From a virus (lineage: Duplodnaviria > Caudoviricetes): a stretch of DNA of 64,000 nt. This document shows positions 1 through 64,000 of this stretch, one piece after another. A program made the position numbers and the translations under genes. The notes under the pieces were generated by a model. That model saw nothing but the letters and a program-made list of their open reading frames with translations. It was not told where the DNA came from and ran no database searches. The DNA is taken from IMG/VR virus record IMGVR_UViG_2671180612_000001, positions 32,001 through 96,000 of that record. One strand, 5' to 3'. Numbering within the stretch: the first letter of the stretch is position 1; the number at the start of each line of letters is the position of its first letter.

Positions 1-1
1 A

Positions 2-457
2 GCCGCCGAGGAGCTCGAGGACGAGATCGCCGAGGAAGAGGCTGACGTCGAGAACGGCGAAGACACGATGAACGAGGCGCTCGTTCCCGAGGTCGAGGAA
101 GCGCCGGCCGCTCCGGAGCCTGTGGTCGAGACGCCTGCCGAGCCGGTCGAGACGAAGGCCGAGCGCGACGCACGCCGCAAGCGTGAGAAGCGGGCCGCGG
201 TTGCGAAGACCAAGGTCGATCGCATCGCGGAGAAGACCGACAAGGACGTGAAGGCCCGGCCGGCGCGTCAGAAGGCTCCCGCCAAGGCTGCGACGGCGGC
301 TCCCGCTACTGCTCTCGATCCGGCGTCCAAGGAAGGCCAGCGCGCCATGAAAGACGAGGCTGCGCGCAAGCTCTTCGCCGAGGGCAAGTCCCTTCGCGAG
401 ATCGAGAAGGAGCTGAAAATGTGCCGCAAGCGTCTCGGCAAGCTCCTCAAGCCCTGA
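2..457 (+). CDS. 5'-truncated acidic/Ala-Lys-rich protein with C-terminal helix-turn-helix
   Basis: Frame is open from position 2; C-terminus ARKLFAEGKSLREIEKELKMCRKRLGKLL is HTH-like. Confidence 0.6.
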   Translation, partial: AAEELEDEIAEEEADVENGEDTMNEALVPEVEEAPAAPEPVVETPAEPVETKAERDARRKREKRAAVAKTKVDRIAEKTDKDVKARPARQKAPAKAATAAPATALDPASKEGQRAMKDEAARKLFAEGKSLREIEKELKMCRKRLGKLLKP

Positions 458-574
458 TCGACGCCACGAATGGGTAAGTCGTTACGCGGCAACGTAAGTA
501 ACGACTTACTTCCCACACGAAAACCACCTGCATCGCGTCTATAGTATTCTTAGAAACAAACGAAAGAAACGCAG

Positions 575-1249
575 ATGAACGCGCATCACATGCAAAGCAA
601 CGACGTGCGGGAGGTCGACATCGACACCACCCGTCTGCTTCTTGATCGCCACGGTCGCGAGCGTGTCGGCCGCTACATGCACACCGCAGCCGGAACCAAG
701 TGGTTCCCGTTCGACGTCCGCGCCGACGAGGTTTCGATCGAGACCATCGCGCACCAGCTCGCCGGCCAGAACCGCTGGCAGGGCGCGGTCCAGCACCGCA
801 AGTTCAAGACGCGGATCTTCTACTCGGTCGCCGAGCACTCGGTCTATTGCTCGCATGAGGTGCCCGACGAGTTCGCCCTCGAGGCGCTCATGCACGACGC
901 CTCGGAAGCCTACATCGGCGACCTCATCCGGCCGCTGAAATACGATCCGTCCTTCCGCGCGCCCTTCAAGGTCGTCGAGGACGCGCACGAGAAGGCGATC
1001 GCCGAGCGCTTCGGTCTCGCCTGGCCCTGGCCGAAGTGGGTGAAGCGCGCCGACAACCTGCTCTGCGCGGCCGAGAGCCGTCAGATCGTCGTCCGCTCGC
1101 CGGACGAGGAATGGGAGAGCGGCAAGCTCCAGGACGAGAGCGAGTGGGCCGACGTGGAGATCGAGATGCTCCACCCCTACCAGGCGAAGGAGGCGTTCCT
1201 CATGCGCTTCCACGAACTCTATGACATCCACCGGAACGTCCGGCGATGA
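575..1249 (+). CDS. HD-domain phosphohydrolase (YfbR/5'-deoxynucleotidase-like)
   Basis: Motifs YSVAEHS and ALMHDASEAYIGDLIRPLK, plus VKRAD. Confidence 0.85.
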   Translation: MNAHHMQSNDVREVDIDTTRLLLDRHGRERVGRYMHTAAGTKWFPFDVRADEVSIETIAHQLAGQNRWQGAVQHRKFKTRIFYSVAEHSVYCSHEVPDEFALEALMHDASEAYIGDLIRPLKYDPSFRAPFKVVEDAHEKAIAERFGLAWPWPKWVKRADNLLCAAESRQIVVRSPDEEWESGKLQDESEWADVEIEMLHPYQAKEAFLMRFHELYDIHRNVRR

Positions 1250-1428
1250 TCGGGCTCTTCGGAGCCGCCGCGATGCTCGCATCGATGTCCGTCGCCGCAT
1301 CCCACGGCGATGGACACCACCGGCGCGCAGCCGCGCGCATCGTGAAGACCAATCCCAAGAAGCAGGCTCGCCGGGCGAAAGCCCAGGCCGGCCGTCGCGC
1401 AGCCCAGAAGACCAGGAGGACCAAATGA
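1246..1428 (+). CDS. small basic hypothetical protein
   Basis: ATGA overlaps at both ends. Confidence 0.5.
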   Translation: MIGLFGAAAMLASMSVAASHGDGHHRRAAARIVKTNPKKQARRAKAQAGRRAAQKTRRTK

Positions 1429-1718
1429 GCCAGGCCGCTCCCGCCACGCAGACCCTCACCGTCGTCGCCGACACGAAGCCCGTGCAGCGTCTTCTCCAGG
1501 AAGCCAATCGCCGGATCGACGATCTCCTCGAGGCGAACAACCGCTACCTCGAGGAGGCGCGCGCCGCGCGGCGCGAGCGTGACGCCACGCGCGTCTCGAT
1601 GGACGCCATGATCCGCGGCGCGTCGGACGAGCGCGGGCTCGACCTCACGACGCTCTCCGTCTCGATCCTCTGCTCGGCCGCGCTCGGCGCTGCCGCGATG
1701 TTCTGGGTGATGGCATGA
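1425..1718 (+). CDS. hypothetical coiled-coil protein with C-terminal TM segment
   Basis: AGGAGG RBS before ATG 1425; hydrophobic C-terminus. Confidence 0.6.
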   Translation: MSQAAPATQTLTVVADTKPVQRLLQEANRRIDDLLEANNRYLEEARAARRERDATRVSMDAMIRGASDERGLDLTTLSVSILCSAALGAAAMFWVMA

Positions 1719-2314
1719 GCGAGTTCTTCATGTCCGGCCCGGAAGAGGGCGACGTCATCGACCAGCAGGTGTTCGTCTGCGCGCCGGACGGCACCGAGAT
1801 CCTTCAGGTGCTCGATGTCGGCACGCTCGAGGAGGACAAGGAGTTCGGGCGCCTGGTCGCACGGCTCCTCAACGACGACGCCCAGAACAAGCGCGAGCGG
1901 CTGCGCAACGCTTTCCGGGACAGCTTCATCACTGCAACGAGCGGCGACGGCTTCGTCATCAAGGCAAGCTTCCCCGATCTCGTCACCATGCAGGTCGCGC
2001 ACAACGCCTTGTCCGAGGCCCTCGCGCCGACCAACCAGGCTGAGACCATCGTGCGTGCGGCCAACATGCACCACGGCGTCATCTACGACGTGCCCCAGCC
2101 CGGCCGGCACGGCAACGTCATCCGCATGATCTCCGATCTCGGCCTGTGCAGCCCGTCCGATCCGGTCGTCGATGAAGGCGGGTTCCTGACCTCGACCGGG
2201 CGCTACGTCGATCGGCGGGAAGCCTGGCAGATCGCAGAGAAGGTCGGCCAGCTCCTCGAGCGCGCTCCGACCGACAAGCGCGGCGGCTTCCTCTATTCGG
2301 AGGACGTCTGGTGA
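1715..2314 (+). CDS. phage hypothetical protein
   Basis: Coupled ORF; C-terminal GRH...GFLTSTGRYVDRREAWQIA...LYSEDVW resembles a recurrent phage domain. Confidence 0.65.
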   Translation: MSEFFMSGPEEGDVIDQQVFVCAPDGTEILQVLDVGTLEEDKEFGRLVARLLNDDAQNKRERLRNAFRDSFITATSGDGFVIKASFPDLVTMQVAHNALSEALAPTNQAETIVRAANMHHGVIYDVPQPGRHGNVIRMISDLGLCSPSDPVVDEGGFLTSTGRYVDRREAWQIAEKVGQLLERAPTDKRGGFLYSEDVW

Positions 2315-2625
2315 GCGTCACGCAGCGCGTCATGTTCCTCCTCGACCTTCGCGACGGCACCTATGGCCCCCTCCCCCAGGAGGCCAAGGACGCGATCAGC
2401 CGCTACCTCGACACCGACGAGGGCGAGACCGACCCGAGCGGCTACCAGCGTCGCTATCGCCGGGCGCACCCGCAGTCCGCGATGGGCAAGTCGTTCACCA
2501 AGGCGCACGCCGAAGGCTGGAAGCTCGTTGCCTTTAACCGCGACGGCTACCCGATCTTCCGCGAAAGCACCCTCTCCTGGCTCAAGCGCCTCATCCGGCG
2601 CCAGCCGAAATTCTCCTCGGAGTAG
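2311..2625 (+). CDS. hypothetical protein
   Basis: GTGA overlap, genome-typical codon usage. Confidence 0.6.
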   Translation: MSVTQRVMFLLDLRDGTYGPLPQEAKDAISRYLDTDEGETDPSGYQRRYRRAHPQSAMGKSFTKAHAEGWKLVAFNRDGYPIFRESTLSWLKRLIRRQPKFSSE

Positions 2626-2628
2626 ACC

Positions 2629-3045
2629 ATGACCATCGACGAGATCCGCGAGATCGTGTCGGCCATCACCTACAAGCCCGGCTGGACCCTGTCCGTCGGG
2701 CTTGATGGCAACAGGCCCTTCATCCAGGCGTCCGTTTCGATCGAAAGTGATCTGACGGCTGATCCCACGCGCAAGACCACCGAGCGCACGCCCTGGAAGT
2801 CGGGCAAGCGCTACCTGTCCACCTTCATGTGCCGGCAGGAGATCGTCGGCGCCGTGTTCGGCATGATCAAGGACGCCGAGGAGCATGAGGTGCGCGAGTG
2901 GTTCCGCTACCGGAACGCCTCGATCTTCAATCCGCACCTCGATCCGGACGTGCTGGTCACGATCGCGCGCAAGGCGGCGAGCTTCAACGTCCGCGACAAC
3001 GCCATGAGCATGAGCGAGACCCCGCAAGACATCCAAGCTGCGTGA
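2629..3045 (+). CDS. conserved phage hypothetical protein
   Basis: GGAG RBS; EEHEVREWFRY...FNPH motif. Confidence 0.7.
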   Translation: MTIDEIREIVSAITYKPGWTLSVGLDGNRPFIQASVSIESDLTADPTRKTTERTPWKSGKRYLSTFMCRQEIVGAVFGMIKDAEEHEVREWFRYRNASIFNPHLDPDVLVTIARKAASFNVRDNAMSMSETPQDIQAA

Positions 3046-3088
3046 TGCGATAAGTAAGCTGTTACTGACACAGCAGAAGGAGACGCAA

Positions 3089-3472
3089 ATGACATTCGTG
3101 AAGAGCAACGAGACCCTGGTCGAGACCTACTACGACGAGGATTTCAAGCGGGAGGTTCGCCGCGTCTGGCCGACCGGCGTCGAGCGCTCGGTCTCCGAGA
3201 TCCTCAAGGGTCGGCACGAGAACTCGGTGCGCTTCTTCATCGCCGAGGACGGCTTCCAGCGCGACGTGACCGACCGCCTGGCGCTCGCCTGGTGCGACAT
3301 CAACCTCTCGCACGAGAACGTCCACGTTCCCGGCCCCGAGTTCGTGGCGATGTCCCCTGCCCTCGACCACGCCCTCTTCGAGCTGTTCACCGACCGGCGT
3401 CTGCGCGGCGAGAACCAAGCCGAGATGGTTCGCGACCTGGCGCGCGACGAGTGCGCCTTCCTGGCCGCATGA
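3089..3472 (+). CDS. hypothetical protein
   Basis: AAGGAG RBS, follows operator and promoter. Confidence 0.7.
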   Translation: MTFVKSNETLVETYYDEDFKREVRRVWPTGVERSVSEILKGRHENSVRFFIAEDGFQRDVTDRLALAWCDINLSHENVHVPGPEFVAMSPALDHALFELFTDRRLRGENQAEMVRDLARDECAFLAA

Positions 3473-3720
3473 GCCATCAGATCGTCGAGGACGACAGCCT
3501 GCAATGGCCGAGTTTCGCAGAGGAGCTCGGCCGCAAGGCGCTCGACGCCATCCAGAACCTCATGCGCAGGCACAAGGATGGCGAGATCACCCGCGACGAG
3601 CTGAAGGTCGCAGCCGGCGCCATCTACGACACGATGTCGGGCCTTGCCCGGCGCGAGGACACGGAGATCCTCTCCGCCGTCTACAACAAGCTCGCCGGCA
3701 CCGACAAAAAGCGTTCGTGA
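3469..3720 (+). CDS. hypothetical protein
   Basis: ATGA overlap with the previous gene. Confidence 0.6.
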   Translation: MSHQIVEDDSLQWPSFAEELGRKALDAIQNLMRRHKDGEITRDELKVAAGAIYDTMSGLARREDTEILSAVYNKLAGTDKKRS

Positions 3721-3775
3721 CAGCTTGCGCATAAGTAAGCGTTCACTTATTAGGACGCATCCGCAGGAGAATCCA

Positions 3776-3991
3776 ATGAGCTACACCGAGCATTTCGGCG
3801 AAGGCCGGCCTGTGCCCATCGACGCCTTCGTGAAGACGCTGCGCATGGACCGCTCCGAGACCGGCTGGGAAGGCGCCTTCATGGTCGACTGGTCCTGGAT
3901 AGGTCACGACACCGACGTCATCGGCTACAAGGTGGCCGGGCCGCTCCGGACGATCTGGCTCTCCCTGCGCCTCAAGTTCGGCGATCGATGA
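3776..3991 (+). CDS. hypothetical protein
   Basis: AGGAG RBS before ATG 3776. Confidence 0.6.
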   Translation: MSYTEHFGEGRPVPIDAFVKTLRMDRSETGWEGAFMVDWSWIGHDTDVIGYKVAGPLRTIWLSLRLKFGDR

Positions 3992-4569
3992 ACGCGCCCT
4001 TCAACAAGGACGCCTGGATCCTCGACGCCATCGCGTGCGGCTACATCAGCCCGAAGCGCGACGGCACGATCATGCGCCGCAAGTCTGCCTCGCGCGACGG
4101 CTCCAACTTGAGCGCCGAGTGGGCGCTGGTGAAGCAGCAGACACACAAGGCGACGGGCCGCGTCTATTTCAACATGACCTGGAAGGGCCTCACCAAGTCC
4201 GTCCTCGTCAACCGTGTGATCGCGCTCCGCTTCCTCCCGAACCCCGACAACCTGCCCCAGGTCAACCACGTCGATGGCGTGAAGGCCCACAACTACCTCT
4301 ACCAGCCGACGCCCGAGCTCGTCGCCAAGTGGGGCAAGTTCCAGCTCGAATGGTCCTCCGGTCAGGACAACGAGAAGCACGCGCACCGCACGGGACTCAA
4401 GACCGGCCGCGGCACCTCAAACGCCAACAACAAACTCTCGGTCGAGCAGGTGCTCAAGATCCGCGAGCTCGGCCCAACGACGCCGATGGATGACCTGATC
4501 GCCTTCTTCGGCGTCGGGCGCACCACGATCGCCAACATCCTTCGCAGACGCACCTGGACGCACGTCTAA
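3988..4569 (+). CDS. HNH homing-endonuclease-like protein with C-terminal HTH
   Basis: RVIALRFLPNPDNLPQVNHVDGVKAHN...LEW...N..HA; KLSVEQVLKIR...FGVGRTTIANI. Confidence 0.8.
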   Translation: MNAPFNKDAWILDAIACGYISPKRDGTIMRRKSASRDGSNLSAEWALVKQQTHKATGRVYFNMTWKGLTKSVLVNRVIALRFLPNPDNLPQVNHVDGVKAHNYLYQPTPELVAKWGKFQLEWSSGQDNEKHAHRTGLKTGRGTSNANNKLSVEQVLKIRELGPTTPMDDLIAFFGVGRTTIANILRRRTWTHV

Positions 4570-5030
4570 TGACCGGACTTCGCACACATGGAATGACCGG
4601 GACTCGGACCCACTCGATTTGGATCCAGATGCGTCGCCGCTGCCGCGAGCCGAACTCGGCGAACTACGCTCGCTATGGCGGGCGCGGGATTTCGGTCTGC
4701 AAGCGCTGGGATGAGTCCTTCGAGGCGTTCCTTCAGGACATGGGCGAAGCGCCGGCCGGCATGTCGATCGAGCGCGAGGACAATGACGGCAACTACGAGC
4801 CGGCCAACTGCTCGTGGGCGACGCTGGAAACGCAGAACAACAACCGCCGATCCAACGTGATCGTCGAGTTCAACGGCCGATCCCAAACGCTCAAGCAGTG
4901 GGCGCGCGAACTCGGCATCAACTACCGGACCCTCCACACGCGCTACCGCAACGGTCGCCGCGGCGCGGAGCTCCTGTCGACCACTCAACTCCCCTACCCC
5001 GATCAACGCAAAGCACGGAGCTCGTCATGA
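4569..5030 (+). CDS. HNH-type endonuclease-like protein
   Basis: YARYGGRGISVCKRW..F..FLQDMG..P...SIEREDNDGNYEPANCSWAT, a typical phage HNH family. Confidence 0.85.
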   Translation: MTGLRTHGMTGTRTHSIWIQMRRRCREPNSANYARYGGRGISVCKRWDESFEAFLQDMGEAPAGMSIEREDNDGNYEPANCSWATLETQNNNRRSNVIVEFNGRSQTLKQWARELGINYRTLHTRYRNGRRGAELLSTTQLPYPDQRKARSSS

Positions 5031-5353
5031 TCCCCTGGCGCTACCTCGTTCCGCGGAAATCCATGTTTCGCGAAATCCGGATTTCCAGATTGTTCCCGGA
5101 GCTGAAGCCGCACATCGACGCCATCGCCCTCTACAAGCTCGGCGAATACGGCGTGATCGCGTTCGCTGCCCAGGTCGGCTTCCCGATCGCCGCGATCTGC
5201 GTGCCGGCGATGTGGGTCTACCAGAAGATCACCGGCCGGGATCGCTTCTACGCGCCCGACTACGGCTCCCTCGCGCAGGAGGAGATCCGCGAGATCCACA
5301 AGCTCGTGCCGTGGAAGACCCTCCAGAAGGCCATGCGCGAGGGCACCCGATGA
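5027..5353 (+). CDS. hypothetical protein, possible TM segment
   Basis: ATGA coupling, GGAG RBS. Confidence 0.55.
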   Translation: MIPWRYLVPRKSMFREIRISRLFPELKPHIDAIALYKLGEYGVIAFAAQVGFPIAAICVPAMWVYQKITGRDRFYAPDYGSLAQEEIREIHKLVPWKTLQKAMREGTR

Positions 5354-5571
5354 AGGTGGAGCGCAACGGCTACCTCAAGCTGCGTGGCGAGGACGGCGAG
5401 GAGCTGACCGTCCGCTACGACAATCGCGGCGACCCGTATCGCGAGGGCACGACGATCTCGCTCGACCTGCCGGAGCGCTGGGAGAACATATCGTCGGTGT
5501 TCCTCGAGACCCGCGAGGCGATCGAGCTCCGCGACCTCCTGAACAAGCTCTACCCGCCGAAGGTGCCCTGA
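5350..5571 (+). CDS. hypothetical protein
   Basis: ATGA coupling. Confidence 0.6.
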   Translation: MKVERNGYLKLRGEDGEELTVRYDNRGDPYREGTTISLDLPERWENISSVFLETREAIELRDLLNKLYPPKVP

Positions 5572-5876
5572 TGCCCTTCGCTGCCCGAAAGCACGACGAC
5601 GGCACCTGGCGCCTGTGCAAGCGCATGGGCGACACGCTTCTGACGGCGACCTTCGACGACGGCACGGTGCTCGCCATCGGCCCCTTCCCTTCGCAGGCGA
5701 AGACCAAGGCGTGCGCCGACGTCCTGAACGAGCGCTGGAAGGACTACGAGCGCGCGGTGAAGAAGGGTGAGTTCTCGGACGAGCTGGCGACCTGGCTTAT
5801 CCAGACCGTCCGGGACCACGACGGTCTCGAAAGCGCGAAATCCAGAAATCCAGAAAGCGAGAAATCCGGAAAATGA
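5571..5876 (+). CDS. hypothetical protein; C-terminal tail encoded by an octamer array
   Basis: TGATG coupling. Confidence 0.6.
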   Translation: MPFAARKHDDGTWRLCKRMGDTLLTATFDDGTVLAIGPFPSQAKTKACADVLNERWKDYERAVKKGEFSDELATWLIQTVRDHDGLESAKSRNPESEKSGK

Positions 5877-6451
5877 GCAACCGCGTCCTTCTCTGCGGCT
5901 ACGACACCGAGACGACCGGCCTAGAGCCCGGCGATCACCGCTTCGTCGAGGTCTATGCCGGCCTGTGGGATCTCCACACGCGCAAGCTGGTCTTCGAATT
6001 CAACCAGCGCATCGACCCGCAGCGCGCGATCTCGGCCGACGCCCAGCGCATCCACAAGATCAGCGCGTCCGATCTCGTCGGATGCCCGACCTGGGACACG
6101 GTCGGTCCCGCCCTGGCGAAGGTGCTCATCAAGGCCGACGCCATGGTGATCCACAACGCCGAGTTCGACATGAAATTCACCCGGCACGAGTTGAGCCGGA
6201 TCGGCCTGACGACGCCCGAGCGCCCGATCACGGACACGATGATGTCCACCTGGGCGACGCCCGACGGCAAGAAGCCGACGCTCGGCGAGCTCGCCTTCGC
6301 CATGGGCGTTCCCTACGACCCGGAGAAGGCCCACGCCGCCGACTACGACGTCAAGGTGATGATGGCCTGCCTCTTCGCAGCGATCGACGAGGGCTACATC
6401 GACATCGCCAAGATCGAGGGAAGCATCGCGCCGCTTGCACAAGCCGCGTGA
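5873..6451 (+). CDS. DEDDh 3'-5' exonuclease (DnaQ/Pol III epsilon-like)
   Basis: Exo I DTETTG, Exo II HNAEFD, Exo III HAADYD. Confidence 0.9.
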   Translation: MSNRVLLCGYDTETTGLEPGDHRFVEVYAGLWDLHTRKLVFEFNQRIDPQRAISADAQRIHKISASDLVGCPTWDTVGPALAKVLIKADAMVIHNAEFDMKFTRHELSRIGLTTPERPITDTMMSTWATPDGKKPTLGELAFAMGVPYDPEKAHAADYDVKVMMACLFAAIDEGYIDIAKIEGSIAPLAQAA

Positions 6452-6534
6452 TCCCTGCCGCAATCCAACATCGCAGAGCGTATAAAATAAGTGTCGATAA
6501 CGACTTAGCGAAATTGTTGAAGGAGAAAGCAACA

Positions 6535-7422
6535 ATGTCCAACGTGCAGAACAACGTCTCCGGCGTTCCGTCGGCCACTCTCGCCAACATCGATGCGCTG
6601 CTCGATGACCTCGACCTCGACGCCGCGAGCGACGAGACGATCGAGGCGGTGGAGATGACCTCCCAGCTCGCGGACATTGTCGAGGAAGCCAACGAGGAGC
6701 CGGAGATCCTCGAGGGCGAGATCACGGAGCCGGAGACCGTCGAGGCGTCCGAGCAGGAAGCGATCGAGGCGAGCAGCGACGTCCTCGACGAGCTGGAGCT
6801 CACCGCGTCGCCGGCCGACGAGGACATTTCCGACGACCTCCTCGATGCGGTCGAGGCGCAGGAGACGCGCGACGAAGCCTATGCGGCCCAGACGGGCGGC
6901 GAGGTCGGCGACGTCGGCGAGGCTCCGGCCGCGGAAGCCAAGAAGACCTCGAAGATCCGCTCGGGCGAGAAGAACGCTTCGACGCCGCGCACGAACAAGG
7001 ACATGGGCGCCCTGCCCCTCGAAATGTTCCTGCTCACCAACGGCCAGCCGGCCGGCGACCTCGAGGCGACCAAGGCGGCGTTCATGAGCGCGATGCCGGC
7101 GACCAAGAAGGTGATCGAGAAGATCGAGAACGTCATGTGCGCCATCGGCGCCGAGAAGCTCCCGAGCATCTACGTCCAGAAGGCGTTCGCGGCGCTCGAC
7201 GCCAAGGAGACCGTCACGTCGTCCGATCTCGTCGGCGTCTTCAAGGCGGACTACTCGGAAGGCACGAGCCGCAGTCAGGCCGGGCAGATGATGGCCCTGT
7301 TCTCGTTCCTCAAGATCGCTGACCGCGACGGCAAGAACCTGAAGATCCGCAAGGACTCGACGCTCGCCGACCGGCTGCGCTCGATCATCGCCAACACCCA
7401 GGCGGCACCGGCGGGCGCGTAA
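6535..7422 (+). CDS. acidic N-terminus plus C-terminal winged-helix-like domain (paralogue family A)
   Basis: AGGAG RBS, ATG 6535; YSEGTSRSQAGQMMALFSFLKI motif shared with 28241 and 31096. Confidence 0.7.
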   Translation: MSNVQNNVSGVPSATLANIDALLDDLDLDAASDETIEAVEMTSQLADIVEEANEEPEILEGEITEPETVEASEQEAIEASSDVLDELELTASPADEDISDDLLDAVEAQETRDEAYAAQTGGEVGDVGEAPAAEAKKTSKIRSGEKNASTPRTNKDMGALPLEMFLLTNGQPAGDLEATKAAFMSAMPATKKVIEKIENVMCAIGAEKLPSIYVQKAFAALDAKETVTSSDLVGVFKADYSEGTSRSQAGQMMALFSFLKIADRDGKNLKIRKDSTLADRLRSIIANTQAAPAGA

Positions 7423-7488
7423 GCGCCCTCCTCCCCAACACGGCGCGTCCCCTCGCGCCTGGAAATCGAGAAATCTGGAAATCGCGAA

Positions 7489-7722
7489 ATGTCGAAATCC
7501 GAACCCGAGGTCTCACTCTCGGTCCACCGGCACATGCGGAACCTCGAGACGGCCGGCCGGTCGTTCAAGGTCCGCATCGTGGCCCACGGTCTAGATCAGG
7601 TCTTCGAGCCGCTCGCCCACAGCGAGACGATCTTCCTCGGCAAGCGTCGTGGCAGCGGCTCGAACCGGGCCGTGTTCGTGAACCTCGCCAACGTCACCCT
7701 CATCGAAGTTCTGGAGGACTGA
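7489..7722 (+). CDS. hypothetical protein
   Basis: ORF coupled to the next gene. Confidence 0.5.
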   Translation: MSKSEPEVSLSVHRHMRNLETAGRSFKVRIVAHGLDQVFEPLAHSETIFLGKRRGSGSNRAVFVNLANVTLIEVLED

Positions 7723-7991
7723 TGACCCACGCACCGTTCCAGGTCGAGCGCGCGCCGACCTACTCCGTCCCGTTCTTCGCGACGGGATTCAACACCTGGA
7801 AGATCCGCGTCGTCGGTGCGCCCGCAGACGAGCGTCCGTTCTGCGAGGTCTCGTTCCAGGACGCCGACACCAAGCACCCGGAATACGCCGCCTACATGCA
7901 GGGCGTGCAGGAGCGCGTCGAGCACGTCGCGGCCGTCATCAACGCCGGGCTCGAGGCGCAGGCCAAGCAGCGCGCCGCGCTCGACATTTGA
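7722..7991 (+). CDS. hypothetical protein
   Basis: GGAGG RBS. Confidence 0.6.
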   Translation: MTHAPFQVERAPTYSVPFFATGFNTWKIRVVGAPADERPFCEVSFQDADTKHPEYAAYMQGVQERVEHVAAVINAGLEAQAKQRAALDI

Positions 7992-8003
7992 TCGGGACGG
8001 CCG

Positions 8004-8414
8004 ATGAAGACGATCCTCGACAACGAGGGCAATCGGCGCCTCTTCCAAGGCTGCGCCGCCCAGCCTGACACCCGGCACGGCTTCACGGTCCACGTCTGGC
8101 GCAAGAGCGGATACAGCGCCGGCTTCCAGCAAGGCGGCGACAATGTCCGCTCGCCGGCCGCGTTCAGCGCGCCGCACTTCCGAGCCGGCGTCGGCTACCG
8201 CGTCCGCGTGATCCCGAAAGCCCCACTCGACCCCGACCTTCTCGAAATCTGGAAAGCGAGATTTCCATGCAAGACACCGAACGTCCCCTCAAGGAAGGGC
8301 AACGCATCCGCATGGTCCGGATGGAAGACGATCCGCATCCGATCGAAGCGGGCACGGAAGGCACGGTCACGAGCTACGCCCACTTCTACGCGGGTCGCTG
8401 GACGATCGGCGTGA
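8004..8414 (+). CDS. hypothetical protein; 3' half overlaps the next gene and may be read-through
   Basis: 5' part has genome-typical codon usage. Confidence 0.4.
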   Translation: MKTILDNEGNRRLFQGCAAQPDTRHGFTVHVWRKSGYSAGFQQGGDNVRSPAAFSAPHFRAGVGYRVRVIPKAPLDPDLLEIWKARFPCKTPNVPSRKGNASAWSGWKTIRIRSKRARKARSRATPTSTRVAGRSA

Positions 8415-8494
8415 AGTGGGACGACGGCCGGTCCCTGTCGATCGTCCACGGCTTCGACCAGGTGGTGCTCCTTTCCGGAAATCCGGAAAGCTAG
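8267..8494 (+). CDS. DUF4314-like SH3-fold small protein
   Basis: GQRIRMVRMEDDPHPIEAGTEGTV...VKWDDGRSLSIV. Confidence 0.75.
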   Translation: MQDTERPLKEGQRIRMVRMEDDPHPIEAGTEGTVTSYAHFYAGRWTIGVKWDDGRSLSIVHGFDQVVLLSGNPES

Positions 8495-8508
8495 AAAGCG
8501 AGGTTCCC

Positions 8509-8727
8509 ATGGGCGAGATCACCGGCAAGCGCCGCTACCGCACCCAACGTCGCTGGTTCCGATCGGACATGCTCGTCCTTCAGGTCGAGTTCCACGACGT
8601 CTCCTACATCGGCCGGTCGATTGAGCCGTGCCTGTCGTGGCGCGACGCACGCGTCGAAGACCTGATGACGATCGAGGCGAGCCACCGGCCGTTCCCGATC
8701 GCGAAATCTCGAAATCCGGAAAGCTAG
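8509..8727 (+). CDS. small phage hypothetical protein
   Basis: GAGG RBS; LVLQVE...WRDARVEDL motif. Confidence 0.65.
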   Translation: MGEITGKRRYRTQRRWFRSDMLVLQVEFHDVSYIGRSIEPCLSWRDARVEDLMTIEASHRPFPIAKSRNPES

Positions 8728-8731
8728 ATCC

Positions 8732-8905
8732 ATGGCAGAGCTAAGCGCAGGCAAGCTCGGCGTCGCCGTCGTCCACCTCAAGATGGCGCGCGACTTCCTC
8801 GAAGAAGGCGGCGCCGGCCAGAAGACGCGCGACCAGGTGCGAAAGGCGCTCAAGAGCGTCGAGAAGCTTCACGGTCAGGCGAAGAAGGAAGAGGCGCGCG
8901 GATGA
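8732..8905 (+). CDS. 57-aa hypothetical protein (not in the ORF track)
   Basis: ATG 8732 to TGA 8905, overlapping the rnhA start (ATGA). Confidence 0.5.
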   Translation: MAELSAGKLGVAVVHLKMARDFLEEGGAGQKTRDQVRKALKSVEKLHGQAKKEEARG

Positions 8906-9339
8906 CGATCGAGGTCTACACCGACGGCGGCTGCTCGCCCAATCCCGGCCCCGGCGGCTGGGGAGCGGTGATGCGCTGGAAGGGCCACGAGAAGGAGCTC
9001 TCGGGCGGCGAGCACGACACCACGAACAACCGCATGGAGCTGACGGCCGTCATCAAGGCGCTGGAAGCCGTCACACGGCCCGGCGTGCCGATCGAGGTCT
9101 ACACGGACAGCCAGTATGTGCGGAACGGCATCCAGAGCTGGACGAAGGCGTGGATCAAGAACGGCTGGCGCAAGAAGGACAAGAGCCCGGTCCAGAACGC
9201 GGATCTGTGGAAGCGCCTGGTCGAGCTGACCAAGGTCCATCAGGTCCATTTCAATTGGGTGCGCGGTCACGCCGGCAACCCGATGAACGAGCGGGCCGAC
9301 CGGCTGTCGCATCGCGACCGCCCTCGCCTCACCGCCTAG
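8902..9339 (+). CDS. rnhA: ribonuclease HI
   Basis: YTDGGCSPNPGPGGWG, TTNNRMEL, TDSQY, WVRGHAGNPMNERADRL. Confidence 0.95.
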   Translation: MTIEVYTDGGCSPNPGPGGWGAVMRWKGHEKELSGGEHDTTNNRMELTAVIKALEAVTRPGVPIEVYTDSQYVRNGIQSWTKAWIKNGWRKKDKSPVQNADLWKRLVELTKVHQVHFNWVRGHAGNPMNERADRLSHRDRPRLTA

Positions 9340-9455
9340 ATTTCCGGAAATCCAACATTCGCGATTGCTCGCTTTCCTGATCGTCCCTCCCGCATTCCAG
9401 CGCGAGCGATGCGATAAGTAAGCAGTTGCTTTAGAGCGTCAGGAGACAAAATCAG

Positions 9456-10004
9456 ATGACGAACGACACGAACGCGAACGCCGCCGAGACCGAGTTCGAG
9501 GTCACGGTCGCGGCCGACTACCGGCTCTTCGCGACGACGAAGGTCAAGGCGCCGAGCAAGGAAGCAGCCCTTGAGATTCTCAAGCGCCAGGCCGCGGCGA
9601 AGGTGAATTTCATCGCGGCCGACATGCCCGACTGGCGCTTCGGCGACGGCGAGCTGATCGGCGGGATCACGCTCGTCGCGATGGATCACCAGGAGGAGAC
9701 CGTCCTCGAAGACGTGGAGCTCCTGGACGAGGACGCCGGCCGGGCGAGCTTCGAGCAGCTTCAGAGCATGGTGGACACGATCGCCGGCCTGAAGTCCTCG
9801 CACGACCTCATCCGCTACCCGCTGACCGATGACGAGCCGGCCGAGCTCGCCATCATCGCCGAGCAGCACGAGCACGACACCGGCGACGGCCTCGATCTCC
9901 TCGACACGCTGATCGTCGAGGCGCGCAAGTTCTCGATCGTCCGGCCGGATGGCTACGGCGGTCCTGCGGACTTCGAGGAGCCCGAGGCCGAAACCACGAG
10001 CTGA
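9456..10004 (+). CDS. acidic hypothetical protein
   Basis: AGGAG RBS after operator and promoter. Confidence 0.7.
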   Translation: MTNDTNANAAETEFEVTVAADYRLFATTKVKAPSKEAALEILKRQAAAKVNFIAADMPDWRFGDGELIGGITLVAMDHQEETVLEDVELLDEDAGRASFEQLQSMVDTIAGLKSSHDLIRYPLTDDEPAELAIIAEQHEHDTGDGLDLLDTLIVEARKFSIVRPDGYGGPADFEEPEAETTS

Positions 10005-10053
10005 CAGTTCGAAATCCATCAATCCGGAAATCTCGAAATCTGGAAATCGCGAA

Positions 10054-11610
10054 ATGAACGCCATTGTCCCGCGCGCGACGATCGAGGAGATCGTCGGCCA
10101 CCGTAACCGAGCGGTCGCGCTCTACACCGACGCCTACGAGCAGGCGGTGCTCGCCGACGATCTCGTCAAGAAGGCGCGCGAGGCGTGGTCCGCGGCGGCT
10201 CCCTCGCGCACTGCCTATCACGGCCAGCACGAAGAGGTTGCCGCCTTCAACGCGCTCGTCTCCATCCCGGACATGAGCCAATACGTCCGCACGGCGACCA
10301 GGCTGATCGACGCCGGCATCTGGGCGTCCATCATCGAGCGCACGGACCTCGAGCGCCTCATGGACAAGGAGGCCAAGGACAAGTTGCGCGAGCAGATGCG
10401 CTACGTCCCGGAGCGGGTCAGCCATCGCACCGGCGAGATCATCAACCAGGACGAGATCGACAAGGGCCTGCCGCCCGTCACCGTCGAGAACGTCGCGGCG
10501 ACCCTCGAGCACTTCATGCTGGACGCCGAGACGATCTGGCGCCGGGGCATCGCCAACGCCTTCGCCAAGCTCGACCGGCGCTTCCGCTCGCACGACGGCT
10601 GGAAGATCGGCTCGCGCGTGATCCTGACCCGCTGCTTCAACGATTGGGGCTCCTGGAGCTCCTATTCCAACGAGCGCGAGACCCTGATCGACATCGAGCG
10701 GATCTTCACGATCATGGACGAGGGCGTCACCAAGGCGACCTATGCGACGTCCATCGGGCAGATCGACCAGGAGCGCAAAGGCGTCCACGCGCCGGCGCAG
10801 ACCGAGGTCGACACGACCTACTTCAAGATCCGCATCTTCAAGAACGGGAACGCGCACCTCTGGATGAAGCGCGACGACCTAGTCGAGAAGGTGAACAAGC
10901 TGCTCGGCGAGTATTATGGCGACGCGATCGGCGACCACGAGAACGTGCCGACGGACGAGGACGTCCTCAACAACCCGAAGACCTCGCTCGCCAAGAATAT
11001 GGGCTTCTTCCCGACGCCCGTCGCGGTCGGCGAGCGCGCGATCGGCAACGCCAAGCTCTACGCCAACAAGGACGGCCCGCCGCTGCGCATCCTCGAGCCG
11101 TCGGCAGGCGAGGGGAACATCGCCAAGCTCCTGGCCCGGCCGCTGACGCTGGAGTCCAAGTGGGAGTGGGACGAGAAGGCGCGCGAGCGTGTCGAGATCG
11201 TGCTGGCGTCGCAAAAGCCCATCGTCCATGTCGTCGAGCTCCATCCCGGCCGGGCGAACGAGCTGAAAGGGCAGGGGCTCTACGAGAAGGTCGTCCAGAA
11301 CGACTTCCTCCTGGTGCAGCCGCACCCGTCCGCGCTCTACGACCGGATCGTCATGAACCCGCCGTTCGACCGGGATCGCGACATCGATCACGTCTACCAC
11401 GCGCTCAAGTTCCTCAAGGAGGACGGGATCCTCGTCTCGGTCATGTCGGCCGGCGTCGAGTTCCGGACCACGAAGAAGGCGATCGCGTTCCGGGAGCTCG
11501 TCGAGAAGCGGGGAGGGTGGTTCGAGGATCTGCCCGACCGCTCATTCGCCGAGAGCGGGACCAACATCAACACGGTGCTTTGCATCATCGGTCGCAAGAC
11601 CCGTTGGTAG
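10054..11610 (+). CDS. DUF4942-like domain fused to an N6-adenine DNA methyltransferase domain
   Basis: YFKIRIFKNGNAHLW; GFFPTP; ILEPSAGEG (SAM-binding motif I); IVMNPPF (motif IV); FAESGTNINT. Confidence 0.85.
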   Translation: MNAIVPRATIEEIVGHRNRAVALYTDAYEQAVLADDLVKKAREAWSAAAPSRTAYHGQHEEVAAFNALVSIPDMSQYVRTATRLIDAGIWASIIERTDLERLMDKEAKDKLREQMRYVPERVSHRTGEIINQDEIDKGLPPVTVENVAATLEHFMLDAETIWRRGIANAFAKLDRRFRSHDGWKIGSRVILTRCFNDWGSWSSYSNERETLIDIERIFTIMDEGVTKATYATSIGQIDQERKGVHAPAQTEVDTTYFKIRIFKNGNAHLWMKRDDLVEKVNKLLGEYYGDAIGDHENVPTDEDVLNNPKTSLAKNMGFFPTPVAVGERAIGNAKLYANKDGPPLRILEPSAGEGNIAKLLARPLTLESKWEWDEKARERVEIVLASQKPIVHVVELHPGRANELKGQGLYEKVVQNDFLLVQPHPSALYDRIVMNPPFDRDRDIDHVYHALKFLKEDGILVSVMSAGVEFRTTKKAIAFRELVEKRGGWFEDLPDRSFAESGTNINTVLCIIGRKTRW

Positions 11611-11731
11611 ACGGCGCATCCCGATTTCGCGATTTCCAATTTTCCGGATTTCGCGAAATCGTGACCGAAAGTAAGCGCTTGCTTTACGCAGGCGAATCCA
11701 TCATCCACCCCGATCGTAAGGAGACCCGCCC

Positions 11732-12226
11732 ATGCACTTTCTCGCCCGCCTCTGGGATCAGATGACCGATACAGCGACGCGCCGCGTTCTGCTCGTCTTC
11801 TGCACCTTCCTCGGACCCGTGTTCTGGTTCCTCGAGGACGGCACGGTGCGGCCCTACTGGTCGTATAGCCATCGCACCTCGAACTCGATCGCGGAGATCC
11901 TGACGCCCGGCGCGATGATGCTGGCTGTTCTCGCCGTCTTCGCGCTCCTCGAACTCCTCAATCTCACGCAGAGCCGCTGGAAGGACCGATCGTTCGTGCT
12001 GGGCTTTGCGGCGTCAGCGATCTTCGTCCTCTACATGACCTTCTCCTATCGCTTCGCCCAACCGTGGGCCTACAGCCGCCTCGACTTCGACGACTGGCTG
12101 GAAATGCTCCGTCAGTCGCACCTGATCGTGACGGTCGGCGTCCTCGGCCTGTGGGGCACCTGGCTCGTCGCGGTCGTGTGTTGGCGCTTTATGTTCGGCA
12201 AGCGCTCCGTCGAGCAGCGCTCCTGA
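11732..12226 (+). CDS. multi-pass membrane protein (paralogue 1)
   Basis: AAGGAG RBS; about 4 hydrophobic segments. Confidence 0.75.
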   Translation: MHFLARLWDQMTDTATRRVLLVFCTFLGPVFWFLEDGTVRPYWSYSHRTSNSIAEILTPGAMMLAVLAVFALLELLNLTQSRWKDRSFVLGFAASAIFVLYMTFSYRFAQPWAYSRLDFDDWLEMLRQSHLIVTVGVLGLWGTWLVAVVCWRFMFGKRSVEQRS

Positions 12227-12711
12227 TGGGCGCTTCCCCGACGCTCTGGGCGCAGATGACCGACACGGTCCTGCGGCGCCTTCTTCTCCTCGCGGCCGTC
12301 CTCATCGGGCCGGCCGTCTTTATCCAGGGCGAGATCATGATCGCCAACAACCCGGACCCGGTTGGCTTCACCACGCACAACCTTCCGCTCATTCGCGTGC
12401 TTGCGCCGATCCCGGCGATGCTTGTCATCCTCGCCACCTGGGCGACGCTCGAGCGCCGAGGCTTCATTCGCGGGCGCTGGAAGGACTGGTTCTTCACGGC
12501 GGCTCTCGTCTCGACGGCCTACCTTCGCGTGAGGGAACACGTCTTCCCGTATGACGCCTGGGACGAGGCCCTGTTTCAGGTGCTCCGCACCTTCGAGAAG
12601 GTGATGAGCAGCCATATGGGTCTCTGGCTCTTCCTGCTCGTCGTCCTCGCCACCTGGCGCTGGGTGTTCGGAAAGCGCGAAACCGCGAAAGCTGGAAATC
12701 CGGAAATCTAG
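12226..12711 (+). CDS. multi-pass membrane protein (paralogue 2)
   Basis: TGATG coupling; LWAQMTDT..RR, RWKD and WR..FGKR shared with paralogue 1. Confidence 0.75.
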   Translation: MGASPTLWAQMTDTVLRRLLLLAAVLIGPAVFIQGEIMIANNPDPVGFTTHNLPLIRVLAPIPAMLVILATWATLERRGFIRGRWKDWFFTAALVSTAYLRVREHVFPYDAWDEALFQVLRTFEKVMSSHMGLWLFLLVVLATWRWVFGKRETAKAGNPEI

Positions 12712-12894
12712 AAATCCACACAGAAGCTCGCTGACGCGCGTTCTGGCCGGGAGCGCAGGGTTTCACCTGCGACCCTCACGGATCGCGTCAGCGGCCAAGC
12801 CTGACGGTCAGAGAGCGCGCCAGAGCGCGCCTCCCGCAATCCAACGCTCGAACTGCGAGAGTGAAATCTCAAAACGCAGCAAGAGAGCGTGCAG

Positions 12895-13173
12895 ATGGGA
12901 ATTTGCTACAGCGAGGATCGTGTCGCAGGCGGGACCGCAACGCCCGTGGGCACCTGGGACGGCACGAAGCACTACCTCAAGCACTACGCGAACTCGCTCT
13001 ACCTCGCCTTCATCGCGAAGAGCACCAAGGACGGCGCCGAGCGGCGCCAGGCAGAGTCCGAACTCGCGATCGCCGAGCGCAAGATGGCGTATTGGCGCCG
13101 ACATCCGAACTACGTCCAGGCTGACGCCCTCAAGGGGATCGCCGACCTCAAGAAGCAATGGAACCTCGCATGA
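12895..13173 (+). CDS. hypothetical helical protein
   Basis: Follows a CC-N14 promoter; ELAIAERKMAYWRRHPN. Confidence 0.65.
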   Translation: MGICYSEDRVAGGTATPVGTWDGTKHYLKHYANSLYLAFIAKSTKDGAERRQAESELAIAERKMAYWRRHPNYVQADALKGIADLKKQWNLA

Positions 13174-13511
13174 GCGGCATCGCGCGCAAACACCGGACGG
13201 TCTCGCTCAAGAAGCGGGGCCAGGCGCTCGTTCGCCAGCTCGAGGAGCAGGATCGCCGGGCCGCAGAAGAGCGCACGCGCCAGATGGACGAACTCTATGG
13301 GCCGAAGGGCGAGAAGGGAGGGCGCTGCAACCGCACCGCCTGCCAGCGTCCGCTCAAGGGGTCGTCCAACTGGTCGATGCGCAACTTCATGGTCGAGGGC
13401 GGTCGGCTCTACTACTGCGACCCGTGCGCCGAAGATTTCACCGCCTGGGACAAACGCTCGGGCGATCCCATTCGGTGCGAAATTATCGAAGCCGATCGGG
13501 TGGACCCGTAA
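13170..13511 (+). CDS. Cys-rich (Zn-finger-like) phage protein
   Basis: CNRTACQ...YYCDPCA. Confidence 0.7.
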   Translation: MSGIARKHRTVSLKKRGQALVRQLEEQDRRAAEERTRQMDELYGPKGEKGGRCNRTACQRPLKGSSNWSMRNFMVEGGRLYYCDPCAEDFTAWDKRSGDPIRCEIIEADRVDP

Positions 13512-13577
13512 GTAAGGGTTCGCTTATAAGTTGCTCGATCACGGCGGAAATCAGACTGAAATACGAGGAGACGCCCC

Positions 13578-13841
13578 ATGAACGCCCTAATGATGACCGT
13601 GCAGCTTCTCGCGGCTGACCCGTGGGTGGATGTCGGCCGGCCGATGGTCGTTCCGGTCCCGATCTGCCGGGAGAGCGCGGCGCGCGCGGCGCGCAACATC
13701 GAGCCGGGGAAATCGACGCGCGCAGGCGTGGCGATCATCCGCGAGCAGGTGGTCTGCACCCTCATCAACGAACGCGACATCGAGGACTACACCAAGAGCT
13801 ACGAGCGGGCCGAGGAGATCAACAAGGAGCGCGGCTGGTAA
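13578..13841 (+). CDS. hypothetical protein
   Basis: GAGGAG RBS. Confidence 0.6.
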   Translation: MNALMMTVQLLAADPWVDVGRPMVVPVPICRESAARAARNIEPGKSTRAGVAIIREQVVCTLINERDIEDYTKSYERAEEINKERGW

Positions 13842-14176
13842 TGCAGGAAGCCACGATCGCGCGCCTCACCGCCATCAACAACGTGCTCGTGGAATATGGA
13901 CTGGAGATGCCGTCCCCTCCGCTCAAGGTCTTCCTCGAGGTCGCCGAGAAGCCGGGGATCACGCATCGCGACATCGTGGAGCGCACGGGCATTCCCGGCG
14001 CGTCGGTCAGCCGATACGTGTCCATCTTGAGCAATGGAATGACCTGGGGCGGCGCCGGCGCGCTGGATCTGGTCGAAGCTGCGCCCGATCCGAACAATCG
14101 TCGCTCGCAGCTTGTGAAGCCGACCGAGAAGGGTCAGGCGCTCATGAAGCGGCTCGGCGAGATTCTGGAGGCGTGA
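13841..14176 (+). CDS. MarR-family winged-helix regulator
   Basis: PGITHRDIVERTGIPGASVSRYVSIL...DPNNRRSQLVKPTEKG. Confidence 0.85.
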   Translation: MQEATIARLTAINNVLVEYGLEMPSPPLKVFLEVAEKPGITHRDIVERTGIPGASVSRYVSILSNGMTWGGAGALDLVEAAPDPNNRRSQLVKPTEKGQALMKRLGEILEA

Positions 14177-14382
14177 TGGATCAGACAACGGTGAATGCCG
14201 CGGCCGATCTCTTCGACATTCTGGAGAGGGAAGGGGTCTCGGAAGAGGCCCAGGGCGCGATCAAGCGCTTGCGCGAGGCTCTGCTCGCCGATGGCATCGA
14301 TTTCGTTGACGAGGAGGATAGAGACCACGGGTCGACGCTCGACCTGACCCGGCTCCACCCTCCAAGCCGGTCGAGTCAGTAG
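14176..14382 (+). CDS. hypothetical protein
   Basis: GGAGG RBS, coupled. Confidence 0.5.
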   Translation: MDQTTVNAAADLFDILEREGVSEEAQGAIKRLREALLADGIDFVDEEDRDHGSTLDLTRLHPPSRSSQ

Positions 14383-14612
14383 ATCGGCAGGTAGCGGGCG
14401 CCGTAGATCAGGACGTCGTTGCACACGTCCATAAGCTCGAAGGATCCAAGTTCCTCCGCGCGGTCCAGGTTGATCGCGATGTCGGCTTTGGTTGCGTATT
14501 CGAGGATAGCGTTCTCGATGACGTCCTTGAGTTCACCACGGACCTGGAAAAAATCGCGTGCCATTTTGCTGCCATGCCCTCTTGCTGCGGCGCTTGATAC
14601 GCTTGCCGCCAA
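14376..14612 (-). CDS. small hypothetical protein (start may be at 14564)
   Basis: Convergent ORF with plausible composition. Confidence 0.4.
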   Translation of the reverse strand: MAASVSSAAARGHGSKMARDFFQVRGELKDVIENAILEYATKADIAINLDRAEELGSFELMDVCNDVLIYGARYLPIY

Positions 14613-14921
14613 CCAAATTCGATGCCTCGGTATGAGGGCTTCATAAAAGGTGAATTGACGCTCCGGTCAAGCAAAACTTTCCGTTTCGTCAATAGCTTGT
14701 GAACCGGCCCGTTCATCTACCGTTCAGGTCCATCGCAATGGTCGGACCAATCGGTTTCTAGACTGGTGTGCGCCGTGCATGTCTTCTTCGCACTGCGCCC
14801 AAGTGACTGCGCCGTATCGAAAGAGATGCTCTGCCGCGGCTCACATAAATTCCAATCGTCGCTCTGCTATACTCTATGCAGCGCGATCACAACGACGCAG
14901 CACACACAATGGAGACACGAC

Positions 14922-15224
14922 TTGAACGACCAGAATGCCATTCTTTCGCCTGAAAATCTGCCGCACGACGCGGATCTGCTGGTGAAGGGCGACGCCGGGA
15001 TCATCATCAAGGAGGACGGCTCGTTCCGCGCGTTCTCAATCTCCGGTGGTGAGCCGGTTGATCCTGCGACCATGAGCGAAGGCAAGAAGCGCCAGGGCGC
15101 CATCATGCTCGCTCTCTCGCTCGCCGTGCAGACACCCGAGATCCTCAACATGCTCCTGGATCTGCTTTCCGATCCCGAAGTCGCGAACCAGGCGAAGGTG
15201 GTCGATTATGGGACTGCGCACTGA
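14922..15224 (+). CDS. hypothetical protein (TTG start)
   Basis: GGAG RBS before TTG 14922; follows a TGCTATACT promoter. Confidence 0.6.
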   Translation: MNDQNAILSPENLPHDADLLVKGDAGIIIKEDGSFRAFSISGGEPVDPATMSEGKKRQGAIMLALSLAVQTPEILNMLLDLLSDPEVANQAKVVDYGTAH

Positions 15225-15630
15225 ACTCCAGGCCGTCCTCGCTGCGCGCGACACGGTCGATCCCGACGAACTGATGGATCTGATCCGCGAGACGATCATC
15301 CAGGACGAGACCGCGATCGGCGAGCTCTTCCCAGATGACGTCTACTCGGTGACGATCCGCTGCAAGCGCACCGGGATCGGCATCCATCACCAGCTCGCCA
15401 AAGCGAACCGCGCCTCGACCGAGGCCAAGCGGAAGGCGCGCAACGACAAGTGGGCCGAGGTCGTCACCTACCTGACGTCGCACGGTCTTCTCGATTTGCC
15501 GCGTCGCGAGCAGGCGATCCGCCTGAACGCATCGAACATCAAGCCGCCAAAGGGCGACGCCTGGAACCGGGACAAGGTGCAGCGCTTGCTAGGCGCGTCC
15601 GAGGACGAATCTGGCTTGCCTGATAAGTAA
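15208..15630 (+). CDS. DNA-binding protein with a Recombinase-type HTH subdomain, no catalytic domain
   Basis: AIRLNASNIKPPKGDAWNRDKVQRLL. Confidence 0.6.
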   Translation: MGLRTELQAVLAARDTVDPDELMDLIRETIIQDETAIGELFPDDVYSVTIRCKRTGIGIHHQLAKANRASTEAKRKARNDKWAEVVTYLTSHGLLDLPRREQAIRLNASNIKPPKGDAWNRDKVQRLLGASEDESGLPDK

Positions 15631-15650
15631 GCGTTCGTTTAAGGAAGACC

Positions 15651-15902
15651 ATGAACCGATACACCAGATCCAGGGCGCAGTTCGGCGCAGCCGTCTTTCT
15701 GTCTGCCATGCGTCGCGAGTGGGTGAAGCTTCATCCGGATCGCGAATGTCCGGTGAAGGCGCTCGACGCCTACGACGAGGACAGCCGGAATGCCCTGGTC
15801 TCGGCGTGCCTGTCGGTGATGAAGGCGTCAAAGCCCGAAAGCGATGTCGCCTACCTGGGCTTCATGTCCGAGCGCGAGGAGATGGCCGATGGAGCCGCAT
15901 AA
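15651..15902 (+). CDS. hypothetical protein
   Basis: AAGGA RBS after an operator. Confidence 0.6.
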   Translation: MNRYTRSRAQFGAAVFLSAMRREWVKLHPDRECPVKALDAYDEDSRNALVSACLSVMKASKPESDVAYLGFMSEREEMADGAA

Positions 15903-16275
15903 GTTCGCCAAGTTCGATCCGGACAACCCGCTCTTCCAGGAGAAGGCGTCCGAGATCATGGCGCAGGCCGTGGCCTCGATGGAATGGGACATGCACGCGG
16001 CTCTCATGGGTGTGCGGGCGGACACGATGGTCCGCGACTTCCTCGCGACCTCACGCCAGGGGGCCGAGGAGGAGGGCATGACGGAAGCCGAGACCGTCGA
16101 GCACCTCAAGGCCCACGTCCACGAATGGACGGACGACGACATGATCGCCGCGAAGGAGACCTTCTACGGCGACAGCGAGATCGAAACGGAGATCCGTGAG
16201 CGAATTCGCGCGGAGCGGCGCCGGCGCGAGATCGTTCGCGAATGCTCCGAGAACGAGAATTTCGGCATGTTCTGA
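15889..16275 (+). CDS. hypothetical protein ending NENFGMF
   Basis: GAGGAG upstream, typical codon usage. Confidence 0.65.
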   Translation: MEPHKFAKFDPDNPLFQEKASEIMAQAVASMEWDMHAALMGVRADTMVRDFLATSRQGAEEEGMTEAETVEHLKAHVHEWTDDDMIAAKETFYGDSEIETEIRERIRAERRRREIVRECSENENFGMF

Positions 16276-16333
16276 CCGATTTCGCTTGCCTCACATAGTA
16301 AGTAAACGCTTACTCACATCGAAAGGAACCGCC

Positions 16334-16582
16334 ATGACGCCCGCCGACCTCATCCGTAACGTCCAGATTCTCGGCCTCATCGCCATGGATCAGGGCTTTC
16401 TCGAAATCCGGGAAGACCGCACGCACTGCCGCCTCATCGTGAAGGTGCTCGGCGCGCGCATCCCGATCGCCACCTACCAGAAGCAGAAGGATCTGAATGC
16501 CGTCAGCAACGACCAGCCCGCAGCCGAACCCGCGACCGCGACCGCCCCGAAGCACGAGCCCCCTCGTCTTAGAATCGTATGA
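16334..16582 (+). CDS. hypothetical protein
   Basis: AAGGA RBS after an operator. Confidence 0.55.
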   Translation: MTPADLIRNVQILGLIAMDQGFLEIREDRTHCRLIVKVLGARIPIATYQKQKDLNAVSNDQPAAEPATATAPKHEPPRLRIV

Positions 16583-16853
16583 CGCCGACACGACCTTCGC
16601 CCGCGTCTTCATCGACGAAACGGCGTTGGTGAAGGGCCTGTCCGGCTACCTCGACGAGGCGATCGAGGTCTTCAAGAAGAACGTCCGGCCCGGCGACCTG
16701 CCACCTGGCTTCGGCCTGACGATCAAGACGCAGGACAAGGCCCTCTACGAGCGCGTCTCGATGGGCGTCTACGCCGAGATCTCCGAGCGGTTCATGCCGG
16801 TCGATCCGGACGAGCCCTGCGAGCTCCTCGAGGCGTTCTGCGCCACCCGCTAA
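16497..16853 (+). CDS. hypothetical protein
   Basis: AAGGA RBS; followed by a hairpin at about 16858-16878. Confidence 0.55.
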   Translation: MPSATTSPQPNPRPRPPRSTSPLVLESYDADTTFARVFIDETALVKGLSGYLDEAIEVFKKNVRPGDLPPGFGLTIKTQDKALYERVSMGVYAEISERFMPVDPDEPCELLEAFCATR

Positions 16854-16903
16854 AACGAGACGCCTACGGGCGTCTCCCTTCCTCACGACGAAGGAGAGCG
16901 TCC

Positions 16904-17230
16904 GTGAAGCCCTTCCAGCAGGAGATCAATCTCCAGCAGCCGACCCTGGCGCTGGTGCGCGATCTCGTCCACGCCTTTCGCCTGTCGGACACGCCCGATG
17001 TCTCGAGCCGCCTCGAGCGCCTCGATGCCGACCAGACCGAGGCCATCCTCTATTCCAACGTCGTCCTGACGATCGCACGGGCGAACCTGCCCGACACGCT
17101 GGTCGTCCACGCGCTGCGCACCATCGCCGGCTCGTGCAAGGAGCGCCTCGACGCGCTAACGGCTGAATACGAGGAGAAGGTCGCCGGCGAGGTCTACTAC
17201 GCGACCCTCCCGACCTACGCGATGTTCTAG
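16904..17230 (+). CDS. hypothetical protein ending LPTYAMF
   Basis: AAGGAG RBS, GTG start. Confidence 0.65.
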   Translation: MKPFQQEINLQQPTLALVRDLVHAFRLSDTPDVSSRLERLDADQTEAILYSNVVLTIARANLPDTLVVHALRTIAGSCKERLDALTAEYEEKVAGEVYYATLPTYAMF

Positions 17231-17252
17231 AAATCCGGATTTCGCGATTTCC

Positions 17253-17621
17253 ATGGCCCTTTCCCTTCGCATGTCCGGCGTCGTCGACGTCCTGATCGAC
17301 CACGTCCTCGCCAACAACACGCAGCGCTTGGAGCTCGACGTGCGCCAGCTCGCGCCGCGCCAGCTCGCCAGCCTCAACGTCGAGGAGGAGGTCCGCGCCT
17401 ACGTCGTGTCTGTGAACCGCTCGGAGCACCCGAACTCGGTGGCGTCATCCATTCTCCAGGTAGCGGCCAAGGAGCGGGATCGACGGGAGGCCAGCGAAGA
17501 ACGCCGGCGCCGCAACCGCGAAGCCTTCGAGCGGGACAAGGCGATGCGCGCGGCCGAGGCCGCGATCGCAGCCAACGAGGTCACGACGGCGCAGTCGAAC
17601 GAGACGTTCGGCATCTTCTAA
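17253..17621 (+). CDS. hypothetical coiled-coil protein ending NETFGIF
   Basis: ORF downstream of an octamer array. Confidence 0.65.
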   Translation: MALSLRMSGVVDVLIDHVLANNTQRLELDVRQLAPRQLASLNVEEEVRAYVVSVNRSEHPNSVASSILQVAAKERDRREASEERRRRNREAFERDKAMRAAEAAIAANEVTTAQSNETFGIF

Positions 17622-17699
17622 ACGCCGCGCTCTCCCGCGTGTAATCCACTGATATTACTGAGATATTTGATTATCGAAGCGACACAGAGAGACGACGAC

Positions 17700-18110
17700 A
17701 TGAACGTCACCCGACAGCAGCACACGATGATTTCCTCGCGCATCGAGAGCGCCCTTGCGGATCTCGGCAAGGAGCTCGGCTTCCAGTTCACCGCGGCAGG
17801 TGGACAGTATGGTCTCGAAGCCTTCATCAAGATCGCCGCACGCCCGATCGACGCGAACGGCAAGGTCGCCGATCCGGAAGCCGACAACTTCGCGCTCTTC
17901 TGCGGCACCTACGGGCTCAAGCCGACCGATCGCGGGCGCACCTTCGCCTCGAACGGTATCCGCTACGAGGTCGTCGGCATCGCGCCGAGCCGCCCGAAGT
18001 TCCCGATCTCCTGCAAGCGCGTCCACGACGGCAAGGGGTTCAAGTTCCCCGCCGCGAACGTCCTGAACGGGCTCGCCCTCGAGCCGCCCGTCGTCGCGCG
18101 CGCCGCCTGA
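17700..18110 (+). CDS. phage hypothetical protein (SH3-like C-terminus)
   Basis: YGLKPTDRGRTF...YEVVGIAPSRPKFPI...GKGFKF. Confidence 0.65.
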   Translation: MNVTRQQHTMISSRIESALADLGKELGFQFTAAGGQYGLEAFIKIAARPIDANGKVADPEADNFALFCGTYGLKPTDRGRTFASNGIRYEVVGIAPSRPKFPISCKRVHDGKGFKFPAANVLNGLALEPPVVARAA

Positions 18111-18137
18111 TCCATTCCAGACACGAAGGAGCCGCCC

Positions 18138-18794
18138 ATGCGCGTCCACCTCGCTTCCATCACCCATCGTCACGGCACCAGCCAGTATGCCGGCAGCTCG
18201 CGCGAGGAGCTGATTGAGAAGCTCGGCGTCTACTGCCGGGAGAACGACGAGAACAAGCTCCTCGACCACGCGGTCAGCGACGAGGAGATCGTGTCCCGCT
18301 ACTTCTCGGAGGAGAACTACGGCTCCAACGAGTATGTGGACTTCGCCGACGACGAGGAGATCACCGTCGACGTCTCGACCATGGTCCGCATGTTCGCCGC
18401 TCTCGGCAACCCCGGCATGGCGGAAGGTTCGGTGGATCTCCACGACGCGATCGCCAAGGCGACGCTGCTTTCCGAGCCGATGATCGACTACGAGGGCGCA
18501 GCCCGCGCGCAGGGATGGCAGCTTCTCGACATCGCGGGCGGCGGGCAGACGTTCCTGCGCGAGAGTCAGGTCGGCGGCGACACGCAGATGGACCGCTGCG
18601 CTCCCGACTGGTCGAGCCTATGCGGAAACCACGACATCGGCACCGATGATTTCGAGCAGCAGCCGACGGGCTTCTTCGCGATCTCGCAAGGGCTCGCCGA
18701 CTGCCTGCCGCTGGAGGAGCGTGTCGTGCGCGACCTCGCCGGCATGATCATCTGGGCGCGCGCTGGGGAGACGGTTCGTGGTCTCGCGCGCTGA
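18138..18794 (+). CDS. hypothetical protein
   Basis: AAGGAG RBS; HRHG motif at N-terminus. Confidence 0.65.
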   Translation: MRVHLASITHRHGTSQYAGSSREELIEKLGVYCRENDENKLLDHAVSDEEIVSRYFSEENYGSNEYVDFADDEEITVDVSTMVRMFAALGNPGMAEGSVDLHDAIAKATLLSEPMIDYEGAARAQGWQLLDIAGGGQTFLRESQVGGDTQMDRCAPDWSSLCGNHDIGTDDFEQQPTGFFAISQGLADCLPLEERVVRDLAGMIIWARAGETVRGLAR

Positions 18795-19086
18795 CCTGGC
18801 GCCCCACGAGATCCACGTCGTCCTGACCGGGCGTGTCTACCACGACGCCGAGGCGAAGACGCTGAAGGATGGTCCGGTGGACACCTTCCACAGCGTCTAC
18901 CTCGATCGGAAGATGGCGCTGAAAGCCTGCGTCATCCTCAAGCACGAGGACGAGATCAGCGGCGACAATTTCAGCCTCTACCGGGTCGCCGACGACGTGA
19001 CCCAGACCGAGCTGCCCGAGCAAGACCCCGGCATGTGCCCGATGTCCGACGCGGAGCTCGAAGAAGCGATCCAGGAGCTCCTCTGA
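18778..19086 (+). CDS. hypothetical protein
   Basis: GGAG RBS, GTG start. Confidence 0.55.
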   Translation: MVSRADLAPHEIHVVLTGRVYHDAEAKTLKDGPVDTFHSVYLDRKMALKACVILKHEDEISGDNFSLYRVADDVTQTELPEQDPGMCPMSDAELEEAIQELL

Positions 19087-19391
19087 TGGCCTTTCGTCTC
19101 AACCCACCCCGCATCCCGCTCGACAAGCTCGTCTGGGACGAGATCGGCGAAGACGACAACCCGCGCTCCCGGCTGCTTGCCCATATCGAGATTGGCCCGG
19201 TCAGCCTGCACCTCGAGGCGTGGGAGGTCACGGAGCGCGACGACGGCAACGGCAGCGAGCAGGTGGCCGTCGAAGGCTCCGCGCGCACCGACGACCTCGA
19301 CCGGCTCCAGACCATGATGGACTGCGCCTTCACCACCCTCGACATGAACGGGCGCTCCTACGTGCTCGTCGCCACACCCTACGGAAGCTGA
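19086..19391 (+). CDS. hypothetical protein
   Basis: TGATG coupling, AGGAG RBS. Confidence 0.65.
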   Translation: MAFRLNPPRIPLDKLVWDEIGEDDNPRSRLLAHIEIGPVSLHLEAWEVTERDDGNGSEQVAVEGSARTDDLDRLQTMMDCAFTTLDMNGRSYVLVATPYGS

Positions 19392-19392
19392 C

Positions 19393-19782
19393 ATGCGCGT
19401 TATCGAACTCCAGGCGCTCCTGCATCACCACGTCCAGGTCGATGCGTATCCGCACCAGTCGCCGGCCTACAACTCGGCGATCGCCACGCTGATTAACAAG
19501 GGCTTCATCGAGCGCGGGCCGGAAGGCATCACGACGTCCAAGGCCGGCGCCGCGTTCGTCGAGCAGCTCAAGGCGGTCGGCGAGCCGCAGACGCCGGCGC
19601 AGGCCGCGCTGTTTCCCGCACCCGAGATCACCAAGGCGCAGCTCCGGAAGGCTGACCAGGACGCGCGGTCGATGACGGTCGGCGAGGCCGTGATCGGGCT
19701 GTTCCGCATCATGGGCGGCACGCTCCTCGTCATCTTCGTCATCGTGGCCTTCATCTCATTTCTGCAATGGCTGCACCCATGA
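19393..19782 (+). CDS. protein with C-terminal TM helix
   Basis: Hydrophobic tail GTLLVIFVIVAFISFL. Confidence 0.6.
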   Translation: MRVIELQALLHHHVQVDAYPHQSPAYNSAIATLINKGFIERGPEGITTSKAGAAFVEQLKAVGEPQTPAQAALFPAPEITKAQLRKADQDARSMTVGEAVIGLFRIMGGTLLVIFVIVAFISFLQWLHP

Positions 19783-20078
19783 GAGAGAAGCCCGAAATCA
19801 TCGTGGTCGGCGCCTGTTCGGTGCTGGGCCATCTGGAAGCCCTCCAAGCCCTCGTCGATCGAGGGACCGGCGTTGGCGTCATCGTCTGCGACCTGGAGAT
19901 GACGCCTGACGAGGTCGCCGCGCGCTTCGGCCAGGAACACGAGCGCGTCAGCCATCCGCCGCTGCCTCCCGAGCCGGTTGAGATCGAGCTGAAGCCGCTT
20001 TACGATCCCGTTTTGTTCGATCGGCCGGCGCCGACCCATCCGACTTCACCGCGCGCATCATGGAGGCGCAGACGATGA
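19779..20078 (+). CDS. hypothetical protein
   Basis: ATGA coupling. Confidence 0.45.
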   Translation: MREKPEIIVVGACSVLGHLEALQALVDRGTGVGVIVCDLEMTPDEVAARFGQEHERVSHPPLPPEPVEIELKPLYDPVLFDRPAPTHPTSPRASWRRRR

Positions 20079-20383
20079 CCGACATCCTCATGTTCCGGCT
20101 TGGCGAACGCGACACGCAGCGCACGGCATCGGTCCACGACGAGATCCGCGAGAAGGGCACGTCCTGGGCCGCTGACGAGATCGCGCGCCTTCGCCTGCTC
20201 GAGGGTCCGCCGTCCTATCGGGACGTCGAGAGCGACCCGCAGACGCTCCGCTCCTACGTCTTCTACAAGCTGCGCACGTCCATGGCGATGCAGCGGCTTG
20301 TGGACCTGCTGCGGGAGAAGAACCTGTCGGCCGACGAGATCGTCGACCACGTCATCCACTCGGCGGGAGCGCGCGGGCTGTGA
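20075..20383 (+). CDS. hypothetical protein
   Basis: GGAGG RBS, ATGA coupling. Confidence 0.6.
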   Translation: MTDILMFRLGERDTQRTASVHDEIREKGTSWAADEIARLRLLEGPPSYRDVESDPQTLRSYVFYKLRTSMAMQRLVDLLREKNLSADEIVDHVIHSAGARGL

Positions 20384-20577
20384 GCACGCCGCTCGCACGT
20401 CACCTCGACGCGATCCTCGAGATCGTCGCCAGCTCCGGCCAGGCCGAGCTATCGGACCAGCTCGCGGACTACCGGAGCCGCGGCGAACTCTACGACGACT
20501 TCCTGACCGACCTCGCCAACCTGATCAACGCCTCGAGCGCCGAGTGGGACGAGAGCATGAGAGGAGACCCGCATTGA
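20380..20577 (+). CDS. hypothetical protein
   Basis: GTGA coupling. Confidence 0.55.
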   Translation: MSTPLARHLDAILEIVASSGQAELSDQLADYRSRGELYDDFLTDLANLINASSAEWDESMRGDPH

Positions 20578-20777
20578 GCCTGAAAGCTCGCCTGCGCTAC
20601 CGAGGGTCTGAAGAGTCGATCGAGGTCAATCTCCACCTTCTCCCGCGGAAGGGGGACATCGTGCGCTACGACGGCATGGATCCGAACTTCATCCACAGCG
20701 TCGCCTATTTTTGGCACACTTTCACGGCGTCCGGACAGGAGGTCGATATTTTCCTGCTTAAGACGCCGAGGACGTGA
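20574..20777 (+). CDS. hypothetical protein (TTG start)
   Basis: GAGGAG RBS; LPRKGDIV motif. Confidence 0.45.
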   Translation: MSLKARLRYRGSEESIEVNLHLLPRKGDIVRYDGMDPNFIHSVAYFWHTFTASGQEVDIFLLKTPRT

Positions 20778-20796
20778 GCATGAGGGGAGATCCGCG

Positions 20797-21147
20797 TTGA
20801 CCCAGACGACTTCGAACGAGCTCCGCTACGCCCGCAAGCACGCCGTCCTCAAGGCGCTGCGCGAGCATGGGTTAGACACCGACGACGGCTCCAAGAACGA
20901 CGACATCGCCAACGTCGTGGTCGATGCGCTCTTCCCGTCGGCCGGTCCCATCACGGGCGCCGAATACACGATCCAGGCCGGCGACACGCTGCGCGGGATC
21001 GCGGCACGCCTGCCGGCCGGCATCGACTGGACCTGGCTCTTCAAGCGCAACCGCGAGGTGCTCACGAAAGCCGCGAAGGAGCGCGGCTTCCGGGAGGCGG
21101 ACTGGAACAAGATCTGGCCCGGCACGACGATCCGCGTCACTGCCTGA
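20797..21147 (+). CDS. LysM-domain protein
   Basis: YTIQAGDTLRGIAARL...W..L...N...KIWPGTTIRV. Confidence 0.8.
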   Translation: MTQTTSNELRYARKHAVLKALREHGLDTDDGSKNDDIANVVVDALFPSAGPITGAEYTIQAGDTLRGIAARLPAGIDWTWLFKRNREVLTKAAKERGFREADWNKIWPGTTIRVTA

Positions 21148-21319
21148 CCAGGCGGATCGAGGCGCGCCGCTCCTGGCGCACCAGATAGGCTTCGGTCATC
21201 TTCATGGCGTCCTCGTAGAACTCCAGCTTGTCGACCGCCTCGCGCATGAGTGCGGCCGTCTCGGGCGAGGCATTGTGGGTGGCATCCTTCAGACGGTCGA
21301 TCAGTTCCGGCCGGGCCAT
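21137..21319 (-). CDS. small hypothetical protein
   Basis: AAGGAG RBS on the - strand; MARPELIDRLK... Confidence 0.5.
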   Translation of the reverse strand: MARPELIDRLKDATHNASPETAALMREAVDKLEFYEDAMKMTEAYLVRQERRASIRLVRQ

Positions 21320-21330
21320 TCTTCTCTCCT

Positions 21331-21645
21331 TCAGTATCGCCGGACCATGCCTGGTCTGGGCTTCCATTGCGCCAGTGCCTCGCGCGGGAGGATGTCGAGG
21401 ATGGCGTAGCGAACGTATCGGGAGAGCTTGCCGCAGGTGGTGCAGCGCCACCGGAGATCCTCGATCTCGGCGCCGCCCTGGATGTAGCCCATGAAGTCGT
21501 AGCAGCGGTAGATCACCTCTTTTCCGCAGCCGCGACACACGATCCGGATGCCGAGGTTCTTCCGTAGCCCCTCGTCGAAGCTTCTGACCCTCTGCACCAC
21601 TGCGAATCTCTCCGTTCCGTTCGTAGGAGAACATACCCAGAACAA
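21331..21645 (-). CDS. Zn-ribbon protein (start uncertain)
   Basis: CRGCG...LRWRCTTCG. Confidence 0.55.
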   Translation of the reverse strand: MFWVCSPTNGTERFAVVQRVRSFDEGLRKNLGIRIVCRGCGKEVIYRCYDFMGYIQGGAEIEDLRWRCTTCGKLSRYVRYAILDILPREALAQWKPRPGMVRRY

Positions 21646-21743
21646 AACGGTTGCGGGAAGATCGCAGGAACAAATTCCTGTGGACGCACATCGACTCGCA
21701 TCCCGACCAGGGGTCGTCTATATTCAGCATCAGGAGAGCAATC

Positions 21744-22127
21744 ATGAGCGCAGAAGAGAAGCCAAACCTCGGGAACCGTCGTCGTGGCCGCATCGGCAAT
21801 GAGATCACGGGTCCGCGTGGCGCCGCCGCGGTGATCGGCACCAAGGACGGCCAGGTTTCGCCGCGCACCTACGTCGTTGAGACGCGCGACCTCAATGCCG
21901 GCCCGCGCATCGTGGTTGAAGGGACGTCCCGTCACCTAGCGATGGACCCGTATCCGCCCGAGAAGATGGACCCGCAGTCCTCCAAGCTGATGGCCGCTAT
22001 CTTCGGCGAGAAGGAAGCGCAGACCACGCAGCGCGTGGCGCGCGCCGATGACGACCAGGTGCGCTCGGCCGCGAAGCGCCTCCTCAAGAAGCGCATGGGC
22101 CTCATGACGGCGCTCGCCCACCGCTGA
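21744..22127 (+). CDS. putative antitoxin for Doc
   Basis: Directly upstream of and coupled to doc; amphipathic C-terminal helix ending LMTALAHR. Confidence 0.6.
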   Translation: MSAEEKPNLGNRRRGRIGNEITGPRGAAAVIGTKDGQVSPRTYVVETRDLNAGPRIVVEGTSRHLAMDPYPPEKMDPQSSKLMAAIFGEKEAQTTQRVARADDDQVRSAAKRLLKKRMGLMTALAHR

Positions 22128-22552
22128 TGATCTTCCTCACTGTCGAACAGGTCATCGGGGCTCACGACATGATCCTCGAGGCGACCGGCATAGGTGTGCC
22201 CGGCGTCAAGGATGCCAACACGCTCGCATCGGGCGTCGACCGGGCCGAGACCCGCGCCTATTACAACGAAAGCGCTGACGCGGCTTCCCTGGCCGCGGCA
22301 GTGTGCTTCGGCATTGCCAAGGCGCATGGATTCAACGACGCCAACAAGCGCACCGCGGCCTTCTGCTGCGAACTCTTCCTGAACCTCAATGGGCTGGATC
22401 TCGATCTCTCGGACAACCTGTTCGAGGACATGATCGTGAACCTCGCGGCCGGCGCGCTCAACGAGGAGGGCTTCGCCAACATGATCCGCCCGCTGCTACG
22501 GCCGGCGAGCGACGACCTGGAAGAGGTCGAGGATCACGCGCCCGGCCCGTGA
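22127..22552 (+). CDS. doc: Fic/Doc family death-on-curing toxin
   Basis: Catalytic motif HGFNDANKRTA. Confidence 0.9.
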   Translation: MIFLTVEQVIGAHDMILEATGIGVPGVKDANTLASGVDRAETRAYYNESADAASLAAAVCFGIAKAHGFNDANKRTAAFCCELFLNLNGLDLDLSDNLFEDMIVNLAAGALNEEGFANMIRPLLRPASDDLEEVEDHAPGP

Positions 22553-22873
22553 CCCCTCATAGGGTCCGTCGAAGAGATCGCCGATCGCCGCGCGCTTGAA
22601 CCAGTTGAACCAGCGCCGGCGAATGTGCTCGGGCGCGTCGTGCAGCATGTGGCAGCGCTGGCAGAACGCGCGCAGGTTCGCCGGATCGTTGTTCGTCGGG
22701 TCGTGGTCCACATGGGCGCAGGCCAAGCGCACCGTGTAGGTCTTGGAGATCTCGGTGCCGTGCGCGACACCACAACCCTCGCAGCAGCCGCCCGCGCGCT
22801 TGAACCGAATGGCCCAGGAGAGCTGCGGCCAGTCGACGGGGTAGAGGTCGCGGTCTTCAGGACGGATCGGCAT
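22496..22873 (-). CDS. HNH endonuclease-like protein
   Basis: CEGCG...LACAHVDHDPTNNDPANLRAFCQRCHMLHD. Confidence 0.85.
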   Translation of the reverse strand: MPIRPEDRDLYPVDWPQLSWAIRFKRAGGCCEGCGVAHGTEISKTYTVRLACAHVDHDPTNNDPANLRAFCQRCHMLHDAPEHIRRRWFNWFKRAAIGDLFDGPYEGSRAGRVILDLFQVVARRP

Positions 22874-22918
22874 GTAAGAATCGTAGCGAGCGCGGGACTC
22901 GCCGTCGAGACCGCACGG

Positions 22919-23050
22919 TCAGCCAAGGCCGCTATGCCGTAGGACGATCTCGTAGATCACATCCATTGCTGCGAGCACTTTCGAGACCTCGATCACGATT
23001 GTCGCGAACTGGCGCCAGCGGTTCTTCTTGGGGGAGGGGTTCTCGGGCAT
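22919..23050 (-). CDS. 43-aa small protein (not in the ORF track)
   Basis: GAAGGAG RBS; MPENPSPKKNRWRQFATIVIEVSKVLAAMDVIYEIVLRHSGLG. Confidence 0.4.
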   Translation of the reverse strand: MPENPSPKKNRWRQFATIVIEVSKVLAAMDVIYEIVLRHSGLG

Positions 23051-23313
23051 CGACGGACTCCTTCATTGATGAAAAGGAGATCCGGTCCGGTCTGATGATG
23101 TGGGCCTATCGCGGAGGGCTTGTAAAGACCCTAAACTGCGGCTGGCACAGCCTGTGCTCCACCCGCGTTAAAACGATGGGGAGTTCTCGGGATAACCTGT
23201 TGATCTTGCAGGCACGTTAAGCGACCCGCGCTTCCAAAGTTTCACCCGCGAGTTGGGAAAGCAGGTGTCGTCAAGGGCTCTTTTGACCCCGACTCGCTCA
23301 ATGGTGTCGAGCT

Positions 23314-23340
23314 GAAAGCCCGGCACGAGGCCGGGCTTTC
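23314..23340. terminator. hairpin terminator downstream of the SGNH genes
   Basis: GAAAGCCCGGC-ACGAG-GCCGGGCTTTC. Confidence 0.7.
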
Positions 23341-23346
23341 CAAGTT

Positions 23347-24732
23347 TCAGGCGGCAATCAGCGCCATGTTGAGGACGTCGATCGTGCCGCCGATCGTCCT
23401 GCCGTTCAGCGCCCGCGCGCCGAGAATGATGCGGGGCGTTGCCGCCGTCAGCACGAAGGCCGGGGTCAGCATCAGGCCCGGCCCCACGCTCGCCGGCAGG
23501 TTGCCGGACGGGTTGTCGTTCGCCGAGCGGTCCGCCGCGTGGGCGTCGATGTAGCTCATATCCGCGACGCCGCCCGAATAGACGGACGTATTCGGGTTGA
23601 TGCTCGGGCTGATCGCCTCGACGTTCTGGACGCCCGACCAGCCGTCGAACTCCACTGCGAGGCGCACCCGGTCGCCCACCGAGCGGCCGGAGAGGTTCAT
23701 CAGGAGGAGTGCGAACTCGGCGTTCGACATCATCGTCCCGCCAAGCACGATGCGCTGGACCGGACGCCCGGTGTTCGGTCCCGTCACCTTCGAATAGGCG
23801 CGCGTGTGGCCTGTGTCCGCACCGTGGCCGCCGATCCATCCGGACGCGACCGTGCCGCTGCCTCCCGTGCCTGGCGTCCCGCCGCTCGAATCCAGCGCAG
23901 GGTTCGAACTTCGACTGCCGCTCGGATTGTAGACTGCATCGAAGCTGTCGGTGTTCGTCATAGCGGTGAGGCCAGCCGAGATTGGGAAGCGAGCCTGGAA
24001 CACCGGGAGAAGACGAAGAGCGCGCTGATACGCGCCAAGGCCCGTTGTGTGCAGAGGCGCGGCCGCGACACCGCCCGCCCGGCTTGTCACCATACCATCG
24101 AGAGCGCGCCCATCGCCGGAAGCAGGGTTCGCATAGCCCGGCTCCATATCGACCACGCAGACGCCGGGCTTGCCTCGGTAGATCTCGCGCATAGCTCGAC
24201 GGACGTGAAGACGGGCACGGTTCATGTTGGCGTTCGGAAAGACGCTGCCGCTGCTGTCACCGCCAGCCGAGGGGGTCTCCAGGATCAGAAACCGTCCTGC
24301 GGCGCGGCAGAGCTGATAGGCAGTTTCGATCGCCCCAAGTTCCTCGGATACGACGTTCGGATTGTTAGCGAGGAAGCCATTGATCGAGGACGGCATAACG
24401 ATCGTATCGGCGTCGTCTTTTGCCAGAATGCCACGAAGGCGTGCAACGATCTCGGGCGTCTTCTGTCCGACGATGCCATAGTTGCCGGTGCCGTCGAAAT
24501 CGAAGGACTGGTGCGTGAGGTAGCGCAACCAGTTGAGCTCCCCGACTACAAGATAGCGATTGCCGCTCCCTCCCGCCGCACGGTTCCAAACGCCGCTCCC
24601 GGACGAGAACGTGTGCCGGAACATGAAGCTGTCTCCGACAACAATCACTCGTCGGTTGCGGGCGGCGTCCAGCGCGAGTGAAGAGACGCCGCTACCGGAA
24701 TTGCCGCCGATGAAAAGACCAGTGCCGATCAT
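23347..24732 (-). CDS. SGNH/GDSL esterase-like protein with C-terminal beta domain
   Basis: VVGDSF (block I), GIVGQKT (block II), SING (block III), PLHTTGLGA (block V-like). Confidence 0.7.
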   Translation of the reverse strand: MIGTGLFIGGNSGSGVSSLALDAARNRRVIVVGDSFMFRHTFSSGSGVWNRAAGGSGNRYLVVGELNWLRYLTHQSFDFDGTGNYGIVGQKTPEIVARLRGILAKDDADTIVMPSSINGFLANNPNVVSEELGAIETAYQLCRAAGRFLILETPSAGGDSSGSVFPNANMNRARLHVRRAMREIYRGKPGVCVVDMEPGYANPASGDGRALDGMVTSRAGGVAAAPLHTTGLGAYQRALRLLPVFQARFPISAGLTAMTNTDSFDAVYNPSGSRSSNPALDSSGGTPGTGGSGTVASGWIGGHGADTGHTRAYSKVTGPNTGRPVQRIVLGGTMMSNAEFALLLMNLSGRSVGDRVRLAVEFDGWSGVQNVEAISPSINPNTSVYSGGVADMSYIDAHAADRSANDNPSGNLPASVGPGLMLTPAFVLTAATPRIILGARALNGRTIGGTIDVLNMALIAA

Positions 24733-24733
24733 G

Positions 24734-26371
24734 TCAGCGGTTCCACGCCGGCCGCGGGCTCGCCACCTTGCGGAAGACGAGCGGCGAGACCTTGATCTGG
24801 AACGCCTTGGACGCCTCGCGGCGCCAGGACATCGCGAGGTTGAAGAGGTCCATGTAGGAGCTCACGCCCGTCGCAGCGTCGAGACCCTCCATCTTGTGCG
24901 GCAGGGTGCGCAGCAGGAGCTTCTCACCGTTGCGGAACGGGATCGGCACGCTGTTCTCCGCGCCCCGACGGTTGACGCCGCCCGTGACCGGCATCGTCAG
25001 CCCGCCGCGGTAGCGGAGCTGCAAGGACGCGCCGACGAAAATCGTCTCCTCGGACAGAAGCTCGACCTCGCAGAGCGCTTCCATCCAGTCGCCGGCGACG
25101 ATCCCGAGGGCCGAGTAGCTCGGCATGACCGGCGTGAGCGACAGCGAGTTGACGCCAGCAGCCGGAGCGGCCGGGGTGATGGTGAAGACCTGCTTCTCGG
25201 CAACGCCGGCCTCGATCACCTCCTTCGAGGCGACGATCGCTTCGGTCTGGCCGGCACCGCGGTTCACCGTGACGCTCGTTGCGACGCTGCCGGTGATCCC
25301 GCCGTTCTTGGTGCCGTTGGTGCCGAGGAACCCGCCCGTCGCGAGCAGATTGCCGGCGCGCGAACGATCCACGAAATCGCCTGCCGTCACCATGGAGCGC
25401 AGCACGTCGAGGAGCATCCCCGGTTCGGAGTTGCGGATCCAGTGACCGACCGACGTCATGTGGATGCCGTCCTCGAGGATCGGCTGGCCGGACGCGATCG
25501 CGTCCCGGATGAGCTTGCGATCATCGACGACCTTCACGCCCTCGCGAGAGCCGAGCGTCGCGCACCAGGCGCCGAAGTTTTCGAGCGTCACATGGCGCGG
25601 ATCGCCGACCTTCCAGTCGGTGCGCGGGGTCGGCATGAGGACCACGGCCCAGATGCCGGCATAGCGGAGCATGGTGAGGATGCGATCGAGCCGGAGCTTC
25701 AAGGTCTCGAGCGTGATCGGGGTCTTGCCGTCGGCCTGGCGCCGGCTGTTCACGTCGTTGGTGCCGATGTCCACGACCACGATGTCGGGCCGCATGTCGA
25801 TCGTGCGCTTCAGGCGCTCGTAGCCGCCGTTGAGGTCGTCACCGCCCAGACCTGCCTGCGATCCGGCGAAGCCCTTGGCGTCGCCCGCGCGGTTCTGCGC
25901 ATAGTCCTTATCGAACCAGGAGTTGACGTTGAAGCGCCCGTCCATGGACTGAAGAAGGCCCATGTCGCCGAACGCCGCGCCGGTGTTGATGTCGATGCGG
26001 TTGTGGAGCGCCGGCGGGACCGCGTTGCCGAAAGCGTAGCCCGAGCGCGCGATGAAGCTGTGGCCGAGACCCATGACCTTGGCGCCGGTCTTCAGTGGAA
26101 GAGCGGGAAGAGTGCGCGGGGTCGCGAAAGGAGCGCTGGTCGGCAGAACCTCTGCGGTGAGAGACGCGCCGTCGGGATCGGCGGGAAGGGTAAGCTTCCA
26201 GAAGCCGAACTCGTCGGCATGAATCGTTCCGGCGAGCGAGGCGCCGGCCTTGACCGTCACCGGCACGCCAGCACGCGCCCGGCCCGAGACGACGAACGTC
26301 TTGACGTCATAGGCGTCGATCGTGGGAACCGTATCAGCGGGGATCTTCGAGTAGGGACCGTATCCGGACAT
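24734..26371 (-). CDS. Ig-like N-terminus plus SGNH/GDSL esterase-like protein
   Basis: GLGHSF, AGLGGD, DIGTND, DGIH catalytic blocks; VSGRA..G..VTV...ADEFGFWKL Ig-like segment. Confidence 0.8.
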   Translation of the reverse strand: MSGYGPYSKIPADTVPTIDAYDVKTFVVSGRARAGVPVTVKAGASLAGTIHADEFGFWKLTLPADPDGASLTAEVLPTSAPFATPRTLPALPLKTGAKVMGLGHSFIARSGYAFGNAVPPALHNRIDINTGAAFGDMGLLQSMDGRFNVNSWFDKDYAQNRAGDAKGFAGSQAGLGGDDLNGGYERLKRTIDMRPDIVVVDIGTNDVNSRRQADGKTPITLETLKLRLDRILTMLRYAGIWAVVLMPTPRTDWKVGDPRHVTLENFGAWCATLGSREGVKVVDDRKLIRDAIASGQPILEDGIHMTSVGHWIRNSEPGMLLDVLRSMVTAGDFVDRSRAGNLLATGGFLGTNGTKNGGITGSVATSVTVNRGAGQTEAIVASKEVIEAGVAEKQVFTITPAAPAAGVNSLSLTPVMPSYSALGIVAGDWMEALCEVELLSEETIFVGASLQLRYRGGLTMPVTGGVNRRGAENSVPIPFRNGEKLLLRTLPHKMEGLDAATGVSSYMDLFNLAMSWRREASKAFQIKVSPLVFRKVASPRPAWNR

Positions 26372-26374
26372 CGA

Positions 26375-26653
26375 TCAGCCCTTCGTCACGATTGCGGAGC
26401 CCGGCAGACGCTTGGCGCGGGCATAGACGGTCTCGGTGGTGAGAGAGCCGAACGAGAAGGAGCGATGCGCGCCGGCGCCGACCGTATGGGCCTCGTCGTT
26501 CTGCGGATCGGGAAGCTCGCTATCGAGGCGAACGAGGATGTCGGTGCCCTCGCTCTCGACCAGGAGCTCCGAGACGCCAGAGGCAATCTCGGTCCACTCG
26601 TCGCGGGTGAGGTTGAAACGCTTGGTCGGCTGGAAAGCCATGATGAACTCCAT
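26375..26653 (-). CDS. small beta-rich phage protein (start probably 26641)
   Basis: First gene after an operator-promoter; GGAG before MAFQPTK. Confidence 0.65.
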   Translation of the reverse strand: MEFIMAFQPTKRFNLTRDEWTEIASGVSELLVESEGTDILVRLDSELPDPQNDEAHTVGAGAHRSFSFGSLTTETVYARAKRLPGSAIVTKG

Positions 26654-26764
26654 TGGGAACAGGAGCCACCATCATAGCAAGTAAGCGCTTACTTAACCAA
26701 GGGGAACCATATGGAAAGAGGGAAGAAGGCAGGCTGCGCGGGCACCAGAATCAGGAGAGACCCG

Positions 26765-26962
26765 GTGAGCAAAGACCTGGACGAGTTCGATCGCCTTCTC
26801 GCGGCCTACACGGAAGCGGCCTACAAATACGGAGCTGCCGAGGAGAGCAAGAAGATCAAGCGCCTGGCGGACGCATCACAGGACAGGGGCCTGACACACA
26901 ACGAGCTCCGGACATTCGTCGCCGATCGCCTCAAGAGGCTCGAGGAAGCAGAGCGCTACTAG
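26765..26962 (+). CDS. small hypothetical protein
   Basis: AGGAG RBS before GTG 26765. Confidence 0.5.
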   Translation: MSKDLDEFDRLLAAYTEAAYKYGAAEESKKIKRLADASQDRGLTHNELRTFVADRLKRLEEAERY

Positions 26963-27619
26963 CGCTTCGATTAAGGGCGATGGACCTTTACACAGAGGTC
27001 CAGTCCGACCCAGGCCAGGCTGACAAGCGTAAACCAGGCGGTTGACGCAAACCCTTGTGAGACTGGAAACGACCTTTACGCGAGCTTTACGCCCGGAGAA
27101 CCTGAAACCTCGATTTCGGGAAAGACGTAAACGTCGACCCGATCGCGCGCACAGACCAAGAGAACAGACCAGCGCAGCGCAAAGAGCACCAGAAACGCAC
27201 AGAGCAGCTCACCAGCGCGATCCAAGCGTCTGACGCGCACAGAGAGAGCGAAACACTCGGGAAGCTATTCAGCGACGAACCCTGACGATTTCGAGAAAAC
27301 AGACCAAACGCATACCCCGCAGCATCGAAAACATATCCGAGATCATCACCCATAGAGAGCGACAGAGCACGCAGACCCATAAGAGACGCATGAGCACCGG
27401 AAAGCAGCACAGCACCCATAGAGAGGGACAAGCGCACGCTTCCGGCATGTGAGAGCAGAGAGCACGCATAGAGGGGCATAGGGGGAGATAGTGAGCTGGT
27501 CTGGTGGGGTTGGCGCCTCGCCACAAACAGCCTCGAACTTCCAGACCGACCACCTCAACCCGAACGCACGCGCCGTAAGCATCCGCTTTCAATCCACACG
27601 CGCTCATGAGACAAACGAT

Positions 27620-27771
27620 CAACGACGCTTGCAGAGCTGGGCGAGCGTTCGTGTGTTGCTGACGGCAACGTCGAGGTCCACCAGCTACCAGCCGGTCTCC
27701 GGCTACCTGATCCGACAACGCCACAATTTCAGGGCTCGCTTGATCCTACGGGGTCGGCGAGCCTCTTTTTT
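27620..27771 (+). ncRNA. candidate structured small RNA
   Basis: CC-N14 promoter at 27594-27615, three hairpins, then a strong terminator; no ORF with an RBS. Confidence 0.45.
27733..27771 (+). terminator. Rho-independent terminator
   Basis: GGCTCGCTTGATCCTACGGGGTCGGCGAGCC followed by TCTTTTTT. Confidence 0.75.
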
Positions 27772-28240
27772 GGCTGACGGAAAAATTAGGAACGGAGGCA
27801 CTCCCCTGTAGGAGCATAGCCGTCACGGGGAACCCATGCCCCGCGTCCTTGGAACGCCGATCCCCACACGAGCCGGAGATCCATGGGTTTCCACGGCGCC
27901 CCGTGGTTTTCCGAGGAGGCCCGCGGGGTTTCCCGTGCCGGAGACGTCCGCCCCTAATCGCCTCTCGTCTACATTAGAAACCTGTCTAGTAGATAACTTA
28001 CCTTTGTAGGTGAGTGGCATTTAGCTCCGGCGCGATCCTTTGCACGGAAACGCGCTCACGCACGACGGCTCCCGGCCCGCTCCTAAGTAATTCCTTCCGT
28101 ATATCCGCCCGAAACGCGCCGACAAGACCCCGCGACTACACGCTTCAAGCCCATATCGTGATGCTTCATATTCACAATGCAAGCAACGAAGAAAACAAGA
28201 GCTTGCAAGCGATAGCAACGCACACACAAGGGTTTATCAA

Positions 28241-29110
28241 ATGTCGAAGCGCACCGCGAAGAACACCGCCGCCCAGATCGAGAACGTCGTCCTCGAGGGC
28301 GAGATCATCGCTCCGGTCGTCGAGCAGATCACCGAGACCAACGAGCCCACGGAAGCCGAGCTCGACGCCATCGAGACCGCCGAGGTCCAGTCCGAAGCCT
28401 ACCAGGCCCAGGCGTCCGAGATCGACGAGGTCAACCCGGACCAGGCACCGGCAGGCGACGAGCCCGAGCTCCTCACCGACGAGCCGGAGCAGAAGACGCT
28501 CGCCCAGATGATCGAGGGCATCGAGCGCGACCACGCCGTCGCCATGCAGCACCACATCGCCGCGGAGATCGACGACCGCATGGACTACGAGAGCGACAAG
28601 GGGAACGAGACGATCCAGCGCTCCTTGAAGAGCTCCCGCGCGAAGATGACCACCGACCTCCTCGCCGCCTACGCCTTTGCCGCGACGAGCGTCGACCCGT
28701 CGGTCTTCAACGTCGGACGCGCCTCGACGAACCGCTACAACGTCTACGCCATCGACAAGGTCGCGGACCTGGCGCGCTCGCTCGCCTCGGGGCACTTCAT
28801 GAAGAACGCCATCAACCGCGCTGTGTGCCGCTCGCTCTTCACGTTCCGCCACTCCGGCGAGCGCTTCACGATGGAGATCGCCAAGGCAGCGTGCTCCGAC
28901 AAGATCCGCGTGTCGCCGGCGATCTCGCGCCATCTGATCCGTCACACGGTCTCGGCGTCGACCGCGCCCACCCAGGCGTCGTCCACCATGCAGGCCCTCG
29001 AGACGCTCGGCATCGTCAAGAACGTCGGCACCGCCCGCGGCGCCGTCTACGAGCTGACCGACACGGCGCAGGCGCGCGCCCTCGAGGAGCTCTGCACGAA
29101 GGCAGCGTAA
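28241..29110 (+). CDS. acidic N-terminus plus winged-helix-like domain (paralogue family A)
   Basis: NVYAIDKV, VSASTAPTQASSTMQALETLGIV; followed by a terminator. Confidence 0.75.
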   Translation: MSKRTAKNTAAQIENVVLEGEIIAPVVEQITETNEPTEAELDAIETAEVQSEAYQAQASEIDEVNPDQAPAGDEPELLTDEPEQKTLAQMIEGIERDHAVAMQHHIAAEIDDRMDYESDKGNETIQRSLKSSRAKMTTDLLAAYAFAATSVDPSVFNVGRASTNRYNVYAIDKVADLARSLASGHFMKNAINRAVCRSLFTFRHSGERFTMEIAKAACSDKIRVSPAISRHLIRHTVSASTAPTQASSTMQALETLGIVKNVGTARGAVYELTDTAQARALEELCTKAA

Positions 29111-29121
29111 GGGAGAGGAGG

Positions 29122-29147
29122 GAAAGGTGCTTCGGCGCCTTTTCTTT
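29122..29147 (+). terminator. Rho-independent terminator
   Basis: GAAAGGTGC-TTCG-GCGCCTTTTCTTT. Confidence 0.7.
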
Positions 29148-29322
29148 GCGCCTGGCTCGCGGGGCGGTTTGGTATGGCTGGGACTAAATGGGAGCCGCCC
29201 TGTGTCGCGGGGTTTTTAGGAACGGGGCGCTCCCCTGTGTAGGCGAGGACACCGTCGGGCCGGCGCGGTAGACAGAGGAAAGCCGTGGGTGCCCACGGGA
29301 GCCGCCGAGCCGGAGGAATGCC

Positions 29323-29541
29323 ATGGAACTGATCCTCGACATGCAGGCAGAGGAAGGGGAATCGCAGCAGGAGTTGGACGCTCTCATCACCCTGGCCTTC
29401 ATTTACAAGCTGAAGGTCAAGACGGAAGGAGGCGGGAAAGCAGAGCGCCCCTTCGCACGGGTTCATGGGGTAATCGACCCTGCCGTCTTGCATCGGATCC
29501 TGTCGGAGATGCAGCCGGACCCGAAGCCTGAAAGCCCCTGA
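29323..29541 (+). CDS. small hypothetical protein
   Basis: GGAGG RBS; atypical G-rich codons. Confidence 0.35.
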   Translation: MELILDMQAEEGESQQELDALITLAFIYKLKVKTEGGGKAERPFARVHGVIDPAVLHRILSEMQPDPKPESP

Positions 29542-29613
29542 ACAAGCGTCTGTGACCCCATAGCGAGCAATGCGACTCTCATCGTGTCAGCAACACGAGA
29601 GCGAGACATCGCC

Positions 29614-29862
29614 ATGCAGATCGCACAAGCTCCCCAGACGCCCGCCGAGATCGCTGCCCTCCGGATCTCCCTCGACTTCCTGTCGTTCCAGCAGGGCCAC
29701 TTCGAGCCCTACAACCCCAAGCGCGTCGCGCGCACCATCGGCGAGATCCGGCGCCGGCGCGCCCTCGAGCTCCAGACCCAGCGTGCCGCGCACCTCATCA
29801 AGCGAATGTGCATGGGACTGGTCCTAGTCCTGGCAGGCGCAGGCGTGGTCTCTCTCCTCTAG
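29614..29862 (+). CDS. small protein with C-terminal TM helix
   Basis: ATG 29614 after the TCAGCAACAC leader; hydrophobic end. Confidence 0.6.
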   Translation: MQIAQAPQTPAEIAALRISLDFLSFQQGHFEPYNPKRVARTIGEIRRRRALELQTQRAAHLIKRMCMGLVLVLAGAGVVSLL

Positions 29863-30144
29863 GCGCCTGTCACAACCTGCAGGCGCTCAACGCGGGCCAG
29901 GCGAGTCACCCAACAGCTCGACCTGGTCCGCACCCGTCCAGGCCCGTCCAGGTCCAGTAAGGCCAGGCACGGGTCTTTTCGCGTCAGGCTGCGCCCCGCG
30001 GGCCTCCTCGGCGGCTCCCGGCCGAGCTCTTCCCCACCAGACACCTCTCGACCGCGCTCAACGTGCCGTCGCTGCACGCTTATAGCCCGTAAGTCGCTGA
30101 TTTATATTCATAATTGTCAGCAACACGAAACGAGAGAGTTTCAC

Positions 30145-30483
30145 ATGACCCGCACTGCTTCGCTCAACGCTTCCGCCTCGATCGTCGCTCGCTTCGCCGA
30201 TGCCATCGAGCTTGCCGATGCGTTCAAGGTCGATCATGTGCCCGCCAACATCGACGCCGACCTGTTCAAGCGCTCGTCCGAGGGAACGCTGCGCTCCGCT
30301 GGCGACCGCTTCCGGCTCGCGATCCAGCATTCCGGACTGTCGCCCGACGACATGCCTGCTATTCGTGACCAGGGGATGCAGCTCGTCGAGGAGCGCAAGC
30401 GCATTCGCCGGGAAGAAGCCGCTCACCGTGCCGCCAAGCGTGAAGCCGCGCTCGCGAGCCGGGAAGAGCGCGAATACGCTTAG
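30145..30483 (+). CDS. hypothetical helical protein
   Basis: After promoter and TCAGCAACAC leader. Confidence 0.65.
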   Translation: MTRTASLNASASIVARFADAIELADAFKVDHVPANIDADLFKRSSEGTLRSAGDRFRLAIQHSGLSPDDMPAIRDQGMQLVEERKRIRREEAAHRAAKREAALASREEREYA

Positions 30484-30813
30484 ATCCAGCCTAGCGGAGA
30501 GCGTCGCGTCACAGCGGCGCTTTCTTGTGGGCTGGGCGAGCGGGACGGGTCGGGGCGGAGACGGATCAAGGGGGCGGGGAGGGGACGCGCCTGCCTCGAG
30601 GAATTTTGGAACGGCTGGGCTAAATGGGACTCGGGGAAACGACTGCGGGGCGTCGTTTCCCCTTGTTGCCGCCGGCCCACCTCCGACTGCCCCGTGGGTG
30701 CCCGCGGCGAATACCGTGCCAACGGAAATTAGGAACGGGGAGGAAAGGACGTGGGCGCCCAAGATCCGGACGGGGATGGGCCTATGCGGCGCCCCGAGGG
30801 CGCCCGCGGGGCG

Positions 30814-30943
30814 GGGGCGCGCGTAGGACGCCCCGCGACGGGGAGCAAATCACAAAACCGGGGCAACGCGTAGCTGACTACGGGTCAGTCGGGGCGCGCG
30901 ACTAGGACGACGCGCGTCGGGGAGCAAGTCACGAAAGCGGGGC
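30814..30943 (+). repeat. two imperfect direct repeats of about 52 bp
   Basis: GGGGCGCGCG..TAGGACG...CGGGGAGCAA(A/G)TCAC(A/G)AAA(C/G)CGGGGC at 30814-30864 and 30891-30943. Confidence 0.8.
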
Positions 30944-31095
30944 TCACAGGGGCGTGACGCAATTCATTTTCGTTCGTCGCGACTCATTCCTTTTCGTTTT
31001 TGCGTAAGTAAGCGCTTGCTTATTCATGTGCGTCGTATAAATTCATTTGTGTCGCACACAGACGACATCAGCAACACACAAAGAAAGACACTCAC

Positions 31096-31692
31096 ATGAC
31101 GCAGATCGCTTCTAACGACTTCGCTGCTAAGCTCGCTGCATACGCTGACGCTGCTAAGCTCAACATCGTGACGCGCAAAGACAAAGTGTCTGACGCGAAC
31201 GCTAAGCACTTCGATCGCTCGATCGCGATGCTTGCGAATGAGACGATCGCACAAGCTCTTATCGCTGCTGACGTCGATGCGTCGCGCTACACGTCGCAAG
31301 TCTATGCGTTCAAGAAAGAGAACGCTATTCTTGACTATCTCTTCAATAATAAGACGATGCAGAACTATATCGCAGAGATTTTTGTCAGCGCGTTTCGTAA
31401 GCATCACGTCAAGAACGCAGCGTTGACGAAGAGCGAAGCGAAGCTTGCGCTTAACAAGTCTGCGAAGCTTAGCGAAAGCGAAGCAACGTATATCGTGCAA
31501 CAGTCGAAAATCATCGATGAAAGCACTGTGAACGCGCAGCATAAGACGACGCTAGACGCTTTCGTCAATCTGCGTATGTTCTCGCAAGTCTCGACGTTCG
31601 AAACGCGCGACGCTTACGCAATCAATCTCGAAAGCGACATGACGCAGCGCATGATTGCGCGTCTTAACATCGCTGATATGTTCGCTGCGTAA
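31096..31692 (+). CDS. GG/CC-free gene; Gly/Pro/Trp-free winged-helix-like protein (paralogue family A)
   Basis: 198 aa; QVYAFKK and IDESTVNAQHKTTLDAFVNLRMF align with the 28241 protein; own promoter and 3' hairpin. Confidence 0.8.
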   Translation: MTQIASNDFAAKLAAYADAAKLNIVTRKDKVSDANAKHFDRSIAMLANETIAQALIAADVDASRYTSQVYAFKKENAILDYLFNNKTMQNYIAEIFVSAFRKHHVKNAALTKSEAKLALNKSAKLSESEATYIVQQSKIIDESTVNAQHKTTLDAFVNLRMFSQVSTFETRDAYAINLESDMTQRMIARLNIADMFAA

Positions 31693-31708
31693 ATCGACAC
31701 AGACGCTC

Positions 31709-31735
31709 GCTGACGCGCTTCGATAGCGCGTCAGC
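31709..31735 (+). terminator. hairpin after the GG-free gene
   Basis: GCTGACGCGCT-TCGAT-AGCGCGTCAGC (11-bp stem, itself GG/CC-free); no U-tract. Confidence 0.5.
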
Positions 31736-32049
31736 TACTCGCGAAGCTCTCACGCTCAAACGCTCGCTCTTGAGCTTCTATGACGATCCCAGAGCGTGAG
31801 ACACCCCAGCCACAGCGCGCGACACTCGCCCAATCCCTCCTCGCGCATCGCGTGACATCGGGGACACAGCCCCAGGGGACGACGTGTGCTGGGTGGACAC
31901 ACTCTGTTGCACGGGGACCATGTGGCGGGAAGGACACGAGGTCCTAGAAGCCCCGCCACAGGTCGAAGGGGATGCCTTTTGAGGGCGAGACACTCCCCGG
32001 CCTGGACCCTTAATCCTACATCGACTTAGAGTAGATCGGAGGGGCTGCG

Positions 32050-32691
32050 ATGGATGGTTTGGCATCGCTGTTTAACACGCTGAAGACGCCGTCGTTTGCG
32101 GCTGGCTTGGTCTTCCTCATCGGAGGCATATTGGTTCGGTTCGGGATCTACCTCGGCGAGATCCAAGAGTCGGCATTCGATGGAAGCATCCGCACCTACG
32201 CCGGCATATCGATAGCCCTCGGAGCGACGATCTTCGCCGTTGCGCTCCTGCTCCGAGCCGCTCACTGGTTGCGAAAAGTGCCCGCGATCAGGGCAGCACG
32301 AGCGAAGAACATACGGGAGCGTGAGATCGTCCTGGAGGCCTCGCGCGCACTCAGCATGGACGCCACGACGATCCTCTACGGATTGCTGCGAAACGACAGT
32401 AGGACATCGCGCGGCTTCAGCGCGCCGGCGATGAACGAGCTTCAGCAGCTCGACATCATTCGCCCTGCCGGGGACTACAAATACAAGATTAACGAGTCCG
32501 TCATGATCGAGATCACCCCTCAAGTCTGGGATCAACGGGATCGGATCAAGCTGGAGCTCGTAGAAGCGCTCAAGGATTATACGGGTAATCCGCTCTTCGA
32601 TGACGAGGCATACGAGATCCTCGTCGCTCAGCAGATCGCTGCCAGAGATCGGCAAGGCAGAGGTCGTCAGCATGACTGGATGGGGTTCTGA
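32050..32691 (+). CDS. membrane-anchored moron protein (2 N-terminal TM segments); possible superinfection exclusion or defence
   Basis: Lower GC; two hydrophobic helices then a soluble domain. Confidence 0.6.
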   Translation: MDGLASLFNTLKTPSFAAGLVFLIGGILVRFGIYLGEIQESAFDGSIRTYAGISIALGATIFAVALLLRAAHWLRKVPAIRAARAKNIREREIVLEASRALSMDATTILYGLLRNDSRTSRGFSAPAMNELQQLDIIRPAGDYKYKINESVMIEITPQVWDQRDRIKLELVEALKDYTGNPLFDDEAYEILVAQQIAARDRQGRGRQHDWMGF

Positions 32692-32792
32692 TTGCGCTGG
32701 GAACGACGCTCTGGGGTAGGCGCCCCGATGCCCCGTGGATCTGACCCTTAATCCGCCGCTGCCGCGCGCCTGCGGCGCACGGAGCTCGAGGG

Positions 32793-33191
32793 CTACTGCG
32801 ACAAGGGCATGTCACCGAGGAGCTGGTCGACCTTCTGGCGCGTCTCCATCCGCTTGGCGATGTCCTTTGCCACCTCGGCACAGTAGGCGTCCCTGATGCC
32901 GACGTCCTTGCCGAACTCGCCCTCGACGTATCGACGCGCGAAATCCCAGTGCTTCTTGAGATTGGGCTTGGTCAATGAAGCCGCAACGCGCTTGAAGGTG
33001 GTCTCCTTCTCAAACGTCATCATGGCGTCAGTGACGGACAGACCCTGCGAGTTACAGATCTGGCGCTGCTGGTAGAGGATGAGCTCCCTACCTTGCCATG
33101 AAGCTGGCATCTCCTGCGCGAGAACCGTCTCTGCAAGGAATGCGAGCACCAAGAGCGCCGCGATGGCGCCCAGCACGATCCGTTTGATCAT
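32793..33191 (-). CDS. putative exported protein
   Basis: Signal peptide MIKRIVLGAIAALLVLAFLAETVLA; Cys pair. Confidence 0.65.
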   Translation of the reverse strand: MIKRIVLGAIAALLVLAFLAETVLAQEMPASWQGRELILYQQRQICNSQGLSVTDAMMTFEKETTFKRVAASLTKPNLKKHWDFARRYVEGEFGKDVGIRDAYCAEVAKDIAKRMETRQKVDQLLGDMPLSQ

Positions 33192-33568
33192 TGCGGAAGC
33201 TCCCCGATTGCGGCCGGGAGTTCTTCCGACACCAGCCTCCTATCGATGAGCGATTGGGCGAACTCGGCGCAGCGCTCCTTCGGAGACTTCTCCTTGGCGT
33301 ATTCGGTCTGGCTCGTCCTTGCGGTTTCGGCCCAAATTTTCTGTCGCTGCTCCTGCGAGAAGTTTGCGAAGAGCCGCTGCTGTGCATCGACGACCTTTCG
33401 ACGCGACTCCTCGACCATTCCATCGGTGATCGAGAACTTGTCCGCGTTGCAGAGCCTCATCACCTGATAGGGCAGGAAGAGCTGACGCAGCATTTCATCG
33501 GAGAGCTCTTCGGCGAGCGCCGGGACAGTTCCGGCTAGAATCGCCAGCGCAGCGCCGGCGACCCTCAT
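33188..33568 (-). CDS. putative exported protein
   Basis: Signal peptide MRVAGAALAILAGTVPALA; Cys pair. Confidence 0.65.
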   Translation of the reverse strand: MRVAGAALAILAGTVPALAEELSDEMLRQLFLPYQVMRLCNADKFSITDGMVEESRRKVVDAQQRLFANFSQEQRQKIWAETARTSQTEYAKEKSPKERCAEFAQSLIDRRLVSEELPAAIGELPQ

Positions 33569-33801
33569 TTCATGTGCTCCTTCGCCCAAAGCTCGAGGCT
33601 CTGCTCGAGGATGTCCACCATGGGCACGCCCGTCGAGGCCGAGATCATCTTGTAGCGCTTGTGGAGCTCGGGCGTGACGCGGAACCCGAACGAGATCTTC
33701 GCCTCGGACGGACGGGTCATGTTGTCGGCGGGCGCCTGCGGGATCGACAGGTTCGCTATCGAGCCAGCGCGGGCCTTGGACGGGGGCTTGGGAATGCTCA
33801 T
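33565..33801 (-). CDS. ParG-like ribbon-helix-helix partition protein
   Basis: Small gene coupled downstream of parA; flexible N-terminus then SFGFRVTPELHKRYKMISASTGVPMVDIL. Confidence 0.75.
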   Translation of the reverse strand: MSIPKPPSKARAGSIANLSIPQAPADNMTRPSEAKISFGFRVTPELHKRYKMISASTGVPMVDILEQSLELWAKEHMK

Positions 33802-34454
33802 GCTTGGTCGAGCTCCGGCATCAGGGAGGTGAGCTTCTTGGCGATCTCGTTGGCGACTTCGGTGGCCCGCTCGTTCAGCGTGCCGAACGTCGTCTCGGCT
33901 GCGGACCTGCCCTGGTTCTGGGCGAGCTGGTAGCCGGTCTTGGACGTCAGGTCCGTCTTCGCCACCTCGTAGCCGCCGCTCTCGAGGAAGGCGCGTGCTT
34001 CCTCCGTCGCCGACGTGCCAGGGGCGGTCTTGTTGATCACGAAGAGGATCTTGCGCTTATCGATGCCCTTGGCGACGAGCTCGTTGGCGAACATCACCTG
34101 GGGCTTGAGATCGTCGAAGGTGGTTCCGGTCGGGACCACGACGAGCCGGGATGCCTTCGCCAGCTCCAGCGAGGTCTGGTCAGAGTCCGGCCGGCCGTCC
34201 GCGACGATGAGGTCGTGCTTCTCGCGAGCCAGCGCGCGCACCGTCGAGAAGGCTTCCGCCTCGATCTCGGGCTCGATGCCGGCGGCTTTGCGGGACGCGG
34301 CCCAATCCACGGCCGTCAACTGCCGCACGTTGAAGTCGGCGATCTTCACGCTCCAGCCGCCCGCCGAGAACGTCTGGGCGATGAGGCGCGCGAAGGTGGA
34401 CTTGCCGACCCCTCCCTTCTGGGAGAGGCAGGAGATCATGAGCTGGTCAGCCAT
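33798..34454 (-). CDS. parA: ParA/ParF-type Walker-A partition ATPase (type Ib)
   Basis: Deviant Walker A QKGGVGKST, ADFN, IVADGRP; 218 aa with no N-terminal HTH. Confidence 0.9.
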   Translation of the reverse strand: MADQLMISCLSQKGGVGKSTFARLIAQTFSAGGWSVKIADFNVRQLTAVDWAASRKAAGIEPEIEAEAFSTVRALAREKHDLIVADGRPDSDQTSLELAKASRLVVVPTGTTFDDLKPQVMFANELVAKGIDKRKILFVINKTAPGTSATEEARAFLESGGYEVAKTDLTSKTGYQLAQNQGRSAAETTFGTLNERATEVANEIAKKLTSLMPELDQA

Positions 34455-34458
34455 CTAG

Positions 34459-34498
34459 ATTTCCAGATTTCCAGGTTCCGCGATTTCGAGAAACCTAG
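34459..34498. repeat. 8-bp repeat array immediately upstream of parA (candidate parS/operator)
   Basis: GATTTCCA GATTTCCA GGTTCCGC GATTTCGA GAAACCTA. Confidence 0.7.
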
Positions 34499-34539
34499 AC
34501 GGCAGGGCGGTTAATTTCCAGTGAACGGAAACGGAACGG

Positions 34540-35103
34540 TCATGCCTCCTGTATGCGATCTGCATGAGCCCGCTCGATTTTGGCGTTCCAGGTATCAGCC
34601 AGATCGTCCAAGAGGGCGTTCTCGTTTGGAGTGAGTTCTTCTCGGGCTTGGGCACGCAAATGGTCGGCCATCAAATGCGGACGCTCCCGAACAAGGATTG
34701 CGGCCTGCGCTCTGAACTGCTCGACCGTCAAAACATTCGTGCCAGTCAGCAGAGCAACGGCGACCATCCAGCCTACGCCCTTCATACTAAGCTCCGGCGG
34801 CATCTGTAGTGTTGCTATACAAATAGCCAAAAACAGAGTGCTGGTGGCGATCAATACGTAGACCATCGCGCCAACGTTCGCGAGAAGAAGCCGTGTGGGA
34901 TTTCGATCGACCAACTCGAGCTGGATGCGAAGCGCAACGAGAAGCTTCTTCCTGTATCGCCTGTAGGGTGTGCCCTTGATCCTGCGGAATAGCTTAGGCG
35001 TGGCTGCGAACGCGAGACCTACCAAGACTCCCGCGAAGAGTGGCAGTCCTGTGAGGGACCGCTCTGCGGCAAGATAGCAGGAAACGATGCTGTCGCAGTT
35101 CAT
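34540..35103 (-). CDS. low-GC membrane protein (moron)
   Basis: Three hydrophobic segments, atypical codon usage. Confidence 0.55.
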   Translation of the reverse strand: MNCDSIVSCYLAAERSLTGLPLFAGVLVGLAFAATPKLFRRIKGTPYRRYRKKLLVALRIQLELVDRNPTRLLLANVGAMVYVLIATSTLFLAICIATLQMPPELSMKGVGWMVAVALLTGTNVLTVEQFRAQAAILVRERPHLMADHLRAQAREELTPNENALLDDLADTWNAKIERAHADRIQEA

Positions 35104-35159
35104 GGGTTCCCGTCCATTCGAGGTCAGAAACCACTAGCAGAGCGCGTTCTCGACCGCTA

Positions 35160-35762
35160 TCAGGCCGCTTCCGCCCGGCGCATGTCCTCGCCGACCTGGT
35201 GCATGAGGTAGGCGACCTTCTGACGTAGATTGTGGAGCGCGTCCTGGGGCCGCAGGCCGTAGGCGAGGGCGTTGTTCTCGATCCGGTAGTCGACGATCGT
35301 CCGGTCGTAGTGGTCGAACTCGTAGGGGCTGTCGTCAGCGAGCGGGTTCACGACCTCGACGACGATCCCGCCATGGGCCTTGTAGTAGGCGCCCTGGTCG
35401 CGGCGCACCGAGCCGAAGGAGTAGCAGCGGTCGGGCGCAGTGTTCGCCTTGGCGACGGCCATCGCGGGGATGCCGTGCATTCCGAAAAGATCCTCGATCC
35501 GGTTGCCGATCTGGCCGAGGAGGTCGCGCACGACCCACTCCTTCCCGGCGATCGTCACCGTCTCGAGCTTGCCGGCCTGCGTGTAGACCTGGCGCTCGTC
35601 CAGGCCACAGTGGCGCATGGCGAAGTCCCGGATCGGGAAGCCGTCGTCGTAAGGGCGATAGTCGAACTCGGCCGAGAGGATGCGCTGCACCTCGCTCTTG
35701 CCGGCGCCGGGGTTGCCGCACAGCGCGATGAAACGAGGGCGGTGCTTGTGGGAAGAGAACAT
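35160..35762 (-). CDS. deoxynucleoside monophosphate kinase-like P-loop protein
   Basis: IALCGNPGAGKS; VRDLLGQIG; SVR..Q. Confidence 0.8.
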   Translation of the reverse strand: MFSSHKHRPRFIALCGNPGAGKSEVQRILSAEFDYRPYDDGFPIRDFAMRHCGLDERQVYTQAGKLETVTIAGKEWVVRDLLGQIGNRIEDLFGMHGIPAMAVAKANTAPDRCYSFGSVRRDQGAYYKAHGGIVVEVVNPLADDSPYEFDHYDRTIVDYRIENNALAYGLRPQDALHNLRQKVAYLMHQVGEDMRRAEAA

Positions 35763-35843
35763 CGGGGCTCCGTTGCAAAGTAAGTGCTTACTTACTAGCG
35801 CAGCCCGCGAGCAGCGTCTATCGAGGAGACGCGCTCTGGAGGG

Positions 35844-36113
35844 TTAGTGGCTGGTCGTCGAGACGTCGCTGGGGAACATCGTCTTCTCGCCCGCCAGGAA
35901 CTTCCCGATCTTATCGGCGAGGTCGAAGGCGAACGGCGAATGGAACGCCGCCTGGGGCCAGTCCGTCGGAATGAAGCCGTAGATCGCGTCGCTCTCGTCG
36001 GTGTCCCAGCGGCCGACAACGGTTCCGTCCTTTAGGATCACGTCGCCGCCGCCGACGCCCGTCTTGCCGAAGTCGATGAGGTTGACCGGATGACGAAGAG
36101 CCTGCTTTCGCAT
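35844..36113 (-). CDS. hypothetical protein
   Basis: TGATG coupling, GGAG RBS. Confidence 0.55.
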   Translation of the reverse strand: MRKQALRHPVNLIDFGKTGVGGGDVILKDGTVVGRWDTDESDAIYGFIPTDWPQAAFHSPFAFDLADKIGKFLAGEKTMFPSDVSTTSH

Positions 36114-36298
36114 CAGTGGATCACTCCAGGGGTTTCGGCCCGGTCGGTCTGGCGGATACGCTCGGCCGCGGAGAGCAGCCGGCGCTTGAGCTCGCGGTTC
36201 TCCTCCTCGAGGCGCTCGCAGCGCTCGACCAGGTGCTCCTGCGTGAGCAGGTTCAGCCCGGCCGAGTTGAAGAAGTTGGCAGCGTCTCGTTGGCTCAT
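36113..36298 (-). CDS. small coiled-coil protein
   Basis: ATGA coupling to the helicase. Confidence 0.55.
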   Translation of the reverse strand: MSQRDAANFFNSAGLNLLTQEHLVERCERLEEENRELKRRLLSAAERIRQTDRAETPGVIH

Positions 36299-37890
36299 GC
36301 AGCCAGATCCTTTCTCTCGAACTGCGACCAGTCGAAGTCCTGGCCGTCAGGCAGAATGTTCTCCGCGAAGCCGGGCGTGGCCTCGACGATGGCACGCCGC
36401 TGGCGCGAGTGATCGCCTAGCGACTTGTTGTTGGAGACCGAGTAGTCGGCGATGAACGCGACGTTCGGTCCAGACCGTTTGGCGCGCAGCCCGCGCCCGA
36501 TCCGCTGGCGCAGCGAAATCTCGGCTTTGTAGCCGCCGGCGAGCTGCACCAGCCCAACAGAGGGCACGTCAACGCCGACGTCCAGGATGGTCGTGCCGAT
36601 CACGACGTCGATTTCACCGCGGCCGAGCTGGCGAAGGGCCTTCTTGCGCGCGTCCTGGTCGTTCTCGCCACGGATGAACTCCACCCGCAAGCCCAGATGC
36701 TCCATTTTCGCTTTGAGCGTGTCCCCGTGCTCGGTGCGAACGATCAGGGTCATCACCGGCAGGCCGAAGCGCTTTGCCATCAGCGCGTCGCGGATGATGT
36801 CCTTGTGCATGAAGGGGTTCTTCATGTAGCCGAACTCGTAGGCACGCTGAAAAGGCGAGGTGCGCCGGAGCTTCTCATGCGGCTTCGATGTCACGAATTT
36901 GAACACCGGCCGGGCGAGCACGCCCCGCGCGATCAGCATCTCCTCCGTGATCTGGATCAGCACCGGGCCGAACGCGGCCATCAGCCGGAGATTGTCCTCG
37001 GCGTTCTGGCGCATGAAGGGCGTGGCCGTCAGCGCGACGCGGATGCGAGCCTTCTTGCAGTGGCGCAGGATCTCGTAATAGCTCGAGCCGCCGGCCTCGT
37101 GGGCTTCCTCGCCGATCACGACCTCGACCATGGACAGGAACTCGATCGCCTGGCTCCGGCGCTTCAGCTTGCGGTCGTAGACGACCTGCGCCTTCTTCGC
37201 GGCGATCTCGCGCTGCTTCTCGGGCGCGACGCTCTCGTCGTAGCCCTTGGCGATCACTTTCCGGATCTCCTTGTCGAGCGAGGGCTCCTCGAGCCGCTTC
37301 ACGAAGGTCTGCACCATCCCGAGGTTCACGCCGCGCACCAGCTTGAACTCGCCGTCGCCGATCTGGCCGGAGTTCATGCCGATCTCGTTGAGCTGGTCCT
37401 GCATCTGGTAGAGCAGCACGCCCCGCGTCGTCAGGAAGAGCGTCGGGCGCCGGTAGCGCGCCATGATGAGCTTGGCGATCTTCGACTTTCCGCCGCCTGT
37501 CGCGACCTGGATGATGCCGGCGCCGTGCTTTTCGACCTGCCGCAGCGCCTTGAGCTGGAAATCGTAGCGCGGATCGTCGTTTCCGAACTCGTCCACGATC
37601 GGACTCTCGGGTCCGAGCGGCTGGGGCAGGGGATCGCGCACCAGATGGACCTTGCGGCCGGCCTTCACGAGGTTGGCGCGCACGACGTTCACGAAGCCGG
37701 CCGGGAACGTGCCGTTCTCGTGGCTGTAGAACGACGACTTGCCCGACCAGGTGCCGGTCTGGAAGGCGTGCATGAACTCGTGCCCCTCGACCGTATAGGA
37801 CAGGAGGTCGGAGACGATGTTGTCCACCTCGCGGTCGCGATCGACCAGCTTTGCGACGGTGGCGTTATGAGCGAGGCGGATATTCTGCAT
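36295..37890 (-). CDS. superfamily 2 helicase (UvsW/XPB-like)
   Basis: ATGGGKS; GEEAH (DExH variant); LTATP; ILDVGVDVP; QRIGRGLR. Confidence 0.9.
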   Translation of the reverse strand: MQNIRLAHNATVAKLVDRDREVDNIVSDLLSYTVEGHEFMHAFQTGTWSGKSSFYSHENGTFPAGFVNVVRANLVKAGRKVHLVRDPLPQPLGPESPIVDEFGNDDPRYDFQLKALRQVEKHGAGIIQVATGGGKSKIAKLIMARYRRPTLFLTTRGVLLYQMQDQLNEIGMNSGQIGDGEFKLVRGVNLGMVQTFVKRLEEPSLDKEIRKVIAKGYDESVAPEKQREIAAKKAQVVYDRKLKRRSQAIEFLSMVEVVIGEEAHEAGGSSYYEILRHCKKARIRVALTATPFMRQNAEDNLRLMAAFGPVLIQITEEMLIARGVLARPVFKFVTSKPHEKLRRTSPFQRAYEFGYMKNPFMHKDIIRDALMAKRFGLPVMTLIVRTEHGDTLKAKMEHLGLRVEFIRGENDQDARKKALRQLGRGEIDVVIGTTILDVGVDVPSVGLVQLAGGYKAEISLRQRIGRGLRAKRSGPNVAFIADYSVSNNKSLGDHSRQRRAIVEATPGFAENILPDGQDFDWSQFERKDLAA

Positions 37891-37954
37891 GAAGCCTAGT
37901 GGATCTCGTTTGGAACTGTGATAAGTAAATGGTTACTTACCACAGGGATGCCTC

Positions 37955-38722
37955 ATGACGAAGCCGCAATTCCTGGAGCTCCCGGTGGGCGATCTCGCTC
38001 CGAACCCCTGGAACTCCAACTTCCTCACCCCGGACGCTGAAGCCCGGCTCGACGAGAGCCTGAAGCGTTTCGGAACCTTCAAGCCGATCGTCGTTCGCGA
38101 GTTCAACGGCGGATACGAGATCCTCGGCGGCAAGCACCGCTGGGAAAGCGCAGGCCGCATCGGCCTCGCGACCGTGCCGGTGATGAACCTCGGACCCTTG
38201 GACGACAAGCGCGCCAAGGAAATCTCGCTGGTCGACAACTACCGCTTCGGCACAGATGACGCGCAGGCGCTCGCCGAGCTGGTCAAGTCGATTGGCGAAG
38301 AAGAGATCCAGATTTACCTCCCGATCGATGAGGACGATTTGTCGATCATCATGTCTACTGCGCATATAGCGGTGGACGATCTCGATATTGACGAGAATTT
38401 CGACAAAGACGTCGATCCGCAGTCCGAAAGCGACGACGACGAGAAGCCCGAGCGCGTGCCCAAGACGCACACGCACATGCGCTTCAAGCTGACGCTGGCC
38501 GACGCCGAGACGCTCACGCGCATCATCGCGGACACCAAGCGCGCCCAGGGCTTCACCGAAGAAGACGACCTCACGAACGCCGGCGACGCGCTCATGCACC
38601 TGCTCGTCTCCGGACATAAGCAAACGGTTACTTCATCCGCTCCGCGGCCCGAGCCGCAGACCGAAGAAGACGTCGAGGCGGCGCTCGCCCGGCTCGATGA
38701 CATCGACGACGGCGATCTCTGA
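37955..38722 (+). CDS. ParB/Srx N-terminal-domain protein
   Basis: LAPNPWNSN...SLKRFG..KPIVVR...YEILGGKHRW. Confidence 0.85.
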   Translation: MTKPQFLELPVGDLAPNPWNSNFLTPDAEARLDESLKRFGTFKPIVVREFNGGYEILGGKHRWESAGRIGLATVPVMNLGPLDDKRAKEISLVDNYRFGTDDAQALAELVKSIGEEEIQIYLPIDEDDLSIIMSTAHIAVDDLDIDENFDKDVDPQSESDDDEKPERVPKTHTHMRFKLTLADAETLTRIIADTKRAQGFTEEDDLTNAGDALMHLLVSGHKQTVTSSAPRPEPQTEEDVEAALARLDDIDDGDL

Positions 38723-38925
38723 TGCCGGCCGTCTTCGACCCCAAGCCGAAGTTCCGGGACTGCCGGAGCTGCACCTTCTTCAAGCGCGGCAACACCGCGC
38801 CCGAGTGCGGCCTCTGCGACTCCGGCGAATTTTACGAACGCAAGCGCTCCGTCCGCGAGATCCGCGAGATGAACGACAGCGAAGCGATGACCTTCCTCCG
38901 AAATGAGATGACCTACGATGACTAA
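38722..38925 (+). CDS. small Cys4 protein
   Basis: CRSC...CGLC. Confidence 0.65.
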   Translation: MPAVFDPKPKFRDCRSCTFFKRGNTAPECGLCDSGEFYERKRSVREIREMNDSEAMTFLRNEMTYDD

Positions 38926-39583
38926 GATCCCGCAGGTCGAGCTTCGCGATGTTTCCGAGCTCGTCCCCTACGAGAAGAACGCCAAGAAGCACTCCGAAGC
39001 CCAGGTCGGGAAGCTCGTGAAGCTGATCCTCAAGGTCGGCTGGACGCAGCCCATCATCACCGACGGCGACATGGTGATCATCGCCGGCCACGGCCGGCGC
39101 CTGGCCGCGCTCGAGATCGCGCGCCAGACGGGCGTCTCCAAGATCCCGGTCGTGGTCCGCTCGGACCTCACCAAGGAGGAGGCCGACGCGCTGCGCCTCG
39201 CCGACAACCGCGTCACGTCCACCGAATACGACATGGGCATGATCGAGGAGGAGCTCCGGCGCCTGGCCGCGGCCGACTTCGACATCGACATCATCGGCTT
39301 CGACGCGGCCGAGATCGAGTTCACGACGGCTGACCTTGCCGCCTTCGACGAGAGCGCCTTCGTCGAGGACGTGTCCTCGGCCGTCGAGAGCCAGCAGGAG
39401 GGCAACAAGGCCGCGGCCGAGAAGGTCGACGAGACGGCCGCGCCCGTCGTCGACGCCCTCGGCTTCAAGCGCATCACGATCGCCGAGAGCCGGCAGCTCC
39501 GCGACCTCGTCGGCCGCATGGAGACGCGCACCGGCAAGCAGGGCATCGCCGCTCTTCTCGAGCACCTGGGAGCAACCGTCTGA
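38918..39583 (+). CDS. ParB/Srx N-terminal-domain protein
   Basis: LVPYEKNAKKH...GWTQPII...IIAGHGRRLAA...LRLADNR. Confidence 0.9.
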   Translation: MTKIPQVELRDVSELVPYEKNAKKHSEAQVGKLVKLILKVGWTQPIITDGDMVIIAGHGRRLAALEIARQTGVSKIPVVVRSDLTKEEADALRLADNRVTSTEYDMGMIEEELRRLAAADFDIDIIGFDAAEIEFTTADLAAFDESAFVEDVSSAVESQQEGNKAAAEKVDETAAPVVDALGFKRITIAESRQLRDLVGRMETRTGKQGIAALLEHLGATV

Positions 39584-40011
39584 TGAGCGACGACCGCAAG
39601 ATCATCTCGCTCCGCTCGCGCGAGCCCCTGAAGATCCTGTCCGACGAGGAGTCGGCCGCGCGCGTCCAGAAGGACATCGACGAGCGGCGCCAGCTCACCA
39701 TCAAGGCCGAGCTCGCCGCGATCGACGCGCTCCGGCTCCAGGTCGAGAAGGGCGACGCCACGGGCATCGTGCTCGTCGCGCGCCACACCCCGACGGGTCT
39801 CTTCCACACGCACCTGGTCCCGGACTTCGCCGACCAGCCGGAGGACACGACCGCCCAGACGGCCTCGCTCTACGCCGGCGTCTTCACGATGATGCGCGAC
39901 GAGCTCCTGAACATGGCCTCGGTCGATCCGATCATCCACTTCGAGGAGGACGGCTCCTACAAGGAGATCTATCCGCTCGGCGGCGGGGAGATGGAGGACG
40001 GCGATGACTGA
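39583..40011 (+). CDS. hypothetical protein
   Basis: Coupled ORF within the operon. Confidence 0.65.
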   Translation: MSDDRKIISLRSREPLKILSDEESAARVQKDIDERRQLTIKAELAAIDALRLQVEKGDATGIVLVARHTPTGLFHTHLVPDFADQPEDTTAQTASLYAGVFTMMRDELLNMASVDPIIHFEEDGSYKEIYPLGGGEMEDGDD

Positions 40012-40651
40012 ATACGTCGTCGATCGTCACTTCACCTCGTCCGTCGAGCGCACGGCGCGCGTCCTGGACCTGGCCGAAGGCTTCGGCCTCGGTCTCTCGG
40101 ACAAGCGCTTCACGGTCTACGACAACCTCAAGATCGAGGTGCGCGACACGGATGTCGTCTACATCACCGGCCAGTCGGGCTCGGGCAAGTCGCTGCTTCT
40201 CAAGGATCTGATCGGCCAGATGCGGGCCGGCGGCAAGCTCGTCGCCGATCTCAACGAGATCGAGCTCGAGGAGCGCCCGGTCATCGACCTCGTCGGCCAG
40301 ACCATCAACCAGGCGACCGAGCTCCTCGGTCTCGCGGGGATCTCCGACGCCTATATCTACCTCCGGAAGCCCTCCGAGCTCTCGGACGGCCAGCGCTACC
40401 GCGTGAAGCTCGCCAAGGTGCTGGAAAGCCCCGCTGACGTCTGGGTCGCCGACGAGTTCGGCGCCGTGCTCGATCGCGAGACCGCGAAGGTGATCGCCTT
40501 CAACGTCCAGAAGGTCGCCCGGCGCATGGGCAAGACGCTCATGGTCGCAACGACCCATACCGATCTCGGCGAGGAGCTCGGGCCGGACCTCACCGTCACC
40601 AAGCGCTTCTCCGAGCGCGTGGACGTGAAGGTGAAGGAGCGCGTGTCGTGA
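40004..40651 (+). CDS. soluble ABC-type ATPase
   Basis: Walker A GQSGSGKS, signature LSDGQ, Walker B VADEF, H-loop ATTH; no TM partner. Confidence 0.9.
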   Translation: MTEYVVDRHFTSSVERTARVLDLAEGFGLGLSDKRFTVYDNLKIEVRDTDVVYITGQSGSGKSLLLKDLIGQMRAGGKLVADLNEIELEERPVIDLVGQTINQATELLGLAGISDAYIYLRKPSELSDGQRYRVKLAKVLESPADVWVADEFGAVLDRETAKVIAFNVQKVARRMGKTLMVATTHTDLGEELGPDLTVTKRFSERVDVKVKERVS

Positions 40652-41001
40652 GCGGCGGGTGGATCGGCGTCGATCTCGACGGCACGCTCGCGCACTACGA
40701 CGGCTGGAAGGGCATCGACCACATCGGCGCGCCGGTGCCGGCGATGATGAAGCGCGTGCGCGGCTGGCTCGCGGCCGGCAAGACGGTGAAGATCATGACG
40801 GCGCGCGTCTGCTCGGCCGCGCCCGACCGCGGCATGGCTCGCTGGCACATCCAGAACTGGTTCGAGCGCCAGGGCCTTCCCCGGCTCGAGGTCGTGTCCG
40901 AGAAGGATTTCGGCATGGTGCAGCTCTGGGACGACCGGGCGATCCGCGTCGAGGAGAACACCGGACGCTACTACGACCAGATCTCGGGGTGTTCGCGATG
41001 A
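40648..41001 (+). CDS. HAD-superfamily phosphatase-like protein
   Basis: GVDLDGTL, IMTAR, K...LWDDR. Confidence 0.8.
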   Translation: MSGGWIGVDLDGTLAHYDGWKGIDHIGAPVPAMMKRVRGWLAAGKTVKIMTARVCSAAPDRGMARWHIQNWFERQGLPRLEVVSEKDFGMVQLWDDRAIRVEENTGRYYDQISGCSR

Positions 41002-41110
41002 GCCGCGGCCTGATCCTCGCGCTCTGCGCGCTCCTGTCGTGCTGCACACCGCTCGCACCCGTCTTTGCGAGCGCTGTGACGCTTGCGGAAAGCGTCTCAC
41101 ATTGACCAGG

Positions 41111-42046
41111 ATGCTCACCAGCGCTGATTTCGAGTTCCCGACGCACACGACGAGCGTCGAGCGCGTGGACGCGCCCAGCGCCCGTTTCTCGCTGATGGAC
41201 GATATGTTCGTCGAGCGCGGCACCAAGGCAGATTGGGAGCTGCTGCACCATCTCCACTACAAGGCCGAGAAGCTGCCGATGGGCGCGCGCTTCTGGCGCC
41301 TCGATCTCCACGGCGAGTCGATCGGCGTTCTCGTGACCGGATGTCCGAAGGGCCTCCTCAAGGAGCGCCACATCGCGTTCCCGGCGATCAAGCCGACGGG
41401 CGGGGACACCAAGCTGACGAACACGAACCGCTACAAGTGGATCAACGCCAACATGCGCGTCGTCTCCCGCTTCGTGGTCGACACGATGTTCCGCGGCATC
41501 GGCGCCGGCTACCGGATGATGAACCTCGTCTCGCGCCTCGAGGGCGCGCCCATCATGGAGATCCAGAGCTCCATGTCGAAGTTCAACATTTTCGGGCAGA
41601 AGGCCGGCTTCCGGTTCGTCACGCCCCAGAACGCCAACAAGTTCGAGGCGGGGCTCCGGTTCTTCCGGTCGAACTTCGAGGCGAGCCCGCAGGACTTCGA
41701 GGCGATCGTCGCCGAGATCGATGCCATGCCGGAGAGCCAGCGCCAGGCCACGATCGTCAGGTGCAAGGACTTCTACCTGCGCAACTCGGCGCTCGAGAAC
41801 ACGGGCAAGACGCGCGAGCGCGGCGCATCCCGCGTGGACGCCATGACGGCGCGCGACACCATCAAGGCGATCCAGCAGATGAGCCTGGCCTCGCCCATGT
41901 ATGGCGTCTGGCGCAATCCGGACGCGGGCCGGGAGATGCCTGCCCGCCTGCCGCTGCGCGCGTTCGACTGGCAGGCGCCGACCGCGCCGATGGTGTTCCA
42001 GGGCGGGTTCGTCGAGCCGGGCGCATCCGTGCCGAGGATCGTCTGA
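41111..42046 (+). CDS. GNAT-fold acyltransferase (Mom-like?)
   Basis: LHHLHYK; SRFVVDTMFRGIGAG acetyl-CoA-binding motif; MSKFNIFGQKAGF. Confidence 0.75.
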   Translation: MLTSADFEFPTHTTSVERVDAPSARFSLMDDMFVERGTKADWELLHHLHYKAEKLPMGARFWRLDLHGESIGVLVTGCPKGLLKERHIAFPAIKPTGGDTKLTNTNRYKWINANMRVVSRFVVDTMFRGIGAGYRMMNLVSRLEGAPIMEIQSSMSKFNIFGQKAGFRFVTPQNANKFEAGLRFFRSNFEASPQDFEAIVAEIDAMPESQRQATIVRCKDFYLRNSALENTGKTRERGASRVDAMTARDTIKAIQQMSLASPMYGVWRNPDAGREMPARLPLRAFDWQAPTAPMVFQGGFVEPGASVPRIV

Positions 42047-42312
42047 TGGGCAAGCCTGCAAGGACGGACAAGCAGCGCGAGATCGTCGGCGTGATCCTCG
42101 CCGCGGCCGACAAGGGCGAGCACCTGACGGTCGGCGAGATCATGAGCCGGTTGAGCTACAAGCCGAGCCGGCCGGCGTTCTCGTGCTCGCTTCGCTATCT
42201 CGAGGGCAACGGCATCATCAGCCGGGAAGGCTGGAACGGGAAGCGCATCGTGAAGCCGACCGGAGATGCCTACGCCTGGTTCCGATCGACGCCCCTGACC
42301 GGAGGCAGCTAA
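42046..42312 (+). CDS. winged-helix DNA-binding protein
   Basis: TDKQREIV...LTVGEIMSRLSY...FSCSLRYLEGNGII. Confidence 0.7.
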   Translation: MGKPARTDKQREIVGVILAAADKGEHLTVGEIMSRLSYKPSRPAFSCSLRYLEGNGIISREGWNGKRIVKPTGDAYAWFRSTPLTGGS

Positions 42313-42387
42313 TTGCCTCCGATCTACATTAGAATCTAACTCTAAGAGATAGATATAATTTCTAATGTAGGTGAGAGGCAATTAGCT
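42307..42387. repeat. imperfect inverted repeat of about 80 bp with an AT-rich loop, upstream of terS
   Basis: AGCTAATTGCCTC/GAGGCAATTAGCT and CTACATTAGAA/TTCTAATGTAG arms. Confidence 0.75.
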
Positions 42388-42408
42388 CTCCGGCCCGGAA
42401 CGCCTGGG

Positions 42409-42437
42409 TTGCATAATAAGTAAGCACTTACTAAAAT
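42409..42437 (+). promoter_or_regulatory. sigma70-type promoter with operator in the spacer
   Basis: TTGCAT-N17-TAAAAT; TAAGTAAGCACTTACTAA at 42417-42434. Confidence 0.7.
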
Positions 42438-43140
42438 GACGAGCATGAGCGCAGACGAAGAGGACATCACCGGCCCGGAGAACGAGGTCGAGGAGGAAGA
42501 GGAGGTCGAGACCGAGGAGTCCCGGTCTGCCGGCTCGCGCCTGTCCGAGGAAACCTGGGCCGAAATCGAGAACGCCTACGAGCTCGGCACGAAGAAGATG
42601 CCCGAGCTCTCCAAGGAGTATGGCGTCTCCCGGCAGTCCATCTCGCGCCGCTTCAAGACCCGGAATATCTCCTTCGGCACGCGCGCCCATGAGCTGCGCC
42701 AGGCGCAGGCCAACGGCGTGAAGGCTGCGGCCGCGTCCAAGGCCGGCCAGGCTGCGATCCAAGCTGCCGAGAGCTTCGCCGACCAGCGCCGCGAATGGGT
42801 CGAGGAGAGCCGGGTCGACGGCTACAAGTCGCTGCACCAGGTCCAGCTCATCGCCAAGAAGCAGGTCGCCGAGGCGATCCGCAACAACCGGCCGATGGCC
42901 TCGATCGACGACGACCTGAAGGCGGTCGCCCGCTACCAGAAGATCCTCATCGACAACGTGAACACACGCCTTGGCATCCTCAACGCCGATGCGATCGTGG
43001 ACGAGGCGTCGCTGCCGGAGCTGCTCATCCGCGACATCACGGACGAGGAGATCCACGCGATCCAGACCAACGCCGACCAGGACGACGACGACGGCGAGAT
43101 CATCGACGAGGTGATCGACGCCTCGCTGCGCGACGCATGA
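42436..43140 (+). CDS. terS: terminase small subunit (start may be 42445)
   Basis: N-terminal HTH (ELSKEYGVSRQSISRR); directly upstream of terL. Confidence 0.75.
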   Translation: MTSMSADEEDITGPENEVEEEEEVETEESRSAGSRLSEETWAEIENAYELGTKKMPELSKEYGVSRQSISRRFKTRNISFGTRAHELRQAQANGVKAAAASKAGQAAIQAAESFADQRREWVEESRVDGYKSLHQVQLIAKKQVAEAIRNNRPMASIDDDLKAVARYQKILIDNVNTRLGILNADAIVDEASLPELLIRDITDEEIHAIQTNADQDDDDGEIIDEVIDASLRDA

Positions 43141-44399
43141 GCGACCTGATCGTCCATAACGGCCAGAAGGAGGTTCTGAACCACAAGGCCCGCTACAAGG
43201 TCATCGTCGCCGGCCGGCGCTGGGGCAAGACGCTCTGCGCGCGCACCGCGCTCATGAAGGCCGCGACGCGCGCCCCGCGCCAGCGCGTCTGGTATGTCGC
43301 GCCGACCTACGGCCAGGCCCGCCAGAATATGTGGGACGTCCTGAAGGAGTCGATCCCGCGCGAGTGGATGCGCGGCGAGCCCAACGAGACCCGGATGGAG
43401 ATCCGGCTGATCAACGGCTCGGTGATCTCGCTCAAGGGCGCCGACCAGCCCGATCGCCTGCGCGGCGTCGCGCTCCACTACGTCGTTCTGGACGAGGTCC
43501 AGGACATGAAGCCGGAGACCTGGGAGAAGATCCTTCAGCCGACGCTGACCTCGACGCGCGGCGGCGCGATGTTCATCGGCACGCCCAAGGCGTTCAACTG
43601 GTTCTACGACCTCTACATGAAGGGCCAGCGCGGGCCGACCTATCGCGCTGACGACGGCTCACTGCGCCGCAACCCCTACATGAGCTGGCAATACCCGACG
43701 ATGATGTCGCCCTTCATCCCGAAGAGCGAAATCCTCGAGGCGATGGAGAACACGGACGAGAAGACGTTCAACCAGGAATACAACGCCCGGTTCGAGACGA
43801 TGTCGGGCCGCGTCTATCACGCCTTCGACCGCAACGAGCACGTCGGCCGCTACGAGTTCAACCCCAAGCTCCCGATCTACATCGGCCAGGACTTCAACAT
43901 CGACCCGATGTCGTCGGTGATCATGCAGATCCAGCCGAACGGCGAGATCTGGTGCGTGGACGAGGCGATCCTCTTCGGCTCGAACACCCAGGAGGTCGCG
44001 GACGAGATCTCGAGGCGCTACCACCGGCAGATGAAGCAGATCAGCTTCTACCCCGATCCGGCCGGCGCCAACCGCACGCAGGCGCGCGGCGAGTCCGATC
44101 TCGACATCCTGCGCGAGGCGGGCTTCCGACGCATCCTCTACAAGAAGAAGCACCCCGCGGTCGCCGACCGCATCAACTCGGTGAACCGTCTCCTGCGCTC
44201 GGCCGACGGCCAGGTGCGTTTTCGCGTGGATCAGCGCTGCCGGCACCTCATCAAGGGCCTCGAGCAGACGATCTACAAGGAGGGCTCGCGCGAGGTCGAC
44301 AAGACCATGGGCGTCGAACACCCGTGCGACGCGCTCGGCTATTTCACGGACTTCGAGTTCCCGGTGCGCAAGGTCCAGATCCTCGGTCTGTCGATTTGA
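43137..44399 (+). CDS. terL: terminase large subunit
   Basis: AGRRWGKT, VLDEVQ, IGTPK, GQDFN, HPCDALGY. Confidence 0.95.
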   Translation: MSDLIVHNGQKEVLNHKARYKVIVAGRRWGKTLCARTALMKAATRAPRQRVWYVAPTYGQARQNMWDVLKESIPREWMRGEPNETRMEIRLINGSVISLKGADQPDRLRGVALHYVVLDEVQDMKPETWEKILQPTLTSTRGGAMFIGTPKAFNWFYDLYMKGQRGPTYRADDGSLRRNPYMSWQYPTMMSPFIPKSEILEAMENTDEKTFNQEYNARFETMSGRVYHAFDRNEHVGRYEFNPKLPIYIGQDFNIDPMSSVIMQIQPNGEIWCVDEAILFGSNTQEVADEISRRYHRQMKQISFYPDPAGANRTQARGESDLDILREAGFRRILYKKKHPAVADRINSVNRLLRSADGQVRFRVDQRCRHLIKGLEQTIYKEGSREVDKTMGVEHPCDALGYFTDFEFPVRKVQILGLSI

Positions 44400-44401
44400 G
44401 G

Positions 44402-44430
44402 TTGCAGATAAGTAATCGGTTACTTATCAT
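44402..44430 (+). promoter_or_regulatory. sigma70-type promoter with operator in the spacer
   Basis: TTGCAG-N17-TATCAT; TAAGTAATCGGTTACTTA at 44409-44426. Confidence 0.7.
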
Positions 44431-44447
44431 GCGGGGATGAACACGGA

Positions 44448-46010
44448 ATGGGTCAAAGCATGAGCGGAACATCAAATCAGGACGTGCTGACGGCTTTCAT
44501 TGCACGTCGCCATCCCGATTACGCCGTGATGCTTCCCCATTGGGAGTTCCTCCAGGCAACCTACCGCGGTGGCCGGGCCTGGTTCACCGAGAACATCTTC
44601 AAGTTCTTCAAGGAGGGCACGGACGAGTTCCGTGACCGCCTCAACCGCGCATATCGCTTCAACCACACGCGCGAGACCGTCGATCTCGTCACCAAGTATC
44701 TCTTCAAGGCCAAGGTCGAGCGCAACGACAACAGCGCCACCGAGGCCGTGAAGCGCTTCTGGAAGCGCTCGACCAAGTCGGGCATGACGATCGACCAGTT
44801 CGCCAAGCACCTCGCCATGTCGACGTCGGTGTTCGGCCAGGTCGGCGTCGTCGTGGACTCCAAGCCTGTCGACGGCGCGGTCTCGGTCGCCGACGAGAAG
44901 AAGGCGCCGAACCCCATCTACGCCTACATCGTGAAGCCGATGGACATCCTCGACTTCGCGCTTGAGGACGACACCGACGGCAAGCTCCTGTGGATCCTCA
45001 TCCGCGAGTGGGTGCGCGACGACGAAGACCCGCTGCTCGGCACGGGCCAGCTCAAGCCTCGCTTCCGCCTGTGGCGCCCGCACGAGTGGGTGCTCTACGA
45101 GGAGGTCGACGCCGGCCGGCGCGGCAAGGTCGTGCGCGAGATCTCCCGCGGCGACAACCCGATCGGCGAGATCCCTGTCGTCTTCGCGCGCCACACGATC
45201 GGCGAGAGCCACTATTCGGCGCCCGCCCTTATCGACGACACGGCCTATCTCGATCGCGCGGTCGCCAACTACCTGTCGAACCTCGACGCGATCATCCAGG
45301 ACCAGACCTTCTCCCAGCTCGTCATGCCGGCGCAGGGCATCCTGCCGGGCGACGACAAATACAAGCAGCTCGTCGAGGCGGGCACCAAGCGCATGTTCAC
45401 CTACGACGGCAGTCAGGGTGGGGCAGGGCCGGAATACATTTCGCCCGACGCCGCGCAGGCGCACGTCATCATCGCGGTCGTCGAGAAGATCATCAACGAG
45501 ATCTACCACACGATCGGCCTGGCTGGTGAGCGCACCAAGCAGGACAACGCCATGGGCATCGACAACTCGTCGGGCGTCGCCAAGGCATACGATTTCGAGC
45601 GCGTGAACTCGCTGCTCAACGCGAAGGGCGAGGCCCTGGAGAACGCCGAGAACGAGATCGTGCGTCTCGTCTCGCTCTACGCCAGCGAGCCTGTGCCGGC
45701 CGACCGTCTCGTGAACTACCCCGAGACCTTCGACGTCGCGACCCTCACCAACGAGCTCGATACCGCCGAGCGTCTCGCCAAGATCCAGGCGCCCAAGGAG
45801 CTGCGCCGCGAGCACGCCAAGCGGATCGTCGAGAAGCTGTTCCCGACGCTGAAGGAGGATCTGAAGAAGACCGTCCTCGAGGGTGTCGGCAAGTGGCTCG
45901 AGGCCGAGCCCTCCCAGCCTGGCGCACCAGGCGCACCGAAATCTCCCGCTCTCCGGCCGACCAACACGAACCCGCGTCAGGGTCAGGTCACGCCGCAGAC
46001 CGGGACATAA
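44448..46010 (+). CDS. portal protein (start probably 44460)
   Basis: Position after terL, 520 aa; IGEIPVV, SGVAKAYDF. Confidence 0.85.
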   Translation: MGQSMSGTSNQDVLTAFIARRHPDYAVMLPHWEFLQATYRGGRAWFTENIFKFFKEGTDEFRDRLNRAYRFNHTRETVDLVTKYLFKAKVERNDNSATEAVKRFWKRSTKSGMTIDQFAKHLAMSTSVFGQVGVVVDSKPVDGAVSVADEKKAPNPIYAYIVKPMDILDFALEDDTDGKLLWILIREWVRDDEDPLLGTGQLKPRFRLWRPHEWVLYEEVDAGRRGKVVREISRGDNPIGEIPVVFARHTIGESHYSAPALIDDTAYLDRAVANYLSNLDAIIQDQTFSQLVMPAQGILPGDDKYKQLVEAGTKRMFTYDGSQGGAGPEYISPDAAQAHVIIAVVEKIINEIYHTIGLAGERTKQDNAMGIDNSSGVAKAYDFERVNSLLNAKGEALENAENEIVRLVSLYASEPVPADRLVNYPETFDVATLTNELDTAERLAKIQAPKELRREHAKRIVEKLFPTLKEDLKKTVLEGVGKWLEAEPSQPGAPGAPKSPALRPTNTNPRQGQVTPQTGT

Positions 46011-46073
46011 GCCGAGCCGAGTGACTGGCTCACGCAACACGAAGGCCGAGAGACTGGCCGAAAGGAAGACCAC

Positions 46074-47021
46074 ATGACCGAACTTCTGAACCGCCTGACC
46101 AAGACGTCCGGCTCGATCGCATCCATCGCTTCCTTCGGGACGGGCTTCGGCCTTCGCTTCCCGCAGATCGCGTTCGCTCCGGAAGGTGGGGCGGGCTCGG
46201 GCGGCGGCTCGGATGAGGGCGAGGCTGACGAGGGCGACGACGAGGACGAAGACGACGCCGGCAACGAAGGCGGCTCGGACGAGGGACAGTCCGACGACGA
46301 CGACGCTGGCAACGAGGGCACTGACAAGAAGCCGACGGATCGTGAGGCCAAGCTCCTGAAGGAGTCGCTGTCGCGCAAGAAGGCGCTCAAGGATGCCCAG
46401 AAGGCGCTCGCCACCGCGAACGCAGCCCTGAAGGCGTTCGAGGGGATCGACCCCGCGAAGGTCCGCAAGCTGATGAAGGACCAGCAGACGGCGGAAGCCA
46501 ATGCTGCCGAGGCGCGTGGCGAATACGAGGAGTCCAAGCGCATCCTCCAGGAAGCGCACACCGAGGAGCTGAACGCCAAGGACGTGCTGCTCGCCGAGAG
46601 CAACACGACGATCAAGGGTCTCCAGGACCGGATCAACGAGCTGACGATCGGCGCCAAGTTCACGAGCTCCAAGTTCGTGAGCGAGGAGCTGGTGCTGACG
46701 CCGACCAAGGCGCGCCAGGTCTACGGTGCGAACTTCGAGATCGCCGAGGACGGCACGCTGACGGCCTACGACCGGCCGGCCAGCCAGGAGGGACGCAAGA
46801 AGCTCCTGAACAAGAAGAGCGGCGAGCCGGCGACGTTCGACGACGCCATGCGCCAGCTCATCGACGCCGACTCGGATCGCGATCATCTCCTGCGCTCCAA
46901 GACCAAGGGTGGTGCCGGCTCCGGCACCAAGGAAAACGGCGGCAAGACCCCGGCGAAGGCACCCGACACGTTCGGTCTGTCCCGCATCGAGGCCGCGCTT
47001 GCCGCTTCGCGGAAGAAGTAA
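46074..47021 (+). CDS. capsid scaffolding protein
   Basis: Acidic Gly-rich N-terminus, coiled coil, GAGSG linker; between portal and MCP. Confidence 0.8.
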   Translation: MTELLNRLTKTSGSIASIASFGTGFGLRFPQIAFAPEGGAGSGGGSDEGEADEGDDEDEDDAGNEGGSDEGQSDDDDAGNEGTDKKPTDREAKLLKESLSRKKALKDAQKALATANAALKAFEGIDPAKVRKLMKDQQTAEANAAEARGEYEESKRILQEAHTEELNAKDVLLAESNTTIKGLQDRINELTIGAKFTSSKFVSEELVLTPTKARQVYGANFEIAEDGTLTAYDRPASQEGRKKLLNKKSGEPATFDDAMRQLIDADSDRDHLLRSKTKGGAGSGTKENGGKTPAKAPDTFGLSRIEAALAASRKK

Positions 47022-47127
47022 GTAAGCGATTACTCACTTTTTCCTTTGTTGATCGCCGCCTGCGGGTTATACTGCCCAACAGATTTTCGCAGTCCCGCAG
47101 GCGGGCACAGAAAGGAAGAAATCGACC

Positions 47128-48027
47128 ATGCCTCTTCTCGTTGAAGAAGCCGAAAAGCTCTCCGAGATCGACCTCGTCCGCGGCGTCATCGAAGAGATCA
47201 TCCACAAGGACGAGCTGTTCGCTCTCCTCCCCTGGGTTCGCACCGAGGGCAAGTCCTACGACTACGTCCGCGAGCTGACCATCTCCGAGGGCGAGTTCCT
47301 GTCGGCCTACGAGGACGTGCCCGAGGGCGCTGCCACGTTCGACGAGGTCTCGACCAAGTGCAAGGTGCTGGCAGGCCAGATCCTGCTCGACAACTTCACG
47401 ACCGAGTCCATGTCGGACCTCAACCCGCAGCTCGGCATCCAGATCCGCTCGAAGGCCAAGGGCCTGGGCATCAAGTTCCGGCGCACGCTCGTCAACGGCG
47501 ACTCCAGCCAGAACAAGAAGTCCTTCGACGGCATCAAGACGCTGACGCCGGCCGGTCAGACGCTCGTCGCGGGCGCCAACGGTGGTGCGGTTTCGCTCGA
47601 GGCTCTCGACGAGCTGAAGGACGCGGTCCTGCTCGGCGCTGACGCCTTCATGATGCGCGAGGGCACCTGGCGCGGCCTGAAGTCGATCCTGCGCACCTTC
47701 GGCGGCAACACCGCGCCGATGATGATGATCGAGAACTTCGGCATGGTGCCGGCGATCGACGGTATGCCCGTCATCATCAACGACTTCATCCGCGCGGACG
47801 AGGTCCAGGGCACCAACGACAAGACGACCTCGATCTACGCGCTGCGTCTGAACGAGGCCGACGGCTTCCACGGCCTCTGGGCCGGCGCGCAGGCGGGTAT
47901 CCGCTACGAGCATCTCGGCACCTCGCACGTCAAGGACGCCGACCTGCACCGCCTCAAGTGGTATTGCGGCACGGCCCTCAAGGCCACGCACGCTCTGGCC
48001 CGTCTCAAGGGCGTCACCAACATTTAA
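47128..48027 (+). CDS. major capsid protein
   Basis: GVIEEI...LPW, NGDS...FDGI, TTSIYA, RLKWYCG..L...ALARL.GV. Confidence 0.9.
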   Translation: MPLLVEEAEKLSEIDLVRGVIEEIIHKDELFALLPWVRTEGKSYDYVRELTISEGEFLSAYEDVPEGAATFDEVSTKCKVLAGQILLDNFTTESMSDLNPQLGIQIRSKAKGLGIKFRRTLVNGDSSQNKKSFDGIKTLTPAGQTLVAGANGGAVSLEALDELKDAVLLGADAFMMREGTWRGLKSILRTFGGNTAPMMMIENFGMVPAIDGMPVIINDFIRADEVQGTNDKTTSIYALRLNEADGFHGLWAGAQAGIRYEHLGTSHVKDADLHRLKWYCGTALKATHALARLKGVTNI

Positions 48028-48059
48028 GCTTGGTGATAAGTAACGACTTACTTTAGAAT

Positions 48060-48089
48060 GGGGCAGGGCAATCCTGCCCCTTTCTGTTT
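48060..48089 (+). terminator. terminator after MCP
   Basis: GGGGCAGG-GCAAT-CCTGCCCC-TTTCTGTTT. Confidence 0.7.
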
Positions 48090-48098
48090 GAGAAGGTC

Positions 48099-48359
48099 AT
48101 GAGCCGCATTATCGAGATCTACGGCCGCAGCAATTGCGGCTTCTGCGCACGAGCCAAGGAGCTCGTCGCATCGGAGGGCCTGGCCTTCCGCTACCATGAC
48201 GTCGCCGACCCCGCCTTGAAGGCCGAGATGGACCGGCGCGCGCCAGGCGCCCGAACCGTGCCGCAGATCTTCGCGGCCGGCGAATACATCGGCGGGTTCG
48301 ATGATCTCGAAGTCCTGCACCTGACCGGCACCCTCCCGATCACCGACAAGGAAATCTGA
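48099..48359 (+). CDS. grxC: glutaredoxin (GrxC-like)
   Basis: CGFC active site, TVPQIF, IGGFDDL. Confidence 0.9.
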   Translation: MSRIIEIYGRSNCGFCARAKELVASEGLAFRYHDVADPALKAEMDRRAPGARTVPQIFAAGEYIGGFDDLEVLHLTGTLPITDKEI

Positions 48360-48361
48360 TC

Positions 48362-49186
48362 ATGAAGCCTATGCTTCTGCGCCTGAAGAGCGGCGCTTTC
48401 ACCGGCTACAACGGCCATCTCGGCAACGCCTTCTTCCAGGACGGGACGTCCGTGGACGTCGTGGCGCCGGCCGTCGCCAACCAGATCGCCGGCATCATGG
48501 AAGCCGTGCATGTGGACGAGGACGGCGTCGAGCACCCGGCCGGCCGTCAGCACCAGGTCATCAACGGCGTCGCGATCCGCGTGGCCGAGACCGCACCGCT
48601 CGCACGCCAGACCGACGCCGAACGCGAAGCCGAAGAGCGCGCCGAGCGCCTGCGCACGGCCAAGGCCGATAGCGTCACGCTGCGCACCAAGGACGAGCTC
48701 GACGCCCTCGCCGACAAGGGCGGCATCAAGGCCGTGCGCGTCGTCGCCGAGGAGTGGGGTCTCAAGGGACGGTCGATCCCTGCCCTGATCGAGTCCATCC
48801 TCACCGCGCAGGCCGAGTTCGTCGAGGCGCGCAACGCTTCCGGCGCGACGCAGATCGAGGCCCCGGTCGATCCGGTCAAGCCGGAAGGCGAGGGCGCCGA
48901 GGAGACGTCGGTGGATGACGACGACCTCGCGGCCAAGATCGCGGCGGCAGCGGCCCGCGGCATCGCCGACGCCATCAACGCCGAGACGGCCGACACCGAC
49001 GAGACCGGCACGGGCGGCGAGGGCGGCACCGAGGCCACCGGCGAGGGCCAGGAAGGCACGCAGGAGAGCGAGGACGCTTCGGGCGAGGGCGAGAGCACCG
49101 ACGAGACCGAAGACGCTCCCACGGGCTCTGGTGAGGGCGAGGGCACCGGCGAAGGTCAGGGCGAGAGCGACGAGGGTCGCGAGTAA
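48362..49186 (+). CDS. virion-module protein with long acidic Gly-rich tail
   Basis: FTGYNGHLG...F.DG.S; ADKGGIKAVR. Confidence 0.7.
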   Translation: MKPMLLRLKSGAFTGYNGHLGNAFFQDGTSVDVVAPAVANQIAGIMEAVHVDEDGVEHPAGRQHQVINGVAIRVAETAPLARQTDAEREAEERAERLRTAKADSVTLRTKDELDALADKGGIKAVRVVAEEWGLKGRSIPALIESILTAQAEFVEARNASGATQIEAPVDPVKPEGEGAEETSVDDDDLAAKIAAAAARGIADAINAETADTDETGTGGEGGTEATGEGQEGTQESEDASGEGESTDETEDAPTGSGEGEGTGEGQGESDEGRE

Positions 49187-49189
49187 CCC

Positions 49190-49987
49190 ATGCAGATCTT
49201 CCCCGAGAACTACGTCGTCACCTACGACGTCCCGCTGCACGACCTGAACGACAAGCCCGTCGAGGTGACGGGTGCGAGCGTCTCTGTCACCGACGAGCGT
49301 CGCCGGCCGCTGGGCGCGATCGACGCGGTTCTCGGGGAGACGCTGCGCGTCGTGGTGCCGGCCGAGCTGAACGCGCTCCAGGCGGGCACGAGTGGAATGG
49401 AAGGCCGTGTCGTCACGGTCGTCCTTCACACGCCGGGCGGCGACATCACGCGCCAGCTCGTCTACGCCGTCCAGGGCACGGACTCGCTCGCCGTCCCGAA
49501 CAACTCCTTCCAGACGATCCACGAGGCGCGCATCAAGGCGTTCGACCTGCCGGGCCTCAAGATGGTTCACGGCGCGTCCGATCGCGACCTGCGCGCCGCG
49601 CTGATCGAAGCCTACGCGCGCCTGACGCGCATCTCCCTCAAGATCATCGACAGCTACGACCGCGAGACGCTGATCCTACCCGAGGTCAACTACCGGACCC
49701 GCTTCACCTACATCGACCAGCAGCACTGGCACGAGATGGATGTCGCGACCTTCGACGACTTCCCGGCCTACTTCACGGATCGGCTGAAGCGCGCGCAGAT
49801 CATCGAGGCCGACGAGATCCTGACCGGCGACATCATCGGCGACAAGCGCCGGGCCGGCGTCCTGTCGGAGTCGATCGGCGAGAGCTCGATGATGTTCCGC
49901 AACGGCGTTCTCGACATGGGCGTCACGCGCGCAGCGCTCGAGGCGCTGACCGGGCTCGTCCACTACCAGTTCCGGATCACCCGCTGA
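49190..49987 (+). CDS. head-tail connector/adaptor
   Basis: Synteny; LKRAQIIEA...GVLSESIGESS. Confidence 0.7.
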   Translation: MQIFPENYVVTYDVPLHDLNDKPVEVTGASVSVTDERRRPLGAIDAVLGETLRVVVPAELNALQAGTSGMEGRVVTVVLHTPGGDITRQLVYAVQGTDSLAVPNNSFQTIHEARIKAFDLPGLKMVHGASDRDLRAALIEAYARLTRISLKIIDSYDRETLILPEVNYRTRFTYIDQQHWHEMDVATFDDFPAYFTDRLKRAQIIEADEILTGDIIGDKRRAGVLSESIGESSMMFRNGVLDMGVTRAALEALTGLVHYQFRITR

Positions 49988-50343
49988 TGTTCATCCCGAA
50001 CCGCAACGGCTCGCTGGCACGCTCGACCGGCTACGACTTCCACGCCCAGCCGTCGTTCGGTCGGGATGAGGACGTGCGCTACGCCTCGATCCACATCAAC
50101 CAGATCCTCTCCTCGACAACCGTGCGCGCGGACTCCTCCGCGTCGCGCGGAGCCGCTGACGAGATCGTCGCCAAGGCGACGGTGCTCTTCCCGGCCAAGG
50201 TCGAGCCGAACGTCAACGATCGCTTCCGCGACCGCGACTTCCCGCAGCTCTTCCGCGTCACCAAGGTCGAGCCCCGCTACAACGTCGCCGGTCAGATCGA
50301 CCATTGGCAGTGCGACCTCGAGCCCTTCGAGGTCGAGGCATGA
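49987..50343 (+). CDS. head closure protein
   Basis: Synteny, size, beta-rich sequence. Confidence 0.65.
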   Translation: MFIPNRNGSLARSTGYDFHAQPSFGRDEDVRYASIHINQILSSTTVRADSSASRGAADEIVAKATVLFPAKVEPNVNDRFRDRDFPQLFRVTKVEPRYNVAGQIDHWQCDLEPFEVEA

Positions 50344-50783
50344 TCGGGTCGCGGGTGAGGGGAGCCGAGGCGCTCGCCGTGGAGCTGCGCCAGATCGCCG
50401 AGCGCGTGGCCGACACCTCGCGCAAGCAGCTCCGGCGCGGCGCCGACGAGATCGTCAAGGAAGCGCGCCTCAACGCGCCGGTCGACGAGGGCAACCTCGA
50501 GGAGTCGATCCGCATCGAGCGCGAATACGAGCCCGGCCGCGGGCGCCTCAAGATCGATGTCGTCGCGGGCGGCGAGGTCAACGGCGTGAACGTCGAGCAA
50601 TACGCCCTCTACGTCCACGAGAACTACTCCTCGATGCAGCCGGGTCCGAAGACGCTCGCCAAGCAGCAGGCCAATCCCTCGCGCATCGTCGGGGAGAAGT
50701 TCCTCGAGCGTGCGGCCGAGGCCGAGTTTCAACGCCGCTTTCGCGCTCGCATGATCGCGGCCATCATGAGGGAAGTCCCGTGA
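50340..50783 (+). CDS. HK97 gp10-like tail completion protein
   Basis: ARLNAPVDEGNLEESI...YALYVHE...KFLERA. Confidence 0.8.
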   Translation: MIGSRVRGAEALAVELRQIAERVADTSRKQLRRGADEIVKEARLNAPVDEGNLEESIRIEREYEPGRGRLKIDVVAGGEVNGVNVEQYALYVHENYSSMQPGPKTLAKQQANPSRIVGEKFLERAAEAEFQRRFRARMIAAIMREVP

Positions 50784-51181
50784 TCTTCGACATCCTGCGC
50801 GACAAGCTCGTCGCGGCCGAGCTGGGCATTCCCGGCAAGACGCTGTTCCTCAACGCCATGCCGGGCGACGTCGCGATCGGCATCATGCTCAAGAGCCCGA
50901 TCCAGGGCATCCGCATCGACCACGAGCTGCCCGGCTACTACGACCCGAGCCTTCAGGTGATCGTGCGTCACGGCGATCCTGTGAAGGGCGCGGCGCTCGC
51001 CGACCAGGTGCAGCGCTGCCTGACGGTCGATAAGCGCGAGCGTCACGATGCAACGGCCGAGCGGGGCGCCGTCCAGATCAACCAGTTCCTCCCCGCCCAC
51101 ACGCCCATCCAGTTCCCGCGGATGAACGGTGGCGGGATCGAATGGTCGCTGAACTTCCGAACGAGCTTCGCGATCGCCTGA
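50780..51181 (+). CDS. tail terminator-like protein
   Basis: Synteny; LQVIVRH...WSLNF. Confidence 0.7.
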   Translation: MIFDILRDKLVAAELGIPGKTLFLNAMPGDVAIGIMLKSPIQGIRIDHELPGYYDPSLQVIVRHGDPVKGAALADQVQRCLTVDKRERHDATAERGAVQINQFLPAHTPIQFPRMNGGGIEWSLNFRTSFAIA

Positions 51182-51256
51182 AACACCTTGCCACGCCGCG
51201 TTACGGCGCGGTATGATAAGTAAACGCTTACTCATTCTGCCAACGAGAGGAAATCC

Positions 51257-51784
51257 ATGGCATCCGATACCCAGAACGTGAAGCTCGGCGTGTGCCGGCT
51301 TTTCTTCGACGACAAGGATCTCGGCTTCACCAAGGGCGGCGTCGAAGCCGCGGTGGAGACGTCGACCCAGGAAATCACCGTCGACCAGCTCGGTAACTCG
51401 CCGATCGGCGAGCGCATCACGGGCCGCACCTGCACCGTGACCGCGCCGCTGGCCGAGACCACGCTCGAGAACCTCGTCGCGATCATGCCGGGCGCCCAGC
51501 TCGTCACCGACAGCCAGGATCCGACCAAGAAGAAGGTCGTCGTCCCGGCCGGCGTCGGCATCGACCTCCTCGAGATCGCCAAGAAGCTCCGGCTGCACCC
51601 GAAGGAGAACGCGGACGACGACACGTCCGAGGACTTCATCGTGCCGCGCGCGGCGACCGCGGGCGCTGCGACCTTCGCCTACAAGCTCGACGAGCAGCGC
51701 GTCTTCAACGTGGTCTTCAAGGCGTATCCGGACGCCGAGACCGAGACGCTCTTCGTCGTCGGCGACGAAACCGCCAAGGCGTAA
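51257..51784 (+). CDS. major tail tube protein
   Basis: VKLGVC...DLGFTKGGV...VDQLG..P...LAETTLENL. Confidence 0.85.
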   Translation: MASDTQNVKLGVCRLFFDDKDLGFTKGGVEAAVETSTQEITVDQLGNSPIGERITGRTCTVTAPLAETTLENLVAIMPGAQLVTDSQDPTKKKVVVPAGVGIDLLEIAKKLRLHPKENADDDTSEDFIVPRAATAGAATFAYKLDEQRVFNVVFKAYPDAETETLFVVGDETAKA

Positions 51785-51857
51785 TCCTTCCAACCAAAGA
51801 AATAAGTAAGCCCCTACTCACGGAGTAGGGGCCTCTGCTTCCCAGGAGACCACCCGC

Positions 51858-52229
51858 ATGTCCGATACCAATGTGAAGTTCCTCGACCTCGACGAAGTCG
51901 CCCCGAAGGTCGGGTTCGCGATCAAGCTCAAGGGCCAGCGCTACGACGGCAAGGAAGCCACCGTCGAGGACTTCATCAACAACACGCTCGACATCCAGGC
52001 GCTCGGCACGAAGACGACCGCGAAGGAAGAGTTCGACATCACCGTCAAGATGCTGATGCGCGCATTCCCCGGCCTGCCCGAGACCGACATTCGCAACCTG
52101 ACGCTCTCCCAGATCCAGGCGTTCGTGCAGTTCGCGCAGCAGAACAACGGCCAGGACGAGGTCACGAAGAGCGCCGGCGACGACGCCAAGGCCGAGGCCG
52201 CGTCCGAGGGAAACGCTCCGGGGGCCTGA
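51858..52229 (+). CDS. tail assembly chaperone (gpG-like)
   Basis: Between major tail and tape measure genes; slippery G GGA AAC near its end. Confidence 0.8.
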   Translation: MSDTNVKFLDLDEVAPKVGFAIKLKGQRYDGKEATVEDFINNTLDIQALGTKTTAKEEFDITVKMLMRAFPGLPETDIRNLTLSQIQAFVQFAQQNNGQDEVTKSAGDDAKAEAASEGNAPGA

Positions 52230-52549
52230 AGGCCCTCGACTTCGGCTTCCTCTTCACCCGCGTCCACCGCTTTTACGGCTACGCGAACCGCAACGCTCTC
52301 CTTGGGGAGTCGGCTCGATACTTTTGGCATCTCCACAAGAGCATCGACCGCATCCTCGCCGAAGACAGCCTTCGCCAGATCAACGCGATCGCTTCGGCCA
52401 CCTCTGAAAAGGGGTTCGAGAGCTTCACCAACGCCATGACCAAGCAGATCGGCACGGTCGCCGAGTTCGATGCTGCCGAGGTCGCACAGGAGGAAAAACT
52501 TGATCGAGCGGGCCTCGCGGCCCTGAAAGGCAAAGGCAGACTGAAATGA
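52208..52549 (+). CDS. -1 frameshift extension of the tail chaperone (gpT-like; not in the ORF track)
   Basis: Open -1 frame KRSGGLKALDFGFLFTRVHRFYG...FWHLHKSIDRILAE..., stop overlapping the TMP start. Confidence 0.8.
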   Translation, partial: GKRSGGLKALDFGFLFTRVHRFYGYANRNALLGESARYFWHLHKSIDRILAEDSLRQINAIASATSEKGFESFTNAMTKQIGTVAEFDAAEVAQEEKLDRAGLAALKGKGRLK

Positions 52550-55500
52550 AGGGTATCACGGTAGAGCTGGAGCTGGCTGACGGCTCCTTCACGACGCGGA
52601 TGCTGCGAGCCGGCCAGACCGTCCAGCAGTTCAACCGGGTCGCGGCCGGCTCGAACCAGATGCTCCAGCGCCTTGCCGCCTCCAACCAGTCGGTGATCTC
52701 CTCGATCGCGATCGCCGACCGCAACACGAAGGGGTTCGTCGCCACGCTGCGCGACGTCTCCATCGTGACCGGCGCCGTCACCTTCGCCATGTCCGCCATG
52801 ACGAGCGTCGCCCACGGCTGGGTCGGCGCGATCCTCGAGGTCAACGCCGAGTTCGAGCGTCTCACGCACCTCATGGCCGGCATGTCGAAGTCGGAGAACC
52901 CCTTCGCCGAGGCGTCCAACAACGTCGAAGTCCTCATCAAGAAGGCCAAGGAGGTGCCGTTCACCCTGAAGTCGGTGACGGACAACTTCGTGAAGCTGAA
53001 GGCCACCGGCACGGACCCGTTCAACGGCTCGCTCGATGCCATCATGGACGGCATCGCGGCCTTTGGTGGCTCGGATCAGCACTTCAACCGCGCAACCGTC
53101 GCCATCTCGCAGATGATGGGTAAGGGCGTCATCCAGATGGAAGAGCTGCGCCAGCAGCTCGGCGAGTCCGTCCCGTCGGCGATCGCGCTCATGGCGCGCT
53201 CCATGGGCCTCTCCATGGGTCAGCTCATCAAGGCGGTCGGCACCGGCACCGTGGAGTCCAAGCGCGCGCTGGAGATGCTCTACGCCGAGATGGATCGCAC
53301 GTTCGGTGGGCGTGCGAACGCCATGATGGACACGTTCATGGGTCAGCTCAAGCAGACCGAGACGCTGTTCCAGACGCTCGCGCGCACGACGGGCGATGCC
53401 GGCTTCATGGACGAGATGAAGAAGCAGCTTCTCGACCTGAACCAGGTGCTCGGCTCCTCGATCGGCACGTCGATGGCGCAGACGCTCGGCCGCGGCCTGA
53501 CGACGATCGTCCAGGGCTTCCGGTCGGTGATCGACAACGCCATCGAGTTCCGCGGCTCGATCGAGCGCCTGGGCAAGGCTCTCCTGACCGTGTTCGGCGC
53601 CAAGCTCGTCTTCGCCGGCATCGGGCAGATCACCACGGCGTTCGGCGCCCTGCGCGCTTCGCTGACCGCGACCGGCGTCCAGTTCGGCGTCGCGAGCCAG
53701 CAGATCTACCTCTACAACGTCGCGGTGAACTCCGGCGCGGCCGCAACGACGCTGATGGCGCGCGGAACGCAGGTGCTCCTCGCTGGCGTGTCGGGCCTTG
53801 CGATGGGCATCACGGCCGTCATGCCGTGGCTGACGGCGCTCGGCTTCGCGGTCTACGCCGTCGGCGAGTATTTCGACCTCTTCGGCAACAAGGCCAAGGA
53901 CGCCTACAAGGAGCTCGAGCAGTTCGGCGCGCGCTCGCGCGAGGCGTTCAACATCGCCGCGACTGCGGCCGACGCGCAGGTCGGCAAGCTTGAGAAGCAG
54001 ATCGCCGCCATCAACAAGGCGTTCAATGCCAAGGATCGCGACGAGGTCGCCGCGAACTGGATGGAGCGCTACGGCTCGATCGGCGATCCGGAAGCTGCCA
54101 AGCAGGCACTCGACCGGATGCTCGCCAACTACGACGCCCAGATCGACCCGATCAAGAAGAAGATCGAGGAGATCCGCGGCGTCATGTCGAAGGGCGAGAC
54201 GCAGCTCCTCGAGGACGAGGAGCGCGCGAACCTCCAAGCCTTCCAGACGATGCTCGACAAGGAGATCACCTCCTACAAGGCCGCATACGACAAGCGGGCG
54301 GTCCAGATCTCCGAGGAGTCCGACGCGCAGATCCAGTCGGCCAACGAGACCGGCCGCACGCTCCAGGCGATCACCAAGGAGCGCCAGGAGAAGACGCTCG
54401 CCAACCAGCTCGGCCTCTACAAGCGCGAGGAGGACTTCCTGCGCGCCAAGATCGCCGAGGAAGCCAAGATCATCACGGAGTCGGCCGACGAGGTCGCCAA
54501 GGATCTGGCGCAGAAGCGCACGGCCGCGCTGAACGCCCGGCTCGTCGAGACCCTTGCGGCCGCAGACCGCGCCAAGGGCATCGATTGGGGCGCGCCCATG
54601 GTCGATAACGTCGACGATGGTCAGAAGGCATACGATCGCGGCCAGAAGCGCCTCGAGAACCTGAAGGCCGAGATCTCCGGCATGAAGGCCGAGCTCAAGG
54701 GCGCGAACGCCGAGGTCGTCGAGCTCCAGACGCGCATCGCCACCGGCCAGTATGGCAACATGGGTCTCGAGGAGGTCCAGAAGCTCACGGACGAGCTCGT
54801 CCAGGCGCAGGCCGAGAAGGAAGCGCTGGACGAGCTGATGAAGGGCTCGCGCGCTCTCGACGCCGACATCACGAGCGCCCGCGTGCGCCTCGCCAACGAG
54901 GAAGCCGACCTCAAGACCAAGCTGCGCGGCGAGGAGCTCTCGGAGGCCGACAAGATCCGCAACAAGTGGATCGAGGGCGGCTACCAGGGCCTCGGGCCGA
55001 ACTCGCCGATGCAGGTGGGTCTGCGCGACATCACCACGCTCCTGAACACGACCGGCACCGTGACGGACGGCGTGGGCAACGCGCTGCGCAACAATGCCTT
55101 CGGCGAGCAGACGGCCGGCCGCATCACGACGATCACCGATCAGCTCCGCGAGATGGGGAACCTTCTCGGGATCATCTCGACCAACGCGAACGGGATCTCC
55201 TTCGGGGATGTCGCGCGCGGCGGCGCGGGCTTCCGCACGCTCTCCGGTCCGCTCGGCGCCGGGATGCGCGACCTCATCGGCTACGCGGAAGGCACCGACA
55301 AGGGCCGGGGCTACAACGAGACGCTCGGCTACGGCGCCTACACGGGCGGCGATCGCAACCTCGTCGGCATGACGCTGAACGAGATCCTTCAGCTCCAGAA
55401 GCAGATGCTCGCCCATCCGGCGAACGGCTACAACTCGTCGGCGCTCGGCCGCTACCAGATCGTCTCCAAGACCCTCAAGGGTCTCATGGAAGAGATGGGC

Positions 55501-57213
55501 CTGTCGGGCGGCGAGCTCTTCAACGAGCAGATGCAGGACGCGATGGCCGACCGGCTGATCGCGCGCCGCGCCGGCCAGGGCGTCGACGGCTATCGCAACG
55601 AGTGGGAGGGCCTGCGCCGGATCGACCCGCAGACGATCCTCGCTGCGCTGTCGGGTCAGAACCGTCCGGGCGCCCCGACGATCGAGAACGCCAAGCGTCT
55701 GGAAGCGGGCGGCAACGTCCCGTCGTTCTCTGCCGGCGTCGTCGCGACGGCCGAGCAGGCCGCGCAGCGCGTCGCCGACGACAAGGCGGCGCTCGAGAAG
55801 ATGCTCACCCCGATCGTCGAGGCCGAGGCGCGCAACAAGGGCCTCAAGGGCGAGGTCGCGATCAAGAACTTCGTCGATGGTCAGATCAACGAGATCGAGA
55901 AGATCAAGGAGGAGATGGGCGGCACGGCCAAGCGCCTGGCCGCGACCCAGAAGGCGATCCGCGACGGCAAGATCATCGGCGACAACCGTGATCCGGAGAG
56001 CGCCGTCTACAAGGAGATCATCGAGAACGCGAAGAAGCTGGACGCGGTCGAGGCCGAGAACGCCGCGAAGAAGAAGTCGCGCCGGCAGATCGAGCGTGCC
56101 GAGGCCAAGTTCGAGCAGCAGGAGGAGGAGATCCGTCGTCGCGCCGAGGAGGCGTCGATCCGGATGCAGGATCCTCTCGAGAAGAAGTCCTCGAACGAGT
56201 TCCGCCAGCTCCAGGCCCAGCTTGCGCAGCACATGAAGGAGATGGAGACCTTCTACGGGAAGGACTCGGCCGAATACGCTGCCGCGCTCGAGCGCAAGAA
56301 GGCGCTCCTGCGCGAGTTCACCAACCTCGAGGTCTCCGAGCAGGCCGCGGGATGGACGACGCGCGCCCAGGAGATCCGCCGCTCGCTGATGACCGAAAAG
56401 CAGGCCCGGCAGGTCGCGCTCCAGGAGGAGATCGGCCGCATCGACAAGATGCTCGCGGACTACGTCGGCTCGGAAGAGGAGAAGGTCCAGGTCGTGAAGG
56501 CCGCGGAGGAGCTCAAGGCGCAGCTCCGCGCGCAGTATTCGGCCGACGATCCGATCTCCAAGAAGTTCCGCGAGTGGGGCGATCTCCAGGACAACCTGGC
56601 GAACGCCACGACCGGCTGGATGGACTCGGTCGCGGGCGGCATCGCCGGCCTCATTACCGGCACCGGCGACTTCCGCTCGATCGTGAACGGCATGATCAAC
56701 GACATCGCCAACATGGGCGTGAAGTATCTGATGTCGTCCATCATGGGCGGCGGGGACAAGGGCACCAAGGGCACCGCGAAGGGCGTCCTCAAGAAGGGCG
56801 CGACCAAGGGGATCGGCACGGCACACACGGGCGGCATCATCGGCTCGTCGAACCTCGCCCGCTCCTTTGTGTCCTCGAGCCTGTTCGCGACCGCTCCGAA
56901 GTTCCACACGGGCGGCGTCATCGGTGGCCGGTCGCTGACCTCGGACGAGGTGCCGATCATCGCCAAGAAGGGCGAGGGCGTCTTCACGCCGGAGCAGATG
57001 AAGGCTCTCGGCGGGCTGAACGGCGGCGCGGGACCGAGCGTCAGCCTGTCGTCCAGCGTGACCGTCAACGCATCGGGAGGCTCGGCCGAGCAGAACGACG
57101 ACCTGGCGAAGAAGATCGGCCGCGAGGTCGAGAACCACACCCGAACGATTGTAGTCGAGGAAATGCGCCGGCAGATGCGTCCGGGCGGCATCCTCCCAGG
57201 ACGAGGACGCTAA
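52546..57213 (+). CDS. tape measure protein with internal lysozyme-like domain
   Basis: 1555 aa helical; AISQMMGKGVIQMEELRQQLGE; AEGT...SSALGRYQI; FHTGG...EVPIIAKKGEGV. Confidence 0.93.
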   Translation: MKGITVELELADGSFTTRMLRAGQTVQQFNRVAAGSNQMLQRLAASNQSVISSIAIADRNTKGFVATLRDVSIVTGAVTFAMSAMTSVAHGWVGAILEVNAEFERLTHLMAGMSKSENPFAEASNNVEVLIKKAKEVPFTLKSVTDNFVKLKATGTDPFNGSLDAIMDGIAAFGGSDQHFNRATVAISQMMGKGVIQMEELRQQLGESVPSAIALMARSMGLSMGQLIKAVGTGTVESKRALEMLYAEMDRTFGGRANAMMDTFMGQLKQTETLFQTLARTTGDAGFMDEMKKQLLDLNQVLGSSIGTSMAQTLGRGLTTIVQGFRSVIDNAIEFRGSIERLGKALLTVFGAKLVFAGIGQITTAFGALRASLTATGVQFGVASQQIYLYNVAVNSGAAATTLMARGTQVLLAGVSGLAMGITAVMPWLTALGFAVYAVGEYFDLFGNKAKDAYKELEQFGARSREAFNIAATAADAQVGKLEKQIAAINKAFNAKDRDEVAANWMERYGSIGDPEAAKQALDRMLANYDAQIDPIKKKIEEIRGVMSKGETQLLEDEERANLQAFQTMLDKEITSYKAAYDKRAVQISEESDAQIQSANETGRTLQAITKERQEKTLANQLGLYKREEDFLRAKIAEEAKIITESADEVAKDLAQKRTAALNARLVETLAAADRAKGIDWGAPMVDNVDDGQKAYDRGQKRLENLKAEISGMKAELKGANAEVVELQTRIATGQYGNMGLEEVQKLTDELVQAQAEKEALDELMKGSRALDADITSARVRLANEEADLKTKLRGEELSEADKIRNKWIEGGYQGLGPNSPMQVGLRDITTLLNTTGTVTDGVGNALRNNAFGEQTAGRITTITDQLREMGNLLGIISTNANGISFGDVARGGAGFRTLSGPLGAGMRDLIGYAEGTDKGRGYNETLGYGAYTGGDRNLVGMTLNEILQLQKQMLAHPANGYNSSALGRYQIVSKTLKGLMEEMGLSGGELFNEQMQDAMADRLIARRAGQGVDGYRNEWEGLRRIDPQTILAALSGQNRPGAPTIENAKRLEAGGNVPSFSAGVVATAEQAAQRVADDKAALEKMLTPIVEAEARNKGLKGEVAIKNFVDGQINEIEKIKEEMGGTAKRLAATQKAIRDGKIIGDNRDPESAVYKEIIENAKKLDAVEAENAAKKKSRRQIERAEAKFEQQEEEIRRRAEEASIRMQDPLEKKSSNEFRQLQAQLAQHMKEMETFYGKDSAEYAAALERKKALLREFTNLEVSEQAAGWTTRAQEIRRSLMTEKQARQVALQEEIGRIDKMLADYVGSEEEKVQVVKAAEELKAQLRAQYSADDPISKKFREWGDLQDNLANATTGWMDSVAGGIAGLITGTGDFRSIVNGMINDIANMGVKYLMSSIMGGGDKGTKGTAKGVLKKGATKGIGTAHTGGIIGSSNLARSFVSSSLFATAPKFHTGGVIGGRSLTSDEVPIIAKKGEGVFTPEQMKALGGLNGGAGPSVSLSSSVTVNASGGSAEQNDDLAKKIGREVENHTRTIVVEEMRRQMRPGGILPGRGR

Positions 57214-57214
57214 G

Positions 57215-57571
57215 ATGGCACTACGAACCTTCAGGCCGGCGAAGCCGCCGGCCGGCCCGACGATGATGAAGCCGAAGTTCAACATCAAGAAGGCCGAGTT
57301 CGGCGACGGCTACACGCAGACGACGCCCAACGGGCTGAACCACATGCGCTACACGCTGACGCTCCAGTGGGACACGCTTCTCCCGTTCGAGGCCCGGCTC
57401 ATCATCGCCTTCCTCGAGGAGCACCAGGGGACGATCCCGTTCCACTACCAGCCGGTGAACTCGGACAAGGCGCGCAAGTGGACCTGCGAGGACTGGCAGG
57501 ACTCGGCCGAGCCGGGCGGGTTCCGCAAGCTGTCGGCGACCTTCGTCGAAAGCTTCGACCTTCGCCGCTGA
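57215..57571 (+). CDS. lambda gpM-like distal tail protein
   Basis: AEFGDGYTQ...GLN; FLEEHQGTIPF. Confidence 0.85.
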   Translation: MALRTFRPAKPPAGPTMMKPKFNIKKAEFGDGYTQTTPNGLNHMRYTLTLQWDTLLPFEARLIIAFLEEHQGTIPFHYQPVNSDKARKWTCEDWQDSAEPGGFRKLSATFVESFDLRR

Positions 57572-57612
57572 AACGGCTGGCGTTTAAGTAAGCAATTACT
57601 TATCATGTCGGG

Positions 57613-58323
57613 ATGGCATCCATCACCCCGACACTCCAGAACCTGACGCCTGGCGCGAAGATTTCGCTCTACCGCATCGACACGCGCAAGGTCGGCGGCG
57701 GGGAGTATTTCTTCTGCCAGGCGTCGCAGTCCGACCAGGCCGTGAAGTTCGGCGGCGTCGTCTATTCGCCCGTCGACATCGAGGTCGAGGGCTTCGAGGT
57801 CACGGCCGGCGGATCGCTACCGACGCCCACACTCCGGATCGCGAACTCGGATCTCACCGTCCAGGCGCTCGTGAACACGTTCGGCGACCTTCTCGGCTGC
57901 GAGGTCCAGCGCGTCCGCACCTTCCACCATCACCTCGACGGCCAGATGGCCGCGGACCCGACCGCCTATCTCGGGCCGGACACCTTCGAGATCGAGCGCA
58001 AGACCGACGAGAACTACGCCTACATCGAGTGGGAGCTCTCGGCCGCGATCGACCAGGACGACGCACTCCTGCCCAAGCGCACGGTGATCCGCGACACCTG
58101 CCTCTTCCGCTACCGCAACTTCAACCCGAACACCGGCCGCTTCGACTACTCGAAGTGCCTCTGCCCCTATGCGGGCGGCGCCATGTTCGACCGCAACGAC
58201 AACCCGACGAGCGATCCGACCAAGGACGAGTGCTCGCGGCGCGTGGGCGGCTGCAAGCTGCGCTTCGGCGCGAACAATCCGCTGCCCTTCGGCGGCTTCA
58301 CCGGCGCGTCGAGGGTCCGCTGA
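57613..58323 (+). CDS. lambda gpL-like minor tail protein
   Basis: LPTPTL, IERKT, C...C..D.C......C..RFG...LPFGGF. Confidence 0.9.
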   Translation: MASITPTLQNLTPGAKISLYRIDTRKVGGGEYFFCQASQSDQAVKFGGVVYSPVDIEVEGFEVTAGGSLPTPTLRIANSDLTVQALVNTFGDLLGCEVQRVRTFHHHLDGQMAADPTAYLGPDTFEIERKTDENYAYIEWELSAAIDQDDALLPKRTVIRDTCLFRYRNFNPNTGRFDYSKCLCPYAGGAMFDRNDNPTSDPTKDECSRRVGGCKLRFGANNPLPFGGFTGASRVR

Positions 58324-59099
58324 TGCTTGGGTCCGAGATCACCAAGGCCGCGCAGGCGCACGCCATCGCCGAGTTCCCGCGCGAGAGCGTCGGCTTCGTC
58401 GTCGCCGGCCGCTACGTGCCCCTGGAAAACGTCCACGAGAGCCCGACCGAGCACTTCCGCATCGATCCCGCGGAGGAAGCGCGCGCGGCCGTCTCCGGCA
58501 CGGTGGAGTGGGTCATCCATTCGCACCCGAACGGGCCGAACTCGCCGAGCCAGGCCGACATGGTCGCGCAGCGCTCCTGGGGCATCCCTTGGGCAATCAT
58601 CGTGACGGACGGCGAGAGCGCGTCCGATCCGATCATGTGGGGCGACCAGCTCCCCATGGCACCGCTTCTCGGCCGCGAGTTCGTCCATGGCCTGCACGAT
58701 TGCTACGCGCTGATCCGAGACACCTACCGGGTCGGCCGCGAGGGCATGGCCGCGCAAGGGCTGTCCGAGAACTGGCCGTTCCCCGCGATCGAGCTGCCGG
58801 AAGTTCCGCGCGGCGACGGCTGGTGGAGCGAGGGTCAGGATCTCTACGTCGACCATTTCCGGAAATTTGGATTTCGCGAAATCTCGATCCGCGAGGCGCA
58901 GCCCGGCGACGTGTTCCTCGGGACCGTCAGCCATCCGTCGGCACCGACCGACAAGATCAACCACGGTGGTCTCCTCGTCGAGGACGACCTGATTTTCCAC
59001 CACCTCCCCAAGCGCCTGTCGCGCCGCGAGCCGTCCTCGATCTGGGCGCGCAGCGCGAAGCTGTGGATCCGATATGAAGGAGACGGGTCGGATGCGTAA
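58323..59099 (+). CDS. lambda gpK-like JAB plus NlpC/P60 tail assembly protein
   Basis: PRESVG, HSHP...PSQAD, LLGREFVHGLHDCY, NHGG. Confidence 0.9.
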   Translation: MLGSEITKAAQAHAIAEFPRESVGFVVAGRYVPLENVHESPTEHFRIDPAEEARAAVSGTVEWVIHSHPNGPNSPSQADMVAQRSWGIPWAIIVTDGESASDPIMWGDQLPMAPLLGREFVHGLHDCYALIRDTYRVGREGMAAQGLSENWPFPAIELPEVPRGDGWWSEGQDLYVDHFRKFGFREISIREAQPGDVFLGTVSHPSAPTDKINHGGLLVEDDLIFHHLPKRLSRREPSSIWARSAKLWIRYEGDGSDA

Positions 59100-59700
59100 G
59101 ATCCACCTGCACGGTCATCTCGCCAAGTATGGCAAGACGTTCGAGCTCGACGTGCTGACGGCCGGCGAGGCCATCCGCGCGCTCAACGCCAACTTCCCGC
59201 GCTTCCGCGAGGATCTCGAGATCGGCCACTACCGCCTGGTGCGCGGCGACGAGAAGACGGGCTTTGCGATCGACCTCGAGGAGGTCAACGACTACCGGCT
59301 CGGCAACGCGGACCTGCACATCATCCCGGTCGCCGAAGGCGCCAAGCGCGGCGGTATCCTGAAGGCCATTCTCGGCGTCGCGCTCGTCGGCGCGGCCCTG
59401 TTCTTCTCGGGCGGCACGCTGGCCGGCGCGATCGGCGCGTCTGGCACGCTTCTCGGATCGGTCTCCTGGGCGTCCGTCGCCTTCATCGGTCTCGGCCTCG
59501 CGATCGCCGGCGCCTCGAGCCTGATCTCGGACCCCGACAAGAAGGGCGAGGACGAGAAGAAGACCAGCCATTCGCTCTCGGGGCCGACCAACACCTACGA
59601 GCAGGGCAACCCCGTGCCGCTGGTCTACGGCGAGGTCATCACGGGCGGTCAGGTCATCTCGGCCGGCATCGACATCGAGCAGCAGCTCAACCATGCGTAA
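59092..59700 (+). CDS. lambda gpI-like tail assembly protein
   Basis: IHLHGHL, EAIRAL, QGNPVPLVYGE...G.QVISAG. Confidence 0.9.
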   Translation: MRKIHLHGHLAKYGKTFELDVLTAGEAIRALNANFPRFREDLEIGHYRLVRGDEKTGFAIDLEEVNDYRLGNADLHIIPVAEGAKRGGILKAILGVALVGAALFFSGGTLAGAIGASGTLLGSVSWASVAFIGLGLAIAGASSLISDPDKKGEDEKKTSHSLSGPTNTYEQGNPVPLVYGEVITGGQVISAGIDIEQQLNHA

Positions 59701-62700
59701 CGCCGCTCTCCCCATCGAACGCATCCTCGAAGGCTCGGGCGGCTCCATGAAGGGCGGCTCGGGCAAGGCCGCGAAGGAGGCGTCGGATACGCTGCGCTCC
59801 AACGCGATTGCGCGCATCGCCGAGCTGATCTGCGAAGGCGAGATCGAAGGTATCGTCGGAGGCCCGCAGGGCGTCTACTTCGACCAGACGCCGCTCATGA
59901 ACGCCGACGGCACCCTGAATTTCACGGGCGTCGAGTTCGAGCAGCGCGTCGGCACGCCCGATCAGGATCACGTTCCCGGCCTCGTTCAGGTCGAGACGCC
60001 CTACGACGTGTCGGTCGAGGTGAAGCAGGCCACCGGCCCGGTCACGCGCACGATCGTCGACCAGGGCGCCGACGCCGTCCGTGTCATCATCAACATCCCG
60101 GCGCTCGTCCAATACACGGACAAGGGCGACATCAACGGCACGCACCTCGTCTACGGCATCGATGTCCGCCCCTCGGGCGGCTCCTGGGGCCGCGCGGTCC
60201 ACAAGACGCTCGTCAACGAGAAGACCACGTCCGGCGTCCAGATCGACCATGTGATCGAGCTGCGCGGCACCGGCCCGTGGGATCTGCGCGTCGTGCGCGA
60301 GTGGCCGGACTCGACGAGCTCCAAGCTGTCGAACTCGCTGATCTGGGGCGCCTACTCGGTGATCCAGCGCGGCAAGTTCACCTACCCCTATTCGGCCTAC
60401 GCCTACCTCGTCATCAACGCCGAGCAGTTCGGCTCGTCGATCCCCGCGCGCAACTACAAGGTCCGCGGTCTCAAGATCCAGGTGCCGACGAACTACGACC
60501 CCTACACGCGCACCTACTCGGGCATGTGGGACGGCCGCTTCAAGATCGCCTGGACGAACAACCCGGCGTGGATCTTCTACGACCTCCTGACCAACAACCG
60601 CTATGGCCTGGGCGAGTTCATCGACGCGCAGCGCATCGACAAGTGGTCGCTCTACCAGATCGGGCGCTACTGCGACGAGGTCGTGCCGTCGGGCTTCAAG
60701 AACCAGCAGGGCGGCGATCTCCACGAGCACCGCTTCACGTTCAACGGCGTGATCAACACGCGCACCGAAGCCTACACGGTGCTGAAGAACATCACGAACA
60801 CGTTCCGGGGCATGGCCTTCTGGGCGGTCGGGCAGGTGTATGCGGTCGCCGACATGCCGACCGACCCGAAGATGACCGTCGCGCCGGCCAACGTCATCGA
60901 GGGGCGCTTCTCCTACTCGGGCACCAGCCGCAAGTCCCGGCACTCGGTCGCGCAGGTCTCCTGGAACGACCCGGCCGACTTCGGCAAGTCCGCAGTGGAA
61001 GCCGTCATCAACGACGAGGCGCTGCGCAAGTTCGGCTGGCGCGAGACGCGCGTCCAGGCACACGGCTGCACCTCGCGCGGCCAGGCGCACCGCTACGGCA
61101 AGTGGATCCTCGACACCGAGCTCCACGAGACGGAGACGGTCGCGTTCTCGGCCGGCTGGGACATGGCCGACCTCAAGCCCTTCGAGATCATCAACGTCCA
61201 CGACCCGGCGAAGATGAGCGCGCGCACGGCCGGCCGCATCGTCGAGATCTCGGCGAACCTGCGCACCGTCACGCTCGACGCTGCGTTCGAGCCGGAGAAC
61301 CAGTTCGCCTATCACCTGTCGGTCGCCATGCCGTCGGGCGTGATGGAGTCGGTGAAAATCCAGAGCTGGTCGAACGACGGGCGCACCGTCGTCCTCGAGC
61401 GCGCCCTGTCGGCCCAGCCGGTCGACCAGACGATCTACGGGCTGTTCTCGTCCTATCTGAACCCGCGGCCCTTCCGCGTGCTGACGATCAAGGAGAACGA
61501 CGGCATCTTCCAGGTGACGGCGCTCCTGCACGACCCGACGAAGTATGCCCGCGTCGAGCGCGACATCCTGCTCGACCCGATCAACTACACGCGCCCGCCG
61601 TCCACGACCGAGGCGCCGATCGCGGCCGAGGCCGTCGAGACGCAGTTCCTCGAGAACGGCACGCCGGTCTCGCGCATCCTCCTGTCCTGGACGCCCGGCT
61701 CGCCGCTGGCCGTCCGGCACATGGTCGAGGTCGCCGGGCCGCGCGGGCGCGCGACCTTCAACAACATCGAGGTGCCCTACCAGGAGATCGAGAACGTCGT
61801 GGCCGGCCGCTACACGTTCAAGATCACCTCGTTCGGCATCACGGGCATTCCCTCGAAGCCCTTCACCTACGAATACGACGCAAAGGGCTGGGGCGAAGCG
61901 GCCATGCCGCAGGTCATCGACCTGCACATGCCCGGCGGGCCGGTGTTCAACCGTCCCGACGCCGAGATCGCCTGGACGAACGTCCTCGCCGCGCCGCAGT
62001 TCTATCTGCGCAACACGGTCCAGGTCTGGGATGCCGAGACCTCGACGCTCCTGCGCAGCGAAGTCGTGCAGGGCGAGCGCTACGTCTACACTCTGGAGCG
62101 CAACAGGATCGACAATCGCGCACAGGGACGCTCACCAGCGCGCAAACTGCGCTTCGTCGTCACTCTGCAAGATACGCTTGAGCGAACGAGCCCTGAAGCT
62201 TCCCTGGCCGTCGAGAACCCGGTTCCGGACACGCCGGCGCCCGAGGTCTATCCGGGCGTCAACCAGATCTTCCTGAACTGGACGAACCCGGCCGACCTCG
62301 ATTTCGCCGGCACGCTCGTCTGGGTGACGGAAACGCCGAACTTCGATCCCGAGGTCGAGGCGCCCGTGGTCGACACGACGTCCTCGATCCTGTCCTACCC
62401 GATCTACAGCGGCCGGACCCAATACATCCGGATCGCCTGCTACGACACGTTCGGCAAGACGGGTCTCAAGTTCTCGCCGCAGTTCCAGGTGACGCCGCTC
62501 GTCTCCGACGTGGACGTCGACCCGCCCATCCGGCCGACCGGCTTCAAGGGCGAGTCCACGCTCACCGAGGACGGCCGCGCGCGCATCCTGTTCACCTGGG
62601 ACGAGAACACCGAGGACACGGACCTCGCGGGCTTCCAGATCTCGATCCGCGAGGTGCTCTCGGACGGGACGCGCTCGAACTACGTGCCGTATCCGGTCTC

Positions 62701-64000
62701 CGACAACCAATTCGAGTTCGTCACGATCCCCGGCCTTCGCGTCGAGGCGATCCTGCGCGCCTACGATCGCCGCTTCAACTACTCGGTGGCGACCGATCCG
62801 ATCATCGTGGACGCGGCTCGCGACCTCGTGGCGCCGGACGCACCGACGGGTCTGATCGTGCGCCCGACCATCAAGGCGCTATGGCTCACCTGGGCTCCGA
62901 ACGAGGAGCGGGACGTCTCGCACTACGAGGTCTATGTCGGTGAGACGCTGGACGTCCTGCCGAACGCGATCGTCAAGGACAGCGCCTCGACGTCCTTCAT
63001 CTACTACCCCGAAGGCGCGACGACCAAAGAGACCTACTACATGCGCGTTCGCGCGGTGGACGTCTCCGGCAACGCGAGCGACTGGTCGGGCGCGGTCTCT
63101 GCCTCGACGCTCGACACGTCCTCGATCATCGACGACCTCGAGTTCGACCTCGAGAGCCTCAACGGGCAGATCGACGGCACGCAGATCGACAACCTGTCGA
63201 TCTCGACCCCGCATCTGCGCACCAACGCCGTGGACGCGCGCCATATCCGCGCCTTCGCGATCCGGGCCGTGCATCTCGCGACCGAGGAGCTGATCACCAA
63301 CCGCGCGCAGATCGGCGATGCGGTGATCGACAGCGCGCACATCATCGAACTGGACGCGGCGAAGCTCCGGGCAGGGACGGCGCTCGCCGGCTCGATCGTC
63401 GTGGGCAACCAGACGCTCGCGCAGATCCAGGCGAACTCGCAGGCCGATCCGGTCGATCGGATCAATCGCGGCGCGACCTTCATCGATCCGGGCAAGATCC
63501 GCATCAAGGGCGCCTCGACGCTCACGAGCTGGATCATGGGCGGCGACTCCACCGAGATCAACGGCGGGGCGATCGCGGCCAACACCGTTAAGACCAACTC
63601 GCTCGAGGTCGGTCAGCGCGGCATCGCGATCGAGGGCGTGGAGTTCGAGCACAACAAGCCCTCGCTCAACTACGTCTCGTGGACGGCCGGCACGATCCGC
63701 TACATCACCGACGAGGGGATGCTCGCGAGCGTGTCGATCCCGGCCGGCCAGGCGCAATACACGGGCCAGCCGCTCTACCTCGTCTACATCGCCGGCACGG
63801 CCGGGGTGAGCTTCTCGACGTCGGTCGCCTACTCGGTCTCGGGCGGGGCGCAGAGCTGCATCACGCTCGCCTGCTACCGCGGCAACCTCGACCTCGTGAC
63901 GAATTGGGGCCGCACGGTCATCGACGGGTCGAAGATCAAGACGGGCACGGTCGACACCGACCAGCTCGCCGCGCGCTCGGTGAAGGCCAACAACATCGAC
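59693..64000 (+). CDS. lambda gpJ-like central tail/host-specificity protein with FN3 repeats (3'-truncated)
   Basis: ICEGEIEG, WTNNPAWIFYDLLTNNRYGLG, GCTSRGQAHRYGKW; frame runs off the window end. Confidence 0.93.
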   Translation, partial: MRNAALPIERILEGSGGSMKGGSGKAAKEASDTLRSNAIARIAELICEGEIEGIVGGPQGVYFDQTPLMNADGTLNFTGVEFEQRVGTPDQDHVPGLVQVETPYDVSVEVKQATGPVTRTIVDQGADAVRVIINIPALVQYTDKGDINGTHLVYGIDVRPSGGSWGRAVHKTLVNEKTTSGVQIDHVIELRGTGPWDLRVVREWPDSTSSKLSNSLIWGAYSVIQRGKFTYPYSAYAYLVINAEQFGSSIPARNYKVRGLKIQVPTNYDPYTRTYSGMWDGRFKIAWTNNPAWIFYDLLTNNRYGLGEFIDAQRIDKWSLYQIGRYCDEVVPSGFKNQQGGDLHEHRFTFNGVINTRTEAYTVLKNITNTFRGMAFWAVGQVYAVADMPTDPKMTVAPANVIEGRFSYSGTSRKSRHSVAQVSWNDPADFGKSAVEAVINDEALRKFGWRETRVQAHGCTSRGQAHRYGKWILDTELHETETVAFSAGWDMADLKPFEIINVHDPAKMSARTAGRIVEISANLRTVTLDAAFEPENQFAYHLSVAMPSGVMESVKIQSWSNDGRTVVLERALSAQPVDQTIYGLFSSYLNPRPFRVLTIKENDGIFQVTALLHDPTKYARVERDILLDPINYTRPPSTTEAPIAAEAVETQFLENGTPVSRILLSWTPGSPLAVRHMVEVAGPRGRATFNNIEVPYQEIENVVAGRYTFKITSFGITGIPSKPFTYEYDAKGWGEAAMPQVIDLHMPGGPVFNRPDAEIAWTNVLAAPQFYLRNTVQVWDAETSTLLRSEVVQGERYVYTLERNRIDNRAQGRSPARKLRFVVTLQDTLERTSPEASLAVENPVPDTPAPEVYPGVNQIFLNWTNPADLDFAGTLVWVTETPNFDPEVEAPVVDTTSSILSYPIYSGRTQYIRIACYDTFGKTGLKFSPQFQVTPLVSDVDVDPPIRPTGFKGESTLTEDGRARILFTWDENTEDTDLAGFQISIREVLSDGTRSNYVPYPVSDNQFEFVTIPGLRVEAILRAYDRRFNYSVATDPIIVDAARDLVAPDAPTGLIVRPTIKALWLTWAPNEERDVSHYEVYVGETLDVLPNAIVKDSASTSFIYYPEGATTKETYYMRVRAVDVSGNASDWSGAVSASTLDTSSIIDDLEFDLESLNGQIDGTQIDNLSISTPHLRTNAVDARHIRAFAIRAVHLATEELITNRAQIGDAVIDSAHIIELDAAKLRAGTALAGSIVVGNQTLAQIQANSQADPVDRINRGATFIDPGKIRIKGASTLTSWIMGGDSTEINGGAIAANTVKTNSLEVGQRGIAIEGVEFEHNKPSLNYVSWTAGTIRYITDEGMLASVSIPAGQAQYTGQPLYLVYIAGTAGVSFSTSVAYSVSGGAQSCITLACYRGNLDLVTNWGRTVIDGSKIKTGTVDTDQLAARSVKANNID

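What the first reader, a model, noticed from the sequence alone, without database searches (positions are those of the whole stretch)
30990..31788. A whole transcription unit with no GG or CC dinucleotide in a roughly 68% GC phage
Seen: reading base by base, 30990-31788 (799 nt) has no GG and no CC, so no GpG on either strand. The span covers operator, promoter (TTGCTT-N16-TAAATT), leader, a GG-less RBS (AAGAAAGA), the 198-aa ORF 31096-31692 and its 3' hairpin. The protein consequently has no Gly, Pro or Trp, and the genome's favourite codons (GCC, ACC, GGC) are replaced by GCT/GCG/ACG. At about 50% local GC a rough expectation is on the order of 100 GG+CC. GATC, AGCT, CGCG and TCGA are retained, so this is not generic restriction-site avoidance. 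Inference: GG is chemically modified or targeted in incoming DNA, and this gene must be readable or immune first, e.g. an immediate-early regulator transcribed by host RNAP from otherwise hypermodified virion DNA. I do not know of a described system like this.
Basis: partly seen in the sequence, partly recalled or inferred. Interest (0 to 1): 0.97.

Follow-up and report, generated by a model that had tools for sequence, protein, structure and literature searches.

The report
GG/CC-free regulator gene in phage-plasmids
A family of soil phage-plasmids keeps one small regulator gene, from promoter to terminator, written without the two-letter steps GG and CC, so its protein has no glycine, proline or tryptophan; some unidentified factor must read that short word, mainly on one strand.

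Summary
Window 30990-31788 (799 nt, 49.8% GC) has no GG or CC. The next longest such run in the whole 111,560-bp, 64.3% GC genome is 82 nt. No codon-preserving permutation reached zero (0 of 20,000). The trait is selected, not local chance. The gene belongs to a family of 18 protein clusters at 23-45% identity, and 15 of the 18 lack Gly, Pro and Trp. Of 20 DNA loci, 13 have no GG or CC in the coding sequence. Unrelated extra ORFs inside the unit obey the same rule. The protein is a winged-helix paralog of a normally coded gene 2 kb upstream. New here: the rule is strand-asymmetric, with 4 GG against 46 CC violations on the sense strand. One lineage has lost the CC rule but keeps GG. Some neighbouring genes avoid only sense GG. 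This favours a transcription- or RNA-level reader of GG, equivalent to CC on the template strand, over symmetric double-strand site avoidance or a generic virion hypermodification. This scan has reported the same trait on other DNA, in at least 34 genomes. Its other agents placed it at the end of the packaged DNA; I could not test that here. My paper searches found no description of it.

The parts
30990..31788 (.). GG/CC-free run (799 nt), the transcription unit from promoter to terminator-like hairpins
   Evidence: 0 GG and 0 CC; the next longest run in the genome is 82 nt.
30952..31860 (+). Sense-strand GG-free run (909 nt), wider than the CC-free run
30989..31009 (+). Promoter-like element CC-N13-GTAAGT of the phage's early promoter pattern; the run starts at the second C
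   Evidence: the same CC-N13/14-(G/T)ATAAG or GCTATA layout, with a GG/CC-free leader, lies upstream of at least 20 early operons. Read by eye from alignments, not modelled statistically.
31008..31019 (.). Operator-like half-palindrome GTAAGCGCTTGC, one mismatch from GTAAGCGCTTAC
   Evidence: 14 matches at 2 or fewer mismatches in the window against 0.97 expected; 32 in the genome, 26 in pLM21S1.
31081..31088 (+). GG-less purine-rich ribosome-binding stretch AAGAAAGA, 7 nt before the ATG
   Evidence: Pairing with the CUUUCU 3' tail of alphaproteobacterial 16S rRNA is recalled, not tested.
31096..31692 (+). CDS of a 198-aa Gly/Pro/Trp-free protein: helical N-terminal half plus a C-terminal winged helix
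   Evidence: pLDDT 91.3; Z 8-9 to winged-helix domains over residues 85-198; family.
31709..31735 (+). 3' hairpin built only of alternating G/C steps
   Evidence: read from the sequence; no T-run follows it.
31754..31781 (+). Second hairpin GCTCAA...TTGAGC with a TTCTAT tail; the run ends 7 nt later
   Evidence: read from the sequence; not called by the terminator scan.
28241..29110 (+). Normally coded paralog (289 aa; 10 Gly, 9 Pro) whose C-terminal 175 aa or so match the GG/CC-free protein
   Evidence: hhalign probability 98.4%, E 4.5e-15, 173 columns; a profile hit in 6 of 6 genomes.
30145..30483 (+). Conserved 112-aa neighbour gene with a partial deficit of sense GG
   Evidence: 14 GG against 20.2 by permutation here; 2 against 7.7 in the pLM21S1 orthologue.
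30484..30988 (+). G-rich repeat block (18 GGGG) that abuts the unit in this genome and in relatives

Best explanation
The unit is a 'stealth' cassette for an early winged-helix regulator. Selection has removed every target of a factor that reads the bare dinucleotide in a strand-specific way. The hard rule is no GG in the mRNA, which is the same as no CC on the template strand. The softer rule is no CC in the mRNA. I think the factor acts on the transcript or on the template strand during transcription. Examples are an endoribonuclease or RNA-modifying toxin that needs GG, or a nick or lesion at 5'-CC-3' that stops RNA polymerase only when it lies on the template strand. It would act in a phase of infection or plasmid life when other messages are being lost and this regulator must still be made. 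Shown: the purge, its extent (promoter to terminator), its conservation, its independence of the protein encoded, its strand asymmetry, the GG-less ribosome-binding stretch, and the existence of a normally coded paralog. Inferred: that a reader exists, that it acts on RNA or on the template strand, and when it acts.
For: (1) The purge is not chance. (2) It is conserved across deep divergence. The family has 18 representative clusters at 23-45% identity, and 15 of 18 lack G, P and W. Of 20 DNA loci, 13 have 0 GG+CC in the CDS and 18 encode G/P/W-free proteins. In each of the 6 complete genomes examined, the longest GG/CC-free run (or single-strand GG- or CC-free run) lies at this locus. (3) It is a property of the unit, not of the protein. 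Unrelated extra ORFs inside the run also lack G, P and W: 101 aa in pLM21S1, 61 aa in L020 and 64 aa in RHph_Y2_11. In the Shinella plasmid, co-directional ORFs just beyond the run have normal GG/CC. (4) Strand asymmetry. Violations in the 20 CDSs total 4 GG against 46 CC on the sense strand. L012 has 0 GG and 10 CC with an unchanged G/P/W-free protein. L010 has 2 GG and 28 CC and keeps a 644-nt sense-GG-free run. In ordinary genes of this genome, GG makes up 37.8% of the synonymously reachable GG/CC; a pool of 2 GG against 41 CC gives binomial p = 4.8e-7. (5) Some neighbouring genes purge sense GG only. G005 21108-21404 has 0 GG against 7.4 by permutation (0 of 20,000) with 31 CC. pLM21S1 65851-66189 has 2 against 7.7 (P = 5e-5). 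(6) The boundaries fit a transcript: the run starts at the conserved CC of the promoter pattern and ends just after hairpins. (7) The RBS has no GG, whereas the leaders of the other early operons end at a GGAG. (8) The purge does not reduce RNA structure. MFE per nt is -0.343, against -0.314 predicted for this GC content and -0.283 for mononucleotide shuffles.
Against: No RNase, RNA-modifying toxin, nickase or DNA-modifying enzyme was identified. An RNA-level GG reader does not by itself explain the CC purge. In pLM21S1 and G002 the purge continues 170-200 nt past an intrinsic terminator, up to a G-rich repeat block. The unit is inverted in this genome relative to pLM21S1 yet still abuts that block; this suits a DNA-position rule at least as well. 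One viable isolated phage, RHEph10, carries one sense GG (a Gly codon), and three related records carry one CC, so a single site is not lethal. All genes in these genomes show a mild deficit of GG and CC against codon permutation (observed/permuted about 0.85-0.9), so the neighbour-gene signal rests on the two extreme cases. The asymmetry null was taken from this genome, not from the genomes that carry the violations. No expression data exist.
Confidence: 0.4

Rival explanations
1. Position on the DNA, not transcription. The unit would be the first stretch of packaged DNA to enter the cell, like the first-step-transfer DNA of T5. It must lack the sites of a nuclease that destroys the 60-65% GC host DNA while only this stretch is inside. 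[quoted passage not shown]
For: Both GG and CC are purged, including non-coding DNA. In pLM21S1 and G002 the purge extends 170-200 nt beyond an intrinsic terminator, up to a G-rich repeat block. The unit's orientation flips between clades while it stays next to that block. Relatives are siphophages with fixed ends and direct terminal repeats of 3.6-3.9 kb (PMC12509600, whole text read). Davison's preprint proposes site-free first-step-transfer DNA for T5 (10.1101/866236, passages read). Other agents of this scan placed the cassette at the DNA end in other genomes (not checked by me).
Against: The strand asymmetry argues against a symmetric double-strand reader: L010 holds 28 CC (28 GG on the other strand) yet still avoids sense GG, and L012 holds 10 CC and 0 GG. 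No nuclease is encoded in the unit. I found no evidence for a physical end near the unit. The end repeats of G001 and G005 are 127 and 95 nt, which I read as assembly overlaps. G002 shows no similarity between its two ends, which look like coding sequence by eye. G000's ends lie in the repC-HTH region. In the Shinella plasmid the run is followed at once by normal co-directional ORFs.
Confidence: 0.22
2. One reading: virion DNA is chemically hypermodified at GG/CC, and this gene must be readable by host RNA polymerase from modified incoming DNA.
For: The purge covers promoter, leader, gene and terminator. A bulky mark on the template strand would block RNA polymerase more than one on the other strand, which could give the observed asymmetry (inference). 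Weak hints of unusual nucleotide metabolism: a ThyX-like protein below the Pfam cut-off, a YfbR-like 5'-deoxynucleotidase and a dNMP-kinase-like P-loop protein.
Against: No modification enzyme is annotated in pLM21S1 or found among the scanned proteins. The DUF4942 protein is absent from 5 of 5 complete relatives. B1VFA and V1VFA-S were sequenced with ordinary Illumina libraries, with no note of difficulty (PMC12509600). All other early operons share the promoter pattern yet are full of GG/CC.
Confidence: 0.1
3. A translation or RNA-folding adaptation: removing GG deletes all Shine-Dalgarno-like words and removing CC deletes all anti-Shine-Dalgarno-like words, or the purge keeps the message unstructured.
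For: The RBS lacks GG. The leaders of other early operons are also GG/CC-free up to their GGAG.
Against: Such effects are graded and would not demand zero of about 100 expected sites in non-coding DNA, terminator hairpins and every codon junction over 20 loci. The message is not less structured than expected.
Confidence: 0.06
4. Avoidance of a CRISPR PAM (CC/GG) or of many restriction sites at once.
For: A region without GG/CC has no GG-type PAM and none of the many restriction sites that contain GG or CC (established knowledge, recalled).
Against: Cutting anywhere else in the 111-kb genome, which has 17,218 GG/CC positions, would still kill the phage, so protecting one gene gains nothing. PAM and restriction-site recognition are not specific to the transcribed strand.
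Confidence: 0.03

Closest known systems
First-step-transfer (pre-early) DNA of phage T5 and Davison's 'A1 restriction enzyme' hypothesis (bioRxiv 10.1101/866236; passages read)
   Same: The idea that a small early-acting stretch of phage DNA escapes a destructive activity because it lacks that activity's sites. Both are large siphophages with direct terminal repeats (PMC12509600). A repeat-rich untranslated block lies next to the stretch.
   Different: No dinucleotide purge has been reported for T5 in the passages I read. Here the purge is strand-asymmetric. I looked for no A1/A2 homologues. The position relative to the DNA ends is unknown. The element is also a plasmid prophage with RepC and ParA.
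Chlorovirus short-site nucleases such as the nickase Nt.CviPII (/CCD), and virion-packaged endonucleases that degrade host DNA within minutes (review PMC7019647; passages read)
   Same: This shows that a virus can use an enzyme reading a two- to three-base word that contains CC, cutting one strand only, to destroy GC-rich host DNA. A strand-specific nick at CC would reconcile the purge with its asymmetry.
   Different: As I recall (not from the passages read), chloroviruses protect their own DNA by methylation. Here no methyltransferase is conserved, and protection would come from absence of the word. No such nickase has been identified in this family.
Messages that lack the cleavage word of an mRNA interferase (MazF and ACA-less mRNAs), and T4 RegB cutting at GGAG in Shine-Dalgarno sequences (both recalled from memory; no call)
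   Same: Immunity of one message by absence of a short RNA word; for RegB, a GG-containing word and a phage-encoded early RNase.
   Different: The known words are 3-7 nt, not 2. No toxin or RegB-like gene was found here. CC is purged as well.
CpG depletion of vertebrate RNA viruses to escape the CpG-binding protein ZAP (recalled from memory; no call)
   Same: A bare dinucleotide read on RNA as a non-self mark, and evasion by recoding.
   Different: That effect is graded and genome-wide in eukaryotic viruses. Here it is all-or-none and confined to one bacterial-virus operon, to the point of excluding three amino acids.
Winged-helix transcription regulators (MarR, PadR and ArsR types)
   Same: Residues 85-198 of the model align to many winged-helix domains (Z 8.0-9.1, rmsd 2.1-4.3 A, 73-88 residues aligned).
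   Different: No Pfam, PHROGs or NCBIfam family matches. The tool itself says Z under 8-9 may be common. DNA binding is untested.

Membership tests
Winged-helix (MarR/PadR/ArsR-like) DNA-binding regulators | Helix-turn-helix plus beta-hairpin wing fold | tested here: met
   AlphaFold model, pLDDT 91.3. VIA-align Z 8.0-9.1 to AF1382, RosR, Fur, histone H1/H5 and MarR domains over residues 85-198. Foldseek against PDB gave no match at E <= 0.001.
Winged-helix (MarR/PadR/ArsR-like) DNA-binding regulators | Sequence membership of a curated family | tested here: not met
   Pfam best E 0.052, below cut-off; PHROGs best E 0.042; NCBIfam none.
Winged-helix (MarR/PadR/ArsR-like) DNA-binding regulators | Sequence-specific DNA binding, for example to the GTAAGCGCTTAC palindrome | not testable with these tools
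   The palindrome is over-represented, but nothing links it to this protein.
T5-type first-step-transfer / pre-early region | Lies in the terminal repeat at the end of the DNA that enters first | not testable with these tools
   Contig ends were uninformative. No reads of virion DNA were at hand. The paper on B1VFA gives repeat sizes but no coordinates.
T5-type first-step-transfer / pre-early region | Adjacent repeat-rich injection-stop region | tested here: inconclusive
   A G-rich repeat block abuts the unit in this genome, pLM21S1, G001, G002 and G005. It has no demonstrated function and I did not look for DnaA boxes.
T5-type first-step-transfer / pre-early region | Encodes A1/A2-type proteins | not tested
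   I ran no search with T5 A1 or A2. The unit encodes only the winged-helix protein here.
Toxin-word-free mRNA (mRNA-interferase immunity) | The word is avoided on the RNA strand specifically | tested here: inconclusive
   Sense GG is the harder rule: 4 GG against 46 CC violations over 20 loci (p = 4.8e-7). But CC is also purged in 13 of 20 loci.
Toxin-word-free mRNA (mRNA-interferase immunity) | A cognate endoribonuclease in the phage or host | tested here: inconclusive
   None was recognised in the pLM21S1 annotation or in the proteins scanned. Many small ORFs were not scanned, and the host is unknown.
Phage DNA hypermodification systems | Genes for a base-modifying or base-exchanging enzyme conserved with the trait | tested here: inconclusive
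   None is annotated in the 159 features of pLM21S1. The DUF4942 protein is present only in this genome. The ThyX-like hit is below cut-off. Not all ORFs were scanned.
Phage DNA hypermodification systems | Modified bases in virion DNA | not testable with these tools
   Needs LC-MS or long-read signal data.

The most novel reading that the evidence does not exclude
These phage-plasmids, or their hosts, use an enzyme that reads nothing more than a dinucleotide on one strand. It could be a 5'-CC-3' nickase or a GG-specific RNase that wipes out GC-rich host, and most phage, nucleic acid. Self is told from non-self by the complete absence of the word in one regulator cassette, at the cost of banning three amino acids. 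The normally coded paralog 2 kb upstream would then be the peacetime copy of the same DNA-binding module.
Probability: 0.3. Interest if true: 0.95.

Novelty: categorically new. Interest (0 to 1): 0.86.

Why it matters
If a reader of a bare dinucleotide exists, it would be the shortest specific nucleic-acid word known to drive an all-or-none biological decision in bacteria or their viruses. It would also be a new principle of self-protection: absence of the word rather than modification or an inhibitor. The locus shows how far a nucleic-acid constraint can reshape a protein. A winged-helix fold has been rebuilt without Gly, Pro or Trp and kept for long enough to diverge to 23% identity. The GG/CC-free cassette is also an easy computational marker for the gene these phages most need to protect, and so a handle on their earliest regulatory step. 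The trait misleads annotation: the RHEph10 record calls the antisense ORF at this locus.

Tried and rejected
Chance or low GC. Rejected by the genome-wide run lengths and the codon-aware permutations. The unit keeps 50% GC by enriching CG and GC.

Foreign origin from a GG-poor donor. Rejected because the trait is kept in relatives at 23-45% identity and a native paralog exists.

Selection for unstructured RNA. Rejected.

Loss of a phage gene as the cause of the relaxed CC rule. No gene conserved in the four full-constraint genomes is missing from G001 by tblastn at E <= 1e-4. This test cannot see point changes or host factors.

Known RNA families. There were 0 Rfam matches in the window at gathering score, and 0 at E <= 1 in 30000-32200. 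There are no tRNA genes in the window, although relatives carry tRNAs beside the unit.

Expression data. No RNA holder is listed, and the four listed runs hold only 6-8% of the sampled words. I did not lay reads.

Physical DNA ends. The end repeats of G001 and G005 are 127 and 95 nt, which I read as assembly overlaps. G002's first and last 6 kb share no similarity (blastn), and its ends look like coding sequence by eye, which I did not check. No long internal repeats were found in four genomes. The 'DNA tip' reading of other agents is therefore neither supported nor refuted here.

BLASTP of the protein against the upstream paralog alone was weak (E 0.10); the profile comparison settled it. The third 'paralog' noted by the first stage (window 6535-7422) was not hit by the family profile at E <= 1.

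A motif scan with 3 mismatches was mostly noise; only the exact copies are used.

Megablast of 3 kb against the phage collection found nothing.

Tools not used: complex prediction, the protein-atlas search, read laying, and the second structure job. Supplementary files of papers were not opened; those of PMC12509600 or its sequence records may hold the coordinates of the terminal repeats.
Full report
**Observation.** Window 30990-31788 (799 nt) has no GG and no CC, at 49.8% GC. The window is 64.4% GC and the whole record is 111,560 bp at 64.3% GC. The record is a virus record classed as linear and 95% complete. The next longest GG/CC-free runs in the genome are 82, 79, 76 and 70 nt, although GG/CC occupies 17,218 positions. 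From base composition about 100 GG+CC are expected in the run.

A codon-aware null gives the same answer. Permuting the gene's own synonymous codons gives a mean of 20.3 GG+CC; none of 20,000 permutations reached zero and the minimum was 9. Recoding the same protein with the genome's codon usage gives a mean of 58.7, with a minimum of 39 in 5,000. GCC, ACC, TCC and CGG are replaced by GCT/GCG/GCA, ACG, TCG/AGC and CGC/CGT. CG and GC are enriched 1.95- and 1.80-fold. The 198-aa product has no Gly, Pro or Trp.

**What the genome is.** The record is collinear with the Sinorhizobium phage-plasmid pLM21S1, with core proteins at 30-68% identity. pLM21S1 carries RepC, ParA, a sigma factor, DnaE, ribonucleotide reductase, RNA-ligase-family genes, NAD salvage genes, two ParB/Srx proteins with an ABC ATPase, terminase and siphovirus structural genes. 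Here I also found rIIA/rIIB-like, CobT/VWA, gp32-like and YfbR-like proteins, and a weak ThyX-like hit. Isolated relatives B1VFA and V1VFA-S are siphophages with fixed ends and terminal repeats of 3.6-3.9 kb (PMC12509600, whole text). pLM21S1 is described as a plasmid-like prophage related to RHEph10 (PMC5537653, passages).

**Conservation.**
- phmmer against 1.84 billion representatives found 18 clusters at 23-45% identity. Of these, 15 have no Gly, Pro or Trp and the other three have one such residue each. G+P+W make up 12.9% of my crude gene calls here.
- I collected 20 DNA loci: this window; pLM21S1; pRlX6; a Shinella plasmid; phages RHph_X66, B1VFA, RHph_Y2_11 and RHEph10; eleven IMG/VR contigs; and one metagenome contig.
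- In 13 of the 20 loci the CDS has no GG or CC, and 18 of the 20 encode G/P/W-free proteins. The free run touching the CDS is 693-1334 nt in those 13.
- Several loci are close relatives (the B1VFA group; RHph_Y2_11 and RHEph10), so the 20 are not 20 independent lineages.
- In each of six complete genomes the locus holds the genome's longest run: GG/CC-free in four, and free of GG or CC on one strand only in G001 and G004.

**The rule belongs to the unit, not the protein.** In pLM21S1 the run is 1334 nt and holds a second, unrelated G/P/W-free ORF of 101 aa. L020 holds one of 61 aa and RHph_Y2_11 one of 64 aa. In the Shinella plasmid, three co-directional ORFs directly after the run have normal GG/CC. 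In this window the run begins at the second C of a conserved CC. That CC belongs to a promoter pattern, CC-N13/14-(G/T)ATAAG or GCTATA, followed by a GG/CC-free leader that ends at a GGAG. I see this pattern upstream of at least 20 early operons (read by eye). The run ends 7 nt after a second hairpin. The gene's own ribosome-binding stretch, AAGAAAGA, has no GG. Its possible pairing with the CUUUCU tail of 16S rRNA is recalled, not tested.

**The protein.** The AlphaFold model is confident (pLDDT 91.3). Residues 85-198 align to many winged-helix domains (Z 8.0-9.1). Foldseek found no PDB match at E <= 0.001 and two uncharacterised phage proteins in BFVD. No curated family matches.

The protein is a paralog of the C-terminal 175 aa or so of a normally coded gene 2 kb upstream (window 28241-29110; 10 Gly, 9 Pro). 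The profile-profile probability is 98.4% with E 4.5e-15. The family profile finds both copies in 6 of 6 genomes. This confirms an earlier first-stage note. A third proposed paralog (6535-7422) was not found at E <= 1.

**Strand asymmetry.** This is the main new result, and I found it before reading the scan's other reports.
- Where the rule is broken, it is broken by CC on the sense strand: 4 GG against 46 CC over the 20 CDSs.
- L012 has 10 CC and 0 GG, with a protein that is still G/P/W-free; the changes are synonymous or at codon junctions.
- L010 has 28 CC and 2 GG and keeps a 644-nt sense-GG-free run. By its own codon permutation, 11.5 GG are expected and 0 of 20,000 permutations reach 2 or fewer.
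- In ordinary genes of this genome, GG makes up 37.8% of the GG/CC that a G/P/W-free protein could acquire synonymously. A pool of 2 GG against 41 CC has p = 4.8e-7. The null comes from this genome, not from the genomes that carry the violations.
- RHEph10 is the one case of a lone sense GG (a Gly codon) with no CC.
- Some neighbouring genes purge sense GG only. G005 21108-21404 has 0 GG against 7.4 expected, with 31 CC. The pLM21S1 112-aa gene has 2 against 7.7. Its orthologues here and in G001 are weaker, 14 against 20.2 and 10 against 12.5.
- As a control, all genes show a mild deficit (observed/permuted about 0.85-0.9).

**What this means.** A symmetric reader of double-stranded GG/CC cannot explain lineages that tolerate dozens of CC but still exclude GG from the sense strand. 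The harder rule is 'no GG in the RNA', equivalent to 'no CC on the template strand'. That points to a reader acting on the transcript or on the template during transcription.

The purge does not minimise RNA structure. Graded translational effects would not demand zero sites. PAM or restriction avoidance makes no sense for one gene in a genome full of sites. I therefore favour, at 0.4, a strand-specific reader. It could be an RNase or RNA-modifying toxin needing GG, or a nick or lesion at 5'-CC-3' that blocks RNA polymerase only on the template strand.

The nickase form has a viral precedent. Chlorovirus Nt.CviPII cuts /CCD on one strand, and packaged endonucleases degrade host DNA within 5 minutes (PMC7019647, passages). 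It would also account for the softer CC rule, because nicks on both strands make double-strand breaks.

**Against my reading.**
- I identified no such enzyme.
- No conserved gene is missing from the CC-relaxed genome G001.
- In pLM21S1 and G002 the purge runs 170-200 nt past an intrinsic terminator, up to a G-rich repeat block. The unit is inverted here relative to pLM21S1 but still touches that block.
- These points fit a rule of position on the DNA. Other agents of this scan proposed this on other genomes: a cassette at the end of packaged DNA, like T5 first-step-transfer DNA. It also matches Davison's hypothesis that T5 first-step-transfer DNA lacks the sites of the A1 nuclease (10.1101/866236).
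- I could not locate physical ends, so this rival stands at about 0.22.

It has no gene-level support. The only candidate, a DUF4942 protein, is unique to this genome.

**Novelty.** Full-text searches for 'GG dinucleotide' + bacteriophage + avoidance returned 4 papers, none relevant by title and abstract. A search for phage + 'lacks glycine' + dinucleotide returned nothing relevant among the 8 listed. The papers on pLM21S1 and B1VFA that I read do not mention the trait. The scan's own index lists the same trait in at least 34 genomes. It is therefore a family-wide, possibly superfamily-wide phenomenon that appears to be undescribed in print.

Noticed in passing
window, e.g. 26681-26692, 31008-31019, 11671-11682, 16302-16313, 35780-35791, 42420-42431, 51220-51231: The palindrome GTAAGCGCTTAC (extended form AAGTAAGCGCTTACTT) has 14 hits at 2 or fewer mismatches against 0.97 expected in the window. 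There are 32 in the whole genome and 26 in pLM21S1. By eye, most lie 20-50 nt upstream of start codons in both early and late regions. It may be the operator of a master regulator or part of a promoter.
   Followed up: partly
window 528, 3034, 6466, 9398, 12842, 14853, 17647, 27595, 28152, 29559, 30088, 30990 (run starts): Early promoter pattern: a fixed CC, 13-14 nt, then (G/T)ATAAG or GCTATA, then a GG/CC-free leader of 45-82 nt that ends at the GGAG ribosome-binding site. The GG/CC-free unit starts with the same pattern.
   Followed up: partly
window 30484-30988: An untranslated G-rich block (40% G, 18 GGGG) with two copies of GGGGAGCAARTCACRAAASCGGGGC. Relatives have a G-rich block in the same place, and pLM21S1 and G001 each hold two exact copies of a GGAACGGCTTAGG motif. 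There is no Rfam match.
   Followed up: partly
window 42320-42370, and genome 102389-102449 (outside the window): Two copies of an AT-rich (27-31% GC) element of about 55 nt with palindromic arms GATCTACATTAGAA...TTCTAATGTAGATC. One lies just upstream of the terminase region.
   Followed up: no
genome 28280-32457 (window up to 457): A GHKL-ATPase protein (805 aa) followed by a protein matching PHROG 'RIIB lysis inhibitor' (E 4e-122): an rIIA/rIIB-like pair in a temperate phage-plasmid.
   Followed up: no
window 23347-26653, minus strand: An accessory cluster of two GDSL-lipase-like proteins (461 and 545 aa) and a 92-aa ORF, on the opposite strand to its surroundings and absent from pLM21S1.
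   Followed up: no
window 9949-11610: A 553-aa protein with a DUF4942 domain (E 1.5e-43), present only in this genome among the six complete relatives compared.
   Followed up: partly
window 48099-49186: A glutaredoxin gene and a gene matching the one pLM21S1 annotates as Cas4 sit inside the head-morphogenesis module, right after the major capsid gene. The Cas4-like gene is conserved in 5 of 5 complete relatives. It is a candidate virion-associated nuclease; this is speculation.
   Followed up: no
window 3988-4569: A 193-aa gene annotated HNH endonuclease in pLM21S1 is conserved at 54-62% identity in 5 of 5 complete relatives, which is unusually well for a phage HNH. It had no Pfam or NCBIfam hit here.
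   Followed up: no
L052 (RHEph10) 3468-4148: The GenBank record of RHEph10 annotates the antisense ORF (gp148) over the GG/CC-free gene. The odd composition seems to mislead gene callers.
   Followed up: no
whole genomes G000, G005, pLM21S1: All genes show a mild deficit of GG and CC relative to permutation of their own codons (median z -1.4 to -2.6; observed/permuted about 0.85-0.9).
   Followed up: partly
window 32050-32691: The gene just downstream of the unit encodes a 213-aa protein with weak, below-cut-off matches to SieB (superinfection exclusion protein B) and CopD. It is absent from pLM21S1.
   Followed up: no

Follow-up and report, generated by a model that had tools for sequence, protein, structure and literature searches.

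A ParB, ABC ATPase and GNAT gene cluster beside phage terminase genes as a candidate packaging-linked DNA-modifying machine

What do two ParB-like proteins, a soluble ABC ATPase and an acyltransferase-like protein do together when their genes are located directly upstream of the DNA-packaging genes of a 112 kb phage genome? In the stretch of this genome analyzed here (the window, 64,000 nucleotides), eight overlapping or closely packed genes occupy positions 37955-42312 of the + strand in the order ParB1, Cys4 microprotein, ParB2, 142-aa ORF, soluble ABC ATPase, mini-HAD-like, GNAT-fold, and winged-helix, and are followed by terS and terL. The features of the locus are as follows.

33798-34454, − strand: ParA, 3.5 kb away from the ParB genes
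35160-35762, − strand: dNMP kinase (family matches)
36295-37890, − strand: SF2/UvsW-like helicase (family matches)
37916-37945: 13-nt inverted repeat, 12/13 complementary, containing AAGTAA-N4-TTACT, lying where the helicase gene and ParB1 diverge, and possibly serving as an operator or promoter
37955-38722, + strand: ParB1, ParB/Srx N-domain protein, 255 aa (PF02195, phrog_723)
38722-38925, + strand: Cys4 microprotein, 67 aa (CxxC...CxxC motif in the translation)
38918-39583, + strand: ParB2, ParB/Srx N-domain protein, 221 aa (phrog_930, phrog_498, PDLC03229)
39583-40011, + strand: unannotated ORF, 142 aa
40004-40651, + strand: soluble ABC ATPase, 215 aa (PF00005, phrog_293)
40648-41001, + strand: mini HAD-like protein, 117 aa, with a DLDGT motif, between the ABC and GNAT genes (TIGR01689, E 3.8e-4; phrog_1238, E 1.3e-6)
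41111-42046, + strand: GNAT-fold acyltransferase-like protein, 311 aa (AlphaFold model, phrog_886)
42046-42312, + strand: winged helix-turn-helix (wHTH) protein, 88 aa (phrog_900, E 1e-9)
42307-42387: 81-nt palindrome with arms of 38 nt (82% complementary), located between the wHTH gene and terS
42436-43140, + strand: terS-like DNA-binding protein (phrog_867, E 1.7e-37)
43137-44399, + strand: large terminase subunit, terL (PF03237, phrog_2)

Six of the cluster's seven gene junctions have overlapping start and stop codons (the sole gap is 41001-41111), and no terminator-like site was found within 37955-42312. The start of terL was placed at 43137 because of an inferred ATGA overlap with terS. 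All genes named in an earlier note on this DNA were recovered on the + strand at the same coordinates, though the note had overlooked the 142-aa ORF; the flanks it described, a divergent SF2 helicase and dNMP kinase on one side and terS/terL on the other, were borne out by family matches. As RNA, the palindrome has a folding energy of −50.7 kcal/mol (z −9.15), and it may act as a hairpin in RNA, as an operator, or as a site connected with packaging.

The composition of the cluster was compared across 80 related IMG/VR loci. The GNAT gene was present in all 80, the ABC gene in 77, terL in 75, terS in 73, ParB2 in 72, ParB1 in 66, and the wHTH gene in 60. The same gene order was seen in Rhizobium, Pseudomonas (nickie), Xanthomonas, Klebsiella, and Escherichia phages. 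The Cys4 gene was found in 25 of the 80 loci, the HAD-like gene in 17, and the 142-aa ORF in 5 (by tblastn); these three are lineage-specific accessories. The Cys4 protein matched no family in searches that included Pfam and phrog. The 142-aa ORF matched no known family; a gene of equal length occupies the same position in Rhizobium phage RHph_X66, and Cyrano lacks the ORF. The HAD assignment is weak, with no Pfam and no PDB match. The wHTH model (pLDDT 85.1) resembles AF1382, MepR, and ArsR-type winged helices (Foldseek TMq 0.74).

ParB1 matches PF02195 with E 2.5e-12 (47.1 bits, cut-off 26.3) and phrog_723 with E 1e-53, with an acidic linker joining its N-domain to a short C-terminal domain. 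ParB2 scores 16.9 bits in Pfam, under the cut-off, and matches phrog_930 with E 2e-69. A profile of 23 ParB2 orthologues matched the CTP-binding domain of solved ParB/Noc/Spo0J (PDB 7bnk, E 7.8e-11), with the GHGRR motif aligned to GERRW of CTP-binding ParB. Only the N-domain was matched in either protein; no HTH DNA-binding domain was detected by Pfam or by profile comparison with the PDB. ParB2 is the paralogue nearest to the ParB domains of ParB-methyltransferase and ParB-ABC-GNAT fusions. Its strong matches to phage ParB-DNA methyltransferase fusions (phrog_498 and PADLOC MTase_II PDLC03229, E 3.4e-36 and 2.7e-24) thus indicate a type of ParB that is repeatedly joined to DNA base-modifying enzymes, although a methyltransferase domain is absent from the window cluster.

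The ABC ATPase (PF00005, E 4.6e-13; phrog_293, E 2e-42) has intact Walker A, LSDGQ signature, Walker B, and H-switch motifs in its translation, and no membrane partner was found for it within the cluster. The product of 41111-42046 has no Pfam match, and phrog_886 carries the wrong label "ABC transporter ATP-binding subunit" for it. An AlphaFold model (pLDDT 90.8) and structure comparison confirmed the GNAT fold that the earlier note had assigned, with VIA Z of 10.2-11.6 to more than 50 GNAT entries. The core spans approximately residues 25-177 and 263-281, with a five-helix insertion at 178-260. Residues H49, Y50, R86, R120, R128, G131, E150, and G166 are invariant among 40 diverse homologues, as is motif A, R128-G-x-G131-x-G, which aligns with acetyl-CoA GNATs. 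From the intact ABC motifs and GNAT motif A, the ABC and GNAT enzyme looks active.

The earlier note had further compared this protein with Mom of phage Mu, and here the specific kinship was not upheld: profile comparison gave a probability of 1.4% (hhalign), and the structural score (PDB 8bv8, VIA Z 11.3, 143 residues aligned) ties with dozens of ordinary GNATs; a BFVD Mom ranked second. Both proteins have a GNAT fold and a helical insertion in the C-terminal half (alike by its presence, though its position may differ), and Mom is a late phage enzyme acting on the exocyclic amine of a DNA base, adenine. However, Mom works alone, while the window GNAT has an ATPase and ParB proteins as partners, and Mom uses charged tRNA (glycyl-tRNA) rather than acyl-CoA, according to PMC13219725, whereas the window family keeps the classic R-G-x-G-x-G CoA-binding loop. 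The substrate is not readable from the fold; the nearest structures include protein, polyamine, and small-molecule acetyltransferases that have the same Z as Mom.

One connection between the genes comes from fusions. Among the best 150 of 270 GNAT homologues, 57 of 59 long ones (at least 330 aa) are ABC-GNAT fusions, in which the window's own ABC gene is matched by the domain preceding the GNAT part; PF00005 was found in all 13 long homologues scanned, and phmmer relates the ABC ATPase to the N-terminal half of the fused proteins. By homology, the ABC gene and the GNAT gene each correspond to one half of a protein fused in most other viruses. Two of the long homologues, P0087 and P0095, are ParB-ABC-GNAT fusions, and further partners are a DnaA-like ATPase (P0091) and a TFIIB repeat (P0047). 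In a set of 80 loci with the fused gene, nearly all from archaeal MAGs, a TerL gene (PF03237 and PF17289) lies immediately upstream on the same strand in 42 (39 of the 70 loci with at least 1500 nt upstream); in the rest, the fused gene is located among capsid, portal, and tail genes. TerL was within two genes of the fused gene in 24 of 32 loci of a second IMG/VR set, and ParB_N genes are the next ones after the fused gene in two archaeal loci.

A literature search found no experiment on any member of this module. [quoted passage not shown] Loci of this type, in which ParB genes and an enzyme of DNA-modifying type adjoin the terminase as here (Iyer, Zhang, Burroughs and Aravind 2013 NAR, as relayed in PMC4738411 and PMC8256090), were predicted by others to modify phage DNA at packaging (PMC7824862, PMC4738411, PMC8256090). 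The Tls enzymes described in PMC4738411 and PMC8256090 are methyltransferases, whereas the window has a split ABC ATPase and GNAT, two ParB paralogues, and a wHTH protein. Both halves of the MK0520-type [quoted passage not shown], a label used in Cyrano and Klebsiella phage records, are homologous to the window genes, which differ from it in being separate, in having a HAD-like gene between the halves, and in being coupled to two ParB genes. Section 3.4.7 of PMC7824862 predicts that a GNAT-plus-ABC pairing acylates a DNA base. A working model for ParB1 and ParB2 is provided by ParB-dependent thymine dioxygenases (5mYOX176 and ParB176), in which a phage ParB, built of an N-terminal nucleotide-binding domain plus a C-terminal one and described as having no obvious DNA-binding domain, activates and is required for base modification on dsDNA (PMC13229309). 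That system employs an Fe/2-oxoglutarate dioxygenase and one ParB, in contrast to the ABC-GNAT and two ParBs of the window, and may differ as well in terminase linkage. TmcA/NAT10 offers another likeness, an NTPase-coupled GNAT that uses acetyl-CoA to acylate an amine of a nucleobase (N4 of cytidine in RNA; for TmcA, N4 of cytosine, PMC13219725). It is among the Foldseek matches (2zpa, E 1.6e-3; 9aym, E 1.5e-3), which are weak (TMq 0.25-0.32, rmsd 14-15 Å), and differs in that its ATPase is helicase-like and its substrate RNA, while the window ATPase is of the ABC type.

Unlikely, in our estimate, is that the module acylates a protein, either in host defence or the nucleoid or in phage packaging or the head, with ParB merely tethering it to DNA; such a module could enter the capsid and be injected together with the DNA, in the manner of P1 Dar or the "polyvalent proteins" that bear ParB and GNAT domains. 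PMC7824862 describes modification of host proteins by phage GNATs, and also GNAT domains within polyvalent proteins that are injected. Many top structural neighbours are protein N-acetyltransferases (Ard1/NatA, RimI, GCN5, HP0935), and in archaeal proviruses the gene is located within head and packaging modules. However, the repeated fusion partners listed above (ParB, DnaA-like ATPase, TFIIB repeat) are DNA-associated. An obligatory ATPase partner is unusual among protein acetyltransferases but found in nucleobase acetylation by TmcA/NAT10.

We consider it quite improbable that the module only assists packaging and performs no base chemistry, a reading in which ParB clamps and an ABC dimer organize or condense concatemers or mark the packaging start, and the GNAT acts on a small molecule such as polyamine or is structural. 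TerL adjacency kept across two domains of life and the large palindrome before terS agree with such a role, as do the top Foldseek matches, which are polyamine/agmatine N-acetyltransferases; the ranking among GNATs is, however, undiscriminating (E about 2e-4 for many). Against it, most tailed phages package without such a module, and the invariant GNAT cofactor loop and several invariant polar residues argue for catalysis.

The earlier note had also suggested that the modification possibly explains GG avoidance. In this extension, the module would write its mark specifically at GG/CC dinucleotides, and a GG/CC-free island (30990-31788) would be kept mark-free. The longest GG/CC-free run was compared with the next longest in 11 genomes, all module carriers. 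In the six clade genomes, one run far exceeded the next (799/82, 501/189, 979/64, 466/195, 722/236, and 1373/246 nt). The same held for Pseudomonas phage nickie (1137 vs. 145 nt) and for Rhizobium phage RHph_X66, whose island is in two pieces (432 and 336 vs. 82 nt). In all eight, the island lies upstream of the module at the same relative position. Xanthomonas phage JGB6 had a marginal run (254 vs. 134 nt), and no island was present in Escherichia phage Cyrano (136 vs. 120 nt) or Klebsiella phage ST13-OXA48phi12.3 (110 vs. 95 nt), the outcome that the earlier note had named as refuting. The eight island genomes are not independent cases because they are related to one another, and their co-occurrence with the module in this carriers-only comparison may be inherited rather than functional. 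Nothing links the enzyme to a sequence context. Of the proposed connection a weak association stands (a clear island in eight of 11 carriers), and a GG/CC-directed mark appears quite improbable.

Plasmid partition of a phage-plasmid-like element, with the two ParBs binding a centromere and the ABC ATPase as motor, is very improbable: relatives have phage-plasmid-like features with parA, parB, and repC (PMC12509600), the enterobacterial ones are SSU5-type phages, a phage-plasmid example in PMC7969092, and a ParA gene lies nearby, but neither ParB has a detectable HTH domain, ParA is in a separate, opposite-strand unit that includes a small downstream gene of its own, translational coupling joins the ParB genes to ABC-GNAT, with which they are fused in P0087 and P0095, and the fused enzyme adjoins TerL in integrated archaeal proviruses. 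The suggestion that these ParBs need not do partition held, and the genes form one functional unit that is neither a partition nor a transport system.

The packaging-linked DNA-modification writer proposed in the earlier note fits the ABC-GNAT and ParB-ABC-GNAT fusions, the terminase adjacency in bacterial and archaeal viruses, and the published computational prediction. All of the comparative evidence is guilt by association. The place within head and packaging modules equally suits a virion-packaged or packaging-accessory protein, the ABC domain sequence is nearest to transporter-type ATPases and not to Rad50, MutS, or UvrA, which counts against a DNA machine, and a DNA-binding or base-flipping element was not demonstrated in the GNAT or ABC parts. 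We give an even chance to the core (ParB1, ParB2, ABC ATPase, GNAT, and wHTH) being one DNA-directed enzyme machine made with the packaging genes.

From the directly established folds and motifs, fusions, and conserved position beside terminase genes, we infer the DNA substrate, acyl-CoA donor, timing, and protective role of such a machine. The ParB proteins, with an NTP-binding N-domain and no HTH, would anchor the enzyme to double-stranded phage DNA or activate it there, and the ABC dimer, by binding and hydrolysing ATP, would drive DNA engagement or expose the base. The GNAT domain would then move an acyl group, probably from acyl-CoA, to the exocyclic amine of the base, with the wHTH protein targeting or regulating the system. 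As a proposed consequence of base acylation, virion DNA would exit the cell marked and protected from host nucleases.

The genes that the earlier note had read as a DNA-modification writer were found to be real, with eight open reading frames on the plus strand at 37955-42312, one more than had been listed. The cluster and the large terminase gene that follows it are laid out as follows.

Genes of the cluster and terL
37955-38722, plus strand, ParB1 (255 aa)
38722-38925, plus strand, Cys4 microprotein (67 aa)
38918-39583, plus strand, ParB2 (221 aa)
39583-40011, plus strand, additional ORF, absent from the earlier list (142 aa)
40004-40651, plus strand, soluble ABC ATPase (215 aa)
40648-41001, plus strand, HAD-like protein (117 aa)
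41111-42046, plus strand, GNAT-fold protein (311 aa)
42046-42312, plus strand, winged-helix (wHTH) protein (88 aa)
43137-44399, terL, downstream of the cluster

Six of the seven gene junctions overlap, by 1-8 bases, and no terminator-like sites were found within 37955-42312. A sigma-70 scan revealed no plus-strand promoter for the cluster, a result that is uninformative for this phage. The flanks were also as described: a UvsW-like helicase and a dNMP kinase are encoded on the other strand beside the cluster, while a terS-like gene, terL, and portal and capsid genes lie downstream. The window spans bases 32001-96000 of the source record (111,560 bp, estimated 95% complete, G+C about 64%), which is related by DNA and protein similarity to siphoviruses of 105-122 kb. 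Closer relatives include Rhizobium phages RHEph10, RHph_X66, and B1VFA, the group around Pseudomonas phage nickie, and Stenotrophomonas and Xanthomonas phages; Salmonella phage SSU5 and SSU5-like phages of Escherichia and Klebsiella are more distant. Phage-plasmid-like features of the Rhizobium relatives are described in PMC12509600. Our literature search returned no DNA-modification studies of RHEph10, B1VFA, nickie, or SSU5-type phages, and restriction, digest, ParB, and ABC are not mentioned in PMC8537276. Elsewhere in the window, a 553-aa protein encoded at 9949-11610 (plus strand) has a strong match to DUF4942 (E 1.5e-43), and genes for RNase H (8902-9339), Fic/DOC (22127-22552), and a protein with a GDSL-like lipase domain (24734-26371) are located near it.

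When 1.84 billion representatives were searched exhaustively by phmmer with the GNAT protein, 270 homologues were obtained at E ≤ 0.001, and the best 150 of these were surveyed for fusions. Fifty-nine were at least 330 aa long, and in 57 of them a domain matching the window ABC gene precedes the GNAT part. PF00005 was detected in each of 13 long homologues scanned, and weak Pfam GNAT matches in six of the 13. In two homologues, P0087 and P0095, a ParB domain stands in front, giving a ParB-ABC-GNAT protein. An alignment of 25 fused ABC-GNAT proteins (A3) showed that Walker A, signature, Walker B, and GNAT motif A are all conserved, and the window ABC protein likewise has the full set of ATPase motifs. 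Thus, the fusions indicate that the window ABC and GNAT proteins are the split form of one enzyme, and P0087 and P0095 identify ParB as a recurrent partner. Further domain combinations were seen in single homologues: an intein (Hint plus LAGLIDADG) inside the ABC ATPase domain of the fused protein P0113, a C-terminal TFIIB repeat attached to the ABC-GNAT core of P0047, and a DnaA-like ATPase region at the N terminus of the core of P0091.

Homologues in Escherichia phage Cyrano and a Klebsiella phage are annotated as [quoted passage not shown]. In MK0520-type fusions ABC is N-terminal to GNAT in one protein, whereas the window has two separate genes; judged by sequence, the annotated proteins and the window pair are one family. 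The ABC-GNAT system was reportedly first described by Iyer et al. in 2013 (NAR), and the module is a further member of this known, computationally predicted kind. No experiments on the ABC-GNAT module or on COG2401/MK0520 were found in the literature. The GNAT protein itself belongs to phrog_886 (E 7e-117), which PHROGs labels "ABC transporter ATP-binding subunit". No permease families were found among the cluster proteins, and a transporter was rejected on this ground and on the fusion of the ATPase to GNAT in other viruses; the "transporter" label of the family is an artefact of annotation history.

A search of the PDB with the GNAT protein sequence returned nothing (best E 0.88), and NCBIfam was likewise blank. 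An AlphaFold model computed from a 40-sequence alignment (A1) was of high quality (pLDDT 90.8) and shows the GNAT alpha/beta fold, into which five helices are inserted at residues 178-260. Foldseek matched the model to many GNATs with a probability of 1.00, and more than 50 GNAT entries were aligned over 121-153 residues with VIA Z of 10.2-11.6. When the profile was compared with PDB sequences, an R-G-x-G-x-G loop (R128-G129-I-G131-A-G133, with R128 and G131 invariant in the 40 sequences) was aligned with the acetyl-CoA pyrophosphate loop, or motif A, of ordinary GNATs. Acyl-CoA is the likely donor. The earlier note had likened the protein to Mom of phage Mu. Mom (8bv8_A) ranked fifth in Foldseek and second in VIA, and its Z of 11.3 is within 1 Z unit of more than 50 other entries, dozens of them unrelated GNATs. 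The A1 profile matched Mu Mom with an hhalign probability of 1.4% (E 0.036). At E up to 10 the GNAT profile matched 37 PDB sequences, and Mom was not one of them. Thus, the GNAT fold holds, while kinship with Mom is not supported. Mom is described in PMC13219725 as a single enzyme that uses a charged tRNA donor and depends on R111, S124, and R151.

We propose with moderate confidence that the module, driven by ATP and assisted by ParB, acylates a base in phage DNA. The folds, motifs, fusions, and gene position were observed directly, and from them the substrate, donor, timing, and benefit are inferred. In the proposed mechanism, the modifying enzyme would be made late, together with the packaging genes, and would transfer an acyl group, probably from acyl-CoA, to the base. 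The fold and the fusions might instead belong to an enzyme with a protein substrate, or to an injected effector; set beside the ParB domains in front of P0087 and P0095, this alternative is given a small chance. The earlier interpretation is partly supported: the GNAT fold stands, and a candidate DNA-modification writer linked to packaging agrees with the ABC-GNAT fusions and the gene position. The relationship to Mom is not supported, and the connection to GG avoidance is speculative.

Loci related to the cluster were collected from IMG/VR with a 14-sequence GNAT alignment, and 392 relatives were found in the close family. Genes were counted in the best 80 of these 392 loci (tblastn E ≤ 1e-4, at least 40% coverage), many of which are cut by contig ends.

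Occurrence of cluster genes and neighbours in the best 80 loci
GNAT, 80/80
ABC, 77/80
terL, 75/80
terS, 73/80
ParB2, 72/80
ParB1, 66/80
wHTH, 60/80
helicase, 59/80
Cys4, 25/80
HAD, 17/80
142-aa ORF, 5/80

A minimal core of ParB, ParB, ABC, GNAT, and a small DNA-binding protein is present in Cyrano, and the small genes between ABC and GNAT vary from phage to phage. Together with the low locus counts, this marks the HAD-like gene, Cys4, and the 142-aa ORF as accessories. Five members of the cluster, namely GNAT, Cys4, wHTH, the HAD-like protein, and the 142-aa ORF product, matched no Pfam family, and NCBIfam and PADLOC gave nothing specific beyond Pfam for the cluster proteins. The HAD-like protein contains a DLDGT motif at residues 9-13 and has weak matches to TIGR01689 (E 3.8e-4, far below cut-off) and phrog_1238 (E 1.3e-6), with no match in Pfam or the PDB. 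The wHTH protein has an H1-B1-H2-H3-hairpin topology and resembles AF1382 and MepR (TMq 0.72-0.74, rmsd 1.5-2.0 Å).

ParB1/ParB2 and GNAT lie near terL, an arrangement conserved over the 80 loci that corresponds to the published "ParB-terminase large subunit" (ParB-Tls) locus type. The distribution of the module is very wide, and SSU5-type phage-plasmids from Escherichia, Salmonella, and Klebsiella carry it as well. In prokaryotic genomes, a search with A3 revealed at least 589 loci, mostly in archaeal proviruses, and the best 80 of these come nearly all from archaeal MAGs (Nitrososphaerota, Bathyarchaeia, and related). Neighbour clustering showed that in 42 of the 80 the fused gene directly follows a gene of ~480 aa on its own strand; among the 70 archaeal loci whose upstream sequence reaches 1500 nt or more, this gene is directly upstream in 39 and elsewhere in the locus in 10, and 21 have no gene of that cluster. 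PF03237 and PF17289 identify its product as a large terminase. The rest of the archaeal loci lie amid capsid, portal, tail-tube, and HK97-gp10-like genes, and in two archaeal loci a ParB_N gene comes right after the fused gene. In a second IMG/VR set, found with P0087 and comprising 32 loci with a GNAT-bearing gene, TerL was at position -1 in 17, -2 in three, and +2 in four, and was absent in eight; the ParB-ABC-GNAT fusion is two genes upstream of TerL, in the order seen in the window. These neighbours in bacterial and archaeal viruses indicate that the enzyme is a component of the head/packaging module of tailed viruses in both prokaryotic domains. The same position might be that of a packaging accessory that performs no base chemistry; set beside the loop residues invariant in the 40 sequences of A1, this alternative is given a slim chance.

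ParB1 matched PF02195 with 47.1 bits, above the Pfam cut-off; ParB2 was under the cut-off, yet matched phrog_930 (E 2e-69). A 23-sequence ParB2 profile found the CTP-binding domain of a solved ParB (7bnk), Noc, and Spo0J (E 7.8e-11), with a GHGRR box opposite GERRW of CTP-binding ParB, and D-N opposite E-N. The profile match of ParB1 and the profile alignment of ParB2, with its GxxRR-type box, place both proteins among those with a ParB/Srx N-terminal domain, and the GHGRR-type box of ParB2 is a candidate CTP-binding box. The match of ParB2 to solved ParBs is limited to residues 26-94, and HTH_ParB was not matched by either protein, while the same library detected PF17762 in another viral ParB. 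The separate ParA mentioned in the earlier note was located at 33798-34454 on the minus strand; it matches PF01656 (E 5e-7) and, followed by a 78-aa ORF, forms its own unit at 33565-34454 (minus strand), opposite in strand to the cluster. Plasmid partition as the main role, with ParB1 or ParB2 as a ParABS ParB, is very improbable, since no HTH domain was found in these ParBs and ParA lies in a separate, non-adjacent unit on the opposite strand. According to a passage of PMC8256090, ParB proteins are thought to steer modification apparatuses at packaging, and experiments reported in PMC13229309 show that a thymine dioxygenase is activated on dsDNA by a phage ParB that has no DNA-binding domain.

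Upstream of the cluster, in a genome of 64% G+C, 909 nt at 30952-31860 are free of GG and 799 nt at 30990-31788 are free of CC. The next longest GG/CC-free run in this genome is 82 nt, and GG and CC are mildly under-represented genome-wide (0.73-0.77 of expected). The island covers an ORF at 31096-31692 (plus strand) and the AT-richer region upstream of it. The 198-aa product contains no Gly, Pro, or Trp; it had no tblastn match among 50,697 phage records, and its PHROG matches were at chance level. Weak homologues (23-27% identity) were found in four of ten relatives searched. Immediately upstream of the island, at 30740-30950, there are G-rich direct repeats, GGGGCGCGC...GACGGGGAGCAA(A/G)TCAC(A/G)AAA. 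Eleven genomes, all module carriers, were compared.

GG/CC-free runs in module carriers
Own genome and five complete IMG/VR relatives, longest run 466-1373 nt, next 64-246 nt, island in 6/6
Pseudomonas phage nickie, longest run 1137 nt, next 145 nt, island
Rhizobium phage RHph_X66, runs of 432 and 336 nt, next 82 nt, island split in two
Xanthomonas phage JGB6, longest run 254 nt, next 134 nt, marginal
Escherichia phage Cyrano, longest run 136 nt, next 120 nt, no island
Klebsiella phage ST13-OXA48phi12.3 (84-kb record), longest run 110 nt, next 95 nt, no island

The position of the island relative to the module is kept in all six clade genomes, in nickie, and, in split form, in RHph_X66. The co-occurrence expected from the earlier note was thus seen in part: a clear island is present in eight of the 11 carriers, these eight being kin, and one carrier is marginal, while Cyrano and the Klebsiella phage have none. 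Since there are carriers without an island, the module does not require it. A link between the module and GG/CC avoidance is speculation that we regard as improbable. Fainter still is a reading in which ParB-ABC-GNAT would write an acyl mark of a new kind, such as N-acylated cytosine or guanine, during packaging, in this clade at CC/GG, and the island, with its 198-aa ORF and upstream region (0.5-1.4 kb across the clade), would be an unmarked landing zone read or bound right after injection.

Two DNA elements were also observed in the window. A palindromic motif, AAGTAA-N4-TTACT, which has no GG or CC within it, gave 35 strand matches with at most one mismatch, compared to 0.01 expected. These correspond to about 18 sites in the window, including 496, 3052, 16300, 26679, 31006, 35778, 37923, 42418, 44410, 47020, 48038, 51218, and 57586; many are intergenic and directly precede genes, among them ParB1, terS, the portal gene, and the GG/CC-free ORF. 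Its probable role is that of a promoter, operator, or RNA hairpin signal specific to the phage. Between wHTH and terS, at 42307-42387, there is an 81-nt palindrome with 38-nt arms that are 82% complementary (as RNA, fold of -50.7 kcal/mol, z -9.15). The deposited linear sequences of Cyrano and SSU5 stop no more than a few hundred bases past the GNAT or wHTH gene, before the point at which relatives have terS. Since these ends fall near the wHTH-terS interval, the palindrome region could be a packaging-related site.

The database labels "ABC transporter" and partition protein are misleading for the genes of this module, which is open to direct testing in laboratory phage-host pairs. Should the module prove to modify DNA, it would represent a new phage DNA-modification chemistry, an ATP-dependent, acyl-CoA-type acylation aided by ParB, and, if true, this would provide a reason why ParB-fold genes adjoin terminase genes in so many viruses.
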